A DNA stretch of 64,000 nt, taken from an uncultured Oscillospiraceae bacterium (GTDB taxonomy: Bacteria > Bacillota > Clostridia > Oscillospirales > Oscillospiraceae). The notes beneath the pieces are model-generated. The model searched no databases and had not been told where the DNA came from. It worked only from the letters and a program-made list of their open reading frames with translations. A program made the translations under genes and the position numbers. The DNA is taken from positions 15,064 through 79,063 of the forward strand of contig CALXDO010000027.1 in NCBI GenBank assembly GCA_944387075.1, read 5' to 3'. Shown piece by piece: positions 1 to 64,000 of the stretch; the stretch's first letter is position 1, and every line of letters begins with the position of its first letter.

Positions 1-549
1 GAAGACGATGCTGCCCTCATCGCCACCAGTGAGCTTTTGTCCCTCAAGCCCGTCATCTATGCCGCCAACCTGGACGAGGAGGGCTTCTCCCATCCCAACG
101 AGGTGGCCTACTATCAGCAGGTATCGGAGCGGACCGCCCAGGAAGGCGCCCAGTGCATCCCCGTGTGCGCCCAGCTGGAGGCGGAGATCGCTCAGCTGGA
201 CGGGGAGGAAAAGGCCATGTTCCTGGAGGACCTGGGCATTGCCCAGTCCGGCCTGGATCGTCTGGTGAACGCCAGCTATACCTTGCTAGGCCTTATCTCC
301 TTCCTCACCGCCGGGGAGGACGAGTGCCGGGCCTGGACCATCGTCAACGGCACCAAGGCTCCCCAGGCCGCGGGTAAAATCCACTCGGACTTTGAGCGGG
401 GCTTTATTCGGGCTGAGACCGTGGCCTTTGAGGATTTGAAAGCCTGTGGCTCCATGGCTGCAGCCCGGGAAAAGGGCCTGATCCGCTCCGAGGGAAAGGA
501 CTATGTGGTCAAGGACGGGGACATCATCCTCTTCCGCTTCAACGTATGA
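1..549 (+). CDS. ychF: Redox-regulated ATPase YchF (5' partial)
   Basis: Frame open from base 1; C-terminal motifs ECRAWTI, APQAAGKIHSDFERGFIRAE, EGKDYVVKDGDIILFRFNV. Confidence 0.97.
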   Translation, partial: EDDAALIATSELLSLKPVIYAANLDEEGFSHPNEVAYYQQVSERTAQEGAQCIPVCAQLEAEIAQLDGEEKAMFLEDLGIAQSGLDRLVNASYTLLGLISFLTAGEDECRAWTIVNGTKAPQAAGKIHSDFERGFIRAETVAFEDLKACGSMAAAREKGLIRSEGKDYVVKDGDIILFRFNV

Positions 550-629
550 GCATCGCAGGAGGGAACACCCTGTGTTCCCTCCTGCTGTTTTCAAAGATAA
601 AAGCCAAACAAAGAGAAGGAGAGTAGTAG

Positions 630-1952
630 ATGAACCAACATCCATCCGACATCGTATTCCAGTGGAAGGGCATCCCACCAAAAAGGCAGCTGATTCCCTT
701 GGGGTTGCAGCATGTGGTGGCTGCTGTGGTGGGCATCATCACCCCAGCCATTCTCATTTCCAACACCTGCGGCTTGACAGAGGACCAGAAGACCCTGATG
801 ATTCAGGTCTCCCTCATTCTCACTGCTCTGGCCACCCTGCTGCAGTTGTTCCCCATCTTTGGGCGCATCGGGGCCGGTCTGCCTGTCATCATGGGCATCA
901 GCTTCGCCTACATCCCCACCCTCCAGGCCATCGGCGCGGAATTTGGCATTGCCACCATCCTGGGCTCCCAGATCATCGGCGGCTGTGTCGCCATTGTCTT
1001 TGGTCTTTTCGTGAAGTGGATTCGCCCTCTGTTCCCCCCTCTGGTCACCGGTACCGTGATTTTCACCATTGGCCTCTCCCTCTACCCCACCGCCATCAAG
1101 TATATGGCCGGCGGGGCCGGTACTCCCAACTTCGGCACCCCCAAGTGCTGGCTGGTGGCCATGGTCACCCTGATTGTGGTCATTGCTCTGACCAACTTCA
1201 CCCGGGGCATCACCAAACTGGGTGCCATTCTCATCGGTATGATTGTGGGCTATGTGATCTCCATTCCCCTGGGGCTGGTGGACTTCTCCAGCGTGGGCTC
1301 CGCCCAGTGGTTTGCCCTGCCCCAGTTCATGCCTTTTGAGATTCAGTTTGTCCCCTCCGCGGCAGTGTCTCTGAGCATTGTGTATGTGGTCAACGCCGTG
1401 CAGACCATCGGCGATTTGAGCTCCACCACCATGGGCGGCATGGACCGCATGCCCACCGACAAGGAACTGTCCGGCGGCATCATGGGCCAGGGCATCATCA
1501 GCATTTTGGGTGCTTTCTTCGGCGGTCTGCCCACCGCCACCTACAGCCAGAACGTGGGCATTGTCACCGTCAACCGGGTCATCAACCGCTCCGTGTTTGC
1601 CCTGGCCTCCGGAATTTTGCTGGTGGCTGGCCTGGTGCCCAAGTTCTCCTCTCTGCTGACCACCATCCCTCAGAGCGTCATCGGCGGCGCCACCATCTCG
1701 GTGTTTGCCACCATCACCATGACCGGCATCCGTATGATTGCCGAAGGCGGTTTCACCCCCCGGAAGAGCGCAGTCATGGGCCTGTCGGTGGCCCTGGGCG
1801 CCGGCATCACCCAGGTGTCTGGTTCTCTGTCCGGTGCCGGCTTCCCCAGCTGGGTAAACACCGTGTTTGGCTCCTCCTCCGTGGTGGTGGCCACCATCGT
1901 GGCCATTGTTCTCAACCTGGTGCTGCCCAAGGAAGAAAGTATGAAGAAGTAA
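630..1952 (+). CDS. NCS2 family xanthine/uracil permease
   Basis: LGLQH motif, YSQNVG signature, many hydrophobic segments; AGGAG RBS. Confidence 0.93.
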   Translation: MNQHPSDIVFQWKGIPPKRQLIPLGLQHVVAAVVGIITPAILISNTCGLTEDQKTLMIQVSLILTALATLLQLFPIFGRIGAGLPVIMGISFAYIPTLQAIGAEFGIATILGSQIIGGCVAIVFGLFVKWIRPLFPPLVTGTVIFTIGLSLYPTAIKYMAGGAGTPNFGTPKCWLVAMVTLIVVIALTNFTRGITKLGAILIGMIVGYVISIPLGLVDFSSVGSAQWFALPQFMPFEIQFVPSAAVSLSIVYVVNAVQTIGDLSSTTMGGMDRMPTDKELSGGIMGQGIISILGAFFGGLPTATYSQNVGIVTVNRVINRSVFALASGILLVAGLVPKFSSLLTTIPQSVIGGATISVFATITMTGIRMIAEGGFTPRKSAVMGLSVALGAGITQVSGSLSGAGFPSWVNTVFGSSSVVVATIVAIVLNLVLPKEESMKK

Positions 1953-1959
1953 AAATTTT

Positions 1960-1983
1960 GCCGCCCAGCTGATGCTGGGCGGC
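1960..1983. terminator. Bidirectional hairpin terminator between permease and dut
   Basis: gccgcccagc-tgat-gctgggcggc between convergent genes. Confidence 0.7.
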
Positions 1984-1991
1984 ACGTTTCT

Positions 1992-2435
1992 TTATTTACT
2001 TCCCGTGGAGCCAAAGCCGCCCTCTCCCCGGACAGTGTCGTCCAGATGCTCCTGCTGGACAAACTGGGCGGTGAGATAGGGGGTAATCACCAGCTGGGCG
2101 ATGCGGTCGCCGTACTCCACGGTGCGGGATTCCGAGCCGTGGTTGTGCAACGCCACCATCAGCTCCCCCCGGTAGTCGGCATCAATGACCCCCACCTTGT
2201 TGGCGGGTGCAAGCCCCTGCTTGGTGGCAAGTCCGGAGCGGGCATACACCAGCCCCACAAACCCCTGGGGGATCGCCAGAGCCAGCCCCGTGTGGACGAG
2301 CACCGTTTCGCCTGGGGCAACCGTGACGGTACTGTCCGTGACGGCGTACAGGTCCGCCCCGGCGGCGTCCGCACTGCCGTAGGTGGGCATTTTGGCCCGA
2401 GGGTCTAAGAGTTTCACTGCAACCAATTGTGTCAT
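1992..2435 (-). CDS. dut: dUTP diphosphatase (trimeric)
   Basis: AGADL, ARSGLA, GVIDADYRGE, RIAQLV, RGEGGFGSTG motifs. Confidence 0.97.
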   Translation of the reverse strand: MTQLVAVKLLDPRAKMPTYGSADAAGADLYAVTDSTVTVAPGETVLVHTGLALAIPQGFVGLVYARSGLATKQGLAPANKVGVIDADYRGELMVALHNHGSESRTVEYGDRIAQLVITPYLTAQFVQQEHLDDTVRGEGGFGSTGSK

Positions 2436-2501
2436 AGATGGATTCCTCCGAATATGAAAAATATTGTTTATACCCCGGCAGCTTCGCTGCCGGGGTATCT
2501 T

Positions 2502-3050
2502 TCACTTTTGTATGGGCTGGATGGTGTGCTCGCCCTTCCACTCCACTACCTGGTGGGCCTTCAGGCTGGCAGGCACATCAATGATGCGCTGGTTGGCAGA
2601 GCCGCGGAAGCGTAGGTTCAAATCCTTCAGCGCCTCCACAAATCGGCCATCCACCAGCACGTCCAAAAGAGAGAGCATTTCGTCGGTGTGGGCACACCGG
2701 GCGCGGCTTTCCTGCCACAACTCCCCGTCCAGGGTGTAGCCGGAGTAGCACCAGATTTCCTTGTCCGGGTACCGCTCCTTCACCCTGTGCAAAAAGGGGA
2801 GCAGCACCGCCTGATTGGACGGTTCAAAGGGTTCGCCCCCCAGCAGGGACAGGCCCTTCATATAAGAGGGGGCCAGAGCATCCAGAATTTTGTCCTCCAC
2901 CTCAGGGGTGAAGGGCTGTCCATAGCAGAAGTCCCACGCCTCCTCATTGAAGCACCCGGGGCAGTGGTGGGTGCAGCCGGAGACAAACAGGGACACCCGC
3001 ACACCGGGGCCGTTGGCCACGTCCGCCCATTTGATGGTGGCGTAATTCAT
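2502..3050 (-). CDS. nrdG: Anaerobic ribonucleotide reductase activating protein
   Basis: NGPGVRVSLFVSGC-THH-C-PG-C radical SAM motif, LGGEP, FRGSANQRII; adjacent to nrdD. Confidence 0.96.
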   Translation of the reverse strand: MNYATIKWADVANGPGVRVSLFVSGCTHHCPGCFNEEAWDFCYGQPFTPEVEDKILDALAPSYMKGLSLLGGEPFEPSNQAVLLPFLHRVKERYPDKEIWCYSGYTLDGELWQESRARCAHTDEMLSLLDVLVDGRFVEALKDLNLRFRGSANQRIIDVPASLKAHQVVEWKGEHTIQPIQK

Positions 3051-3065
3051 GAAACTCCCTCTCGC

Positions 3066-5189
3066 TTACAGGTGGAGTACCCGGGACTTGATCTCCTTGG
3101 TCTTGCCCACATTCCAGAAGTTTTCACCCAGGTAGCCGCAGGTACGGCGGGTAACGTTCATCTTGTTGTGGTCCTTGTTGCCGCAGCTGGGACACTCCCA
3201 CTGGTTGTCCTCATTGATCTGAATTTCTCCGTCGTAGCCGCACACCTGGCAGTAGTCGCTCTTGGTATTGAACTCAGCGTACTGGATGTTGTCGTAGATG
3301 TAGCGTACCACATCCTCCAGAGCCTCCAGGTTGTGGCGCATGTTGGGCACCTCCACGTAGGAGATGGCACCGCCGGAGGAAATCTTCTGGAACTGGCTTT
3401 CAAATGCAAACTTGGAGAAGGCATCCACGTTCTCCCGTACATCCACATGGTAGGAGTTGGTGTAGTAGCCCTTGTCGGTGACGTCCTCGATGGTGCCGTA
3501 CTTCTCCTGGTCGATGCGGGCGAAGCGGTAGCACAGGCTCTCGGCGGGGGTGCCGTACAGGGCAAAGCCCAGGCCCGTCTCCTTCTTCCACCGGTCGGTG
3601 GTGGCCCGCAGGTGGCGCATCACCCGCAGTGCAAACTCCTCGCCCTCGGGGGTGGTGTGGGAGCAGCCCTTGACCAGCTTGGTCAGCTCATACAGGCCAA
3701 TGTAGCCCAGGGACAGGGTGGAATACCCGCCCTCCAGCAACTTGTCGATGGTCTCGCCCTTCTCCAGGCGGGCAATGGCACCATACTGCCAGTGGATGGG
3801 AGACACATCGGAATGGACACCCTTCAAAGCGTTGTGGCGGCACATGAGGGCCTCGTAGCAGAGCTCCAGACGGGAATCCAGCTCCGCCCAGAACTTGTCC
3901 TCGTCGCCCCCGGAGACAATGCCGATCTGGGGGAGGTTGATGGACACCACGCCCTGGTTGAAGCGCCCCTCAAACTTGTAGTTGCCGTTCTCGTCCTTCC
4001 AAGGGGAGAGGAAGGAGCGGCAGCCCATGGGAGAGAACACATTGCCCTCGTAGGTCTCCTTCATCTTCTTGGCGGAGATGTAGTCGGGGTACATCCGCTT
4101 GGCGGAACACTTCACCGCCAGCCGGGTGAGGTAGTCGTACTTGCCGCCCTTGAGGCAGTTGCACTCATCCAGCACATACACCAGCTTGGGGAATGCGGGG
4201 GTAATGTACACGCCCTTCTCATTCTTGATGCCCTCCAGACGCTGGGAGAGAATCTCCTCGATGATGGCGGCGTTCTCCTCCATGTAGGGGTCATTGTCCC
4301 GCAGCACCAGGAAGAGGGTGACAAAGGGGGACTGACCATTGGTGGTCATCAGGGTGTTGATCTGGTACTGAATGGTCTGCACGCCGCTTTTCAGCTCGTC
4401 CTTGGTGCGGGCCTTGGCAATCTTCTCCACGATCTCATCATCCAGCTCCGGGGCGGCCTCCCGGGTGCGGCGCAGATACTTCTCATAGGTCAGGCGCAGG
4501 TACTTGCCCAGGTGGCTCATCTCCACCGACTGGCCGCCGTACTGGTTGGAGGCCACACAGGCAATGATCTGGGTGACAATGGTACAGGCCACCTGGAAGC
4601 TCTTGGGAGACTCAATGAGCTTGCCGTTGATCATAGTGCCGTTGTCCAGCATGTCCCCGATGTTCACCAGACAGCAGTTGAAGATGTGCTGGACGAAGTA
4701 GTCGGCATCGTGGAAGTGGAGAATGCCCTCGTCATGCGCCTTGGAAATCTTCTCCGGCAGCAGCAGCCGGCGGGTCAAGTCCCGGCTCACCTCCCCGGCG
4801 ATGTAGTCGCGCTGGGTGGAGGCAATGGCCGTGTTCTTGTTGGAGTTCTCCTCCGCCAGGTCCTTGTTGTCGTTGCGAATCAGGGCCAGGATGGACTCGT
4901 CGGTGGTGTTGGCCTTGCGCACCAGAGCCCGGGTATAGCGATAGATGATGTAGGCCTTGGCCAGCTCATACTTGTCCGCCTCCATCAAACGCTTTTCCAC
5001 CATATCTTGTATGTCCTCCACCAGCAGACGCTGCCGTTCCTTCTCAGCCACAGAGTCTGCAATGGCTTCAATGGAGGGATCGTCCAGCCGGTAAGGCTCT
5101 TCTACCGCCAGATTGGCCTTCTGAATGGCCACCACAATTTTAGATCGGTCAAAGTCCACCGTTGATCCGTCTCGCTTAATTACTTTCAT
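3066..5189 (-). CDS. nrdD: Anaerobic (class III) ribonucleoside-triphosphate reductase with ATP cone
   Basis: VIKRDG ATP cone, NCC, MGCRS, YYTNSYH, CxxC...CxxC and RTCGYL glycyl radical motif. Confidence 0.97.
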   Translation of the reverse strand: MKVIKRDGSTVDFDRSKIVVAIQKANLAVEEPYRLDDPSIEAIADSVAEKERQRLLVEDIQDMVEKRLMEADKYELAKAYIIYRYTRALVRKANTTDESILALIRNDNKDLAEENSNKNTAIASTQRDYIAGEVSRDLTRRLLLPEKISKAHDEGILHFHDADYFVQHIFNCCLVNIGDMLDNGTMINGKLIESPKSFQVACTIVTQIIACVASNQYGGQSVEMSHLGKYLRLTYEKYLRRTREAAPELDDEIVEKIAKARTKDELKSGVQTIQYQINTLMTTNGQSPFVTLFLVLRDNDPYMEENAAIIEEILSQRLEGIKNEKGVYITPAFPKLVYVLDECNCLKGGKYDYLTRLAVKCSAKRMYPDYISAKKMKETYEGNVFSPMGCRSFLSPWKDENGNYKFEGRFNQGVVSINLPQIGIVSGGDEDKFWAELDSRLELCYEALMCRHNALKGVHSDVSPIHWQYGAIARLEKGETIDKLLEGGYSTLSLGYIGLYELTKLVKGCSHTTPEGEEFALRVMRHLRATTDRWKKETGLGFALYGTPAESLCYRFARIDQEKYGTIEDVTDKGYYTNSYHVDVRENVDAFSKFAFESQFQKISSGGAISYVEVPNMRHNLEALEDVVRYIYDNIQYAEFNTKSDYCQVCGYDGEIQINEDNQWECPSCGNKDHNKMNVTRRTCGYLGENFWNVGKTKEIKSRVLHL

Positions 5190-5345
5190 AGTCTCGCCCT
5201 TCCTCCCGTTATTTTTATCCTAAGCGGGACAAAGCGGCGGTCGCTCCCAGTGGAACAACACACCGTCGTCATCGCATGCTATGGAATTGAGTGGGCACAC
5301 ACCCTAAAGTTTTTTCACATTCCGCTAGGGGTGTTGCGCTTAGAC

Positions 5346-5374
5346 AGCATACCATATCTTGTGGCTGTTGTAAA
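5346..5374 (-). promoter_or_regulatory. SigA promoter of nrdD with overlapping NrdR-box-like site
   Basis: Minus strand TTTACA-17 bp-TATGCT with extended TG; CCACAAGATATGGTAT (5349-5364) resembles NrdR consensus acaCwAtATaTwGtgt. Confidence 0.65.
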
Positions 5375-5523
5375 GAGTTGCTTTTCTTTTTTCGAAATAT
5401 TGTGTACTTCAACATTTCCCTCCGATTCCTGTTCTTGGGACCCAGTGGTCACGGTTGACATAGAATGGACTGCACCCTGGTGGTTTCCCTCGGAAAACCA
5501 CACGTCTGAAAGGAGCGAATGAT

Positions 5524-6426
5524 ATGAATCAATCCACTTGGAACCCCCAAAGCTGGGGCAGCCTGACGGCGGAAGAATTCGCCGCCCAGCAGTGTTCCGG
5601 CTGTGCCCAAAGCAGCGGCCAAGGCGGCTGCACCTGCCAGAATTCCTGCACCTGCAACAACTGCTCCAACCCCTGCCCCAATCCCTGCACCTGTCCGCCC
5701 CCCCAGATGATCTGCTGCTGCCAGCCTGTCCCCACCCCCTGTCCGCCAGTGGTGGATGTGGAGGAGGGCTGCTGCTGCAAACAGAGCTTCCGGGCCGCCC
5801 TCCAGCTGCTGTGCAACAGCCAGCTGGCCACCCTGCTAGACTTCAATCAGGCCGCCTTTATCACCGACACCTATGTGGCCGGTACCACCGTCAACACCAC
5901 CCCGTCCAGCACCACCCCCTCGGATAACCTCAATACCCTCTCCGGCTCCTTCCGCCGCTTCTCCCCCTGCAACTGCGACTTGTTGGAGATTTCCGCTCTG
6001 GTCAACACGCCCCCGGAGACCAGCACCGGTGTCACCGCCACCCAAGTGCCCCTGTGCCAGCTCACTGCTGTGGTGCTCCAGACCGCCACCGGCACCGCCT
6101 CCGGAGATACCACCGCCGAACAGGCCACGGCCAACAACTTCCAAACCATTGAACGCATCCTGTCTCAGTGCCTGACCCCCTGCGCCAACCAGTGTACCAC
6201 CTGCTGCTGCCCCTGCAACTGCACCGATGACTGCTGCTGCGCAGCCGGGCTGCTGTCCACCCTGTCTCAGAGCAACCTCAGCCGCAAGGTCACCATTGTG
6301 GCCGGGCCATTGGTCCTTCAAGGCGTCACCCTGTTGGGCACGGTGGGAAATGTGCTGGTGCTGTCCAACTCCACCAACAACCGTATTTACTTCGTGTGCG
6401 TCAACCAAATTCAGTTTTTGGCATAA
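5524..6426 (+). CDS. Cysteine-rich protein, probable spore coat/exosporium protein
   Basis: Many CxC/CCC clusters; AAGGAG RBS; SigK-like ACC-16-CATAGAAT upstream (5440-5466); own terminator at 6452-6480. Confidence 0.6.
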   Translation: MNQSTWNPQSWGSLTAEEFAAQQCSGCAQSSGQGGCTCQNSCTCNNCSNPCPNPCTCPPPQMICCCQPVPTPCPPVVDVEEGCCCKQSFRAALQLLCNSQLATLLDFNQAAFITDTYVAGTTVNTTPSSTTPSDNLNTLSGSFRRFSPCNCDLLEISALVNTPPETSTGVTATQVPLCQLTAVVLQTATGTASGDTTAEQATANNFQTIERILSQCLTPCANQCTTCCCPCNCTDDCCCAAGLLSTLSQSNLSRKVTIVAGPLVLQGVTLLGTVGNVLVLSNSTNNRIYFVCVNQIQFLA

Positions 6427-6591
6427 CTGATTATATCTTAATTGCACACCCACAAGAGGGGCTTTCCCAGCCCCTCTTGTTAGCCTTGTGAAACTTTTCA
6501 CCATTTTTCCATTCCTGCATTTACAAGTGGTGTTTTTTGATGTATTCTATGGATGACAATGCACCGATGACAGAAGGAGGAACTGTACAAC

Positions 6592-8115
6592 ATGAGAGGT
6601 GTAGAAACCCGTATTCAGGAAATTCGCCACCGCATTTTCCGCGAGGTGGCCCGCATGGCCTACCACACCGAGTGGCCGGTGGACAAGCGCATTGAGGAAC
6701 TGCCCTACAAGATCATCCCCGGTGAGGTGGGCAGCTACCGCAACGACGTATTTCTGGAGCGCGCCATTGTGGGCGAGCGTCTGCGTCTGGCCATGGGCCT
6801 GCCCTGCCGCAGTGCCGCTGAGCACGCCCCCCTGTCCGACAACATTGAGTCTGCCACTAAGGACGAGACCTACTATACCCCCCCGCTGATTAACATCATC
6901 AAGTTTGCCTGCAACGGCTGTGCGGAAAAGCGGGTGTTCGTTACCGACGGCTGCCAGGGCTGTCTGGCCCACCCCTGTGTGGAGGTGTGCCCCAAGGATG
7001 CCATCACCCTGGACCGCTTCAATGGCCGCTCTGTCATTGACCAGGACAAGTGCATCAAGTGCGGCCGCTGCGCCGACGTGTGCGAGTACAAGGCCATCAT
7101 CGTTCAAGAGCGTCCCTGCGCCAAGGCCTGCGGCATGGATGCCATTCACACCGATGCCAACGGCAAGGCCAACATTGACTACGACAAGTGTGTCTCCTGC
7201 GGCATGTGTCTGGTCAACTGCCCCTTCGGCGCCATTGCCGACAAGTCCCAGATCTTCCAGGTTATCCGTGCCATCCAATCCGGCGAGCGGGTGTACGCCG
7301 CTGTGGCCCCCGCCTTTGTGGGTCAGTTCGGCCCCAAGGTCACCCCGGGTAAGCTGCGCGCTGCCATGAAGGCCCTGGGCTTTGCCGACGTGTTCGAGGT
7401 AGCCATTGGCGCGGACCTGTGCGCCGTGCAGGAGGCCGAGGACTTTGTCAACGAAGTGCCGGAGAAGCTGCCCTTCATGGCCACCTCCTGCTGCCCCGCC
7501 TGGTCTGTGATGGCCAAGAAGCTCTTCCCCCAGCACGCTGAGAGCGTGTCCATGGCTCTGACCCCCATGGTGCTCACTGCCCGCCTCATCAAGGAGCAGC
7601 AGCCCGAGGGCAAGGTGGTCTTCATTGGCCCCTGCGCCGCCAAGAAGCTGGAGGCCATGCGCAAGAGCGTACGCAGCGAGGTGGACTTTGTGCTGACCTA
7701 CGAGGAGATGTCCGGTATCTTCGACGCCAAGCACCTGGACCTGGAATCCATGGAAGAGGACCCCAACGGCGTCAACGATGCCTCCACCGACGGACGCAAC
7801 TTCGCCGTGGCCGGTGGCGTGGCCAAGGCTGTGGCCGACGTCATCGCCGAGCGCTACCCCGACCGTGAGGTGAAAGTGGCCAGTGCCGACGGCCTGCGGG
7901 AGTGCCGCAAGCTGATGACCATGGCCGCTGCCGGCAAGTATAACGGCTATCTGCTGGAGGGCATGGCCTGTCCCGGCGGCTGCGTGGCCGGTGCCGGCAC
8001 CATGCAGCCGGTGAAGAAGTCCCAGGCTGTGGTGGGTCTGTACGCCAAGCAAGCTGGACACACCGTGGCCACCGGCACCAAGCACGTCAAGGAGCTGGAC
8101 AAGCTGGTGGACTGA
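6592..8115 (+). CDS. Monomeric [FeFe] hydrogenase with N-terminal 4Fe-4S domains (group B-like)
   Basis: H-cluster motifs TSCCPAW, GPCAAKKLE, EGMACPGGCVAGAG; ferredoxin CxxCxxCxxxC repeats. Confidence 0.92.
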   Translation: MRGVETRIQEIRHRIFREVARMAYHTEWPVDKRIEELPYKIIPGEVGSYRNDVFLERAIVGERLRLAMGLPCRSAAEHAPLSDNIESATKDETYYTPPLINIIKFACNGCAEKRVFVTDGCQGCLAHPCVEVCPKDAITLDRFNGRSVIDQDKCIKCGRCADVCEYKAIIVQERPCAKACGMDAIHTDANGKANIDYDKCVSCGMCLVNCPFGAIADKSQIFQVIRAIQSGERVYAAVAPAFVGQFGPKVTPGKLRAAMKALGFADVFEVAIGADLCAVQEAEDFVNEVPEKLPFMATSCCPAWSVMAKKLFPQHAESVSMALTPMVLTARLIKEQQPEGKVVFIGPCAAKKLEAMRKSVRSEVDFVLTYEEMSGIFDAKHLDLESMEEDPNGVNDASTDGRNFAVAGGVAKAVADVIAERYPDREVKVASADGLRECRKLMTMAAAGKYNGYLLEGMACPGGCVAGAGTMQPVKKSQAVVGLYAKQAGHTVATGTKHVKELDKLVD

Positions 8116-8258
8116 TTTCCACAAAGCTACATAGAGCGAGCCCGTTGCACGCATTCGTGCAGCGGGCTCGTTTTTATCTAATGAAAACCCCCGGCTGTGC
8201 CGAGGGTTTTCATTAGATAAAAAGGTGGAAGAACCTTGGTATGGCTCTTCCACCTTCT

Positions 8259-8813
8259 TTATTTTGCGTATTGGCTGCGCCCGATTTTGAAGAGATCATT
8301 GCCCTGGCTGTCCACCGCCACGGTGAGAGGAAGATTTTCCACCTCCATGCGCTTCACCGACTCACACCCCAGTTCATCAAAGGCGATGACCTGGGCGGAC
8401 TTGATGCACTTGGCGATGAGGGCTCCTGCTCCGCCCACAGCGGCAAAGTAACAGGCCCCGTTGCGTACAATGGCGTCCACCACGCTCTGGGATCGCTCTC
8501 CCTTGCCAATCATGGCCGTCAGCCCCAGATCCAACAGCCGGGGGGCGAACCCGTCCATCCGCCCGGCGGTGGTGGGGCCACAGGCTCCCACCGCCATGCC
8601 CTGCTGGCCCGGGGTAGGGCCGGCGTAGTAGATCACCGCACCGTGCAGTTCAAAGGGCAAGGGTTTCCCCTCGTCCAGCAGCTGAAAGATGCGCTTGTGG
8701 GCCGCATCCCGGGCCGTGTAAATGGTCCCCGTCAAAAGTACTCGGTCTCCCGCCTTCAACTCGCCCACCGCCTGGGGCAGCTGCTGGGTCGTCAATTTCT
8801 TCGCCTCACTCAT
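8259..8813 (-). CDS. Fe-S fumarate hydratase beta subunit (FumA C-terminal/TtdB family)
   Basis: TARDAAHKR, GPTTAGRM, MIGKG, AVGGAGAL; start MSEAKK with RBS. Confidence 0.9.
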   Translation of the reverse strand: MSEAKKLTTQQLPQAVGELKAGDRVLLTGTIYTARDAAHKRIFQLLDEGKPLPFELHGAVIYYAGPTPGQQGMAVGACGPTTAGRMDGFAPRLLDLGLTAMIGKGERSQSVVDAIVRNGACYFAAVGGAGALIAKCIKSAQVIAFDELGCESVKRMEVENLPLTVAVDSQGNDLFKIGRSQYAK

Positions 8814-9474
8814 GGCTCTCCTCCTGCTTGTCCTGGGTTTCTTCCCCCTGCTGGCCCTGCTCCTGGAGCTTCTGGGCTGCTTCATCGGCCTGGTCAAACC
8901 GCACACCCATCTCCCCCAGTTCCCGCATGTGCTGGAACAGCCGGTCCATCTCGCTGCGCAGCGTGCCGTACCCAGCCAGTACCTGCTCCAACCATTGCCG
9001 GGTATCGGTTTGAATTTTCTCCGCCTTGGACTTGGCATCTTCGATGGTTTCCTGGGCCTTGTGGTGGGCGTCCAACTCCACTGTGGCCACATAGTCCTTG
9101 AGTTTATCGTACTTCTGGGCCATGGGTTCCATCTCATCCACCTGACCATGGAGACGGTTGAGCTCCAGTCGGGCCGCGGCCAGCTTGGTCTCCGTCTGAC
9201 TCAATTCTCCCCGCAGACGGGCCAACGTTCGGGTGGACTCCTCCAGCGAAGCCCGCACCTTAGACTCCTCGGCAGAGACGTTGCCGTGGGCCTGACGCAA
9301 GCCCTCCATCTCCTCCTCCAGCTTCTTCTCCCGGGCCTTGGACTGCTTGAGCTGCTCCTCCAACTCGGCCACTTGGCTGCGATGCTGGGCCACCAGCCTA
9401 TCCATGTAACGGAGCACATCTCCCCGATTAAATCCCGCCAGAGAGGTGCGAAATTTTTCGATTACGGGTTCCAT
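8806..9474 (-). CDS. Coiled-coil protein with DivIVA-like N-terminal motif
   Basis: FRTSLAGFNRGDVLRYMDRL followed by long heptad-rich helix. Confidence 0.6.
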   Translation of the reverse strand: MEPVIEKFRTSLAGFNRGDVLRYMDRLVAQHRSQVAELEEQLKQSKAREKKLEEEMEGLRQAHGNVSAEESKVRASLEESTRTLARLRGELSQTETKLAAARLELNRLHGQVDEMEPMAQKYDKLKDYVATVELDAHHKAQETIEDAKSKAEKIQTDTRQWLEQVLAGYGTLRSEMDRLFQHMRELGEMGVRFDQADEAAQKLQEQGQQGEETQDKQEESHE

Positions 9475-9680
9475 CGCGGTTCCCCTTTCCCCAAAATTAG
9501 CTGGTTCCCCATTTTTCAGGGTTCCAGTCCTTCTTTGGGGACATTTTACCACATCGTCACACCTGTGACAATGTTTTTCTCCCCATCCCCCCCTCCCCTG
9601 TTGTATTTTCTCCCCAATTACGATATAATGGGCCAGAGTTTCTCAATATCCAACACCGAATGGTATAAGGAGTGCCCTGT

Positions 9681-10211
9681 ATGAGTAATATTTGGCATGA
9701 TATGAACCCCAAACGCATCTCTCCCGAGGACTTCATTGCCGTCATTGAAATTCCCCAGGGGAGCAAGAAGAAATACGAGTTGGATAAATCTACCGGCATG
9801 ATTATCCTGGACCGCATCCTCCATACCTCCACCCACTACCCCGCCAACTATGGCTTTATCCCCCGCACCTACGGCGATGACGGAGACCCCCTGGACGTGC
9901 TGGTGCTGTGCTCGGAGGACTTGGACCCCATGACTCTGGTGCGCTGCTATCCCATCGGCTATATCTCCATGCTGGATGGTGGAAAGCGAGACGAGAAAAT
10001 CGTGGCCATTCCCTTCAACGATCCCACCTACAACACCACCAAGGACCTGTGCGACCTGCCCGCCCATAAATTTGATGAGATGTCCCACTTTTTCTCGGTG
10101 TACAAGGCCCTGGAGGGGAAGGAGACTGTGGCCGGCGAGGTAAACAACCGCGCCGCCGCCGTCCAAATCATTGCCGAGGCCATCGCCAATTACCGAGACA
10201 CATTTTGCTGA
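9681..10211 (+). CDS. ppa: Inorganic pyrophosphatase (family I)
   Basis: IEIP..KKKYE, YPANYGFIP, DGDPLDV, DEK motifs. Confidence 0.95.
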   Translation: MSNIWHDMNPKRISPEDFIAVIEIPQGSKKKYELDKSTGMIILDRILHTSTHYPANYGFIPRTYGDDGDPLDVLVLCSEDLDPMTLVRCYPIGYISMLDGGKRDEKIVAIPFNDPTYNTTKDLCDLPAHKFDEMSHFFSVYKALEGKETVAGEVNNRAAAVQIIAEAIANYRDTFC

Positions 10212-10250
10212 TTACCACATACCATAATAGAGAAGAGGGAGAACAATTTC

Positions 10251-11279
10251 ATGGATAAGATCATTACCTTTGCCGTTCCCTGCTACAACTCAGCCGCCTA
10301 CATGGACCACTGCGTGGAAACCCTGCTGGCTGGGGGCGAGGACATCGAAATCATTTTGGTGGATGATGGCTCCACCAAGGACAACACCCCGGAAAAATGT
10401 GATGAGTGGGCCGCCAAGTACCCCGACATCATCCGGGCCATCCACCAGGAAAATGGCGGCCATGGCGAAGGAGTCAACCAGGGCATTCGCAACGCCCGTG
10501 GGCTGTATTACAAGGTGGTGGACTCCGACGACTGGCTGGACGAGGAATCCCTGCACACCGTCATGCACCAACTGCGCCAGTTTGCCCATATGCCCGCCCC
10601 TGTGGATATGGTGGTGGCCAACTATGTGTATGAGCATGTGGAGGACAACACCCGCAAGCCCGTGGGCTACAAAAATGTGTTTCCCACCGGACGTATTTTT
10701 ACCTGGGACGAAATTCGCCACTTCCGCACCTCCCAGTACCTGCTCATGCACTCGGTGATCTACCGCACCCAGCTGCTGCGGGATTGTGGTCTGGAATTGC
10801 CCAAGCACACCTTTTATGTAGACAACATCTTTGTCTACCAGCCCTTGCCCTATGTCAAGACCATTTACTACCTGAATGTAGATCTGTACCGCTACTTCAT
10901 CGGCCGCTCCGACCAGAGTGTCAACGAGTCGGTGATGGCCGGGCGCATTGACCAGCAGGTGCGGGTCACTCGTCTGATGATCGACGCCCACGACGTGCTG
11001 GCCATCAAGGCCAGCCAGCCCCGCCTGGGCCGGTATATGTTGAACTATTTGTCCATGATGATGACAATTTCTTCCATTTTCGCCGTCATTGCCAACACGC
11101 CTGAGTCTCTGGGCCTGCGCACCCAGCTGTGGGAGTACCTGCGTCAGAAAGATGCCGCCCTCTACCGCCGCTGCCGCTATCGCGCCACCAATGCCGCCAC
11201 CAACATCCCCGGTTATCAGGGGCGAAAGTTATCGGTTCAGCTCTATCGCGTGGCCCGGAAGATATACAAATTCAACTAA
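10251..11279 (+). CDS. Glycosyltransferase family 2
   Basis: VPCYN, VDDGS, ENGGHG, VDSDD motifs. Confidence 0.93.
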   Translation: MDKIITFAVPCYNSAAYMDHCVETLLAGGEDIEIILVDDGSTKDNTPEKCDEWAAKYPDIIRAIHQENGGHGEGVNQGIRNARGLYYKVVDSDDWLDEESLHTVMHQLRQFAHMPAPVDMVVANYVYEHVEDNTRKPVGYKNVFPTGRIFTWDEIRHFRTSQYLLMHSVIYRTQLLRDCGLELPKHTFYVDNIFVYQPLPYVKTIYYLNVDLYRYFIGRSDQSVNESVMAGRIDQQVRVTRLMIDAHDVLAIKASQPRLGRYMLNYLSMMMTISSIFAVIANTPESLGLRTQLWEYLRQKDAALYRRCRYRATNAATNIPGYQGRKLSVQLYRVARKIYKFN

Positions 11280-11469
11280 GTTCAGAATTGCTGGGCCCAA
11301 TCCCCATTGTTTCCAGGAATTTTGCATAAATTACACAGTTATTTTTCACCCATGATACTGCCCCTTTTCCAGTTGCATTTTTACAAAAAGATGCTATACT
11401 GTAAGGCGTTGGGGCTTATGCTCCTATGGCAAATCCATTCCCCAACTAAAAATTAGGAGGTTACTCATT

Positions 11470-12816
11470 TTGCCGGACGACCCATCTTTATTGCCCCAAC
11501 TTCTGATTCTCATTCTCCTGATTTTGGTCAACGCATTTTTTGCTGCCGCCGAAATCGCTGTCATTTCCCTATCCGAAACCAAGCTGAAAAAGCAAGCGGA
11601 GGACGGGGATAAGAAAGCCAAGAAACTCTTGGGGCTGACCCAGGCGCCCGACCATTTCCTCTCCGCCATCCAAATCGCCATTACCCTGGCCGGTTTCCTG
11701 TCCTCGGCCTTTGCTGCGGACACCTTCTCCGACCCTCTGGTGGAATGGCTGGTAGCCCGGGGCGTGACTCAACTCCCCCAGGGCACTCTCAACACCCTTA
11801 CCGTCATTGTCATCACCATTGTCTTGTCCTACTTCAGCTTGGTGCTGGGCGAATTGGTGCCCAAACGCATTGCCATGAAGAAAACCGAGTCGGTGGCTCG
11901 TGTGACCGTGGGTGCCGTCTGTGTGATTGCTACGGTGTGCCGCCCGGTGATTTGGCTTCTCTCCAAATCCACCAACGGCGTGCTGCGTCTGCTGCACATT
12001 GACCCCCGTGCTGACGAGGAAGAGGTGTCTGAAGATGAAATCCGCATGATGGTGGACTTGGGCGAAGAACGGGGCACCATTGAAACCGCCGAAAAGGAGC
12101 TCATTGAGAACATCTTCGAGTTTAACAATTCCACCGCCGAGGACGTGATGGTCCACCGCACCGACATGATGATGATCTGGGCCGACGACACCGCAGAGGA
12201 AATTTTGAACACCATTCGGCAGTCCGGTCTCTCCCGCTTCCCCGTCTACGAGGAAGATGCCGACGATATTGTGGGTATCCTCTCCACCCGCGTCTATTTG
12301 CTCAACACCCAGCAGGCCCACCCCAAACCTCTGCGTGAGCTGCTCTACCCCGCCTACTTTGTCCCCGAGTCGGTGCGCACCGACGTTTTGTTCCGGGATA
12401 TGCAGAGCAAAAAAGTTCACCTGGCCATTGTGGTGGATGAATACGGCGGAACCTCCGGCCTTGTGACCATGGAGGATTTGCTGGAAGAGATTGTGGGTAA
12501 CATTTATGACGAGTTCGACCCTCAGGAGGAGGCAGACCTGATACAGCTGGAGGAAAATCTCTGGCAGGTCTCCGGCTCCTGTGATCTGGAGCAGCTGTCC
12601 AAGGCTCTGGATATTTCCTTCCCAGAGGAAGAGGAGTTTGACACGTTGGGCGGTCTAGTCTTTGCCCAACTGTCTGTCATTCCCGCCGATGGGGCGCAAT
12701 TGGAACTGGATGCCTATGGGCTGCACATTAAGGTGCTCAACTTCAACGACCGGCGTGTGGAGCTAGCCCTGGTCTCCAAGCTTCCTCCCCAGGAGGAAGA
12801 GCCATCCAAGCACTGA
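11470..12816 (+). CDS. HlyC/CorC (CNNM, CBS, CorC) membrane protein
   Basis: NAFFAAAEIA, GELVPKRIA, SRFPV, VVDEYGGTSGLVTMEDLLEEIVG; TTG start after AGGAGG. Confidence 0.93.
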   Translation: MPDDPSLLPQLLILILLILVNAFFAAAEIAVISLSETKLKKQAEDGDKKAKKLLGLTQAPDHFLSAIQIAITLAGFLSSAFAADTFSDPLVEWLVARGVTQLPQGTLNTLTVIVITIVLSYFSLVLGELVPKRIAMKKTESVARVTVGAVCVIATVCRPVIWLLSKSTNGVLRLLHIDPRADEEEVSEDEIRMMVDLGEERGTIETAEKELIENIFEFNNSTAEDVMVHRTDMMMIWADDTAEEILNTIRQSGLSRFPVYEEDADDIVGILSTRVYLLNTQQAHPKPLRELLYPAYFVPESVRTDVLFRDMQSKKVHLAIVVDEYGGTSGLVTMEDLLEEIVGNIYDEFDPQEEADLIQLEENLWQVSGSCDLEQLSKALDISFPEEEEFDTLGGLVFAQLSVIPADGAQLELDAYGLHIKVLNFNDRRVELALVSKLPPQEEEPSKH

Positions 12817-12949
12817 TTTTACTTTTTTGTAGATGAGCAGGGCTTTGGGCCTTGTTTTTCTAATAGATCATTTAGATCATTTTACTATTGGTGTGTGCAT
12901 GCACACCCTTCTTACCCTGTACCAATCACAGAACGGAGGAAATACTTCT

Positions 12950-14368
12950 ATGCGAAAGACAAAGATTATTTGTACCCTGGGCCCTGCTTCCAGCAGCGAA
13001 GAAGTCATCGAGAAACTGATCCTCACCGGCATGGATGCCGCTCGTTTCAATTTCTCCCACGGCACTCATGAGTCCCACCTGGCTCTGCTCACCCGAGTGA
13101 AGAACGTCCGGGACCGTCTGGGCCGTCCTCTGGCCACCATTTTGGATACTAAGGGCCCCGAGATCCGCATCCGTTCTTTTGCCTGCGACCGCATTGAGCT
13201 CAGCGAGGGCGACACCTTCACCCTGACCACCCGCGACGTGCAGGGTGACAACACCATCGTGTCCGTGACCTACACCAACCTCCATGAAGAGGTGTCCGTG
13301 GGCACCCACCTGCTCATTGATGACGGTCTGGTGGACATTGAGGTCACCGAGATCAAGGGTCAGGACATCATCTGCCGCGTGGTCACCGGCGGCCCCCTGT
13401 CCAACAACAAGTCCATCAACATCCCCAATACTCACATCTCCCTGCCCGCCCTCACCGAGAAGGACAAGGGCGATCTGAAGTTTGCTGTGGAGAACGACTT
13501 TGACTTTGTCGCCGCCTCCTTTGTGCGTCAGGCCTCCGATGTGGAGGAGATTCGTGCCGTTTTGGACTCCCACGGTGGTCAGCACATCGGCATCATCGCC
13601 AAGATTGAGAACCAGGAGGGCGTGGACAACATGGAGGCCATCCTCAAGGTGGCCGATGGCCTGATGGTGGCCCGTGGTGACCTGGGCGTGGAGATTCCCG
13701 CTCAGGACGTGCCGGTGCTCCAGAAGCGTATGATTAAGGCCGCCATTGCTCAGGGCAAGCACGTGGTCACCGCCACCCAGATGCTGGCTTCCATGATCCG
13801 CAATCCCCGTCCCACTCGTGCCGAGGTGTCCGACGTGGCCAACGCTGTGTTTGATGGCACCGGCTGCGTGATGCTCTCCGGTGAGACTGCCTCCGGCAAG
13901 TACCCCGTGGAGGCCCTCCAGACCATGGTGGACATCGTCACCACTGCGGAGGCTTCCACCAACTACTGGAAGCGTTTCCGCAACGCTACTGTGGATCACA
14001 CCTCCAGCATCACCGATGCCATCAGCCACACCGCCTGCCTGACCGCTATGGACCTGAAGGCTACCGCCATTCTCACCGCCACCGAAACCGGTCATACCGC
14101 CCGCATGACCACCCGTTTCCGTCCCGGCTGCGTAGTGGCCGCCTTGACCACCAATGAGCGCGTCCGCCGCCAGCTGGCCATCACCTGGGGCGTAGCTCCC
14201 TACCTGTCCGGCACCGTGGACTCCACCGACCGTCTGTTCTCTCTGTGCGTGGAATCCGCCAAGAAGGAGGGCATTGTCAAGGAGGGTGACACTGTAGTCA
14301 TCACCGCCGGTGTGCCCATTGGCAGAAGCGGCTCCACCAACCTCATCAAGGCTCAGGTGGTAAAATAA
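12950..14368 (+). CDS. pyk: Pyruvate kinase
   Basis: RKTKIICTLGP, RFNFSHG, DTKGPEIR, MVARGDLGVE, MLSGET; start set at GGAGG RBS. Confidence 0.98.
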   Translation: MRKTKIICTLGPASSSEEVIEKLILTGMDAARFNFSHGTHESHLALLTRVKNVRDRLGRPLATILDTKGPEIRIRSFACDRIELSEGDTFTLTTRDVQGDNTIVSVTYTNLHEEVSVGTHLLIDDGLVDIEVTEIKGQDIICRVVTGGPLSNNKSINIPNTHISLPALTEKDKGDLKFAVENDFDFVAASFVRQASDVEEIRAVLDSHGGQHIGIIAKIENQEGVDNMEAILKVADGLMVARGDLGVEIPAQDVPVLQKRMIKAAIAQGKHVVTATQMLASMIRNPRPTRAEVSDVANAVFDGTGCVMLSGETASGKYPVEALQTMVDIVTTAEASTNYWKRFRNATVDHTSSITDAISHTACLTAMDLKATAILTATETGHTARMTTRFRPGCVVAALTTNERVRRQLAITWGVAPYLSGTVDSTDRLFSLCVESAKKEGIVKEGDTVVITAGVPIGRSGSTNLIKAQVVK

Positions 14369-14385
14369 TTTCAAATTGCCATACT

Positions 14386-14673
14386 AAAGGGGGACGGTGT
14401 ACCACCGTCCCCCTTCGTAACATGTCGAACCAGTTCGACATGTTTCTCAAAAATGCAAGCATTTTTTCGGGGGGATGCAGCCCCCTGCGTCGCACTCGCA
14501 AGCTCGCACGCTTGGGGGCTGAGAAGTGTCATTTTCCCGGCGCATGTCCGTGGAAATGACGGGATTTCAATTTATTCCGTCATCTGCGGATGACGGAACT
14601 CTGCGAGGCTTCTAACCCCGAGAGTTTTTCCACAATCTGAAAAAGGGGATGGTGCACCACCGTCCCCCTTCGT
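14386..14673. repeat. Structured intergenic repeat element, copy 1, flanked by a duplicated ~32 bp hairpin
   Basis: 14386-14418 and 14642-14673 are near-identical direct repeats; internal segments recur at 17609-17756, 21681-21730 and 24021-24084. Confidence 0.75.
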
Positions 14674-14702
14674 GCTATTTCTAGAATTGGAGGAATCCTC
14701 CC

Positions 14703-15368
14703 TTGAACATTTTTGACATTATGGGCCCCATTATGGTGGGGCCGTCCAGTTCCCATACGGCGGGAGCTGCCCGCATGGGCCGGGTGGCCCGGCACCTGCT
14801 GGGCAGCCAGCCAGTAAAGGCGGACATCCAGCTCCACGGCTCCTTTGCCGCCACTGGCTCTGGACACGGCACCGATCGGGCCATTGTGGCTGGACTCCTG
14901 GACCTGGCCCCTGACCACCCCGGCATCCCCAACAGCTTCCAGCTGGCCCGTCAGGCGGGTATGGAGGTGTCCATCCGTCCGGTGGATTTGCCGGGGGCGC
15001 ACCCCAACACCGCCCTCCTGCACCTCACCGATGCCCAGGGCCACACCCTGTCCGTCTCCGCCTCCTCTCTGGGCGGCGGACGCATCCGGGTCAATGCCAT
15101 TGACGAGATGGAGGCCTCCTTCTCTGGGGAACTGCCCACCCTCATCATCCGCAACCAGGACCGGCCGGGCATTGTCTCCCAGGTCAGCCAGGTGCTTTCC
15201 GACCATCAGGCCAACATCGCCACCATGCAGCTCTACCGGGACCGCCGGGGCGGTCTGGCGGTGATGGTGCTGGAATGCGACAATCACCTCTCCCCCGCTC
15301 TGGTGGACGAGCTATCCCACTTGGACGGGGTGGAGCGGTGTACCTATCTCAACATGGAGGACTGCTGA
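14703..15368 (+). CDS. sdaAB: L-serine dehydratase, Fe-S dependent, beta subunit
   Basis: GPIMVGPSSSHTAGA, GHGTDRA, HPNT, C-terminal ACT domain; TTG start. Confidence 0.95.
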   Translation: MNIFDIMGPIMVGPSSSHTAGAARMGRVARHLLGSQPVKADIQLHGSFAATGSGHGTDRAIVAGLLDLAPDHPGIPNSFQLARQAGMEVSIRPVDLPGAHPNTALLHLTDAQGHTLSVSASSLGGGRIRVNAIDEMEASFSGELPTLIIRNQDRPGIVSQVSQVLSDHQANIATMQLYRDRRGGLAVMVLECDNHLSPALVDELSHLDGVERCTYLNMEDC

Positions 15369-15369
15369 T

Positions 15370-16233
15370 ATGGCATATCAATCGGTGGAACATCTTCTCT
15401 CCTGCTCGACCCAACACCCCCTTTGGAAGGCGGTGGTGCTGGACGACTGTCAGGACCGGGATGTGACAGAACAAGAGAGCTTTTCCCGCATGGAGACCCT
15501 GTGGCAGGCCATGGTGGAGTCGGTGGAACACTACGACCCCCAGCGCCGCTCTGCCTCCGGCTTGTCCGGCGGTCAGGGCGCACAGATGGAACAGGCCCAG
15601 GACACCCTATGCGGTGGGTTTATGCAGCAGGTCATTGCCACTGCCCTAAAGATAGGCGAGCACAACGCCTGCATGGGGCGCATTGTGGCCGCCCCCACCG
15701 CCGGAGCCAGCGGGGTGATGCCCGCCGTCCTCCTTCCCCTGTGGCGCAAAGAGGGCCTGTCCACCCACACCATGGTGGAGTGCCTGTATGTGGCCGCCGG
15801 ATTCGGCCAGGTCATCGCCACCCGAGCCTCTATTTCTGGGGCGGAAGGGGGCTGTCAGGCGGAGATTGGCTCCGCCTCCGGCATGGCCGCCGCCGCTCTG
15901 GTTCACGCCCGAGGCGGCACTGGGGAACAGATGGCCCACGCCTGTGCCATGGCCCTGCAAAATGTGCTGGGGCTGGTGTGCGACCCGGTGGCGGGTCTGG
16001 TGGAGGTCCCCTGCGTCAAGCGCAACGTCATGGGGGCCGTCAATGCCATGGCCTGCGCCGATATGGCTCTGGCCGGCATCACCTCCGCCATTCCCTGCGA
16101 CCAGGTTATTGACGCCATGACCGCGGTGGGTCGTACCCTCCCTTCCGCCCTGCGGGAGACCGGCAAGGGAGGCCTTGCCGCCACCCCCACCGGTCACACC
16201 ATCGCCCAACAGCAGGCAAAACTGGTTCCCTGA
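15370..16233 (+). CDS. sdaAA: L-serine dehydratase, Fe-S dependent, alpha subunit
   Basis: IVAAPTAGASG, SGAEGGCQAEIG, GLVCDPVAGLVEVPCVKRN, LRETGKGGLA. Confidence 0.95.
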   Translation: MAYQSVEHLLSCSTQHPLWKAVVLDDCQDRDVTEQESFSRMETLWQAMVESVEHYDPQRRSASGLSGGQGAQMEQAQDTLCGGFMQQVIATALKIGEHNACMGRIVAAPTAGASGVMPAVLLPLWRKEGLSTHTMVECLYVAAGFGQVIATRASISGAEGGCQAEIGSASGMAAAALVHARGGTGEQMAHACAMALQNVLGLVCDPVAGLVEVPCVKRNVMGAVNAMACADMALAGITSAIPCDQVIDAMTAVGRTLPSALRETGKGGLAATPTGHTIAQQQAKLVP

Positions 16234-16237
16234 TCCT

Positions 16238-16456
16238 TTATAGCTTCTTCAGTTCCCCAATGACCCCCTGAATCATGCTCTCCGGCACCCAACTGGAGAG
16301 AAAGGCGGAGAGCTGTTCCAGGGTCACGGTTCGGGCCGCCCCCTTTACTGGGTGCTTGGAGAGCAGGGGAATGCGCCGCTGAAACACGCTTCGGCTGCGG
16401 GGATTGTCCCACAGCTCTCCCAATGTAATCTGGTTGTTGCGTAAATCCATCTTCAT
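16238..16456 (-). CDS. Small hypothetical protein
   Basis: ORF with GGAGAGGTG RBS filling the gap, convergent on sdaAA. Confidence 0.6.
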   Translation of the reverse strand: MKMDLRNNQITLGELWDNPRSRSVFQRRIPLLSKHPVKGAARTVTLEQLSAFLSSWVPESMIQGVIGELKKL

Positions 16457-16511
16457 CACCTCTCCCCCATCCTATGCACATGCCCCCTGATTTTTGACTG
16501 GAGGAATTGCT

Positions 16512-17345
16512 GTGTCCAAAAAACATCGTCCCTCTGATGCCACCCCCAAGCCCCGCCCCTTGGAGCGCAAGGGGCTTCTCTATGCGGTCTACTTTGTGCT
16601 GCGTGTGGCAGTCATGCTCATGCTGGTGGCGGCAGTCTTCAACCGCAGCTATGAAAACGTGCTTTTGTGCGTGCTCACCCTCTTTTTGTTCATGCTTCCC
16701 TCCGCCTTTGAGCGGAAGCTGCGCATCGACCTGCCGGACACGCTGGAAATCATCATCTTGCTGTTCATCTTCGCTGCTGAAATTTTGGGGGAAATTCAGG
16801 ATTACTACATCACCTTCCCCTACTGGGACACCATGCTCCACACCATCAACGGCTTCTTGTGCGCTGCCATCGGCTTTGCCCTGGTGGACATCCTCAACCG
16901 CACGGAACGGGTGTCCCTGAGCCTCAGCCCCTTCTACATGGCGGTGGTGGCCTTCTGTTTCTCCATGACGGTGGGGGTTCTGTGGGAATTTTTCGAGTTT
17001 TCCATGGACTACTTCCTCCACTTCGACATGCAGAAGGACACCATCCTCCACACCATCTCCACGGTGAATCTGGACCCCAACCACGGCACCACCGCCGTGA
17101 TGGTGGACGGTATCCAGGATGTGATTCTGGTGCTGGAAGACGGCACCCAGAAGTCCCTGGGGCTGGGGGGCTATCTGGACATTGGCATCGTGGACACCAT
17201 GGTGGACCTGTTCGTCAACTTCATTGGGGCGGTGATCTTCTCTGCCATCGGCTTTTTCTACGTCAAGGGTCGGGGTCGCAGCCGCTTTGCTCCCCGGTTT
17301 ATCCCTCAAGTGCTTCCAGAGGAAAAATCTTCCTCCGAGGAATAA
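16512..17345 (+). CDS. Integral membrane protein (DUF2238-like)
   Basis: Multiple TM segments; WDTMLH, WEFFEF, DTMVDL motifs; GTG start after GGAGG. Confidence 0.7.
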   Translation: MSKKHRPSDATPKPRPLERKGLLYAVYFVLRVAVMLMLVAAVFNRSYENVLLCVLTLFLFMLPSAFERKLRIDLPDTLEIIILLFIFAAEILGEIQDYYITFPYWDTMLHTINGFLCAAIGFALVDILNRTERVSLSLSPFYMAVVAFCFSMTVGVLWEFFEFSMDYFLHFDMQKDTILHTISTVNLDPNHGTTAVMVDGIQDVILVLEDGTQKSLGLGGYLDIGIVDTMVDLFVNFIGAVIFSAIGFFYVKGRGRSRFAPRFIPQVLPEEKSSSEE

Positions 17346-17401
17346 ACAGCGGGGCTCTGGTGCATACTTCTGGTGGAGTCTAAAACCAGGAGGTCTTTGC
17401 T

Positions 17402-17578
17402 ATGTTTGAACAAACCAACCCCAACATCAAGTGCACCGTGTCCAGCTGCGCCCATTTCCGCAATCAGGCCTGTACCCTCAACGAGATTCAAGTGGGCTGC
17501 TGCCAGACCAAAGTGGACTGCTGCCAGGACACCAAGTGTGCGTCCTTCCAGCTGGGCACCACCAACAGCTGCCACTAA
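17402..17578 (+). CDS. Small Cys-rich DUF1540-like protein (58 aa)
   Basis: Hand-translated MFEQTNPNIKCTVSSCAHFRNQACTLNEIQVGCCQTKVDCCQDTKCASFQLGTTNSCH; AGGAGG RBS; hairpin terminator follows. Confidence 0.8.
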   Translation: MFEQTNPNIKCTVSSCAHFRNQACTLNEIQVGCCQTKVDCCQDTKCASFQLGTTNSCH

Positions 17579-17608
17579 TTCCAAAGAAGTCCCAGGACTT
17601 CTTTGGAG

Positions 17609-17756
17609 CGGGTTTTCATGGGGGATGTGGCTCGATTTCTCACGAAAAAGTCACCCCATCCCCCATGAGAAGTGCCATTCCCCCGGCACATGTCCGTGGA
17701 AATGACGGAATTTATGATTTTTTTCCCGTCTGCGGACGGGGAAACTCTGCCGAGGG
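17609..17756. repeat. Structured intergenic repeat element, copy 2
   Basis: tgagaagtgccattcccccggcacatgtccgtggaaatgacgg...aactctgccgagg matches 14520-14608. Confidence 0.75.
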
Positions 17757-17994
17757 CCTTGTCTCTGGGAGAACTTGAATTTCAATTGATTTCCCCGCCT
17801 ATTGGCGGGGCAAGTATGCGAGGCTAAGGTCTGGAAGTGTTCTCCCAAAGGGACACTTCCAGACCTTTTTCTATATCACCAAAATTCTTTTTACATTATT
17901 ACATTATTTCGGTACAGTGTAAAATATTTTTTACCTTCGCAATTTCTCATTGACAAATGGCGGGAAAGGGTCTATCATGGCTTTAATAATCTAA

Positions 17995-18245
17995 AGCAAA
18001 CAACTGCGACGATCAGGCCAGTAACCCCCTTGGCGGCAGCTCAGAGAAAAGGCGGTGGGTGCGAGTCCTTTCTGCTGTATGGTGTGGTGAATCTCCCCTG
18101 GAAGCAGTTCTGCTGAAATTTCAGAAGAGTAGGCAGAACCGGCCCCCGCCGTTATCGGGTTCAAGTGCCCCCATAGCGGGGAATTTAGGTGGTACCGCGG
18201 AGCGCAGCTTCGTCCTAATTTGGGATGAAGTTGCGTTCTTTTTCT
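17995..18245 (+). ncRNA. T-box riboswitch upstream of ilvB (specifier probably CUG, Leu)
   Basis: AGTA and CAGAGA stem I motifs, CCGTTA F-box, T-box AATTTAGGTGGTACCGCG (18182-18199), terminator T-tract; promoter TTGACA-17-TATCAT at 17950-17978. Confidence 0.92.
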
Positions 18246-18264
18246 ATCCAAAGGAGGGTATTGT

Positions 18265-19974
18265 ATGCGAATGAAAGGTTCTCAAATCGTGATGGAATGT
18301 CTGCTGGAACAGGGAGTGGACACGGTATTTGGCTACCCCGGCGGCACCATCCTCAACATTTATGACGAGTTTGAGCTGCATGGGTACAAGGAGAAAATCC
18401 ACCACTACCTCACCTCCCATGAACAGGGAGCCAGCCACGCCGCTGACGGCTATGCCCGATCCACCGGCAAGGTGGGGGTGTGCTTTGCCACCTCCGGCCC
18501 CGGCGCCACCAACCTGGTCACCGGCATTGCCACCGCCTACTATGACTCCTCCCCCGTGGTGTTTCTCACCTGCAACGTCAACGAAAACCTCATCGGTAAG
18601 GACTCCTTCCAGGAGGTGGACATCACCGGCATCACCATGCCCATTACCAAGTGCAACTATCTGGTAAAGGATGTCAACAAGCTGGCGGATGTGATTCGCG
18701 AGGCCTTTGCCATCGCTCGTTCCGGTCGACCGGGGCCTGTGCTGGTGGACATCGCCAAAAACGTCACTGCCGCCACGGCGGAGTATGAATACCTCCCCGT
18801 GTCTGAGCACCCCAACCATGGCCGATTGGCCAATCTGATGCGGCGTACCGGCCGGGATCTTGGCACCCCTGAGCCGGACCATGGGGACATCCAAAAGCTG
18901 CTGGATTTGATCGCCCAGTCTCAGCGACCCATGGTGCTGGTGGGCGGCGGCGTCATTCGCTCCAAGGGGGCAGTCACGGAGTTCCGCAAGTTCATGGAAA
19001 CCCTGGACGCCCCTGTGGGCTCCACCATCATGGGCGGCGGCGCCTGTCCCGGCAATCACCCCTTGTTCACCGGCATGGTGGGGATGCACGGCTCCCACGC
19101 CTCCAACATCGCCACCACCCAATGTGATCTGCTCATTGCCATCGGCTGCCGTTTCTCCGACCGAGTGGCCACCGACCCCGCCACCTTTGCCAAGCAGGCC
19201 AAGATTGTACATATCGACATCGACCGGGCAGAAATTGACAAAAACGTCCTGACCTATCACCACATCATCGGGGATGCCCGCCGGGTGCTGGAGTTGCTCA
19301 ACGAAAAGCTGCCCCGCCACGATTTCACAGCATGGAAGGCAGAGGTCTTCTCCCACAAGGAGCTGCCGCTGAAAAAGGACAACGTGCTCCACGCCCACGA
19401 GGTGCTGGAAACCATCCAGGAGGCCACCGACGGCAAAGCCATTATCGCCACTGACGTGGGCCAGCACCAGATGTGGTCCTGTCAATACTACCACTTCTCC
19501 CGTCCCGGTCAGCTGCTCACCAGCGGCGGCTTCGGCACCATGGGCTTCGGCCTGGGGGCCGCCATGGGGGCCAAGGTGGGCAATCCCGACCAGATCGTGG
19601 TCCACTGCACCGGAGACGGCTGCTTCCGCATGAACTGCCACGAACTGGCCACCCTGGAACATTACCACATCCCGGTGATTACCGTCATCTTCAACAATGG
19701 TACCCTGGGCATGGTTCGCCAGTGGCAAAACCTCATCTACCACAAGCGATTCTCCCAGACAGATCTGGACCGCGGCCCGGACTTTGTGAAGCTGGCAGAG
19801 GCCTACGGCCTCAAGGGATTCCGTGCCGGAACCCAGGCGGAATTTGCCCAGGCTTTCCAGCAGGCTCTGCAGGCTGGATGCGGCTGTGTCATTGACTGCA
19901 CCATCCGCATGGACGCCATGGTGCATCCTATGGTCAGTGCCGGTACCCCTGTTACCGATTTCATCTTGGATTGA
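18265..19974 (+). CDS. ilvB: Acetolactate synthase large subunit
   Basis: FGYPGG, HEQGA, TSGPGATN, TDVGQHQMW, GDG...NN ThDP motif. Confidence 0.96.
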   Translation: MRMKGSQIVMECLLEQGVDTVFGYPGGTILNIYDEFELHGYKEKIHHYLTSHEQGASHAADGYARSTGKVGVCFATSGPGATNLVTGIATAYYDSSPVVFLTCNVNENLIGKDSFQEVDITGITMPITKCNYLVKDVNKLADVIREAFAIARSGRPGPVLVDIAKNVTAATAEYEYLPVSEHPNHGRLANLMRRTGRDLGTPEPDHGDIQKLLDLIAQSQRPMVLVGGGVIRSKGAVTEFRKFMETLDAPVGSTIMGGGACPGNHPLFTGMVGMHGSHASNIATTQCDLLIAIGCRFSDRVATDPATFAKQAKIVHIDIDRAEIDKNVLTYHHIIGDARRVLELLNEKLPRHDFTAWKAEVFSHKELPLKKDNVLHAHEVLETIQEATDGKAIIATDVGQHQMWSCQYYHFSRPGQLLTSGGFGTMGFGLGAAMGAKVGNPDQIVVHCTGDGCFRMNCHELATLEHYHIPVITVIFNNGTLGMVRQWQNLIYHKRFSQTDLDRGPDFVKLAEAYGLKGFRAGTQAEFAQAFQQALQAGCGCVIDCTIRMDAMVHPMVSAGTPVTDFILD

Positions 19975-19987
19975 GAGGAGGGCCACT

Positions 19988-20548
19988 ATGAATAGCATCA
20001 TTACTCGTCACACCCTGTCTGTGCTGGTGGAAAATACCCCCGGTGTTCTCTCCCAGGTCTCCCGGCTCTTCTCCCGCAAGGGCTATAACATCGAGTCCCT
20101 GGCGGTGGGTACCACCGACGACTCAGAAGTGTCCCGCATTACCATCGAGGTAAAATGCGATGACCTCATGGTGGAACAGATCACCAACCAGCTGCGCAAG
20201 CTCTTCTGTGTCTACTCTGTGCGGCTGCTCCCCCCCAACTCCTCGACACGCCGGGAACTGGTACTCATCAAGGTAAAAGCGGAGGGCCGGGATGTGCGCA
20301 ACGAGGTCATCCAGATTGCCAACATCTTCCGAGCCACCATCATTGATGTGTCCTCCAAGAGCCTGACCCTGGCGGTCATCGGCCAGGAATCCAAAGACGA
20401 CGCCCTGGAGAAGCTTCTGTGTGAGTTTGGCATTCTTGAGTTGGTGCGCACCGGTATGGTCGCCCTGGAACGGGGCGAGGCCACCATCAACGACAACGAC
20501 GACAACAAAGAGACCGACGAATTTGATCTTGGTAAAAATGTTCTCTAA
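19988..20548 (+). CDS. ilvN: Acetolactate synthase small subunit
   Basis: LSVLVENTPGVL, GYNIESLAVG, RELVLIKV, ELVRTG. Confidence 0.95.
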   Translation: MNSIITRHTLSVLVENTPGVLSQVSRLFSRKGYNIESLAVGTTDDSEVSRITIEVKCDDLMVEQITNQLRKLFCVYSVRLLPPNSSTRRELVLIKVKAEGRDVRNEVIQIANIFRATIIDVSSKSLTLAVIGQESKDDALEKLLCEFGILELVRTGMVALERGEATINDNDDNKETDEFDLGKNVL

Positions 20549-20570
20549 CATTGCAATATATTCTATTTAA

Positions 20571-21602
<1,032 letters not shown>

Positions 21603-21680
21603 GATACTTATAAAAACAGCGGCCTGACCCCGTAGGGCCAGGCCGCTTGCTCATAGGGAAAAGGCGCAGCCTTTCCCCTA

Positions 21681-21730
21681 CGGAATATTTCCATTCATTC
21701 CGCCACCACAGGTGGCGGAACTCTGCCAGG
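21681..21730. repeat. Structured intergenic repeat element, partial copy 3
   Basis: ttccgccacc-aca-ggtggcggaa-ctctgccagg equals the hairpin plus tail at 14575-14608. Confidence 0.6.
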
Positions 21731-21737
21731 CAAACGA

Positions 21738-21965
21738 TTAGTTTTTGTCCGTTGCCCGGGGATATGGCCTGGGATCGTCGGTGAGGCCTGCCAGATAGTC
21801 CATGCTGGTCTCCAGCACCACCGCCAGCCGTTTGCACTGCTCAAAGGATATACTACGTTTCCCCGTTTCAATCTTGGAGTAGTCGCTTTGGTCAATCCCC
21901 GTGAGCATTTGCATTTTGATCTGAGAATATCCCTTGGCTTTTCGCAATTCCTGTAACCGCTTCAT
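21738..21965 (-). CDS. XRE family helix-turn-helix protein
   Basis: RLQELRKAKGYSQ...SKIETGKR...TSMDYLAGLTD. Confidence 0.88.
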   Translation of the reverse strand: MKRLQELRKAKGYSQIKMQMLTGIDQSDYSKIETGKRSISFEQCKRLAVVLETSMDYLAGLTDDPRPYPRATDKN

Positions 21966-22046
21966 CGTATCACCCACGTGTATTATGGCAAATTGACCTA
22001 TTGAAATTAGGGTGTATTTGACCTAGAATATGAGTGAGGTGATACT

Positions 22047-22310
22047 ATGGATGAGTCCAATAAGCAATTTCGTCACGTCTTATACCGGAACGCTATTGGT
22101 CAAGCGGTGGTTGAATACATGCAGGCATTGACCCCAAATGCACTTGCTGCACATGAGGAATCGGAATCTACACGAATTCTGAGTCAAATCGTAGAAATCA
22201 TCAATGATGATTCTCTATCTGACCCTGAATGTTTCCATTATATTGCTGAAATTGTACAACTTCTCATTGCCAACGGTATTCCAGTCACTCGCCATGAAGA
22301 TTGTGATTGA
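22047..22310 (+). CDS. Hypothetical protein (AT-rich)
   Basis: GAGGTG RBS, 87 aa ORF divergent from the XRE gene. Confidence 0.65.
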   Translation: MDESNKQFRHVLYRNAIGQAVVEYMQALTPNALAAHEESESTRILSQIVEIINDDSLSDPECFHYIAEIVQLLIANGIPVTRHEDCD

Positions 22311-22340
22311 GCCACTGAAATTGATAAAGGAGTTTTCCCT

Positions 22341-24002
22341 ATGCGCTCTGATGTTGTGAAAAAAGGCATCCCCGCCGCCCCCAACCGCTCCCTGCTCTAC
22401 GCCCTGGGCTACACCAAGGAGGAGCTGGAGCGGCCTCTCATTGGCGTGGTATGCTCCTACAATGAAATTGTCCCCGGCCATATGAACTTGGACAAAATTT
22501 CCGAAGCCGTCAAGGCCGGTGTCCGTGCCGCTGGCGGCACCCCCGTGGAAGTGCCCGCCATTGCCGTGTGCGACGGCATCGCCATGGGCCATGTGGGCAT
22601 GAAGTACTCCCTGGTCACCCGGGATCTCATCGCCGACTCCACCGAGGCCCTGGCCATGGCCCATCAGTTCGATGGCCTGGTGATGATCCCCAACTGTGAC
22701 AAAAATGTGCCCGGCTTGTTGATGGCCGCCGCCCGAGTCAACATCCCCACCATCTTCTGCTCCGGTGGCCCCATGCTGGCGGGCAAGCTGCCTGACGGCC
22801 GCCGCACCTGCCTGTCCCACATGTTTGAGGCGGTGGGCGCGTACTACGCCGACAAGCTGGACGAGGCGGGGGTGGAGGAGTACGAAAACGCCGCCTGCCC
22901 CACCTGCGGCTCCTGCTCGGGCATGTACACCGCCAACTCCATGAACTGTCTGACCGAGGCCATCGGTATGGGCCTGAAGGGCAACGGCACCATCCCCGCT
23001 GTGTGGTCTGCCCGTCTGCGCCTGGCCAAGCACGCCGGTATGCAGATCATGGAGCTGGTGGAAAAGGACATCAAGCCCCGGGACATCATGACTCCCGCAG
23101 CCTTCCACAACGCCGAGACCGTGGACATGGCCCTAGGCTGCTCCACCAACACCATGCTCCACCTGCCCGCCATTGCCCACGAGTGCGGCATTGAGCTGGA
23201 TCTGGACCAGTCCAACGACATCTCTGCCAACACCCCCAACCTGTGCCACCTGGCTCCCGCGGGAGACAGCTACATGGAGGACCTGGAGCAGGCCGGCGGC
23301 GTGCACGCCGTCATGGCAGAGTTGAACAAGAAGGGCCTGCTCCGCACCGACGTGATGACCGTCACCGGCAAAACCCTGGGCGAAAATCTGGAGGGCGTGG
23401 TGAACCGGGACCCCGAGACTATCCGCCCCATTGACCGCCCCTACTCCCCTGACGGCGGCATTGCCGTTTTGAAGGGCAATCTGGCCCCCGAGGGCTGCGT
23501 GGTCAAGCGTTCCGCCGTGGCTCCCGAGATGATGACCCACCAAGGCCCTGCCCGGGTCTTTGACTGCGAGGACGATGCCATTGAGGCCATTTACGCCGGG
23601 AAGATTGTCCCCGGTGACGTGGTGGTCATTCGCTACGAAGGTCCCAAGGGCGGCCCCGGTATGCGGGAGATGCTCAACCCCACCTCTGCCATTGTGGGCA
23701 TGGGTCTGGGCTCCTCGGTGGCCCTCATCACCGACGGCCGTTTCTCCGGCGCCACCCGAGGCGCGGCCATCGGCCATGTGTGCCCCGAAGCCGCCCAGGG
23801 CGGCCCCATCGCTCTGGTGGAGGACGGAGACCAGATCACCGTGGACATCACAAACTGCGCCATCACCCTCCATGTGGACCAGGAGACTTTGGAAGCCCGC
23901 CGCAAGGCCTGGGTGTGCCCGCCCCCCAAGGTGACCACCGGTTATCTGGCGCGCTACGCCAAACTGGTGACCTCGGCCAGCCGGGGCGCTGTCCTGGAGT
24001 AA
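22341..24002 (+). CDS. ilvD: Dihydroxy-acid dehydratase
   Basis: [45 protein letters not shown]. Confidence 0.97.
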
Positions 24003-24020
24003 TTCCCGAAAACGCAAGCG

Positions 24021-24084
24021 TTTCCGGGATGGGTTGCAGCCCACTGCGTCGCACCAGCAAGCTGGCACGCTTGTGGGCTGAGAA
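24021..24084. repeat. Structured intergenic repeat element, partial copy 4
   Basis: tgcagcccactgcgtcgcaccagcaagctggcacgcttgtgggctgagaa matches 14476-14525. Confidence 0.7.
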
Positions 24085-24123
24085 CAAAAAAGTCCGTTGC
24101 AGGAAATTCTGCAACGGACTTTT

Positions 24124-24501
24124 TTATGCCACATTTCGTACCACACCCCATAGGAGCAGCACCACGGCCATGCCGCTCCACACCAGGGTTTCCCAGCGTT
24201 GGGCAGGTTCATGCCCCTTCTGCACATACACCACCGCCCGGTAGAGCAGCAGCACTCCCATGGGCAGCAGCAGCACCAGCAGAACCCCGTTGGCCCGCCA
24301 GGCGGCGGCAACATCCAGCCGCAGCAGTGCCAGGCACATCCGGGTCACCCCGCATCCGGGGCAGAGCAGCCCCGTTACGGCGTGGAAGGGACAGGGGATA
24401 GACCAATGGGTCAGGTTTACCCACAGGGCATATCCTACCCCCACCGCCGCCACCAGAAACAGCTTGGTAAGCAAGCGGTGCAATCGCTGTTGGGGGGTCA
24501 T
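24124..24501 (-). CDS. DUF2752-like membrane protein
   Basis: CPFHAVTGLLCPGCGVTR motif. Confidence 0.85.
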   Translation of the reverse strand: MTPQQRLHRLLTKLFLVAAVGVGYALWVNLTHWSIPCPFHAVTGLLCPGCGVTRMCLALLRLDVAAAWRANGVLLVLLLPMGVLLLYRAVVYVQKGHEPAQRWETLVWSGMAVVLLLWGVVRNVA

Positions 24502-24502
24502 A

Positions 24503-24850
24503 TCAGATGTTGGGGGAATAGTTGTTCAGCTCGTTCTGCATCAAGGCCATCGTAATCACACCCAGGCCAAAGAGGTTGAGCACCAGGAAAATGATGGGGA
24601 AGGAACCCCGTCCCACGCCATTTTCCTCCCGAGCGCCGTCCAGCTTATCGCCCATGGTCCAGGCCCAGTACAAACCGTAGATGCCGCAGGTGATCAGGGA
24701 GAACACCAGAGACAGACCGCCGGAAGTTCCGGGGCGGTTTGTCACGCGGTTGACGTCGTCGGTGGCCACTACCATCCAGTACATGCCATAGATGCCGCAG
24801 GTGACAATGGACAGAACAATGCAAAGGGGAATGCTTCTTTGATGGTTCAT
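24503..24850 (-). CDS. DUF4234-like membrane protein
   Basis: Duplicated LSIVTCGIY..YW motif. Confidence 0.85.
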   Translation of the reverse strand: MNHQRSIPLCIVLSIVTCGIYGMYWMVVATDDVNRVTNRPGTSGGLSLVFSLITCGIYGLYWAWTMGDKLDGAREENGVGRGSFPIIFLVLNLFGLGVITMALMQNELNNYSPNI

Positions 24851-24952
24851 AAAACCTCTCCTTTCTCTTGGCCACAGAATACCACATTTTTCTTGGTTTG
24901 TCTATAAAAACTGCCCATCAGATTTAACCTGATGGGCAGCACGTCTGACGGT

Positions 24953-25201
24953 TTAGTTTTGTTTCAGCGCTTGGGCCAGCTGATCGGGGCAAGAGGTGGG
25001 CTTGGCCCCACAGTGAATGCCCTCCATGCGGGAAATGGCCTCCTCCCGGGTCATGCCAACCAGCAGGGACGAAATACCCTGGAGGTTGCCGTTGCAGCCG
25101 CCTACCACGCGCACGGCCTGAATAACACCGTTGTCCAAATCAATTTCCATCTCTCGGGCGCACACGCCTCGAGGGGTATAGCGAATGGTTTCCATTGTCA
25201 T
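24953..25201 (-). CDS. TSCPD domain protein (TIGR03905-like)
   Basis: GVC, GGCNGNLQGI, TSCPDQLA. Confidence 0.88.
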   Translation of the reverse strand: MTMETIRYTPRGVCAREMEIDLDNGVIQAVRVVGGCNGNLQGISSLLVGMTREEAISRMEGIHCGAKPTSCPDQLAQALKQN

Positions 25202-25233
25202 ATTCTCCTTTCTCCTGCATAGGCTTGTCTGGG

Positions 25234-26034
25234 TCACAGCACAATGAGCCCGTAGCGATTGCTGAGCACCTTCAGCTCCTGGGCATCCAAATCCCCGGTG
25301 CCATCGTAAAAGGCACGCCCCTGGTAGTACCGCAGGGCCTGCTCCAGCAGTTCCGGAACATCGGACCACAGGCACAACGCCTTGTTCACCGCATACTGGT
25401 GCTGGGCAAAAATATCCACGTCGTCCTGTTCCAGAATGGAGATCTTCACTGCACCTACCGGATCGTCTTCGGCCTGGATGATGTCCTCCAGCAGCTTGGG
25501 GGTGCACTCCAGCTCCTCCCCCACGTCTACGGTGCGGGTGACAAAGCAGGGTGAGGTTCCCGTGGCGCAGGGAATCACATCCGGGTCCTTCTCCCGCACC
25601 ACATAGGGGTAGGTGACCACATCGCCGTCCGATACATAAAACAGGGGCACACTGGCGTACTCCTTCACCTGATTCAGCAGTTCCAAAGCCAGATCTTTGG
25701 GGCAGTTGAGGCCAAAGGCGGCAGCCCCCATGCCCTCTGCCACAAACAGGGCGGCCAGCATATGCACCCGGGTGATGGATTCCCCGTCCTCGTTACAGGC
25801 CCAAGACACCCACACCGGCCCGTAGCCCAACTCTCGGGCGGCCAACAGCGCGGCCCGGCACTCTGCCATGCCGATCATACAGTTGATATGGACAGCCCCC
25901 TGCCCCGGCCCCAGCTTGCTGCGGTACATCTCCACCAGCTGGTCAAATTCCGCCTCACCGGCAGGGGCAATATCCAGCCCCATGGGGCCAAGTCGCCGCT
26001 GAAATATGGGAACCGCTGCATCCATGAATTCCAT
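25234..26034 (-). CDS. Homocysteine S-methyltransferase-like protein (shortened)
   Basis: ECRAALLAA, AAAFGLNC; start at MEFMD after AAGGAG. Confidence 0.5.
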   Translation of the reverse strand: MEFMDAAVPIFQRRLGPMGLDIAPAGEAEFDQLVEMYRSKLGPGQGAVHINCMIGMAECRAALLAARELGYGPVWVSWACNEDGESITRVHMLAALFVAEGMGAAAFGLNCPKDLALELLNQVKEYASVPLFYVSDGDVVTYPYVVREKDPDVIPCATGTSPCFVTRTVDVGEELECTPKLLEDIIQAEDDPVGAVKISILEQDDVDIFAQHQYAVNKALCLWSDVPELLEQALRYYQGRAFYDGTGDLDAQELKVLSNRYGLIVL

Positions 26035-26100
26035 GTCGTACTCCTTCACATGTGTTACACAAAATGGTTGTTTGCCCGGTCTTTCTAAAAGTGTAGTATA

Positions 26101-26949
26101 TCAAATTCTGTCGTCCATGGCAAGCCCATCCCCCAACAAAAGGGGGAGCAGGGGTTCAAACAAAACTCCTTCCCGCACGGGGGTACCCAGGGCGGCGGTA
26201 TAGCTGGCACAGCGGCTGATGAAATGGGCCGCCCGGCCCACCGCCCGCTCCAGTCCCTCCCCCATCATCAGGCCGCCGGTGAGCACGGCGGAAAACAAAT
26301 CCCCGGTGCCCGGGTAGTCCCCCGGGGCCCGCACCGCCACGGTGGTGCCCACTTGCCCCGTGGTGTGGTCAAACCACACCGCTCCGGTGTACCCCTCCTC
26401 TGGAGTGACACCGGTGACCACCACCGACCGCTCTCCCTGCTGGGACAACTCTAAAGCCACGTCGGTCCCCCGCTGATCCAGCAGGGCATCCGGGGACTGT
26501 CCCAGCAAAATGGCCGCCTCGGTGAGGTTGGGTGTGATGACGTGGGCATGGGTGCACAACTCCCCCATCGCCGCTGCCATCTCCCGGGTCATGGAGGAAT
26601 AGAGCTTGCCATGATCCCCCAGCACGGGGTCCACCACGATCTGAGCCTGGGGAGCGGCCAGCCGCTCCACCACCTCCACCGCTTGTTGGATTTGCTGGGT
26701 ACTGGCCATGTACCCGGTGTAGATGCCGTCAAAGGTCAGCCCCAGCCCAGCCCAGTGCTCCACCGTCCCTGCAACTTGGTGGGTCAGGTCGGTGCGCGCC
26801 GCCGGCCCAAACCCACCTGTGTGGGTGGACAGCACCGTCCCTGGCAGGGGGCAGCACTGCACCCCCATCACCGACAACACCGGCACAATCACCGCCAGTG
26901 AACACCGCCCGTAACAGGACAGGTCGTGGATGGCCGCCACCTTTCGCAT
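26101..26949 (-). CDS. pdxK: Pyridoxal/pyridoxamine kinase
   Basis: IHDLSCYGRCSL, LSTHTGG, VDPVLGDHG, ITPNLTEA, PGTGDLF. Confidence 0.9.
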   Translation of the reverse strand: MRKVAAIHDLSCYGRCSLAVIVPVLSVMGVQCCPLPGTVLSTHTGGFGPAARTDLTHQVAGTVEHWAGLGLTFDGIYTGYMASTQQIQQAVEVVERLAAPQAQIVVDPVLGDHGKLYSSMTREMAAAMGELCTHAHVITPNLTEAAILLGQSPDALLDQRGTDVALELSQQGERSVVVTGVTPEEGYTGAVWFDHTTGQVGTTVAVRAPGDYPGTGDLFSAVLTGGLMMGEGLERAVGRAAHFISRCASYTAALGTPVREGVLFEPLLPLLLGDGLAMDDRI

Positions 26950-27085
26950 GTTATCGCCCCCTGGTCATTGGTTTCCTTCCATTATACCGTCCCATATCCC
27001 CAGTGACAACGTGATTTCTTTACAAACATTCCCGTTCTTGCTATACTGTTGGAAGCAAAAATTACAGAACCAAAGGAGGATTTTC

Positions 27086-28144
27086 ATGAAACGTCTTACC
27101 AGTCTGGTGGCAGCCGGAGCGATGCTCTTCACACTGTGTGCCTGCTCCGCTCACTCCAATCCCTCTTCCTCCCCTACCCCGGAGTCCACTGCCACGGCGG
27201 AATCCACACCCGCTCCGTCTTTGTATACCAATCCTCTCACCGGTGAGCCCACAGACAGCGACCTGAGCGGACAAAAGCCCGTCACTGTGGTTCTCAATAA
27301 CATCCGGGCCGCCATGCCTCAACAGGGCAACTCCACCGCTGACATCATCTACGAGGCCGTGGCGGAAGGGGGCATCACCCGGATGCTGGCGGTGTATCAG
27401 GACCCCGCAGACCTCACCACCATCGGCTCGGTGCGCTCCGCTCGGGACTGCTTCTTAGACCTGGCCCTGGGCCATGACGGCGTGTTTGTCCACGCCGGTG
27501 GCAGCCACTATGTCTACGACACACTGGCCCAGCTGGGCGTGGACGACGTGGACGGCGTCAAGGGCACCAACGCCTCGGGCATCTTTTACCGGGACCCCGA
27601 CCGCACCCCCGGCGTCACCTACGCCTTGGAACACACCATGATGGCAGATGGGGAAACCCTGGTGAAAAACCTGACCGCCAACGGCATCCTGGGCCCCCAC
27701 AGCCAGGGCTACCAGTACGAGATGAATTTCACCGCCGACGGCACCCCCGCGGATGGCGAGAACGCCAACACCGTCACCGTGTCCTTCTCCAGCTACAAGA
27801 CCACCACCTTCCGTTATGACAGTGCCAAAAAGGTCTACCTGGTGGAGCAGTACGACGAGCCCTTCATTGACGGCAACGACAACACCCAGATTTCCACCAC
27901 CAATCTGCTGGTGCTGAAAACTGACTACTCTTTTATGGACGACGGCTATTACAGCGATGTCAAACTCACCTCCGGCTCCGGCTATTTCGCCTGCGGCGGC
28001 AAGATGATCCCCATTACCTGGGAGAAGGGGAATCACTACGACCAACTGCGCTATTACACCGCCGATGGAAAACCTCTCACCTTGGGTGTGGGCAAGAGTT
28101 TTGTCTGCATCATTCCCACCAGTCAGTCTGTCGTGGCAGAATGA
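27086..28144 (+). CDS. DUF3048 (YerB-like) lipoprotein
   Basis: Lipobox LCAC, NPLTG, YEAVAEGGITR, GSVRSAR, HAGGS. Confidence 0.85.
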   Translation: MKRLTSLVAAGAMLFTLCACSAHSNPSSSPTPESTATAESTPAPSLYTNPLTGEPTDSDLSGQKPVTVVLNNIRAAMPQQGNSTADIIYEAVAEGGITRMLAVYQDPADLTTIGSVRSARDCFLDLALGHDGVFVHAGGSHYVYDTLAQLGVDDVDGVKGTNASGIFYRDPDRTPGVTYALEHTMMADGETLVKNLTANGILGPHSQGYQYEMNFTADGTPADGENANTVTVSFSSYKTTTFRYDSAKKVYLVEQYDEPFIDGNDNTQISTTNLLVLKTDYSFMDDGYYSDVKLTSGSGYFACGGKMIPITWEKGNHYDQLRYYTADGKPLTLGVGKSFVCIIPTSQSVVAE

Positions 28145-28190
28145 AAAAAAGATTGGGAAGACCGAATGGACTCGGTTTTCCCAATCTTTT

Positions 28191-30452
28191 TTATACTGGT
28201 AGCTCTTCCGGTTCCTCCGCCGGAGCCAGAGGAAGGGTCACCATGGCCTTGAACAAATCCCCGTCAATCTCCACGGCAAAGGTTCCGTGCTGCAGTTCTG
28301 TCATGGACTGGGCAATGGACAGCCCCAAACCGCTGCCTTCAGTGGAACGGGACTCATCGCCCCGGACAAACCGCTCCATAAGCCGCTCCACCGGCACATT
28401 CAGTGCCTCCCGAGAGATGTTTTTCAAGGATAGTGTGGCATTTTTATCATCATAGTGCAGTTCCAGGTACACCCGAGAGCCTTCCAGTGCGTATTTGGCG
28501 CAGTTGCCCAGCAGGTTATCCAGCACCCGCCACAACCTGCGTCCATCCGCCCACACCCACACCGGGTGATCGGGCAGGGTGCGCACCACCGACAGTCCGG
28601 CGGCCTGAAGCCGCTCCTCGTACTCGCCCAGGGCCTGGTCTGCCATCTCTGCCATGTCCAGCCGCCCCAGCTCCACCGACAGCACGCCGGTGGATGCCTT
28701 GGAGGCCTCCACCAGATCCTCAGTGAGCTTTTTCAGACGATTGCTCTTGCGCTCCAGAATGTTCAGATACTCTTCCACCCGCTCGTTGGGCATGGGTTCT
28801 TTCTTGAGCAGGTCCACATAGTTGATGATGGAGGTCAGGGGTGTTTTCAGATCGTGGGAGACGTTGGTGATCAGCTCTGCTTTGAAGTGCTCACTGCGCA
28901 TCTGCTCAGCCACCGCCTGGGAGATGGACTGGCCCAGATTGTTCAGCTGCTGGGCATGCTCCTGGAGGTCGTAGGGCATTTTACGGCAGGGAATCTGTAC
29001 ATCCAGATTTCCTTTCAACAGCTCTCCGGTGGAGCGGCGAATCTGCTTCCAGCCGTGGGCCCAGCTGCACAGGTACACCACGATTGCCACGCTCAGCACC
29101 AGCCAAATCAGAACTGCATCACTCAGCAGCAGTCCCATAGATACCAGCATATAGATACAACCTCCCATTGCAACCCGCCACACCAGGGGGACAACCTTTC
29201 GCATCCGATCCAGCATACGCAATCCCCAGATGCCCACCCGCCAGATCAGGGTGTTTTTCAGCAGAGTATGACTTTTCGTCCGGGCACTGATCGTCATCAG
29301 CAACACAATGCCCAGAATCGACAACGCCGCCACGCTTCCGCCCACCATGGCCAGTTGGAATCCAATGGGCATCCCGGTGTAGGGAATATACGTCAGCATC
29401 CCTTCCGCCAGCCAGTTGACGGGATAGCACCCCAACAGGAATATCCCCACCAAAACTAACTCCCCCGGAATCCGGTGGAACCAGTTGAGTCGAATTTCTT
29501 CTGTCTTTCTGCCGTATCCGGCAGACAGGCAGAGAAACACCAACAAGGCAACCCCCACCGCCACACACACCAGGGTCACGGTCAGCAATGCTACATTGTG
29601 TTCTTTCCACCAGTTCAAGCTGGCATACGCCTTTTGGTATTTATCCCCAGTGACATTCAAAGGGTCATTCACCCATAAAACCAGATCCAGGGCCACAGAC
29701 CCCTCGGTCCAGCCATCCTCCAGGTTTTGCGTCCAGTCTCTCGCATCCAAATCATATTGGAACCCAAAGGCATTGGGCCGGAGAACATTTTCCACCGAGG
29801 GTGCATAGAGAAATACTCCAAAGTTGGTGGCAATGCGGAGAAAGTCTCCGGTCCCGTCCGCTTCCAGATACACCGCATAGCGATCTATGTCTCCACTGGG
29901 GTCTTCCCAGTATCGTTGCACGGCTTCGGCCAGCTGGACCTGCCACTGATCCGACTTCACCACTTTCCCGCTTTTGGGTGGGTTGCGGATGGTGCCCACC
30001 ACGTCTTTCCACTTGGTGCCCAGCTCATTGCGCACATCCATGGTCAGGTTGGAGACATAATACTCCCCCCAGTACAGTCCCTGGGGCTGCGCGGGCCGCT
30101 CCCCCTGCCAGTTTCCATAGAGCACATTCCCCTCCGGGTCTAGCAACTGCCAGCACAGATTGGTGTTTTCCTTGGCGTATTGCTCCCCCAAGTCTGCCAT
30201 GGTTTGCTGGTCATAGCTGGTGAGGGACCCGCTTTCCTGATCCAAATACCGCAAATCCAGCAGATAGCTGATGTTTTGCACGTCCTGCCCCTGGAAATAT
30301 CGGATGGTGTACCCCCCGGCGGCAGAGGACTGGCCCCAAATGACATCCAAGTTGACCAGCTGGTAACAGCCCAGCATGGCGGCGACGGAAAAACTGATCA
30401 CCGCCAACACAAACGCCAATCCTTTCAACAGGGGATTTCGTCTTACACTCAT
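28191..30452 (-). CDS. Sensor histidine kinase
   Basis: ITNVSHDLKTPLT H-box, NLLGNCAKY, GSGLGLSIA; TM segments. Confidence 0.95.
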   Translation of the reverse strand: MSVRRNPLLKGLAFVLAVISFSVAAMLGCYQLVNLDVIWGQSSAAGGYTIRYFQGQDVQNISYLLDLRYLDQESGSLTSYDQQTMADLGEQYAKENTNLCWQLLDPEGNVLYGNWQGERPAQPQGLYWGEYYVSNLTMDVRNELGTKWKDVVGTIRNPPKSGKVVKSDQWQVQLAEAVQRYWEDPSGDIDRYAVYLEADGTGDFLRIATNFGVFLYAPSVENVLRPNAFGFQYDLDARDWTQNLEDGWTEGSVALDLVLWVNDPLNVTGDKYQKAYASLNWWKEHNVALLTVTLVCVAVGVALLVFLCLSAGYGRKTEEIRLNWFHRIPGELVLVGIFLLGCYPVNWLAEGMLTYIPYTGMPIGFQLAMVGGSVAALSILGIVLLMTISARTKSHTLLKNTLIWRVGIWGLRMLDRMRKVVPLVWRVAMGGCIYMLVSMGLLLSDAVLIWLVLSVAIVVYLCSWAHGWKQIRRSTGELLKGNLDVQIPCRKMPYDLQEHAQQLNNLGQSISQAVAEQMRSEHFKAELITNVSHDLKTPLTSIINYVDLLKKEPMPNERVEEYLNILERKSNRLKKLTEDLVEASKASTGVLSVELGRLDMAEMADQALGEYEERLQAAGLSVVRTLPDHPVWVWADGRRLWRVLDNLLGNCAKYALEGSRVYLELHYDDKNATLSLKNISREALNVPVERLMERFVRGDESRSTEGSGLGLSIAQSMTELQHGTFAVEIDGDLFKAMVTLPLAPAEEPEELPV

Positions 30453-31147
30453 TCCATCTTCTCCATCTTATACCCCAGTCCCCATACCACTTTGAGATAG
30501 CAGGGATTGGCGGGGTCAATTTCAATCTTCTCTCGCAAGTGTCGGATATGTACCGCCACAGTGCCCTCTGAGCCCAGCACCGGATCATTCCACACCAGCT
30601 GATAAATCTGGGCTGTGGAATACACCCGCCCCGGGTTCTTCATCAACAGATGGAGGATATTAAATTCAATGGGGGTAAGGTTGATGATCTCCCCATCCAT
30701 GCGCACGGTCTTGGCCGCGTCATCCAGCACCAGAGCCCCATTGCGCAGCACGCCCTGTTCTTCTCTGCTGCTTTTCCCTCCCAGGGTGGTGTAGCGGCGC
30801 AGCTGGCTCTTCACCCGGGCCAGTACCTCGATGGGATTGAAAGGCTTGGTGATATAGTCATCCGCCCCGATGTTCAGGCCCAGCACCTTGTCGCTGTCCT
30901 CTCCCTTGGCGGTGAGCAGAATGATGGGAATATTCCCCTGCTCCCGTATCTGAGCGGTGGCGCGGATGCCATCCATTTTTGGCATCATCACGTCCATGAG
31001 CACCAGGTCAATGCCACCCTCTTCCAACGCCTCCAACGCCTCTTGGCCGTTGTAGGCCTCCACCGTCTGGTATCCTTCACTGGTAAGATAAATTTTCAAA
31101 GCCGAAACAATATCACGGTCATCATCACAGATCAGAATTTTGTACAC
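30449..31147 (-). CDS. OmpR family response regulator
   Basis: ICDDD, MDVMMP, GADDYITKPF, VWGLGY. Confidence 0.96.
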   Translation of the reverse strand: MYKILICDDDRDIVSALKIYLTSEGYQTVEAYNGQEALEALEEGGIDLVLMDVMMPKMDGIRATAQIREQGNIPIILLTAKGEDSDKVLGLNIGADDYITKPFNPIEVLARVKSQLRRYTTLGGKSSREEQGVLRNGALVLDDAAKTVRMDGEIINLTPIEFNILHLLMKNPGRVYSTAQIYQLVWNDPVLGSEGTVAVHIRHLREKIEIDPANPCYLKVVWGLGYKMEKME

Positions 31148-31373
31148 GTGCGTATCCTCCCAACCATCAGTCTTACCTATATACTACCAACCTCATCCTT
31201 AAGTTGCAACCATTGAGAGCCTTAAGATATGATTAACACTTGCTGGAAATCATTCTTTCCCATGCACATCTCCCACCTTCGTTGACTTTTCCTCCTGAAT
31301 TGTATATACTGTACCCATCTCTTGCGACAGAATTCGCTGGATTCTCATAAGTCCGGCATGGAGGTATGAATTT

Positions 31374-32231
31374 ATGAAGGGTATCATTTTGGCTGCAGGA
31401 CGGGGCACCCGTCTCTATCCCATGACCCGTCCCGTTTGCAAACCGCTGCTGCCTGTCTACGATAAGCCGCTGATCTACTATCCCCTGTCGGTGCTCATGC
31501 AGGCCGGCATTCGTGAGGTGTTGGTCATCGTCCCCCCTGGAGAAGTGGACACTTTTTCCGCTTTGCTGGGCGATGGATCTCAGCTGGGCATGTCCATCCA
31601 GTACACCGTGCAGCCCGTGGCCCGGGGCATTGCGGATGCTCTGCTCATTGGTCGGGAATTTGTGAATGGGGACGACGTATGTCTGGTGCTGGGTGACAAC
31701 ATTTTCTGGTCCCCCAACTTCCAGCAGCTGCTGAAACAGGCCGCTGCCAACAACCAGGGTGCCACGGTCTTTGGCTGCTATGTGGATGACCCCCGCCCCT
31801 TCGGTGTGGTGGAATTTGACCAAAACGGCAAAGCCATCTCCATTGAGGAGAAGCCCCAGAACCCCAAATCCAACTACATTGTCCCCGGGCTGTACTTCTA
31901 CGACGGACAGGCCATGGACATTGCCGCCAACCTCACTCCCTCTGCCCGGGGCGAGCTGGAGATTACCGACGTGAATCTGGAGTATCTCCGCCGGGGTCAG
32001 CTCCAGGTGATTCCTATGGAGGAGAATTATGTCTGGCTGGATGCCGGAAACGCCAACAGCATGCTCCAGGCCGCCCAGACCATCCACGACTTGCAGGTCA
32101 ACCGGCAGGAATATGTGGGCGTCATTGAGGAAATCGCCCACCGTGAGGGCTGGATCTCCACCCAGCAGCTGCACCAGCTGGGTGAGGAGCTGTCCATGAC
32201 CGAGTACGGTCAGCACCTGTTGTCTCTCTAA
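31374..32231 (+). CDS. rfbA: Glucose-1-phosphate thymidylyltransferase
   Basis: KGIILAAGRGTRLYP, KPLLPVYDKP, EEKP, SARGELEITD. Confidence 0.9.
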   Translation: MKGIILAAGRGTRLYPMTRPVCKPLLPVYDKPLIYYPLSVLMQAGIREVLVIVPPGEVDTFSALLGDGSQLGMSIQYTVQPVARGIADALLIGREFVNGDDVCLVLGDNIFWSPNFQQLLKQAAANNQGATVFGCYVDDPRPFGVVEFDQNGKAISIEEKPQNPKSNYIVPGLYFYDGQAMDIAANLTPSARGELEITDVNLEYLRRGQLQVIPMEENYVWLDAGNANSMLQAAQTIHDLQVNRQEYVGVIEEIAHREGWISTQQLHQLGEELSMTEYGQHLLSL

Positions 32232-32619
32232 GCAAATCAACCTAAAAAATCTCCCTTTGGCCCAGGCCAAAGGGAGATTTTTTGTGCAAGGCATTTTCTG
32301 CCCGCCCAGTGTGTTTCCCAACTTCCAGAAATATTCCCGTTTTGAGCCCCACATTTTATTCAAAAACTGTGAGATTCGTAGGATCGGTTCCATCACCGTT
32401 GACAAGCAAGCGCACGGCCGTTATTCTGAAGAAGTACAGATGCTTTGCCGCTGCTTTCCCGCCGACCCACAGGTCTATGTCCTGGGGGCTGTGGCTCCCG
32501 GATTCCCTGCCCCTGGCATTCTGCGCGAAAAAACGGTGCATCCTTTGCCCTGACACCCTGGTCATAAGCCCATTTCCCAGGGCTTATGACCTTTTCTCTG
32601 TTTGAAGGAGGTCATACCA

Positions 32620-33456
32620 ATGGATATTCGACTCTTAGCCATGGATCTGGATGGTACATCCCTGCAAGCCGACCACCAGAGCTTCACCCCCCGCCTGCAG
32701 CAGGCCCTGCTGGACGCCCATGCTCAAGGGGTGGTCATCGTCCCCACCACCGGCCGCCAGTATAACTTTCTCCCCCCTGCGGTGCAAACCGGAACCGTAT
32801 GGGAGGATCTGTGTGTGCTGTGCAACGGTGGAGAAATTCGTCGCATTGCCACCGGAGAGCTGCTGCAAGGTCATTATGTTTCCCCTGAGCTTGCCCTGGC
32901 AGTCATTCAACTGGCAGATCGGTACTCCATCCCTGTGGAAATTTCCATTGGTGGTTACCTGTATTTCACCCAAACCAGCTGGGATATGGAGAACACGCTC
33001 CCCTATCCCATACGCTATCGCTTAGACACCATCCTCCCCACCTATGGCATCATGGTGGAGCGCCTGGAGGACACCGTCCAGGCCCCTGGGGTTCAGATTG
33101 AAAAAATCAACCTCCTGTTCCAACCCGATTTTTCTCTGGATGCGTTGTGCGCCGATTTGGATCAGCTTCCCCTCTCCCACTGCCGTTCCGGACAACTGAC
33201 CATAGAGATCACCCATGAGAAAAGCACCAAAGGCAATGGCGTGCTGGAGGTCTGCCGCCGCCTAGGCATTGATCCCGCCCATGCCATGGCCATGGGCGAC
33301 AACGGAAACGACGTTTCTATGCTCCAGGCCACCGGCTTTTCTGTGGCCATGGGCAACGCCGATCCCCACATCCAAGCCGCTGCCAAAGCGGTCACCCTGC
33401 CCTACGACCATGATGGGGCCGCCATCGCCATTGAACGCTACATTCTCCACAAATAA
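32620..33456 (+). CDS. Cof-type HAD-IIB hydrolase
   Basis: MDLDGT, TTGR, KG, GDNGNDVSM, VAMGNA. Confidence 0.92.
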   Translation: MDIRLLAMDLDGTSLQADHQSFTPRLQQALLDAHAQGVVIVPTTGRQYNFLPPAVQTGTVWEDLCVLCNGGEIRRIATGELLQGHYVSPELALAVIQLADRYSIPVEISIGGYLYFTQTSWDMENTLPYPIRYRLDTILPTYGIMVERLEDTVQAPGVQIEKINLLFQPDFSLDALCADLDQLPLSHCRSGQLTIEITHEKSTKGNGVLEVCRRLGIDPAHAMAMGDNGNDVSMLQATGFSVAMGNADPHIQAAAKAVTLPYDHDGAAIAIERYILHK

Positions 33457-33492
33457 GTGCAGCGGGAGCCGGAATACCGGCTCCCGCCATTT

Positions 33493-34263
33493 TTATGTCA
33501 CCGGGCTCTGCCGTCCGGTGTGGTCGATGGTATAGTCCTTTCCATACTCCCCAGGGAGGACCAGCTGGGAGATGGGCAGGAAGGTGTATCCCTTCTGAAG
33601 CAGCGTCTCAATGATGGTGGGCAGCGCCTCTGGGGTATGGAGGGCCGCATTGTGGAACAGGACAATGCTGCCCGGCCCCACCCGGCTGGTGACCCGCTGT
33701 GTGATCTCCGCAGCGGAGATTTCTTTCCAGTCCAGGCTGTCCACATCCCACTGGATGGGTTGAATGCCCATGCTGCGCACGGTGGTAATCACATGGTCGT
33801 CATACTCCCCATAGGGGCAGCGGAACAGGGTGGGAAACTCCCCGGTGATGGCCTGAATTTTCTTCCCACAGGCGGTGAGGTCTGCTTGAATCTCCTGGGC
33901 CGAGAGGCTGTTAAAGTGGGCGTGGTTGTCGGAATGGCTCATGATCTCATGTCCCGCCTCATGGAGGGCCTTCACGGATTCCGGATATTTTTCCACCCAA
34001 TCTCCCACCACAAAAAAGGTGGCCTTCACCTGATACCGGCCTAAAATATCAATGAGCTTCTGGGTGTCCTCGTTGCCCCAGGCCGCATCGAAGGACAGGG
34101 CTACCACTGGATAGTCCGCCTGTACACAATACACTGGAAGCTGACGCGTGGTGGCAGATGCCCCCACCACCTTGGGATCCCCCACCAGGCGCAAGATGGC
34201 CACCGCCACCAACGCCAACCCAATTCCCGCCAAAATACGGCGGTGCACCACCAAAATTCTCAT
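33493..34263 (-). CDS. Polysaccharide deacetylase (PdaB-like)
   Basis: SFDAAWG, ATFFVVG, HSDNH, FRCPYGEY, WDVDSLDWK, LFHN. Confidence 0.9.
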   Translation of the reverse strand: MRILVVHRRILAGIGLALVAVAILRLVGDPKVVGASATTRQLPVYCVQADYPVVALSFDAAWGNEDTQKLIDILGRYQVKATFFVVGDWVEKYPESVKALHEAGHEIMSHSDNHAHFNSLSAQEIQADLTACGKKIQAITGEFPTLFRCPYGEYDDHVITTVRSMGIQPIQWDVDSLDWKEISAAEITQRVTSRVGPGSIVLFHNAALHTPEALPTIIETLLQKGYTFLPISQLVLPGEYGKDYTIDHTGRQSPVT

Positions 34264-34377
34264 GGGCCACTCCCCTTTCCACAGCTGGTTCATCCCAGTG
34301 TATGGCCCCTCCCTCCAAAACAGAACCGCCCTGTGTGCTTCCCATCCGGGAAAGCACACAGGGCAGTGACGTTTATA

Positions 34378-35691
34378 TTACCGTTCCATCTTCCAGAAGT
34401 ATGCGCTATAGGGCGGGAGCTGGCTGCCGCCGCCAAAGTCGTGGAGCTGACCGGAGATCAAATCCACCGCCTGTCCACACCCGGCGTCAAAGTGGGCGGT
34501 GTAGGGCTGGTCGTCGGCGTTTACCGCCACCAGCACCCGTTCCCCCTCACAGGCCCGCTCAAAAATGATCTGACGGTTGGTGAGCACCACATTCCGGTAA
34601 CCGCCATCGCACAAGGCCCGGCTCTCCCGCTTGGCCTTGGCCAGCTGGGCAATCCAGTCGGTGAGGTCGTTCCACTCCGGCTGCTCCAGGGCAGGACGCA
34701 AGGGTGCATCCCCCCAGGATTCCTTTTTCCCCTCGATGCCCCACTCGCTGCCATAGTACACCGCCGGTACTCCAGGCATACCAAACATCAGGGCATAGGC
34801 AGGCTCCAAATGCTGCGGATTGGTCAGCTGGCCGGCAATGCGGGTGACATCGTGGTTGTCCAGGAAGGACAGCAGATGGGCCCCCTTGTACAGGGTCCAG
34901 GGCTCAGGGCCAAACTGCCGGGCCAGGGAGTGGCCGATTTCAAACAGGTTCATGGAGTTAAAGCTGGACCACAGCCCCTTATAGCACTCATAGTTGGTCA
35001 CGGAGTGGCACAGATCGGGGCCCATCCACTGCTTGTAATCCCCGTGGAGGGTCTCCCCCATGAGGACAAAGTCGGGCTTGAGGGTGTCGGTAAACCCACG
35101 CAGCTGGCGCAGATAGTTCTGGGACAGGCAGTAGGCCACATCCAGGCGCAGTCCATCAATGTCAAACTGCTCCACCCAGGCGCGAATGGCAGCAAACTGG
35201 TGCTCCACCACTGCCGGGTTGTCCAGGTTTAGCTTCACCAACTCTGGGTGCCCCTCCCAGTCGGCATACCAGAAGCCGTCATTGCGGGGGGAGTTGCCAT
35301 TGAAGTCGATGTGGAACCAGTCCTTATAGGGGCTGTCCCATTTCTTCTCCTGCACGTCCCGGAACGCCCAGAAGCCCCGGCCCACATGGTTGAACACCCC
35401 ATCCAGCATCACCCGGATGCCCGCTTTGTGAAACGCCTGGCACACCTGGGCCAAATCCTCATTGGTGCCCAGACGGCAATCCACGGTAAAATAGTCCCGG
35501 GTATCGTAGCCATGGCGGTCACTGTCAAACACGGGGTTGAGCAGAACCGTGTCTGCCCCCATCTTTTTGATGTGCTCCACCCAGTCCAGCAGCCGCAAAA
35601 TCCGGCTGGATGCCACGCCGTCGTTGTCCTCCGGTGCCCCGCATAGACCCAGAGGGTAAATCTGATAGATCACTGCCTGGTCAAACCACAT
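34378..35691 (-). CDS. GH13 alpha-amylase family glycoside hydrolase
   Basis: YQIYP, HGYDT, DGVFNH, DGLRLDVA, FLDNHD. Confidence 0.92.
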   Translation of the reverse strand: MWFDQAVIYQIYPLGLCGAPEDNDGVASSRILRLLDWVEHIKKMGADTVLLNPVFDSDRHGYDTRDYFTVDCRLGTNEDLAQVCQAFHKAGIRVMLDGVFNHVGRGFWAFRDVQEKKWDSPYKDWFHIDFNGNSPRNDGFWYADWEGHPELVKLNLDNPAVVEHQFAAIRAWVEQFDIDGLRLDVAYCLSQNYLRQLRGFTDTLKPDFVLMGETLHGDYKQWMGPDLCHSVTNYECYKGLWSSFNSMNLFEIGHSLARQFGPEPWTLYKGAHLLSFLDNHDVTRIAGQLTNPQHLEPAYALMFGMPGVPAVYYGSEWGIEGKKESWGDAPLRPALEQPEWNDLTDWIAQLAKAKRESRALCDGGYRNVVLTNRQIIFERACEGERVLVAVNADDQPYTAHFDAGCGQAVDLISGQLHDFGGGSQLPPYSAYFWKMER

Positions 35692-35787
35692 ATGGTCCGC
35701 CTCCGTATTCTCTGCCCCAATGGCAGGTATTCTTCTGGTATTATACCCCGCTCACCCCTCCAGGTCAATCCGCCCACAGGGAATCTG

Positions 35788-37299
35788 TTATCGGCTCAAC
35801 TGGATGCTCTGGGTGGGCTTTTTGGCGGTAGGTGTATAGATGGGCTTCCCGTTCTTGTCCGTCCCCGTCAGGCGCACCAGCCCTGCTGCCGCCAGACGCT
35901 GGGCGTCTGCCAAGGACACCTCACCATACCGGGGCACCGACACCAATTGGGAGGTGGAGCTGGACACCGTCTTGTTTCCCGTGCTGGTGGATGTTGTGGC
36001 GCTGGTTTTGCTGCTGCTGCTCCGGGCAGCACTGGCTGCCTTTTGCCGGTAGTACTGGAGCATGGCGTTGACGTACTCCTGGGAGTACCCAGAGGCAGCA
36101 ATGAGCGCAGACGAAGGCATAACCCCTGCCTGCAAAATGCCGTCCACCTGAGCCTGGGCCATCTTCTGGTTCTGCTGCTGGAGGGCCTGCTGCTGTTCCT
36201 GGGCATACTGCTTTTGCTCCTGCTCATACCGCTGCTGGTCTCGCTCCCATTCCCGCTCATACTGCTCCTGGGCAATCTGGTCCAGATACTTCTGGTACTC
36301 GTCGGCGTTGACGTCCTGGAGGTTGCCCAGATAGCTCTGCAGCTTGTTGTAGTTGTCCAGATACTGCTGATAGGCAAAGTCCTTGTCTCCGTTGTACTGG
36401 CCCAGCCTGTCCAGGTACTCCTGATAGTCCATCTGCTCCTGGCCGTTGATGGCATCCAGGTAGCTGAGCAGCTTGTTGTAGTCGTCCATGTACTGCTGAT
36501 AGGCAAAATTTTTGTCCGTGTTGTACTGGCCCAGCTTGTCCAGATACTCCTGATAGCCCAACTGCTGCTGGGTGTTCACCAGCCCCAGGTCGTTGGCCAT
36601 CATCTCGTACTCGCTCAGATACCGCTGATAGGCCTGGTTGTACAGCTCGGGAATTTTGTCGCTGAGCTGGGCGGCGTAGTAGTTGCCCGCCTGAGCCGCC
36701 GCCGTGGCGGCGTAGCTGGAGGTCTGGCCCCCGGACGCCGCGGCGGCCTGGGCCAAAGCATTGGCAGTTGCCCGCTCCCCCTCCCGCAAATACTGCTTCT
36801 GGTACTCCCCAAACACCGGGTCGGTGTCCTTGCTCCAGGTAAAATCCTCCCGGTTGAGGATTTTATCCAACAGCTGCTGCTGCAGCTGTTCATAGGGATT
36901 CTGGTAGGTGGGGGCCTGCTGGTCATAGGTAAAATCGGGATAGCTGCCAATCTGCCCCAAAACCTCGTCCTGTTCCTGTTCGTACTTGTTTTCGTAGGTG
37001 GGCGCCTCCTCATCGTAGGAGAAGTCCGGGAAACTTCCGATCTGACCAAGTATATCCTCAATTTCCTGGTCCTTGCTGCCCACAAAGCCGTTGTAGCTGG
37101 CCTTGAGCTGGGCGGCGGCCTCGTTGGCCAATGCCCGCTGGGCACTGGTGGCGGCGGTATTTGCGTCTTGTTTCAGACTTGTGGTTGCAATCCCATACTC
37201 TGGGTATGGCTTCGCCAGTCTCAGCTCGTCCAGGTCAAAGTCCTTCAACGTGTTGCTGATCCCGGCCCTTCTGAGAAAGTCGGTATAGGTATATGCCAT
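35788..37299 (-). CDS. Putative internal virion/ejection protein with Q/Y-rich repeats
   Basis: Helical Q/Y/A-rich sequence, GGQTSSYAATAAAQAG, last gene of the structural module. Confidence 0.5.
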   Translation of the reverse strand: MAYTYTDFLRRAGISNTLKDFDLDELRLAKPYPEYGIATTSLKQDANTAATSAQRALANEAAAQLKASYNGFVGSKDQEIEDILGQIGSFPDFSYDEEAPTYENKYEQEQDEVLGQIGSYPDFTYDQQAPTYQNPYEQLQQQLLDKILNREDFTWSKDTDPVFGEYQKQYLREGERATANALAQAAAASGGQTSSYAATAAAQAGNYYAAQLSDKIPELYNQAYQRYLSEYEMMANDLGLVNTQQQLGYQEYLDKLGQYNTDKNFAYQQYMDDYNKLLSYLDAINGQEQMDYQEYLDRLGQYNGDKDFAYQQYLDNYNKLQSYLGNLQDVNADEYQKYLDQIAQEQYEREWERDQQRYEQEQKQYAQEQQQALQQQNQKMAQAQVDGILQAGVMPSSALIAASGYSQEYVNAMLQYYRQKAASAARSSSSKTSATTSTSTGNKTVSSSTSQLVSVPRYGEVSLADAQRLAAAGLVRLTGTDKNGKPIYTPTAKKPTQSIQLSR

Positions 37300-37313
37300 G
37301 GTTTCTCCCTCCT

Positions 37314-38942
37314 TTATTTGCGGCCCGGTGTGGCGTTGTACGCCGAACCGCCGTATCGTTCCCGGGTGATGCTGTAAATTTTACATCCCCCCGTGCCGGT
37401 GAACTTGAGCCGGTAGTGGTCTCCCCGGCGGATGACCATGGGCAGCTGGAAACTGCGCTTGGGGGTGGGGCCTATGGGCTGGCCCATGGGCAGCCACACC
37501 CCGTCGCTGTCCACCTGCACCCAGGCCTGCACCTGTCCCCCCTCCTCCACCTCCAGGCGAACCTGGAGACGGGCAATGCCTTTTTTGTCCGGGCTGCCAT
37601 CGGTGAAGTCGGCAAACTCCGCCACCCACGCCACCTGTTTTTCCCGCTCTGCCTCCTCCGGTGGGTTCTCCACATCCCCCACCAGCCAGATTTCTCCCAA
37701 GTGGTTGAGCAGATGCAGGTTCCCGCCGCTGAAGGCAAACTGGGTGGCCTGAGTCTCGTCCTCCCGGTGCCACAGCTTGGTCTGGGTGTCATAGACCAGC
37801 AGGCTCCACGTCCCATCCCCCACCTGGGCCGAGAGGTAGTAACGCAGCCCATCCGCCCCGGCAGCGGCCCGGTGCAGCCGCTGAGGTCCCAGCGGGGTGC
37901 TGACGCACTGGGGAATACCGCCGGAATAGGCCATCACCCCCACCCGGGAGACGTAGAACAGCACCTCTCCCGCCACTGCCAAACTGTTCTCACATCCTTC
38001 CATCACCCCCAGGGTGGAGGTGCCCATAATCTGAAAGTTGGAGGGCATGGTGCCGTAGACCTTGTAGATGTGGTCCTCCTTGAAGAAGATGGGGTAGCCC
38101 AGGTAGGACACACAGCCGGTGAAGGCTCCGGCGGAGCCGCTGTCCACGGCGTAGGAGTCGGTGGCCAGCCCGTCAAAGACGTTCCAGTTAAATGGGTCTC
38201 CCAGCTTGCTGGCGTAGATGGTATTTCCCTTGCATCCCCATACCCGGTTCTCGTTTTCACACACAAAATCCAGGTCGGGCAGCGTGCGAGTGATGCACAC
38301 CTCCCCCTCCTCGGTGTAGGCCTCGTCCCCTTTCTCTCCATTGAGGGCAAAGGAGTATTCATAGAAGGCCAGCTTGTCCCCCTGAATGTCCCGGATGATG
38401 AGGCTTTTGTTGTTTTCCGGGTGGGTGGTGCACCCGGAGATGGTGACCGCATCCCCTTTGCGGAAGTAGTCCTCCCAGGCCACCCCAGCAGCCTGGATGG
38501 TGTTGGCCTTGGCCTCCTGTTCGTAGATGGTACCGTTTTGGAAGGAAACGCCGACTCCTGTCCACCTGGCTTCCAGGGAGCCGAATTCCCCGGTCTGGGT
38601 GTTGTAATAGGCCTTGTCCGGCCAGATCAGCAAATAGGGGCCCAGGGCCGCAAAGCTCTTTTCTCCCTGGGACACCGTCCCCTTCTTCTCCCCGTCATAC
38701 CAGAATCCCTCCTGCTCCACCCAGCACAACGCTCCCCGGGCAAACATCCCCCCCGGCTGGGCCAGGGTGCGCAGCTTCCACCGGGGCGGGCGGCTGGCCA
38801 GCAGCGGCGCATAGGCCCCGGTTAGGTTCTCCATGTGGTACAGCTCCCCATCTCCCGCCCCAAATGTGTGGTTCAGTCCGCCAAATGCGGTTTGCGTGGC
38901 CGCAGCCATGCCGTTGGAATACACCATAGATGGTAATTTCAT
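37314..38942 (-). CDS. Putative tail hub/nozzle protein (P22 gp10 or T7 gp12-like beta-propeller)
   Basis: FGGLN start, MENL, NRVWG...IYASKLGDPFNW, FFKED; position in module. Confidence 0.6.
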   Translation of the reverse strand: MKLPSMVYSNGMAAATQTAFGGLNHTFGAGDGELYHMENLTGAYAPLLASRPPRWKLRTLAQPGGMFARGALCWVEQEGFWYDGEKKGTVSQGEKSFAALGPYLLIWPDKAYYNTQTGEFGSLEARWTGVGVSFQNGTIYEQEAKANTIQAAGVAWEDYFRKGDAVTISGCTTHPENNKSLIIRDIQGDKLAFYEYSFALNGEKGDEAYTEEGEVCITRTLPDLDFVCENENRVWGCKGNTIYASKLGDPFNWNVFDGLATDSYAVDSGSAGAFTGCVSYLGYPIFFKEDHIYKVYGTMPSNFQIMGTSTLGVMEGCENSLAVAGEVLFYVSRVGVMAYSGGIPQCVSTPLGPQRLHRAAAGADGLRYYLSAQVGDGTWSLLVYDTQTKLWHREDETQATQFAFSGGNLHLLNHLGEIWLVGDVENPPEEAEREKQVAWVAEFADFTDGSPDKKGIARLQVRLEVEEGGQVQAWVQVDSDGVWLPMGQPIGPTPKRSFQLPMVIRRGDHYRLKFTGTGGCKIYSITRERYGGSAYNATPGRK

Positions 38943-38953
38943 TGTCTCCCCCC

Positions 38954-40714
38954 TCAATACACCTTCATGATGGTGATTTTGGTGCGTGCATTTGCATTGA
39001 CAAGCACGCCGTTGGTGGCTGCGCTCATTCTGGCCGTCATGGAGACCAGTTCTCCCTTTTGCAGCTGCACAAGGGTAGGTACCGATGGAATGACGCCATA
39101 ACCAATTGAAAAACCGATGTAGGCATCCAGGATAACACCGTGAGAACTACCATCAATTTGCAGGCCCAAATAGTAACCCGTGGCCCCATCCGCCACCATG
39201 ATCTGCCCCGACACCATATAGATGCCGTCCTCCGGAATTTTGATGCTGCCGTTGGACAGCCCCATTCCTCCAAAACTGGAGTCCAAAACCGTCATGGGTG
39301 TTTTCACGTTGGATTTGATGGTTCCCAGGTTACTCCCCATGTGGGCCGTGCACCCACAGCCCAGCACAGTGCGTCCAAGGATGGTCACCGGCACATTAAA
39401 GTTAAAATCATCCTTCCCCCAATCAAAGACGGGAGTACTGCGGACGGTTTTCTCTTCCGTGGTGACGGTGGCCAGCTTGTCCGCTGCCTGGGCCTGGAAC
39501 TGATAGGTTTTGGTGTAGTCCAGCCCAGTCAGATTCACGGTAGCGGTGTAGGTGTTGCCGGATTTGCTCACCGTCATATCCTGATAGTCGTTATATGCGC
39601 CGCCAGCCACCCGATACCGGTATTTCACGCTTAAGGTGTTGGTGACGGCTCCAAAGCTGGCGTTGAAGAAATTACCAGACACCGTAAAGGTAAATTTCCC
39701 GGTCCCGTCCGGTACCCCGCCGCCCATGTTGCAGGTCAATTTGATGTAGTTGACCAGAGTCTTGGTCACGCTCTTGGTGGTGGTGTTCCCCCGGGAATCG
39801 GTGACGGAAAAGGCAAAGGTTCCGCTCTCCACATCCTGCATGGTCCCATCTGCGGTGAGGGACTTACTGCCGCACGTCACCTTCTTGCTCTTTAAAGTTG
39901 CGCTTTTCACCGCAGCCGCCCCAAAGGCGATTTTGGCGTCGGAGTAGTATTTCACCAGTTTAGCATTGCTGCCGGTGAGGGCTACAGTGGCGGTGTTGCC
40001 GTCCACCACCGTGGGATTCAATGTGGGGGACGGATCTGCGATGGTCAGGGTCCGCTCCACCGATTTGATGAAGGTCTGGCCTCCCACCGTGGATTTCAGA
40101 TAAAACCGCACGGTGGCGGTGTTGCTGGTGGTGCTGACCTTTTGCAGGTTTGCTCTCTCGGTGCTGGTGAGGTTGAAGGTGTAGGCGCTCCCCGTGGCGG
40201 TGCGGTATGCTGCCAGAGCGGTGGCACCATCGGTTTTGTAGATGCCCACTTGAAGGCTGGCCCCTGCCGGGTTGGAGTACTCCACCTTGGGGTTGTCCGT
40301 GTCCTTGAAGTTGGGCGCGCTGACGATGGACGCCCCACGGGGAATCTGGTTCAGAGTAAAGGTCTGCTCCGCCGTGCAATTCACTGACGTGGTATAGATG
40401 GCTCCCTCGATGCGGATGGTAATGCTCTTGGCCCCATCGCTGTTGTGGGTGATGGTGCGGGTGCCAGAGGCCACCACAGTACCGCTTCGTAGTTGAATAC
40501 GGTTTGAGGAGTAATGAACCTGGGTGCCATCGATGACCACTTTGGTGGGTCCGGTCAAATACCACGGGTTATAGTTGGCTGTGCTGCCCGACCCCGACAG
40601 CGTCCAGGTGATGGTGGTGCTGTTCCCGGATATGCTTTGGGTTCCGCTCCAAGTCAACGTCAGAGAGCGCACCCCGCCATAGGCGTTGGTGGTTAAGCTT
40701 CCCGATAATGCCAT
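38954..40714 (-). CDS. Phage minor structural/tail fibre protein (DUF859-like)
   Basis: Thr-rich beta repeats, QSISGNSTTITW, IPRGAS, PVFDW; C-terminal beta-sandwich. Confidence 0.65.
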   Translation of the reverse strand: MALSGSLTTNAYGGVRSLTLTWSGTQSISGNSTTITWTLSGSGSTANYNPWYLTGPTKVVIDGTQVHYSSNRIQLRSGTVVASGTRTITHNSDGAKSITIRIEGAIYTTSVNCTAEQTFTLNQIPRGASIVSAPNFKDTDNPKVEYSNPAGASLQVGIYKTDGATALAAYRTATGSAYTFNLTSTERANLQKVSTTSNTATVRFYLKSTVGGQTFIKSVERTLTIADPSPTLNPTVVDGNTATVALTGSNAKLVKYYSDAKIAFGAAAVKSATLKSKKVTCGSKSLTADGTMQDVESGTFAFSVTDSRGNTTTKSVTKTLVNYIKLTCNMGGGVPDGTGKFTFTVSGNFFNASFGAVTNTLSVKYRYRVAGGAYNDYQDMTVSKSGNTYTATVNLTGLDYTKTYQFQAQAADKLATVTTEEKTVRSTPVFDWGKDDFNFNVPVTILGRTVLGCGCTAHMGSNLGTIKSNVKTPMTVLDSSFGGMGLSNGSIKIPEDGIYMVSGQIMVADGATGYYLGLQIDGSSHGVILDAYIGFSIGYGVIPSVPTLVQLQKGELVSMTARMSAATNGVLVNANARTKITIMKVY

Positions 40715-40717
40715 GTG

Positions 40718-43009
40718 TTAGCCTCCAATCCAGAAGCAGGCCACCCGGTTGGTCCCATATGCTTCCAGTCTAGTCTTTCCTCCAATGATAAGATAGGTGT
40801 TGGCGTGGAGGTTTGTGGCCTGCACTCCCTGGGAATCGGCCACCAGCACCTGGTCGTTGTTGCGGCGGACGGTCATGCCGTCCTCGGTGATCTGTGTGGT
40901 CATCTCCGAGCCGGTCTTGCTCACCGTGAGCCCCTCCTCGTCGAAGGTAAAGCCTGTGGCGGTTTTGACCGTCTCCACGCCGTCGGCCAGCTTCTGCTCA
41001 ATGGCGATGTCCACTTGTTCCGGGGTGAGGGAGAGATTGACCCGCTGGGTCAGTTCGCTCATGGACTGCTCCACACCGTCCAGGGTGGTCTTGGTCTCCG
41101 TCTGCACCCGCTGCACCGTGGCAGAGATGGTATTGGTGTTCACCTCCAGGTCTGCAATCCGGGACTCTTGGGAGGTGATGATCTGGCCCTGGTTGGCTGT
41201 GGTGTCCTGTAGGTCGTTGATGTCCGATTGGGTATCCTCTGGGGCCGGAGTCCAGTCGGTGGGAGTGTTGCCAAGTTCAATCTTGAATCTCGAGCACACA
41301 ATATCTATATCTTCTGCGCCTGTTGAAAGCACAAATTGAAGATACGATGATCCGTTTCCAATCCCAACGATAATGACTCTTTTTGAAAAACCGGGATCAA
41401 GTACCATATTCCCGCCAACGCCATTAGTTGCGATGGTTACGGGTTCCTCTGAATTGTTTTTTATAAACGCTGAAAAAGTGTACTGCTGTCCTTTTACAGA
41501 TACCTTATCGTTTCCACACACAGCCTTGATTCTGCTTTCCCCTCCAGAAATCAAATATCGTATTCCGGTTATTCCTCCCCATTCTTCAACCGCAACTGAG
41601 GAATCTAAAACCGAAACAACAGCTCCATTATACGGCCTTAGAATAGGGCATTCAGATTCAAGCAGCAGGTTCCTCCCACCCACCTCAATCCCATCCACCT
41701 TTTGGTTGACCTCGGTGATCTGGGTGGTGTGCTGCTCCACGGTGGCGGAGATGGAATCCGCCTTCACATCCAGTTCTGACAGCTTTTGGGTGATCTCCTT
41801 CCTGGTCTGGGTAAAAGTTCCGTCCACAAACTCATGGAGGGCATCGTCGTTGGTGTAGTCGGAGGCCTTGCCCCAGTCTGAGGCCACATAGGCCCCGCTG
41901 GCCCGGGCTGTGTTGCACCGCATCAAATCCCCACTGGAGCCCTGAGCCCACAGGTCTCCCACGTCGTAGGGGGGCGTGGGCTGGGAGACAAACACCCTGC
42001 GTTTCCCGTCGGCGGTGTCCTGGGCCTTGGCGGCATCGGCCAAAGCCTTGGCCACCTCCACATCCTCAATGAGCACCCATTGATAAGTGCCGGACACGTT
42101 GGCCCAGCGATAGGCCTGTCCGCCAATGGTGTCGTTCTCTACGATGTAGAAAATGTCTCCCAAGTGGTTGATTTTGTCCTCCTGGGTGACCCAGGTGCTG
42201 GCAGGGGCATTGTCCGCAGTGGGAATGTAGTCATAAAACCAGGTCTGAATCTGCCCGTCAATCTGGGCTTGCAGCCCTTCCAGGCTGCCGGTGACGGTGT
42301 CGGTAAACCCGGCCAGGTTCTCGGTCAGCTGCTCCAGCCGCTCCCCCTGGCCCGTCACCGTCCCGGTGATCTGGGTGATGGTCTGGGTCTGTTCTGACAC
42401 TGTGGCAGTGAGGCCATCGGCGGTGAGGGCCAGGTCCGCCAGTTTCTCCGTCTGCGCCTGGATGGTACCCTCCAGAGTTCCAATGTCCTCCCCCTGGGTG
42501 GTGAGGGTTCCTTCAAACTCAGTGAGTTTGGTTTCCTGCTCTTCCACCGAGGCGGTCAGCCCCTGGGCGGTGAGCTCCAGTTGCGATAGCTGCTGCTTTT
42601 GGGAGGTGACGGTTCCCTGGATGTCGGTGATCATCCCGCCCTGCTCCCCCAGGGCCTGCTGCACCTCCTGGATCACCTGAATTTGGCCTTGCGCGCTGTC
42701 CTCCAGCTGCTGGATGCTCTCCTGCTGTCCCTGCACCATGGCTTTCAGGCCGTTGGCGGTGACGCTCAGCTGGGTGATCCGCTCCCCTTCCCCCTCAATT
42801 TGGGCATAGATGGGACGGGTCAAGGCGTTTTCCCACTGGGTCAGCGCGTTTTGGTTGACGTTGGTGGTGTCCAAGTTTTGGGTGGTGTAGCGCATTTGCT
42901 CCACCAACAGGTACAGATAGTTTTGCAGCTGGGCCAGCTTTTCCTCGGTGGTCTCGTCCCCGTTGAAGTTGGGAAATTGACTGTCCACATACAGCCAGTT
43001 GGATGGCAT
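40718..43009 (-). CDS. Phage tail fibre/host-specificity protein
   Basis: Coiled-coil repeats, AQDTADGKRRVFVSQPTPPYDVGDLW, GGRNLL...ELGNTPTDWTPAPED module, C-terminal CFWIGG. Confidence 0.75.
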   Translation of the reverse strand: MPSNWLYVDSQFPNFNGDETTEEKLAQLQNYLYLLVEQMRYTTQNLDTTNVNQNALTQWENALTRPIYAQIEGEGERITQLSVTANGLKAMVQGQQESIQQLEDSAQGQIQVIQEVQQALGEQGGMITDIQGTVTSQKQQLSQLELTAQGLTASVEEQETKLTEFEGTLTTQGEDIGTLEGTIQAQTEKLADLALTADGLTATVSEQTQTITQITGTVTGQGERLEQLTENLAGFTDTVTGSLEGLQAQIDGQIQTWFYDYIPTADNAPASTWVTQEDKINHLGDIFYIVENDTIGGQAYRWANVSGTYQWVLIEDVEVAKALADAAKAQDTADGKRRVFVSQPTPPYDVGDLWAQGSSGDLMRCNTARASGAYVASDWGKASDYTNDDALHEFVDGTFTQTRKEITQKLSELDVKADSISATVEQHTTQITEVNQKVDGIEVGGRNLLLESECPILRPYNGAVVSVLDSSVAVEEWGGITGIRYLISGGESRIKAVCGNDKVSVKGQQYTFSAFIKNNSEEPVTIATNGVGGNMVLDPGFSKRVIIVGIGNGSSYLQFVLSTGAEDIDIVCSRFKIELGNTPTDWTPAPEDTQSDINDLQDTTANQGQIITSQESRIADLEVNTNTISATVQRVQTETKTTLDGVEQSMSELTQRVNLSLTPEQVDIAIEQKLADGVETVKTATGFTFDEEGLTVSKTGSEMTTQITEDGMTVRRNNDQVLVADSQGVQATNLHANTYLIIGGKTRLEAYGTNRVACFWIGG

Positions 43010-43102
43010 GTGGTACGCTCCTCCTTTCTCAAGCAGGGCACCACCGCTTGGCGGTGATGCCCTGTTGTGTGCAGAATCTCTTGCAGGGGCCAGCCTGCTC
43101 CG

Positions 43103-44185
43103 TTACACCTTTTCCACGTAGTCCAGACTGATCCATCCCGCTCCGGATTTGAGTTTGCCCCAACGGGCAGCACCGGGGCCGTCCGCCTCTTCCACGATGG
43201 TGTACACGCCGGGGGCGATAAAGCCCTGACTGGCGGTGTCCGTGCCGGGGCCGCTGCGGATGCGCAGTTCGGTGACCGACACCTTCACGGTGTAGGGTTG
43301 AAAGGTCGGGGCCGAGGGCTTGGAGGTTGTGGTAGATGCTCCTCCGCTGACCAGAATGAGATCCGTCTTTCGCACGGCTGCCACCACCACGCCGTCATAG
43401 GTGATGACACAGCGGTCGCCGCTCACCTCAGATACCACATGCTCCCTGTCATAGACGAAGGAGGCCAGGTTCTTGCCGTTATAGTCCTTGGCTCTCTGCT
43501 TGACCTTGACGATGCTGCCCTTGCCAACCTCTTTGGACGGGGCGGGGGCTGGAGCCGGTGTCGATCCATTGGTGGTCGTGGAGCCCCCCATAGCCGTCTT
43601 GACATCCACCCGGAACGTGTCCATGGACTTGCCGAACTTTGGGAACCAGTGCATCACGTCGGCGTGATTGCTGGCCACACCCCGCTGGTATCCCTCGCTG
43701 TGACAGATCACCACTCCGTCGGCCAGGGGATTGAGGCCGTACTGCTTGCACAGCATGGCGGTCACTTCCACCGCCTCCTGATACACCTTGCCAAAGTAGG
43801 TGGCATCGGTGAGGGCATCCTCACAGATTTCAAAGCTGATGTGGGTGTTGTTGGCACTGCCTCCTGAGGTGCCGGTGCCCGCGTGCCACCCCCGGTGATT
43901 CCAGGGCAGAGTCTGTACCGTGGCCACCGATCCATCGGCCAGCTTGCCCACAAAGGCGTGGACACACACATCCAGCCTACCGTGATTCCAGTCGTTGTCA
44001 TAGCGGTTGGTACCCAGCTTCTGGAGCAGCTGAGTGCTGTTTGCGTCATTGGCAGCGGGCTGCACATAGCGGGCCACTGCCGGGTTGTTGGCCCCGGTGG
44101 AGTGGACCATAACTCCCTTGGGCGTGATGGTTCGTCCCGCTTTGTAACAGTCGTTGTCGGTCAAAATACATTTAATCAGATTCAA
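43103..44185 (-). CDS. Endolysin, N-acetylmuramoyl-L-alanine amidase with SH3-like cell wall binding domains
   Basis: MVHSTGANNP, WHAG, FEICED, HSEG...NHAD, WGKLKSGAGWISLDY. Confidence 0.9.
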   Translation of the reverse strand: MNLIKCILTDNDCYKAGRTITPKGVMVHSTGANNPAVARYVQPAANDANSTQLLQKLGTNRYDNDWNHGRLDVCVHAFVGKLADGSVATVQTLPWNHRGWHAGTGTSGGSANNTHISFEICEDALTDATYFGKVYQEAVEVTAMLCKQYGLNPLADGVVICHSEGYQRGVASNHADVMHWFPKFGKSMDTFRVDVKTAMGGSTTTNGSTPAPAPAPSKEVGKGSIVKVKQRAKDYNGKNLASFVYDREHVVSEVSGDRCVITYDGVVVAAVRKTDLILVSGGASTTTSKPSAPTFQPYTVKVSVTELRIRSGPGTDTASQGFIAPGVYTIVEEADGPGAARWGKLKSGAGWISLDYVEKV

Positions 44186-44423
44186 TGCTGGTTACCTCCT
44201 CCACAGCCTCTTGCACATCCTCAATGGCGGTTTTCACGCCTGCGGCGTCAATGCGCCCTTCGGTGACGATGTATGTCACCACCGAGATCACCGACACCAC
44301 CGCTCCCGCTGTACTGGCCACCGCCTCCTGATCCAGCCCAAAGGCCAGGGCCAGTCCCGCCGCAATACCAGCCAGAGCCGTCCACAGCTTCCGACTGGAC
44401 AATTTTCTGCATAGTACCTCCAC
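44172..44423 (-). CDS. Putative holin
   Basis: RKLSSRKLW, two TM helices, YIVTEGRIDA; directly upstream of endolysin. Confidence 0.75.
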   Translation of the reverse strand: MEVLCRKLSSRKLWTALAGIAAGLALAFGLDQEAVASTAGAVVSVISVVTYIVTEGRIDAAGVKTAIEDVQEAVEEVTSIESD

Positions 44424-44427
44424 GCTC

Positions 44428-44766
44428 TCACTCCTTCTCGTAAGCCGCCAGAATCTCTCGATCCAGCTTTTTCTTGATCTCCTCGGCCTGGGCCAGTTCC
44501 TCCATGGCCTGGGCCAGTTCCCCATTGGGAGGCGACTTGGTCACAGCGTGGTTAAGCCAGAATATGCACCGGCCATAGGCATGGTGCAGCTGGTCCTCCA
44601 CCTCCTGCCGCCGTTGACGGTGCTCCTGCCGCTGCAACGCCTCCGCCTCCCCCTGTTCCAACCTCCGGTCGATGTATCGCCGCAAGTAATTCATGGCCAG
44701 GCCCGTGATGCCGCTGCCCCCGGCCAGGGCCAAAAGCACCGCTGCCAGTAATTCCTCCCCGTTCAT
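44428..44766 (-). CDS. Lysis-cassette membrane protein with one TM helix and coiled coil
   Basis: N-terminal hydrophobic helix; position before holin. Confidence 0.55.
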   Translation of the reverse strand: MNGEELLAAVLLALAGGSGITGLAMNYLRRYIDRRLEQGEAEALQRQEHRQRRQEVEDQLHHAYGRCIFWLNHAVTKSPPNGELAQAMEELAQAEEIKKKLDREILAAYEKE

Positions 44767-44826
44767 TCCATCCCTCTCCTGTGTATCATGCGCTCCAGGC
44801 TGCCTCCCAGCATCCGGTCCAGCCAC

Positions 44827-45234
44827 TCATCCAACATCCGCTTCACGCCCGTCACCCCCCTCCTGTGTGGGTACATGGGCGGGGTCGTAGGTACGGATGT
44901 ACCAGTTGACGTAGTTTTGATAGCTGGCGTTGAAGCTCTCCATGCGGTTTTGGTACAGTTCCAGTTCCCCGTCCGCCTGGTGCAGCTTGGCCAGAAGCCA
45001 GTGCAGGTAAAGGTCACTGTGGGGCCACCCCACCGCCAGGGTTCCCGGCCAGTTCTGCCACACCTGCTCCAGCTGCTGGGGGGTGGCCAAATGCACGTCC
45101 AGGGAAATCCGTCCCTCCAGTTCCCCCAGCCAACTCAGCTTCTGCTCCTGGCTGTACTGGTTGGGACAGAGCAAATCCGCCTGGGTCAGGATGTCCATGG
45201 CCTGGGGGTATCGGCTGGTGTCAGCCACGGTCAA
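44827..45234 (-). CDS. Putative head-tail adaptor
   Basis: 135 aa ORF immediately after capsid; PNQYS..KLSWL..LEG, LYLHWL motifs. Confidence 0.55.
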   Translation of the reverse strand: MTVADTSRYPQAMDILTQADLLCPNQYSQEQKLSWLGELEGRISLDVHLATPQQLEQVWQNWPGTLAVGWPHSDLYLHWLLAKLHQADGELELYQNRMESFNASYQNYVNWYIRTYDPAHVPTQEGGDGREADVG

Positions 45235-45281
45235 ACCTCCTCTCTCACTCCCTCCCCGGCTTTGCCGGGGAGGGAAACCTC

Positions 45282-46292
45282 TTAGTTGGGCAGCTCACTG
45301 CCGTCGGTCATGCCGCCCACGGCGGCAAAGCGCCAGTCGTTGAAGGTGGCGTTGAAGCGGCTGCGGCCACGCCAGACGTTGGCGTCGGTGTTTTCGTCCA
45401 CAGTGGAGCGCACCGCCAGCTGGACGCGGTCATTCCACACCGCGCCGCCGTAGGTCTGGTTGTACTTGCTATCCAGCAAAATCCAGGGGGCCTTCCCGGT
45501 GGTGAGGTTGACAAACTGGTTGAGGTAGCTCCACACAATGACGGTCCAACGGCCATACTGGTAGTTGAAGGCGTTGTTGGAGGTGGTGGGCTCCTTGTCT
45601 GCGCCAATGGCGGCAAAGACCGCCTTTTTCAGGCTGCCCACCTCAGGAATCAGGATGGTGTCGGGGGCCACGTCCAGAATCTCGTCGTTGTCGCCTCGGA
45701 ACAGGTGCATAGCCGTCTCCATTTTCCCCAGAGCATCCACAGAAAACTCATCGTTAAACTTGTTGGACTGGGCCTCTCCGGACACCTTGGCGGGGTGCTT
45801 GGTGTGGAACATGGTGACCCCGTCGGCGCTCTTGATGTCAAACTCCCGGCCCTTGTACAGCACCTTGTCCTTGCCGGAGATGGCGCCGCCGTAGAGAGCG
45901 GCCCCAAACAACTCTCGGGTGCGATTGTAGCTGGTGATGAAGGCAGCGGGCTGCTTTTTCATGTCCATGACCTTGGAGTCCTCCATCATCTCGGCGGAGA
46001 TGGAGAAGGAGTCCTTCCAGGTATCGTACACCAGCAGCTTCTGGTAGCCCTCCTGCATGCCATCCAGGGGATAGGCCCCGTTTTCGCCCACCGGCTCAAA
46101 GCCGCTCATGGCGGTCATGGTGGTCATGAGGTCGCCGTAGTTCTCGCTCTTGCCCATGAGAAAGAGGTCTTTCAGAACCGACTGCTTTTCAAACTGCTCC
46201 CCCCGCTGCTCCAAGAACATGCGGATGGGGGCCTGGCACTTGCCATAAATGCTGTCATTGAGGCCGGAGCCTTCAGAGAATGTAATTTTCAC
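45282..46292 (-). CDS. Major capsid protein (Mu gpT-like, HK97 fold inferred)
   Basis: 336 aa after scaffold and decoration genes; FEPVGENGAYP, ADG..F...H, PDTILIP, WILLDS. Confidence 0.75.
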   Translation of the reverse strand: MKITFSEGSGLNDSIYGKCQAPIRMFLEQRGEQFEKQSVLKDLFLMGKSENYGDLMTTMTAMSGFEPVGENGAYPLDGMQEGYQKLLVYDTWKDSFSISAEMMEDSKVMDMKKQPAAFITSYNRTRELFGAALYGGAISGKDKVLYKGREFDIKSADGVTMFHTKHPAKVSGEAQSNKFNDEFSVDALGKMETAMHLFRGDNDEILDVAPDTILIPEVGSLKKAVFAAIGADKEPTTSNNAFNYQYGRWTVIVWSYLNQFVNLTTGKAPWILLDSKYNQTYGGAVWNDRVQLAVRSTVDENTDANVWRGRSRFNATFNDWRFAAVGGMTDGSELPN

Positions 46293-46313
46293 GCTTTCAC
46301 GCTCCTTTTCGTT

Positions 46314-46706
46314 TTACTTGAATCGACCGCGGACGGTCGCACCTTGTGCGGTTCCGTGGACTTCTACCAGCTCGAAGTTCCCCTCTCCTTCACTGGCAGT
46401 AAGACCATCGGCGTCCACCTGCATCTTCACACCGGGCTTTGCATCGGCGTACAAGGCTTTGAGCTGGGTCTCATAGATGCAGTCTCCCTCCACCCGGGTC
46501 ACGGGAATCACCTGACCCTCGGCAGCTTTCACATCCGCCATGCACAGGTAGGGGGGTGTTTCGGTGCTGGCCAGGCTCAAAGCGGCCAGCTTTCCCTCGC
46601 TGACGGTGAGCATCTGACCGGCCCGGTAGGTGCCCGCCGCTGCGCCCAGGTACTCCCAGGGCAGCATGGCCTCTGTATCACGTTTCACAGGTACAAACAC
46701 TGTCAT
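46314..46706 (-). CDS. Putative capsid decoration/cement protein
   Basis: 130 aa beta-rich ORF between scaffold and capsid, ends VRGRFK. Confidence 0.5.
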   Translation of the reverse strand: MTVFVPVKRDTEAMLPWEYLGAAAGTYRAGQMLTVSEGKLAALSLASTETPPYLCMADVKAAEGQVIPVTRVEGDCIYETQLKALYADAKPGVKMQVDADGLTASEGEGNFELVEVHGTAQGATVRGRFK

Positions 46707-47437
46707 TTTCCTCCTTGGTACTTGTTGTAGTAAGCTTGAATGGCCGTCTCACTGGCCTGGGGGTTGAAGGCCCGGAACAGGTTCATCTCCTCCACCGGTA
46801 CCGAAGCCCCACCTTTGCCTCGCTGGGTGGCTGCCACCAGATGCCCCTTGCTCCGGGCCAGGTTCTGGGCCTGCTGCCGGGCCGCGGTGGCTGCCTGCTG
46901 GGTCAGTTCGTCGTAGTGGGCCAGTTTGTAGGCGTCCACGAAGTTGTTCCCCCGCTTGACCAGCTGGTAGAATTCCTGGGCACGGGGCATGGTAAGCAAA
47001 TCCTGCACCGTGCGGATGTTGGGGTTGAACTGGCGAATCTGGGCCAGTTCCACCTCCACCCGGGCCTCCATGTCCGGTTGGCTGGGTTGGGGGGTGGCCA
47101 CAGGCTGGGCCGATTGGCCCTTCTTCCAGGCCCGGTACTGCTCCAGGCTGGTGATGGGGGTACCGTCGCTGGGATTTTTCAGCCCCGCATCCTGCAACAC
47201 CTCTTCCACATCCCGCCGGGCACTGGTGCGCTCCACCTCCACCGCCTCTTGGATGGCGGCTCGGGTCTCCTCCCGCCGCCTGCGGGCGGCGTTTTCCCGG
47301 CGCTGTTCCAGGCTCATCTCCCCCTGGGGCACCTGCTCCTGCTGTTGGGGTTCCTGCGCTGCCTGGGGCTGAGTTTGCTCCTGCTGGGGCTGCTCCACCC
47401 CCAGGGCCTCATAGACCTGTTCTTGGTTGATTTCCAT
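46703..47437 (-). CDS. Putative scaffolding protein
   Basis: Q/E-rich helical protein between portal and capsid; ENAARRRRE, SKGHL. Confidence 0.6.
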   Translation of the reverse strand: MEINQEQVYEALGVEQPQQEQTQPQAAQEPQQQEQVPQGEMSLEQRRENAARRRREETRAAIQEAVEVERTSARRDVEEVLQDAGLKNPSDGTPITSLEQYRAWKKGQSAQPVATPQPSQPDMEARVEVELAQIRQFNPNIRTVQDLLTMPRAQEFYQLVKRGNNFVDAYKLAHYDELTQQAATAARQQAQNLARSKGHLVAATQRGKGGASVPVEEMNLFRAFNPQASETAIQAYYNKYQGGK

Positions 47438-47513
47438 GGTGATCCGTTCCTTCCTGCCCCCGTTGAGGGCGTTTGGATGTTCCCGCTGTCCCTGCGTATT
47501 TGGTTGGGCTTGG

Positions 47514-47648
47514 TTACTTCTTGCCCTGTCTCAGGTCACCGCCGGTGTGGACGGTGCCGGTCTTGGTGGCGGTGGTCTGGCAAGGTGCTTTCACCACCTG
47601 GGTACCGGTGTTCTGAATCCGGCCGATGTACCCGCTCTGTTCCTTCAT
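47514..47648 (-). CDS. Small basic phage protein (44 aa)
   Basis: Hand-translated MKEQSGYIGRIQNTGTQVVKAPCQTTATKTGTVHTGGDLRQGKK; G-rich RBS upstream. Confidence 0.6.
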   Translation of the reverse strand: MKEQSGYIGRIQNTGTQVVKAPCQTTATKTGTVHTGGDLRQGKK

Positions 47649-47681
47649 TTCATTCCCCCCCTTCCTAGAGAACGCCGAATT

Positions 47682-49739
47682 TTATTCAGGAGTCCCCTCT
47701 ATTGGCATGTTCCCGCTGTCGCCTTGCGCGAATATGTGTTCTTGTCCCACTGGGGTCTGGGCTTCCCGGCTGGCCCGCTGTTCCAGGGCCTGCTTGGTCT
47801 CCCCCGCCCCGGGATAGTGCAGCTGCTCCATTTTGGTCCAGAACAAGATCAGGGTCTCGGTGGCCGCCGGGTCGCCAAAGGCCCCGGTTTGAAGGTTCTG
47901 CCGGGTCTCCTGCCACATGGCCTCCCGGTTGCTGGCCAGGGTGTCGGTGGTGTCCACCGAGAAGAGAAACTGATCGTTCCAGTAGTACTGCCCATCCTGG
48001 TCCCGCTCCAAAAAGTCATAGCGGTTGAACTCCTCATATTGGGTGTGGCCCTGGGCGTCCCGATATGTGACGGGCCGAGGCTCATCTCCGTAGGCCAGCC
48101 AAAATTCAAACATCATGCGGAACAGGTCAGCATAGGCCCGATGTTTCATCACCCGCTTGCTCTCCAGCCGTCCGGCGGCCTGGGCGGCGGAAAACTCCTT
48201 GGCCTTGCCGCTGGTGGCGGTGGTGTCGGAACGGCCCTGGTAGGAGTCGGTGATGCCCAGAATCTGCCGGGCCTCCTCGTAGACGTTGGAGAGGTAGAGC
48301 AATTCGTACTCCAAATCCCCCTTGAAGTCGTACACCCCGATCATGGCCTTATCCGCCGCCGAGCCGATGTACCACCGTTCCCCGTCCTGGCTGTCCACCC
48401 GCAGCGAAGCGTTGTCGGGCAGAGTGATGCGGGTGCCCGCTTTGATGAGCCGGTCAATGATCTTCTGCTCCAGGCGGTTGATGGTGTTTTGCTGGTCGGC
48501 AATCATATCTACGTCGGAATTGCCCAGCAGTTGTCCATATACCGACACACTGCGCTGCAGCACAATGGGGAACACCCCCGGCTGATAGAAGGGGATAAGG
48601 GTGGGGCGCAACACCGGGTTTCCCTCCTGGTCCAGGTCAGGGGTGGCCCCTGCCACCTCCAACCCTTTCCCCGTCACCATGGGCAGGAGCACCTGCTCAT
48701 ACGCCTGCACCTGGTCCTCAAATTCCCCGCAGCCGCACCAGGGGCAGGCCCCGCCCTGGTACTCCCGGGGGATCTCCTGGGGGGCCGGCTCCACCGGAAT
48801 GCTGTCCAGCCCACCGCCCCCAGCCATGGTCTCCTGGGCCAGGATCTGAGCCAGTCTCTGCCCTGCCACCTGGGCCTGTATCTGCTCTTCCACGCCGGGC
48901 TGGATGGGGGCGGCAGGCTGTTGGATGAGCTGCCCAGGCAGAGGCTGCACCCGTCCGCACTGGCGGCACACCGGCTGGCGGCGGGCCTGGTAGTCCTCCA
49001 AATCCTCCAAGGGGGTGTCGTTGACCCAGCAGTACCGGTTGACCCCTCCCTGGGCGTTTTTCTCGTAGCCCACATAGCGGGTGAGGGCATCCTCGGCGGA
49101 GCTCACCCCGTCCACCCCCCGCACCGCCGGCTCGGACTCGCCGTCCTCCTCCACCCAGATGCCGTACTCCCGGTAAATGGCGTCCCGGGTGGTGGGAATC
49201 TTCACAATGATCCAGTCCATGTCCTGGATGGAGGTGAACACCCCCGGCTGGGGGGCCAGCTGCTTGGGGTGGAGCATGCGCACCACCTCGGTGCCCACTG
49301 TGTCATGGGTGCGGGAGCGGTTGTCCCACTCCACCAGAAAGGCCACCCCGCCCTGGATGGGCACCGTGCGCTCGGCCAGGTCATTGAGTTGGGCAAAGGG
49401 GAGCCGCTCCAGTTCATTGCGCAAAAAGTGCTCCAGACGCTGGGCCAGTTCCTCATCCTCCCGCCGTCGGGGGGTCACCTTGGGCTGGGGGATGGCGCTG
49501 GACACTTGGGTCTCGATGTTTTCAAACACAATGTTGCGCACATGGCTGGTTTTTCGGGGGCCGCCGTCTCTTCTCGTGTCCCCAGGCACCAGAGGGCGCA
49601 GCTGGTCGTCTCCGTTGTAAATCCGTTCCCGCTGGTCCATGCGGGTGTACTCGGCGGAATAGGCAGCGTTGCTCTGGCTGAGCCGCTGCTGCCACAGCTT
49701 CAGCTTCTCCCCCGACTTTTGTTGGCGTTTTCCCTTCAT
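47682..49739 (-). CDS. Portal protein (P22-like)
   Basis: 685 aa directly after terL; NIVFENIETQV, IPQPKV, LGITDSYQG...SGKA. Confidence 0.8.
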   Translation of the reverse strand: MKGKRQQKSGEKLKLWQQRLSQSNAAYSAEYTRMDQRERIYNGDDQLRPLVPGDTRRDGGPRKTSHVRNIVFENIETQVSSAIPQPKVTPRRREDEELAQRLEHFLRNELERLPFAQLNDLAERTVPIQGGVAFLVEWDNRSRTHDTVGTEVVRMLHPKQLAPQPGVFTSIQDMDWIIVKIPTTRDAIYREYGIWVEEDGESEPAVRGVDGVSSAEDALTRYVGYEKNAQGGVNRYCWVNDTPLEDLEDYQARRQPVCRQCGRVQPLPGQLIQQPAAPIQPGVEEQIQAQVAGQRLAQILAQETMAGGGGLDSIPVEPAPQEIPREYQGGACPWCGCGEFEDQVQAYEQVLLPMVTGKGLEVAGATPDLDQEGNPVLRPTLIPFYQPGVFPIVLQRSVSVYGQLLGNSDVDMIADQQNTINRLEQKIIDRLIKAGTRITLPDNASLRVDSQDGERWYIGSAADKAMIGVYDFKGDLEYELLYLSNVYEEARQILGITDSYQGRSDTTATSGKAKEFSAAQAAGRLESKRVMKHRAYADLFRMMFEFWLAYGDEPRPVTYRDAQGHTQYEEFNRYDFLERDQDGQYYWNDQFLFSVDTTDTLASNREAMWQETRQNLQTGAFGDPAATETLILFWTKMEQLHYPGAGETKQALEQRASREAQTPVGQEHIFAQGDSGNMPIEGTPE

Positions 49740-51265
49740 GTTCCTCCTCCTTCATGTTCTCCGGGCCTGCCCCACAGGCGCAGGAGCAGCTCCCGCTCCT
49801 CTCCGCTGGCCCGGTTCCAATCCTCCCACATATCCGGCGTCCACCGGTTTTCCCCCTGGGCACGGGGATGGCTCAGGCGCATGGACTGCTGGGGGCGCAC
49901 ATAGTGGGCAATGGCCAGGGCCATGATGCAGTCGTCGTGGGCCCCCGGCTCCGCCTCGGGCCGCATGGCGGAGTTGCGCACAAAGGTGAGCATCTCTTCC
50001 AGGGTTGCCTTGTCATGGACGCTGTCCAGGTGATCCCGCATCACCCGCACCAGTTCCGCCAAGATCACCGGGCGGGTGAGCCGGTCGGTGCGAAAGCCAT
50101 AGGCGTGGTGGATTTTCCCGTCGAAGGAGTCCTCCACCTCCCGCACATACAGCTTGGGATAGCCCATCAGCCCCAGCAGCTTCACCGGATAGGTGGAGAA
50201 ATTGCACTCGGGGGCCAGCAGGGCCTTGTTGTAGTACAGCCCCAGGCAATAGAGCTGGCGGGTGTAGGTGTCCTCGTCGTACTGGTGGCGGAGAGTGCAC
50301 ACCTGCTCCCCGGTGAGGTTGTCCAGTACCTGGGCCACAAACCAGTCCGAGCCATCCCCGGCGGTGTCGCCGCCGATGACGTAGGGCCGTCCCTCCTGGG
50401 GCGGGGCGTACATGCACACCGGCCCCCCCTCCTCCTCCACCCATTGGATATGATCCAGGTGGATGCCGTCGGCGGATACCTGATACTCAAACAGGCCCTG
50501 GCGCACCGGCGGGGCCAGCTGGCTCAGCCGCTGGGCCACCGCCTTGCCATTGAATACCGTCTTCCCCGTCACGCCCCACTGGCCCAGGCAGTAGACCATG
50601 TAGTAATACTCATCCGTCTCCCGGAACCCCTCCAGGGTGGCCACCGCCTCTTTTGTCAGAAAGCGGTTGTCCTGGTAGGTGCTCTCGTGCACCGTGGCCC
50701 GGGGGTCGTGGCGATCGAAGAACCGCTTTTTCAGCCAGTGGGTGGCGCTGATGGGGTTGAAGGTCAAAATCATCTGGAGATATTGGTTGAAATCCGTTCT
50801 CAGACGGATGTCCAGCTGGTTGAAGTCCCCCTCCTCCAACTCCGAGGCCTCCTCAATCCAGATGCCGGTGATGTTGAAGATGGATTTCAGCTTTTCCACG
50901 TCGTCCAGCCCCGCAAAGAGGATGACGCTGCCGTTTGCAAAGGTGATGGTCATGACAGACTTGTTGGTCTTGGCCCCGGCGTCGGGGTAAAAATCCGAAA
51001 TCTGCCCCACCAGCTGCGCCCAGCAGCTCTCCCGCAGGGTACGGGCCACCTTGCGGCACACCAGCCACCGGTGTCCCGGCTCACTGGTCACCCGCTCCAG
51101 CACCTTGCGCCCGGCAAAGATGCTCTTGCCGCTGCCGCCGCCCCCCTTGAGCACCAGAAAGCGGTGCTGGTCGAAAAAGAGGGGGAGAAAGGTCTCGTTG
51201 TTGGTCTCCTTCAGCCCCTTGTACCACAGCAGAGCCTGGTCTGTGTTGTCATGGTTCATGGCCAT
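49736..51265 (-). CDS. Terminase large subunit (PBSX/Terminase_3-type ATPase)
   Basis: KGGGGSGKS Walker A, WIEEASE Walker B, LTFNP, YVIGGDTAG nuclease Asp, HDDCIMALAIA. Confidence 0.93.
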   Translation of the reverse strand: MAMNHDNTDQALLWYKGLKETNNETFLPLFFDQHRFLVLKGGGGSGKSIFAGRKVLERVTSEPGHRWLVCRKVARTLRESCWAQLVGQISDFYPDAGAKTNKSVMTITFANGSVILFAGLDDVEKLKSIFNITGIWIEEASELEEGDFNQLDIRLRTDFNQYLQMILTFNPISATHWLKKRFFDRHDPRATVHESTYQDNRFLTKEAVATLEGFRETDEYYYMVYCLGQWGVTGKTVFNGKAVAQRLSQLAPPVRQGLFEYQVSADGIHLDHIQWVEEEGGPVCMYAPPQEGRPYVIGGDTAGDGSDWFVAQVLDNLTGEQVCTLRHQYDEDTYTRQLYCLGLYYNKALLAPECNFSTYPVKLLGLMGYPKLYVREVEDSFDGKIHHAYGFRTDRLTRPVILAELVRVMRDHLDSVHDKATLEEMLTFVRNSAMRPEAEPGAHDDCIMALAIAHYVRPQQSMRLSHPRAQGENRWTPDMWEDWNRASGEERELLLRLWGRPGEHEGGGT

Positions 51266-51794
51266 CTGGCAGCTTCCCCTGCCCCCCTCCTTCCCACAGC
51301 TCTTGCAGCAGCGCCAGCTTCTCCTGGGTGGTGAGGGCTTGGGTCTGCCGGGTTTGGGGGCCTGCCTCCACCTCCACCTTCTGGCTGTAGCCATAGTTGT
51401 TTTGCAGGTGGAACATCACCCCTTTCACATCCTTGCGGGTGAGCAGCTGTTCCTCGTTCCACGCCCGCAGCACCCCATTGACCCACTCCGTGGCCTCCTC
51501 CAGTTCCGGGTGGGCCTGGTGGTCACACCAGGCTTTCCAGGTGCCGGGGGTGATGCCCAGGTGCAGGCAGATTCCCGTGATGGTGGGCGGAATCACATAC
51601 TCCCGGGTGCGAATGACCTCCCCCCGGTCGTTGTATACCTCCCTGCGCTCGTGCAGTGGGCGGCCCTTCTCATCCACCTCTCCGGTGGCCACTTGTTCTG
51701 TGACCTCCACCGTGCGGCTGATGGAGTCCAGGTATTGGCGTACCTCCCGCATCAAAGCCTTGGACGTGTTTGTTTGTCGCTGTCTGGCAGCCAC
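51249..51794 (-). CDS. Terminase small subunit
   Basis: PPTITGICLHLGI HTH, GVMFHLQNNYGY; overlaps start of terL. Confidence 0.75.
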   Translation of the reverse strand: MAARQRQTNTSKALMREVRQYLDSISRTVEVTEQVATGEVDEKGRPLHERREVYNDRGEVIRTREYVIPPTITGICLHLGITPGTWKAWCDHQAHPELEEATEWVNGVLRAWNEEQLLTRKDVKGVMFHLQNNYGYSQKVEVEAGPQTRQTQALTTQEKLALLQELWEGGGQGKLPDGHEP

Positions 51795-51886
51795 ACGCTT
51801 CCCTCCCTTGTTTTCTTCCTATGTTCATTCTAGCAGTCCAATCATGCTTGTGATTACACATTTGGACTTCTAAGTCCACATCTCCC

Positions 51887-52165
51887 TTACAATTCATAGG
51901 GAAACCGTTCATAATATCGCTTCAACGCCCGATAGAGGCTGGTGGGCGAGGCGATATAATGTCTCTGACACACGGACTTGATGCTCTCCCCCGTGGTGAC
52001 GTGCTCCAGCAGAGCCTGCCCGTGTTCTCCCCCTACGGTAGTACACAGGCTGCGCACCCGCTCCCTCTCTTGGGCAGACATGTGGGAATAGGACAGGGAC
52101 TTGAAGTAAATGTACCCCTGCCGTTCATAGGGCAGAGCAATCCCGGGTTTATATCGAAATTTCAT
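51887..52165 (-). CDS. Putative late-gene transcriptional regulator
   Basis: 92 aa basic protein with C-terminal HTH-like SIKSVCQRHYIASPTSLYRALKRYY, immediately upstream of terS. Confidence 0.5.
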   Translation of the reverse strand: MKFRYKPGIALPYERQGYIYFKSLSYSHMSAQERERVRSLCTTVGGEHGQALLEHVTTGESIKSVCQRHYIASPTSLYRALKRYYERFPYEL

Positions 52166-52394
52166 GCTTTTCTCCTTCTCTCCGCTGTTCCACCAAGGCC
52201 TGAAGTTCCTCCTGGCTATGGGTGGAGACAAATTTTCCATAGGTGGTGTGGCTCTCCCGGGCCAGACGGGAGACCCATATCAAATCCGAGGTTCTGGCCT
52301 TAGGCTCCACCGGGAACCACGCCTGAAACTCCGCCTCAATCTCGGCGTCCGCCCGTGCCATCTCCTCCCGTTCCTGGTCGGTGAACCCTGCCAC
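52149..52394 (-). CDS. Hypothetical phage early protein
   Basis: GGAGGTG RBS, GTG start, coupled to neighbours. Confidence 0.55.
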   Translation of the reverse strand: MAGFTDQEREEMARADAEIEAEFQAWFPVEPKARTSDLIWVSRLARESHTTYGKFVSTHSQEELQALVEQRREGEKHEISI

Positions 52395-52566
52395 GGCGCC
52401 TCACCTCCTTCTCCCGCGCCACCTGGCACTGCCAGGCAATGGCCACCCAGGGCACGCCCCAGACCTTGGCCGCCTGCTCCACTGCCTGCAAGCGATTTTC
52501 CGCCTGCACCTTGACGGCCTTTTTCCCCGGGTACTCCACCCGGTACTGATACACCCTCTCACTCAC
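52336..52566 (-). CDS. Hypothetical phage early protein
   Basis: ORF coupled to upstream gene; AAKVWGVPW. Confidence 0.5.
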   Translation of the reverse strand: MSERVYQYRVEYPGKKAVKVQAENRLQAVEQAAKVWGVPWVAIAWQCQVAREKEVRRRGRVHRPGTGGDGTGGRRD

Positions 52567-52945
52567 GGCTCCATCCCCCTCCCACCGGCACCGTCATGAC
52601 TGTGGCCATCACCGCCAGAATGTGGTGGGCGGGCACCCCCAGCCAGATCTCATAGCCCCGGATGAGGGCCTCCAGGGCATCCATGGCCGCTGCGGTGCTG
52701 GATGCCTCGATGACCTGGCAAAACCGGTCGCTCCCCTCCTCCTTGTGCACTTCCAGGGTCACCTGTTGGCCCTGGGTGCGCTTTCCTCCGTGATACACCA
52801 TTTCTTCCCGCTGCATGTTTCGCTCCTCCTGATCTTGTGTGGAATGTCTCCACGCCAGGCCCTGGGCATAGCCCCAAAAATAGGCCTGTTCCCGCTGCCC
52901 CAGCTGGGGCAAGCGGACGCAGAGTCTTTGCATGATCTCTTCCAT
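52559..52945 (-). CDS. First gene of the early operon (hypothetical; possible internal start)
   Basis: GGAGGAG RBS at 52945 and a second AGGAGGAG before MQREE. Confidence 0.55.
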   Translation of the reverse strand: MEEIMQRLCVRLPQLGQREQAYFWGYAQGLAWRHSTQDQEERNMQREEMVYHGGKRTQGQQVTLEVHKEEGSDRFCQVIEASSTAAAMDALEALIRGYEIWLGVPAHHILAVMATVMTVPVGGGWSRE

Positions 52946-52960
52946 GGAACTCCTCCATTT

Positions 52961-53028
52961 ATTGATTTCTCGATTATAATATATCGGTTAATGATATTTG
53001 TCAAGTCCTTTTTATTGATTTGGTCAAT
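52961..53028. promoter_or_regulatory. Divergent switch region with leftward promoter and candidate operators
   Basis: Minus strand TTGACA-17-TATTAT (53004-52976); palindromes ATTGA-N5-TCAAT (53014-53028) and ATTGA-N4-TCGAT (52961-52974). Confidence 0.6.
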
Positions 53029-53109
53029 CCTTCTTCTTGTACTTCTTCCCAGACCGTGGTAAAATACGGTGGTATACCCCCGTGTTCGTTGGAGAAATGG
53101 AGGATTTGT

Positions 53110-53487
53110 ATGAGTGTTGGACAACGCATCCGCCAGGTGCGCAAAACCTATAAACTGACCCAGCAGGTGTTTGCCGATCAGCTGGGCTTGAAGCAAAACA
53201 CCATTGCCACCTATGAAATCGAGAAAACTACCCCCAGTGACCGAACCCTTCTGGACATCTGCCGGGTGTTCCACGTCAATGAGGACTGGCTGCGCACGGG
53301 AGAGGGCAAAATGATGCAATCCCCCACCCCCCAGGCGGAAGTGGAGCAGCTGACCGCTTTCCTTGGGGAAGTGGTGGGGGAGCACAGCTTCCGCTCCCGG
53401 CTCATCTCCGCCCTGTCCCGGCTCAGTGATGAGGACTGGGCGGTGCTGGAGCGTCTGAGCAAAGACCTGTCGAATTCCGAAGCATAA
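53110..53487 (+). CDS. XRE family (CI-like) repressor without peptidase domain
   Basis: RIRQVRK..LTQQVFA..LG...IATYE, VNEDWLRTGEG; 125 aa; divergent from phage operon. Confidence 0.88.
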   Translation: MSVGQRIRQVRKTYKLTQQVFADQLGLKQNTIATYEIEKTTPSDRTLLDICRVFHVNEDWLRTGEGKMMQSPTPQAEVEQLTAFLGEVVGEHSFRSRLISALSRLSDEDWAVLERLSKDLSNSEA

Positions 53488-53535
53488 AAAATCCCCGGGC
53501 ATCCAAGCAAAAAACTTGAATGCCCGGGGATTTTT
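53487..53535. terminator. Bidirectional terminator between repressor and small SOS gene
   Basis: aaaaatccccgggcat...atgcccggggattttt. Confidence 0.75.
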
Positions 53536-53541
53536 CCCCAT

Positions 53542-53649
53542 CTACCGGTTTAGGTAATGGGAAATAAACTGGAAAATGGCGCGTAGCTGGGCCTCATCTG
53601 CCCGGTCCAGCAAGTCTATGATCGCCGCTTTGATCCATTTACGTTCCAT
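53542..53649 (-). CDS. Small protein (35 aa), putative SOS-induced antirepressor
   Basis: Hand-translated MERKWIKAAIIDLLDRADEAQLRAIFQFISHYLNR; GGGAGG RBS. Confidence 0.6.
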   Translation of the reverse strand: MERKWIKAAIIDLLDRADEAQLRAIFQFISHYLNR

Positions 53650-53686
53650 TTTCCTTCCTCCCTATGGTGTGCGATGTCATGATTCC

Positions 53687-53715
53687 ATTATAATCGAACA
53701 TCTGTTCTGTTTCAA
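53687..53715 (-). promoter_or_regulatory. SigA promoter with LexA (SOS) box in the spacer
   Basis: Minus strand TTGAAA-17-TATAAT; GAAC-atct-GTTC at 53696-53707 matches the Bacillota LexA box GAAC-N4-GTTC. Confidence 0.8.
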
Positions 53716-53851
53716 GAGGGGTGCTGTCAAAACTTGTCTAAAATTGTCCGTTCTATGGGACTTTTGTATGATACCATAAAAAAATATCGAAGGACGTCGA
53801 AAAAAGTCGAACGGACGGGAAAAATTTCCCGTCCGTTCAATATTTCTCAAA

Positions 53852-55192
53852 TTATCCCAGTGTTCTGGACCAATCCATGCGCCGATAGTACCACAGGAAG
53901 GTCAGGGAACTGAGGGTCCAGGTGAAGGGGTAGACCCAGTACACCATCTGAATGTCCCCGGTCAGGGGCACCGCAATGGCCAGGAAGGTGACCCGGATGA
54001 TGCACCAGCACACCATCATGACAAACATGGGCACCATGGCCTTGCCCGCACCTCTCAGAATGGAGGCCATGGCATGGGAAAAGGCCAGCAGGAAATAAAA
54101 CAGGCCCGAAGTTCTGGACTTCTCCACCCCGTAGAGGATCACGTCGGGGGAGGTATCAAAAGCGGCAATGAGCTGAGGGGCAAAGACAAACACCACCACG
54201 CCAATGAGCTCAGCCAGAATCACAGAGGTGATGGTGCCAAACCGTGCGCCCTTTTTGGCCCGGTCAATCTGATCCGCTCCCAAGTTCTGGCCCACAAAGG
54301 TGGTCATGGCCATGGTAAAGCTGGTGATGGGAAGGAAGCCAAAGCCCTCAATTTTGGAATAGGCCCCCACACCGGCCATGGCGGCGTCTCCAAAGTGGTT
54401 GATGTTGGACTGCACCACCACGTTGGCGATGGCAATGATGGAATTTTGCACGCCGGAAGGCAGACCGAACCGCACCACGCGCTTGAGCATATTCCAGTGG
54501 AAGCGGATACGCCGCAGCTCCACCCGGTAGCTCTCCTTCACCCGCAGCAGCCGCCACAGGCACATGGCGGCGCTGATGTACTGGGCAATGATGGTGGCCA
54601 GGGCCGCTCCATCCACCCCCATATCCAGCCCGGCGATGAAGAACAAGTCCAGCACCACATTGACCACGGAAGAGACGATGAGGTAGTACAGGGGGTGGCG
54701 GCTGTCCCCCACCGCCTGCATGATGCCCACGCAGATGTTGTACATCACCGAGCCCAGAGAACCCATGAAGTAAATGCTCAGATACAGCTGGGAGTTGAGC
54801 ATCACGTTATCCGGGGTATCCATCCACCGCAAAATCTGGGGGGACAGGCCCACACCCACCGCCGTCATCACCACACCGGCCACCAGACCAAAAGCCACCG
54901 TGGTGTGCACAGCCATGTGCAGCTCCTGCTCCTTCTTTCCCCCATAGTATCGGGCGATAACCACACCGGCGCCGATGGAGATGCCGCTTAAAAAGCCGAT
55001 AAGCATAAAAATGAGGCTGCCGGTGGAACTCACCGCAGCCAGGGCATTTTTCCCAAGAAAATTGCCCACAATCAGGGAGTCGGCGGTGTTATACAGCTGT
55101 TGGAATAAATTTCCCAGCAAAATAGGGAGGGCAAAGTAGGTGATTCGCTTCCAAATGGCCCCTTGGGTCATGGGTTCTACGGTGTGTGCCAT
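53852..55192 (-). CDS. MATE family efflux transporter
   Basis: PILLGNLFQQLYNTADSLIVG, GDSRHPL, GAALATIIAQ, FVGQNLGA. Confidence 0.95.
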   Translation of the reverse strand: MAHTVEPMTQGAIWKRITYFALPILLGNLFQQLYNTADSLIVGNFLGKNALAAVSSTGSLIFMLIGFLSGISIGAGVVIARYYGGKKEQELHMAVHTTVAFGLVAGVVMTAVGVGLSPQILRWMDTPDNVMLNSQLYLSIYFMGSLGSVMYNICVGIMQAVGDSRHPLYYLIVSSVVNVVLDLFFIAGLDMGVDGAALATIIAQYISAAMCLWRLLRVKESYRVELRRIRFHWNMLKRVVRFGLPSGVQNSIIAIANVVVQSNINHFGDAAMAGVGAYSKIEGFGFLPITSFTMAMTTFVGQNLGADQIDRAKKGARFGTITSVILAELIGVVVFVFAPQLIAAFDTSPDVILYGVEKSRTSGLFYFLLAFSHAMASILRGAGKAMVPMFVMMVCWCIIRVTFLAIAVPLTGDIQMVYWVYPFTWTLSSLTFLWYYRRMDWSRTLG

Positions 55193-55284
55193 TTCCATTT
55201 CCTTTCTTTCTCTTGTCTCGTGTCCATTCAGTATATACCCCCGCTCCCCCCTTGGCAAGACATGGATGGGAAAACCTTTGCATT

Positions 55285-55300
55285 TGTTGGAATACCAACA
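55285..55300. promoter_or_regulatory. Palindromic Crp/Fnr-type binding site candidate
   Basis: TGTTGG-aata-CCAACA upstream of the ferredoxin-domain gene. Confidence 0.45.
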
Positions 55301-55361
55301 GACAAACCCATAAATCGATGATATACTGTCATCAAAATGACCACATGAGGAGGACATACCC

Positions 55362-56051
55362 ATGATTCGACGCATCATTGAAATTGACCAGGACAAGTGC
55401 AACGGCTGCGGATCCTGTGCGAACGCCTGCCACGAGGGAGCCATTGCCATGGTAAACGGCAAGGCGCAGCTGATTCGGGACGACTACTGTGACGGGCTGG
55501 GGGACTGCCTGCCCACCTGCCCCACCGGGGCCATCACCTTCGTGGAACGGGAGGCCGCCCCCTATGACGAGGCCGCAGTAAAGGCCAATCAGACCGCCAA
55601 AGCCGCCCCTTCCCCCTGCGCCTGCCCGGGCAGCATGTCCCGGGCCCTCAACCCCCAGGCAGAGTCCGCCGCCCCCACCCCTTCCGCCTCTCAGCTGCGC
55701 CAGTGGCCGGTGCAGATCAAGCTGGCCCCCGTCCAGGCCCCCTATTTCCAGGGTGCCCATCTGCTCATTGCCGCAGATTGCACCGCCTATGCCTACGCCA
55801 ATTTCCACCAGGATTTCATCCGGGGCAAGGTGACCCTCATCGGCTGCCCCAAGCTGGACATGGTGGACTACACGGAAAAGCTCACCCACATTCTCCGGGA
55901 CAATGACATCACCGCCCTCACCGTGGTGCGCATGGAGGTGCCCTGCTGCGGCGGCATCCAGCACGCCGCCACCCAGGCCCTGAAAGACAGCGGCAAGTTC
56001 ATTCCCTGGCAGGTGGTGACCATCTCCACCGACGGGCAGATTTTGGACTGA
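55362..56051 (+). CDS. 4Fe-4S ferredoxin-domain protein
   Basis: CNGCGSCANACHE, CDGLGDCLPTCP, QWPVQ, AADC, GCPKLD, MEVPCC. Confidence 0.88.
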   Translation: MIRRIIEIDQDKCNGCGSCANACHEGAIAMVNGKAQLIRDDYCDGLGDCLPTCPTGAITFVEREAAPYDEAAVKANQTAKAAPSPCACPGSMSRALNPQAESAAPTPSASQLRQWPVQIKLAPVQAPYFQGAHLLIAADCTAYAYANFHQDFIRGKVTLIGCPKLDMVDYTEKLTHILRDNDITALTVVRMEVPCCGGIQHAATQALKDSGKFIPWQVVTISTDGQILD

Positions 56052-56232
56052 TGAGGACTTGACTTCTTCCACCCTTTCCTGTACCATACACAATGTGGAT
56101 GCTGGAAGCTCCACTTGGTTTCTGAAGAAGCCCCATTCCTGCAATACGATCATATTCCGTTTTTCAGAAGAAAAATGGGTTGTCAGAAGGCATACTTTCG
56201 GAGTATGCCTTCTTTTTATGAAAGGAATCACC

Positions 56233-57000
56233 ATGACACTGGAAGAATTTTTTTCACAGCACCCCAAGGCGGCCCTGGCCTTCTCCGGGGGGGCGGACTC
56301 GGCCTATCTGTTGTGGGCCGGGCGCACCTGGGGGGAGGACGTGCGGCCCTACTATGTCTCCACCCCCTTCCAGCCCGCCTGGGAGCGGCGGGATGCCCAC
56401 CGTCTGGCCCAAGAGCTGGGGGTGCCTCTGACGGTGGTGGAGCTGGACGTGCTGGCCTGCCCCCAGGTGACCGCCAACCCGGCAGACCGGTGCTATCACT
56501 GCAAACGGGCCCTTTTTTCCGCTCTGTGGCAACAGGTCCGGGCCGACGGCTTCTCCCTGCTCCTGGACGGCACCAACGCCTCAGACGACGCCGGTGACCG
56601 CCCGGGCATGAAAGCCCTGGCCGAGCTGGAGGTGCGCTCCCCTCTGCGGGAGTGCAGCATCACCAAGGGGCAGCTGCGCCAGCTCAGCCGCCAGGCGGGG
56701 CTGTTCACCTGGGACAAACCCGCCTACGCCTGTCTGGCCACCCGCATTCCCACCGGCACCCCCGTCACCGCGGAGGACTTAGCCCGGGTGGAGGCGGGGG
56801 AAGATGCCCTGTTCGCCCTGGGCTTTACCAACTTCCGCCTTCGTCTGCGGGGGGATGCCGGGCTGCTCCAGCTGCCCGAGAGCCAGATGACCCGGGCCAT
56901 CACCCACCGGCAAGAGCTGCTGGATGCCCTCACCCCCCACATTTCCCACATCAGCCTGGACTTGCAGCCCCGGCCCGAGGAGGAGTTCCATGGACAATAA
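56233..57000 (+). CDS. larE: ATP-dependent sulfur transferase LarE
   Basis: AFSGGADS PP-loop, RCYHCK, DGTNASD..DRPG, KPAYACLATRIP. Confidence 0.9.
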   Translation: MTLEEFFSQHPKAALAFSGGADSAYLLWAGRTWGEDVRPYYVSTPFQPAWERRDAHRLAQELGVPLTVVELDVLACPQVTANPADRCYHCKRALFSALWQQVRADGFSLLLDGTNASDDAGDRPGMKALAELEVRSPLRECSITKGQLRQLSRQAGLFTWDKPAYACLATRIPTGTPVTAEDLARVEAGEDALFALGFTNFRLRLRGDAGLLQLPESQMTRAITHRQELLDALTPHISHISLDLQPRPEEEFHGQ

Positions 57001-57751
57001 ACAGGATGTGCTCTCCCTGCTGCGCCAGGTGGCGGACGGCTCCGTCACTCCGGAGCAGGCGGCTCTGGAGTTCAAACGCTCCCCCTTTGAAAATCTGGGC
57101 TACGCCCGGGTGGACACGCACCGCGCTGTGCGCCAAGGTGCTTTGGAGGTCATCTACGGGGCAGGAAAAACCGTCCCGCAAATGGTAGGCATTGCCCAAA
57201 CCATGATGGAACACGGCAGCCACAACATTCTGATTACCCGGCTGGAGGAGGAGAAAGCCGCCCAGGTGGCCCAGCAAGTGCCTCTGAACTATTACCCGGT
57301 TCCCCGCATCGGGGTGGTAAACCACCAGAGCCGACCTTTGGTGGGCTCCATTGTGGTGGCCACCGGGGGCACCAGCGACATGCCGGTGGCGGAAGAAGCC
57401 GCTCTCACCGCCGAGGTGCTGGGCAACCGAGTCACCCGCCTGTACGATGTAGGGGTGGCGGGACTCCACCGCCTGCTCTCCTCTCTGGATGTGCTGATGC
57501 AGGCCCGGGTAGTCATCACGGTGGCCGGCATGGAAGGGGCCTTGGCCTCGGTGGTGGGCGGTCTGGTGGACTGTCCGGTCATCGCCGTGCCCACCAGTGT
57601 GGGGTATGGGGCCAGCTTTGGCGGTCTGGCCGCTCTGCTGTCCATGCTCAACTCCTGCGCCTCCGGGTGCAGTGTGGTCAACATCGACAACGGCTTTGGC
57701 GCGGGATTCCTGGCTAGCCGCATCAATCAAATGGAGGGTCTGCCGCAATGA
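56990..57751 (+). CDS. larB: Nickel pincer cofactor biosynthesis protein LarB
   Basis: EVIYGAGKT, GGTSDMPVAEEA, DVGVAGLHRL, AGMEGAL, PTSVGYG, VNIDNGFGA. Confidence 0.93.
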   Translation: MDNKQDVLSLLRQVADGSVTPEQAALEFKRSPFENLGYARVDTHRAVRQGALEVIYGAGKTVPQMVGIAQTMMEHGSHNILITRLEEEKAAQVAQQVPLNYYPVPRIGVVNHQSRPLVGSIVVATGGTSDMPVAEEAALTAEVLGNRVTRLYDVGVAGLHRLLSSLDVLMQARVVITVAGMEGALASVVGGLVDCPVIAVPTSVGYGASFGGLAALLSMLNSCASGCSVVNIDNGFGAGFLASRINQMEGLPQ

Positions 57752-58980
57752 ACACCTTATATTTACAATGTAACATGGGAGCCGCCGGAGACATGCTCAC
57801 CGCCGCCCTCTACGAACTGCTCCCCAACCAGGCGGAGTATCTCCACACCCTCAACCACATGGGGCTCCCCGGTGTGGAGTTCCACGCCCTTCCCGCCCAG
57901 TCCTGCGGCATCCAGGGCACCCACATGGATGTGGTGGTGCACGGAGAGCGGGAGGAGAGTGTGGACCACCATCCCCACGACCACGACCATCCCCATGACC
58001 ACGAACACCATCACCACCACGAACATGAGCACGAACATGGCCATGCGCATCACCACCACACCAGCCTCCACGACGTAGAGCACCTCATCTCCCACCTGAA
58101 TCTCCCCGCCCCGGTGCTGGAGCAGGCCCGGCAGGTGTACCACCGCCTGGCACAAGCCGAGTCCAAGGCCCATGGACAGCCGGTGGACTTGGTGCACTTC
58201 CACGAGGTGGGGGCGCTGGACGCCGTGGCGGATGTGGTGGCGGCCTGCTATGCCCTCCATCTGCTCTCCCCCGACCAAGTTGTAGTCTCCCCTGTCCATG
58301 TGGGCAGCGGTATGGTGCGCTGCGCCCATGGGCTGGTCCCTGTCCCCGCCCCCGCCACCGCCCACTTGCTGGAAGGGGTTCCCTGCTACGGTGGGGACAT
58401 TCATGGGGAGCTGTGTACTCCCACCGGAGCGGCACTGCTCTCCACCTTTGCCACCCGTTTCGGTGCCATGCCCCCCATGGTGCTGGAGAAAACCGGGTAC
58501 GGCATGGGGAAAAAGGAATTCCCCGCCGCCAACTGTGTGCGGGCCCTGTGGGGCCACACCCAAGAGAGCGCCGGGGAAATTTTGGAACTGGTGTGCAATT
58601 TGGATGACATGACCCCCGAAGCCCTGTCCTTTGCCTGCCAACGGCTGCTGGAAGAGGGGGCTCTGGATATCTACACCCTCCCCGGCTGCATGAAAAAGGG
58701 CCGTCCGGGGTGGCAGCTGGTGGCACTGTGTGACCGGGAACACAAAGAGCACCTGATCCGTCAGGTCTTTGCCCAGACCTCCACCACGGGGTTGCGGGTG
58801 CGCACCTGTGAAAAGCATATGCTCACCTGTACCTTCACCACCCGGGACACCCCTTACGGCCCGGTGCGGATGAAGAAGGCCCAGGGCTACGGGGTAACCC
58901 GCTCCAAGCCGGAGTATGAGGACATGGCCCGCATCGCCCGGGAACATAAGATTACCTTGAAACAGATTTTCCACAAGTGA
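57748..58980 (+). CDS. larC: Nickel insertion protein LarC
   Basis: GAAGDM, His-rich tract, VHFHEVGALD, PVPAPAT, NLDD, MKKGRPG, KPEYED; single uninterrupted ORF. Confidence 0.93.
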   Translation: MNTLYLQCNMGAAGDMLTAALYELLPNQAEYLHTLNHMGLPGVEFHALPAQSCGIQGTHMDVVVHGEREESVDHHPHDHDHPHDHEHHHHHEHEHEHGHAHHHHTSLHDVEHLISHLNLPAPVLEQARQVYHRLAQAESKAHGQPVDLVHFHEVGALDAVADVVAACYALHLLSPDQVVVSPVHVGSGMVRCAHGLVPVPAPATAHLLEGVPCYGGDIHGELCTPTGAALLSTFATRFGAMPPMVLEKTGYGMGKKEFPAANCVRALWGHTQESAGEILELVCNLDDMTPEALSFACQRLLEEGALDIYTLPGCMKKGRPGWQLVALCDREHKEHLIRQVFAQTSTTGLRVRTCEKHMLTCTFTTRDTPYGPVRMKKAQGYGVTRSKPEYEDMARIAREHKITLKQIFHK

Positions 58981-59053
58981 CGTCCCCTTTTGTGGAAAAA
59001 AGATCACGGAGGAAGCAGCCGGTTTCGACTGCTTCCTCCGTGTTTCTTTCCGC

Positions 59054-59809
59054 TTATTGCAATCCCATGATAAAGGCCAACAATGCCAAGATGGGGAAAA
59101 CCGTCCAAGTGGCGTATCGCCTCACCATCTCCCAATCCGTGGGCTCTGCGTCCTCCACATTCCGAATGTAAACGGACAGCTGAATCCGAAACAGTTCATT
59201 GGCAAACAGCATGGACACCACCGTCACCACGCAGCAGAACATGCCGGCCGCCCAGCCCCACCAGCCCCCTGGATGCGTCAGCTTGGGGCCAGCCACCAAA
59301 TTCACGATGGTGGAGACGGAAGGTCCCATGGGATCTATCACGTCCCCGGTTCCACCTACCGAAATGCCAATGTCTATCCCCACCGCACTCTCGATGCTGC
59401 CATCCTCGTTATAAATCCAGCGATTTTCTCCCTGTTCCACCACACCGCCGCGGAATATTACCTCATCCCCTCGCCGAAGCTCAATGCCTGTCATATGCCC
59501 AGAGGTATCCACCCCCTTGGGGGCGGCGGTGGGGTCCTCACGGACGGCGTAGGGGCCGTAGGTTTCCTTACCGTATTGGAATACCACCGTCTTGTCTGGG
59601 GTCACGGTAAAACGGGACGGAATTCCATAGACTTTCCCGGTGTATACCGTGTTGCCCTCCTCCTGCCCCTGCACCAGTACGGTATCTTTGTATGCAAAAC
59701 CCGTGCGAGAGGTGACGACCGGGTAGAGAACGGTAAATACCAGCACCATGGCCGCCATGACCACCAAAACACCCTTTTGATAGCGATTCAAAGCTCTGAT
59801 CCGCTCCAT
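59054..59809 (-). CDS. Hypothetical membrane protein
   Basis: N-terminal TM helix and two C-terminal TM helices; AAGGTG RBS. Confidence 0.65.
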   Translation of the reverse strand: MERIRALNRYQKGVLVVMAAMVLVFTVLYPVVTSRTGFAYKDTVLVQGQEEGNTVYTGKVYGIPSRFTVTPDKTVVFQYGKETYGPYAVREDPTAAPKGVDTSGHMTGIELRRGDEVIFRGGVVEQGENRWIYNEDGSIESAVGIDIGISVGGTGDVIDPMGPSVSTIVNLVAGPKLTHPGGWWGWAAGMFCCVVTVVSMLFANELFRIQLSVYIRNVEDAEPTDWEMVRRYATWTVFPILALLAFIMGLQ

Positions 59810-60059
59810 ATCCACACCCACCTTTGCGTGTATTTCCTATCACCACCATTGTATCACACCTTCTCCCCCACCGCCATCTATTCCATGTAAAAAAGAGAGC
59901 AGCGAAACTTTCGTCTCGTTGCTCTCCTCTGCGACTGCCATTTGCCCAACATATTCCGGCAAATGGCAGTCACCCATGTAAGGATTTTTTCCGTGAGCGT
60001 GTTTGAACTTTCCCCTCACACCGGGTAGTTTCCTGGACAGCTTGCCCGGTTTCCCTGGC

Positions 60060-60782
60060 TCAGCGCATGCGCAGCAGCCGTTCGATGCGCTTGTAGAGCA
60101 GGGTGGTAAGCAGAGACACCACCACACCCTTGATGATGTTGAAGGGCATCACCGCAAAGAGCACCAGGGTGGATACACTGTTAATCATACCGTTGACGGC
60201 AGTGCCCATGGCCACCAGCTGATCCAGGGGCAGACCGTAGAGGGCAGAGAAAGCGGGAAGCAGGTAGACGGCGTTGAAAAGGCTGCCAAAAATGCTCATC
60301 ACCACGGTTCCGGTGACCATACCAATCAGCGCGCCCTTCTTGGTCTTGAAACGGTGGTAGATCATCGTTGCCGGGAGCAGGAAGGAGCAGCCCACCACAA
60401 AGTTGGCAAAATCGCCCACAAAGGCGGTGGAGGTGCCCTTGAGCAGCAGCTTGAGAATGACCTTCACCAACTCGCACACCACGCCCGCCACAGGGCCCAG
60501 GGAGAAGGAGCAGATGAGCACCGGCACTTCGCTGAGGTCAATTTCATAGAAGTTGGGGGCAAAGGGCAGGGGAAACTCAAAGTACATCAGCAACGCTGCC
60601 ATAGCGGCAAAGATGCCGATGTAGGCGGCCCGCCGGGCCCCACGCTCCCGGGGCAGCTTCAACCACAGACGTTCCACGGCCATGGCCACCACAAACAAAG
60701 CCACAAACACCGCCAGACACACCAGCACATATCCCACGTTTTCCTGCACCGCTTGACCCAGTTTGGTCAGATTGTTCCACAT
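60060..60782 (-). CDS. ribU: ECF transporter S component, riboflavin (RibU-like)
   Basis: IDLSEVP, GPVAG, VGDFANF, PFNIIKG; downstream of an FMN riboswitch. Confidence 0.85.
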   Translation of the reverse strand: MWNNLTKLGQAVQENVGYVLVCLAVFVALFVVAMAVERLWLKLPRERGARRAAYIGIFAAMAALLMYFEFPLPFAPNFYEIDLSEVPVLICSFSLGPVAGVVCELVKVILKLLLKGTSTAFVGDFANFVVGCSFLLPATMIYHRFKTKKGALIGMVTGTVVMSIFGSLFNAVYLLPAFSALYGLPLDQLVAMGTAVNGMINSVSTLVLFAVMPFNIIKGVVVSLLTTLLYKRIERLLRMR

Positions 60783-60863
60783 AAATAAAAACCTCCAAAT
60801 GATATTGAGACGCCCAAACGCCAATGCCGTTCAGGCGCAACAACCCACTTGGAGCTCTTGCAC

Positions 60864-60985
60864 ATCCTCTTCCATCCGGACTATTACCGTTGGTCCCGGA
60901 GTTTCACCGAGTCAGCCGCAGGCATCACCTGCGGGTCGCGGACTGTACCGCCAGTGGGGAATTTCACCCCGCCCTGAAGACATGG
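60864..60985 (-). ncRNA. FMN riboswitch
   Basis: Minus strand TCTTCAGGGCGGGGTGAAATTCCCCACTGGCGGT...CGGTGAAACTCCGGGACCAACGGTAATAGTCCGGATGGAAGAG. Confidence 0.96.
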
Positions 60986-61116
60986 TATTCACTTGTCTCT
61001 CCACGCCATTATAGCACGCTGCGCAAAAAATGCAAGAAGTTTTTCCCTCCGCTGCATTGACGCTCCCGTCCCTTCTCGGGTAAAATGGAGCAAATGCGCC
61101 CACGGGAGGAACTGTC

Positions 61117-61671
61117 ATGGATTCACTTCAAACCTGTTGTTTTACCGGCCACCGGCCGGAAAAGCTGCCCTGGGGCGGGCAGGAGGAGCATCCCCACTGC
61201 GTGGCCCTGAAAGAAAGCCTGAACGCCCAGCTGGAGCAGCTGTATCAAAAGGGGTATCGCCATTTCATCTGCGGCATGGCCCGGGGCGCAGACTTCTATT
61301 TTGCCGAGGCCGTGCTGTCCCTGCGTGAGACGCATCCGGAGGTGACGCTGGAGGCGGCTCTGCCCTGCCTGGGGCAGGCCAACAAATGGAGCGAGCCGGA
61401 CCGGCTGCGCTGGCACCGTCTGGTGGATGCCTGTGACGCCACCACTCTGGTACAGGAGCACTATGACCGGTACTGTATGCTGCGCCGGGATCGGTACATG
61501 GTGGACCACGCCTCCGCCATTCTGGCGGTGTTCAACGGCACCCGGGGCGGCACCCAGTACACCCTAAACTATGCCATGGATCGTCAGCTGGACATCTATT
61601 TGTTTGACCTCAACCACCCACAAAATCCCCCCACCCATCTGACCCAGTCTTTTTTGCAAAAAAGTCCTTGA
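61117..61671 (+). CDS. SLOG/DUF1273 (YpsA-like) protein
   Basis: CCFTGHRPEKLP, FICGMARGAD, RDRYMVD, GGTQYT. Confidence 0.88.
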   Translation: MDSLQTCCFTGHRPEKLPWGGQEEHPHCVALKESLNAQLEQLYQKGYRHFICGMARGADFYFAEAVLSLRETHPEVTLEAALPCLGQANKWSEPDRLRWHRLVDACDATTLVQEHYDRYCMLRRDRYMVDHASAILAVFNGTRGGTQYTLNYAMDRQLDIYLFDLNHPQNPPTHLTQSFLQKSP

Positions 61672-61707
61672 CACAAACCGCTTGACTTGATATAATACTC
61701 GGGCAAA

Positions 61708-61805
61708 AGAAAGTAGGAATGGCACCGCCGTCCTCACCTCCAGCCAGAGCGAAGAGGTTTACATGGTAAAAAACACGCAATCTTTGTGGATTGTCGTTTT
61801 TTTTT
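61708..61805 (+). ncRNA. L20 ribosomal leader
   Basis: aagtagga...gcaccgccgtcctcacct and T-tract upstream of infC-rpmI-rplT; promoter TTGACA...TATAAT just upstream. Confidence 0.65.
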
Positions 61806-61863
61806 GTTTTTGTGGGTGCTGTTGCTGCACTCACATTTTTTGTTTCTCAGGAGGTGCTTTGCC

Positions 61864-62391
61864 ATAGCTAACCCAACCCATCAGATTAACGAGGAGATCC
61901 GAGACCGTGAGGTTCGCCTGATTGGAGCCGACGGTGACCAGCTGGGCGTAATGTCCGCTGCCCAGGCCCAGCGCCACGCCGACGAGGCGGGTTTGGATCT
62001 GGTCAAAATCTCTCCCAATGCCGTCCCCCCTGTGTGCAAGCTCATGGACTATGGCAAGTTCAAGTTCGAGCAGGCCAAGCGGGAGAAGGAGGCCAAGAAG
62101 AACCAGCACATCGTCGAGATCAAGGAAGTGCGCATGTCCCCGGGCATCGACATCGGCGACTTCAACACCAAGTTGCGCAACGCCCAGAAGTTCTTGGCCG
62201 ACGGCAACCGTGTGAAGGTCACTGTGCGATTCCGTGGCCGTGAGATGGCCCACACCGACATCGGGAAGAACCTCCTCCTGGACTTCGCCCAGCAGTGTGC
62301 CGAACTGGCCACCCTGGATAAGGAGCCCAAGCTGGAGGGGCGGCACATGAGCATTTTCCTCTCCGCCAAAAGCAGCAAAACCAACAAGTAA
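61864..62391 (+). CDS. infC: Translation initiation factor IF-3 (non-canonical ATA start)
   Basis: INEEIR..EVRLI, DYGKFKFE, KEVRMSP, FRGRE; GGAGGTG RBS 7 nt before ATA. Confidence 0.95.
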   Translation: MANPTHQINEEIRDREVRLIGADGDQLGVMSAAQAQRHADEAGLDLVKISPNAVPPVCKLMDYGKFKFEQAKREKEAKKNQHIVEIKEVRMSPGIDIGDFNTKLRNAQKFLADGNRVKVTVRFRGREMAHTDIGKNLLLDFAQQCAELATLDKEPKLEGRHMSIFLSAKSSKTNK

Positions 62392-62445
62392 TTTCCTGCG
62401 GGCAGCCATTGCCCACCCATCTAAAGAGTAAAGGAGATAACCACC

Positions 62446-62649
62446 ATGCCTAAGATTAAGACCCACAGCGGTGCTAAGAAGCGTTTTTCGCTGACCAAGA
62501 GCGGCCGTGTGAAGCGCGCCCACGCCAACCGCCGCCACCTGCTCAACGGCCACGGCAAGACCACCAAGCTCAAGAGAGGCCTCCGCAAGGGTGCCTATGC
62601 TGACGTGACCAATGAGGCCGCCGTCAAGCGTCTGATTCCCTACAAATAA
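62446..62649 (+). CDS. rpmI: 50S ribosomal protein L35
   Basis: [14 protein letters not shown]. Confidence 0.97.
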
Positions 62650-62689
62650 TTCACACCCGATACACTCACATATAGGAGGCTGAACGACA

Positions 62690-63046
62690 ATGGCAAGAGT
62701 TAAGGGCGCAATGATGACCCGTAAGAGAAGAAATAAGATTCTGAAGCTGGCCAAGGGCTACTGGGGTGCCAAGAGCAAGCACTACAAGATGGCCAACGAG
62801 CAGGTGATGAAGTCCCTGCAGTACGCTTACACCGGCCGCAAGCTGAAGAAGCGTGACTTCCGTCAGCTGTGGATTGCCCGCATCAACGCCGCTTGCAAGA
62901 TGAACGGCATGAACTACTCCACCTTTATGCACGGCCTGAAGCTGGCCGGCGTGGAGATCAACCGCAAGATGCTCGCCGAGCTGGCTGTCAACGACAAGGC
63001 TGCTTTCGTGCAGCTCACCGAGATGGCCAAGAGCAAGCTGGCCTAA
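62690..63046 (+). CDS. rplT: 50S ribosomal protein L20
   Basis: [27 protein letters not shown]. Confidence 0.98.
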
Positions 63047-63149
63047 TCCAGTTGAATTGAAAAACGCCCGGTTCCGAAGGAATCGGGCGATTTTCTTTAC
63101 GAAATCTCCCTATTCTGCTATACTTGGAACACCTGTGGAGGTGATACAA

Positions 63150-64000
63150 ATGTCCGCCAATCGACTGATCCAAATTTTATCCCTGCTGCTGGAGCACGAC
63201 CGCATCACCGCCCCTCAGCTGGCCGAGCTGCTCCAGGTATCGGTGAGCACCGTGTACCGGGAGATTGACGCTTTGTCCGCAGCGGGAGTGCCGGTGTGCA
63301 CAACGCCAGGAAAAAACGGCGGCATCACCCTCATGGACGGGTGCGCCCCCGATTCCAACCTGTTTACCCCCGGCGAGCAACAGCAGCTGCTGGCCGCCCT
63401 GGACGACAACCCAGAGGCCCAGCGAGAGGCCACTCTGGCCAAGCTCTCCGCCCTCTTCCGCCGCCCGGAGGAGGACTGGCTGCGGGTCTACCTCACCCAC
63501 TGGGGCACCGCCGCCGGGGACACCGCCGACTTTAAGCTGCTGCGGGAGGCCATCCTGCAACGCCGGGCGGTGCAGTTTATCTACGCCAGCTCTCAGGGGG
63601 ATCAGATTCCCTATCTGGTGCAGCCGGTGCGGTTGGTGTTCCAGGGCCTGGGCTGGTATCTCCAGGCCTACTGTCCCTTTCAGGAGTGCTACCGCACCTT
63701 TCGCCTCACCCGGCTTTTGGACTTGACCATCACCGACCAGCCCTTCCACCGGCTGATGAATCCCCCCGATCCGGAGCTGTCCGGGGAGATTCCCCCCCTG
63801 TTCCGGGTGGAAGCAGAGCTGCGCTTTGCCCCCAGCCTGGCCCACCGGGTGTATGATGAGTTCGACCGACACTGCATCACCCCCCAGCCCGACGGCTCTC
63901 TGCTGGTCTCCACTGTGTTCCCGGACGGGGGATGGCTGGCCAGTTACCTGCTATCCTTTGGAGGTGGCGTGGAGGTGCTCTCCCCCGCCAGCTTGCAGCG
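63150..64000 (+). CDS. YafY/WYL-domain transcriptional regulator (3' partial)
   Basis: Hand-translated MSANRLIQILSLLL...VSVSTVYREIDALS wHTH, WYLQAYC and FRLTR; runs off the window so absent from the ORF track. Confidence 0.92.
   Translation, partial: MSANRLIQILSLLLEHDRITAPQLAELLQVSVSTVYREIDALSAAGVPVCTTPGKNGGITLMDGCAPDSNLFTPGEQQQLLAALDDNPEAQREATLAKLSALFRRPEEDWLRVYLTHWGTAAGDTADFKLLREAILQRRAVQFIYASSQGDQIPYLVQPVRLVFQGLGWYLQAYCPFQECYRTFRLTRLLDLTITDQPFHRLMNPPDPELSGEIPPLFRVEAELRFAPSLAHRVYDEFDRHCITPQPDGSLLVSTVFPDGGWLASYLLSFGGGVEVLSPASLQ

Follow-up and report, generated by a model that had tools for sequence, protein, structure and literature searches.

The 35-aa micro-gene at 53542-53649 (minus strand) of the window, the whole stretch of 64,000 nucleotides of uncultured Oscillospiraceae DNA analysed here, is a real coding gene under strong purifying selection, and its product is probably a SinI/AimX-like, LexA-controlled antirepressor that operates without arbitrium. 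The peptide belongs to a widespread, unannotated family that is LexA-boxed and arbitrium-free, in which the type of mechanism is already known and the family itself is new; no published description of the family or the locus was found in the open-access literature, searched at the level of abstracts and with most subscription papers outside its scope. In the proposed switch, host LexA bound to a box between the −35 and −10 elements would keep the micro-gene off, and DNA damage, through the self-cleavage of LexA, would allow the peptide to be made. The peptide hairpin would then replace the partner subunit on the C-terminal helices of the repressor, as SinI does on SinR and AimX on AimC, and the repressor, unable to oligomerise, would come off the palindromes located within 52961-53028. 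Transcription from the leftward promoter would next reach the genes for packaging, head, lysis, and tail in a block that lacks integrase and replication genes and is chromosomally inherited, and the expected products would be non-replicating particles, most likely GTA-like. We infer LexA binding, induction, the peptide-repressor interaction, and particle production from the sequence.

Coding status and expression signals of the micro-gene

The initial annotation had described a 35-aa amphipathic open reading frame, and this description holds. The gene starts with ATG, and a strong ribosome-binding site (GGGAGG, 53657-53662, minus strand), which is kept in 7/7 aligned orthologs and is not sequestered by RNA folding, lies 7-8 nt upstream. 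Start, length, and ribosome-binding site are preserved among the orthologs; comparison with six of them gives dN/dS values of 0.012-0.104 at dS of 0.47-1.30, and third codon positions account for 23 of the 32 variable columns of the alignment. The encoded peptide is predicted to form a two-helix hairpin (helices 3-15 and 19-33; pLDDT 93.5) with amphipathic moments of 0.40 and 0.49, the best 19-mer having a mean hydrophobicity of 0.12.

Promoter scanning and the ortholog alignment both identify a sigma-A-type promoter, TTGAAA-17-TATAAT (53687-53715, minus strand), that matches 11 of the 12 consensus letters and carries GAAC-atct-GTTC in its spacer, exactly where it had been reported; it should be noted that 9 promoter-like sites occur between 50000 and 58000, compared with 2.6 in shuffled sequences. 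The micro-gene converges, as also proposed earlier, on the XRE repressor gene across a common intrinsic terminator (53488-53534), which folds into a hairpin on both strands (−40.1 and −31.8 kcal/mol, with z scores of −8.2 and −7.5) and is predicted to act bidirectionally. In four runs, all of them in the form of contigs, of which one is recorded as RNA, two are probably DNA, and one is unlabelled, coverage filled all 30 bins and the flanks as well and is thus uninformative on transcription, strand, or induction.

Some further elements lie close to the gene. A plus-strand promoter-like site, TTGTCC-17-TATGAT (53744-53772), is well conserved in 7 orthologs. About 35 nt beyond it is a strong hairpin (53807-53840) that also terminates the MATE gene; the promoter-like site occupies the position of the integrase in related prophages and might be read as a relic promoter or as the source of a short RNA. 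In L006 and L022 (G029), about 250 additional nt separate the terminator from the peptide gene, and G061 contains a sequence similar to this insert downstream of the promoter region, possibly a small repeat element.

The LexA-type box in the promoter

The spacer of the promoter contains GAAC-N4-GTTC (53696-53707). The bare 8-letter box is not enriched in the genome (22 found and 22.9 expected), so that the motif alone proves nothing, and the weight of this copy derives from its position, its conservation, and its profile rank. The −10 element together with a box having at most one mismatch is kept in 7/7 aligned orthologs, and all seven are identical in the −10 element and in the half of the box next to it. 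When the genome was scanned with a weight matrix made from 45 boxes upstream of peptides, all from outside the window clade, the window box ranked second and the box of the host lexA gene third, in agreement with its earlier assignment as a LexA-type motif; the first rank is held by a site ahead of an integrase-like gene (G000:C79:16849). The box upstream of host lexA itself has one mismatch, and host LexA retains the Ala-Gly, Ser, and Lys motifs, which we take to be the usual cleavage and catalytic motifs. No box was found in the 410 nt examined at host recA, and the SOS regulon of the host may therefore be small. Tandem high-scoring SOS boxes precede a small gene elsewhere in the genome (G000:C16:231-271). 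We infer from these results that 53696-53707 is a putative LexA site that LexA would bind.

The association between box and peptide extends beyond the window. Among loci with 600 nt of sequence available, a box with at most one mismatch is present in 50 of 80 peptide loci as opposed to 3 of 24 peptide-free loci, and perfect boxes are present in 27 and 2 of these, respectively. Control regions gave 1/77 (farther downstream) and 1/78 (upstream), and shuffled sequences gave 3.1 ± 1.8. The Fisher p value for the association, 1.5e-5, is overstated because related loci are not independent, and 30 of the 80 peptide loci have no near-consensus box within 600 nt. A scan of viral contigs for the pattern of −10 element plus box returned 73 loci, of which only 10 have a convergent HTH gene and 5 are matched by the peptide profile; many of the remainder lead to what are presumably other SOS-type genes (YolD-like and ImmA-like). 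The pattern scan thus supports the type of promoter and appears unfit for gathering the family.

A peptide family in Clostridia

Relatives of the locus were retrieved with an alignment of 54 repressor sequences; a query of viral contigs with the single repressor had given 22 candidates, none of which was confirmed, and the alignment was needed. The best 80 of 581 viral loci and the best 80 of 558 genome loci, with the window locus, made up a set of 161, of which 114 were left after dereplication at 90%. The seed profile was constructed from 63 convergent open reading frames outside the window clade, chosen by position, ribosome-binding site, and length; five seed reading frames (L132, L207, L208, L238, and L251) were dropped by eye. 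Among the 26,827 open reading frames of the genome the window peptide is the only significant match to this profile (E 3.5e-8; the next has E 1.3). In 82 of the 114 loci a convergent member lies no more than 400 nt from the repressor, a proportion that is partly circular because of the way in which the seed was picked. Of the 82, 19 are non-seed loci, 7 of them in the window clade; in 5 further loci the member is more distant.

A 74-member profile matches 920 clusters (50% identity) at E ≤ 0.001, whereas no Pfam family matches more than 2 of the 74 members and no PHROG family more than 1. Hosts of the matches listed are mostly Oscillospiraceae, Lachnospiraceae, and other Clostridia, and the closest among the matches listed (67-77%) come from Ca. 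Enterenecus, Pseudoflavonifractor, or Oscillospiraceae. A class-wide search with a 34-position profile matched 9 of 301 genomes, the 8 non-self matches being four stand-alone peptides, two C termini of HTH proteins, one longer protein, and one that is probably due to chance; as judged from this search, which is insensitive, the family is patchily distributed, as expected for prophages. Three unnamed clusters in the ESM Atlas, at 0.78-0.83, provide a lead only.

The repressors that accompany the peptide are at most 150 aa long in 80/80 loci, whereas 11 of the 24 unlinked repressors have long tails. The idea that peptide-free repressors may use ImmA gained little from a screen for the HExxH motif, which found it in 1/24 of their loci compared with 0/80 of the peptide loci, too few to support a conclusion. 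An integrase gene lies downstream in 40 of the 65 peptide loci with enough sequence, indicating that the module is a prophage lysogeny module, as opposed to 0/5 in the window clade. The peptide and repressor genes abut or overlap in several relatives, with gaps of −4 to 10 nt. Two variant arrangements were also seen. In L048, L050, L061, L062, and L092 the SOS-boxed promoter first drives a gene for a 70-72-aa HTH protein, and the peptide gene is located between it and the repressor gene; in L239, L243, L248, L252, and L254 the divergent gene encodes a protein of 150-165 aa, and the peptide is present in four of the five. We take these divergent proteins to resemble the C-terminal domain of Spo0A.

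The repressor, its operator, and the early operon

The XRE repressor (53110-53487, plus strand) has 125 aa, with an HTH region (HTH_19/HTH_3) at about residues 1-68 and modeled C-terminal helices at 74-89, 94-103, and 107-123. Domain scanning bears out the earlier statement that it has no S24 domain, and the parallel statement that no ImmA-type protease is nearby can be widened, because the 88%-complete genome contains no match to Peptidase_M78/ImmA (PF06114). Compared by fold over its full length, the repressor model has among its best matches the phi106 AimC-AimX complex (9sf2), DdrO, and SinR-SinI (1b0n), but the HTH dominates such scores; the repressor profile also matches 9sf2 in sequence (E 6.9e-8), over residues 6-83 only.

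A candidate repressor promoter, TTGTAC-17-TAAAAT (53037-53065, plus strand), was assigned by eye, since it is below the scan threshold, and has a largely conserved −10 region. The palindrome ATTGA-N5-TCAAT (53014-53028), invariant in 8/8 aligned orthologs, is a candidate operator, and the ortholog alignment discloses a related site at 52961-52974 that may have the same function. Between them lies the predicted divergent (lytic) promoter, TTGACA-17-TATTAT (52976-53004, minus strand), which was found by both the promoter scan and the ortholog alignment. The first gene of the lytic operon (52559-52945, minus strand) encodes 128 aa that have no Pfam or PHROG match and no match to a local HTH profile. 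Three small early genes follow (51887-52566, minus strand), recognised as open reading frames and by comparison with the prophage on contig C7 of the same genome; the last of them (about 92 aa) shares 42% identity with the gene that precedes terS in that prophage and possibly encodes a late activator.

A second family of small helix hairpins (45-55 aa, without an HTH) is encoded in the divergent early operon of 79 of the 114 loci, within 900 nt in 53 and farther away in 26; examples are 52817-52945 (minus strand) in the window, L097-L255 upstream of their repressors, and G000:C7:18597-18773. In the window clade the hairpin is fused to the next gene, and the N-terminal 42 or so residues of the 128-aa protein match its profile weakly (E 0.03 among 26,827 open reading frames; the orthologs in L178 and L182 score 21.7 and 15.0 bits). 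The profile aligns in register with the repressor C terminus (45%) and with the peptide (43%), as compared with 1-2% for reversed controls. This second hairpin is possibly another repressor mimic, which would lock the switch in place of Cro.

Resemblance of the peptide to the repressor C terminus

The initial annotation had proposed that the peptide mimics the C-terminal helices of the repressor, and profile comparison supports both the resemblance and the register. The peptide profile aligns with the last two repressor helices over 31 columns (hhalign probability 66%, E 5.7e-5), in the register previously proposed, as compared with 14% for the reversed profile and at most 2.7% for 30 column shuffles; one motif quoted for the peptide was, however, misread, since the sequence reads IIDLL and not LIDLL. 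It should be recognized that the score is modest, falling to 20% against the full-length repressor alignment, and that amphipathic hairpins tend to resemble one another. Two of the eight loci found by the peptide profile alone (L319 and L321) contain HTH proteins that are matched at their C termini, and the C terminus of an HTH protein in L048 is weakly matched, as would be expected if the peptide were a free-standing copy of the repressor pairing module.

The peptide also covaries with the C-terminal domain of its repressor. For 68 pairs the partial correlation of peptide similarity with similarity of the C-terminal domain (rho 0.30) is above all 300 permutations, whereas that with the HTH (0.10) is inside the permutation range, and a nearest-neighbour test favours the C-terminal domain over the HTH by 41 to 14; the physical linkage of adjacent sequences may contribute to this covariation, and related loci are not independent. 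A fold search with the peptide model, directed at solved SinI or AimX chains, did not discriminate (best Z 5.2): the C-terminal dimerisation domains of XRE proteins were recovered (7t5w, Z 4.9; 3ivp, Z 4.5; 6fxa, Z 4.3), tied with unrelated hairpins.

Alternative functions of the micro-gene

The sign of the effect of the peptide cannot be read from its sequence, and the peptide could instead be a co-repressor that strengthens or retargets the repressor, or could damp the SOS response through LexA or RecA. There are precedents among small phage proteins linked to SOS, in that GIL01 gp7 and Listeria AriS are described as acting on the SOS response (PMC4551915, PMC9043618). The resemblance and covariation nevertheless point to the variable C terminus of the repressor as opposed to a conserved host protein, and with repressors that have no S24 domain in a genome with no ImmA match an inducer would otherwise be missing; we therefore regard a co-repressor or SOS modulator as unlikely. 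A small toxin or lysis accessory induced by SOS and unrelated to the repressor would agree with the amphipathic character of the helices, and LexA-controlled peptides of about 30 aa such as TisB exist, but the peptide has no hydrophobic segment, its predicted fold is a hairpin, and the link to one repressor type and the covariation with its C terminus would be left unexplained, making this function most improbable. It is also very unlikely that the active product is the convergent transcript, silencing the repressor gene after SOS as an antisense RNA or through transcriptional interference, with the peptide secondary. The convergent orientation and the abutting or overlapping genes of several relatives would suit such a role, but a strong bidirectional terminator separates the genes in the window, it is the protein sequence of the peptide that is under strong purifying selection, and in phi106 a start-codon mutation is described as having abolished the effect (10.1101/2025.11.23.689978).

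Antirepression by the peptide is thus the preferred reading, but it need not apply throughout this group of phages, since the structurally closest prophage of the same genome, that on C7, has a repressor with neither peptide nor box and the phage family can therefore be controlled otherwise.

The phage-derived block

The switch borders an 18-kb block of phage-derived genes, all on the minus strand, in which the order leftward from the repressor is four small genes, terminase, portal, scaffold, capsid, lysis, and short-tail-type virion genes. Pfam and PHROG matches at 44827-51794 identify the terminase small and large subunits, a P22-like portal, a probable scaffold, the major capsid protein, and small conserved head genes; the lysis genes (43103-44826) encode proteins of 132 and 117 aa, holin-like as judged from position and hydrophobicity, and an amidase endolysin; and 35788-43009 encodes tail/adsorption proteins of 763 and 586 aa, a 547-aa virion protein (phrog_511), and a 503-aa protein. 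The left end of the block, 35788, adjoins a host alpha-amylase-like gene. Three local integrase queries found no integrase in the 64-kb window, only two of the early genes of the C7 prophage have counterparts in the block, no att-like direct repeats at the block ends were among the 20 largest families listed of at least 60, and the block yielded no gene for a contractile tail or sheath. Farther right, three plus-strand genes (56230-58980), the last with a His-rich stretch, look to us like larE, larB, and larC, presumably for synthesis of the nickel-pincer cofactor.

An amylase at least 87% identical is present in 8 of 78 genomes of the genus, the others being at most 71% identical or not found, and a capsid at least 93% identical is present in the same 8. 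Both flanks lie on one contig with the block in 4 of these 8 (G000, G035, G009, and G081), and the MATE flank (90-92% identity) is present in 7, G061 having another gene there. In a comparison of two genomes, block genes have dS of 0.42-1.03, compared with 0.61-0.73 for two host flank genes, and dN/dS of 0.08-0.59. Close relatives of the block occur as true prophages with an integrase, on C7 of the window genome and in G010. The block therefore looks like a temperate short-tailed phage minus its integration and replication functions, with the switch kept, that is inherited with the chromosome.

Some genes of the block have individual histories. The 130-aa head gene at 46314-46706 is 93% identical (dS 0.21) to G000:C7:2090-2473 and 76-81% identical (dS 0.93-0.96) to its orthologs, so that it is closer to the resident prophage and indicates that the fixed block and a prophage have exchanged sequence recently. 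Two sets of structural genes are present in G008 (C16 and C94): one, which has a prophage-type scaffold (49%), adjoins the amylase gene, and the other adjoins the MATE gene. The arrangement may be a tandem or a hybrid, or may be an artefact of assembly. The tail/adsorption genes (38954-43009) are the most variable, the 763-aa protein having an internal stretch missing from the orthologs, suggesting turnover of receptor range.

Possible products of the block and significance of the peptide family

From its genes, the block has features by which a gene transfer agent (GTA) is recognised: morphogenesis genes without integrase or replication genes, a fixed locus, vertical inheritance, and purifying selection. 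The chance that the block makes a GTA is about even. Only a little short of this mark is the chance that the switch acts as described and the block is something else, such as a PBSX-like particle for killing or lysis, a packaging module that depends on a helper, or a prophage that was immobilised recently and is still kept by selection. The small terminase subunit is full length (181 aa; PF16677, GP3_package; 65% identical to the prophage protein), unlike that of FpGTA, which is described as having no obvious DNA-binding domain (PMC12946183), and the head gene close to C7 and the second structural set of G008 indicate that exchange with live prophages continues. Retention in 8/8 clade genomes, dS values like those of the host flanks, and dN/dS of 0.08-0.59 argue against plain decay, whereas the absence of any contractile tail or sheath gene from those identified argues against a tailocin.

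Taking these observations together, it is conceivable, but we think it rather doubtful, that peptides of 30-45 aa constitute a main DNA-damage switch of gut Clostridia prophages with non-self-cleaving repressors, that the second hairpin of the early operon locks this switch in place of Cro, and that in one Oscillospiraceae clade the switch has been domesticated with a short-tailed particle as an SOS-inducible gene transfer agent. In Bacillota gut prophages, 448 with an HTH-only repressor are reported as against 63 with a complete one, and that report infers unidentified activators (10.64898/2026.06.25.734096). For part of these HTH-only-repressor prophages the peptide family would offer a concrete and cheaply testable answer, and it could be a marker for predicting prophage inducibility. 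The 35-aa peptide might serve as a handle to switch on prophages in laboratory strains of gut commensals, and would serve to induce the fixed 18-kb block and probe its GTA status; if the block is a GTA, antibiotic-type DNA damage would be tied to the packaging of host DNA in the gut.

Comparison with known systems

The nearest GTA-like precedent for the block, as judged by description, is FpGTA, a podovirus-like element of Faecalibacterium in the same order (PMC12946183). Both FpGTA and PBSX of B. subtilis, the latter under the control of an XRE repressor and inducible with mitomycin C, resemble the block in that genes for packaging, head, and lysis are fixed in the chromosome and replication genes are missing, but they differ from the window, which has one 18-kb block with its own repressor, an SOS switch, and a full-length small terminase subunit. 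Neither "repressor" nor "LexA" occurs in the available text of the FpGTA paper (PMC12946183).

With respect to the switch, the initial annotation had cited coliphage 186 Tum and the Gifsy antirepressors as precedents; LexA-controlled antirepressors do exist, but AimX/AimC and SinI/SinR are closer to the locus. Tum and GfoA/GfhA of Gifsy are LexA-controlled antirepressors (PMC3121763), and these and AntC of N15 are like the proposed switch in that a small LexA-controlled protein inactivates a non-cleavable repressor by binding to it. They differ in being proteobacterial, larger (Tum has 146 aa, about twice the length of GfoA), and dinI-linked, and the Gifsy proteins also in being encoded outside the immunity region; DinI has no match among the scanned open reading frames of the block, and the peptide has no family match to Tum, AntC, or the Gifsy proteins. 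Within the Clostridia, the accessible part of the paper on C. difficile phage phiCDKH01 deals with antirepressors of the KilAC type, without any mention of LexA (PMC11172241).

SinI and SlrA, two small helical antagonists of SinR, break the SinR oligomer (PMC3917956) and share with the peptide a unit of two helices that is similar to the C-terminal helices of the repressor itself (PDB 1b0n). They differ in that they act in chromosomal biofilm control and are not LexA-controlled, and in that sinI is upstream of sinR in the same direction. The SinI/SlrA family, PF08671, matches 0/74 peptides among 25 of the 28 weak families listed and has no match in the window genome at E ≤ 1.

The most similar arrangement is that of phi106, in which the 29-aa AimX, whose gene follows a LexA site, is reported to bind the C-terminal oligomerisation domain of the non-cleavable AimC and to prevent its attachment to DNA (10.1101/2025.11.23.689978; PDB 9sf2). 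A PDB sequence search with the peptide profile returned neither AimX nor another related chain, and the comparison is based on PDB chains and gene context. As in phi106, a short open reading frame (within 29-80 aa) at the window locus lies just past a LexA site, present here as a motif, and faces a short HTH repressor without an autocleavage domain. The window differs in that its divergent gene has no HTH, unlike the cro-like AimL, and in that its hosts are Clostridia, whereas phi106 is a Bacillus phage. It differs also in the input to the switch: the gene upstream of the micro-gene promoter encodes a MATE transporter and aimR-aimP is absent from the locus, so that SOS would be the only input.
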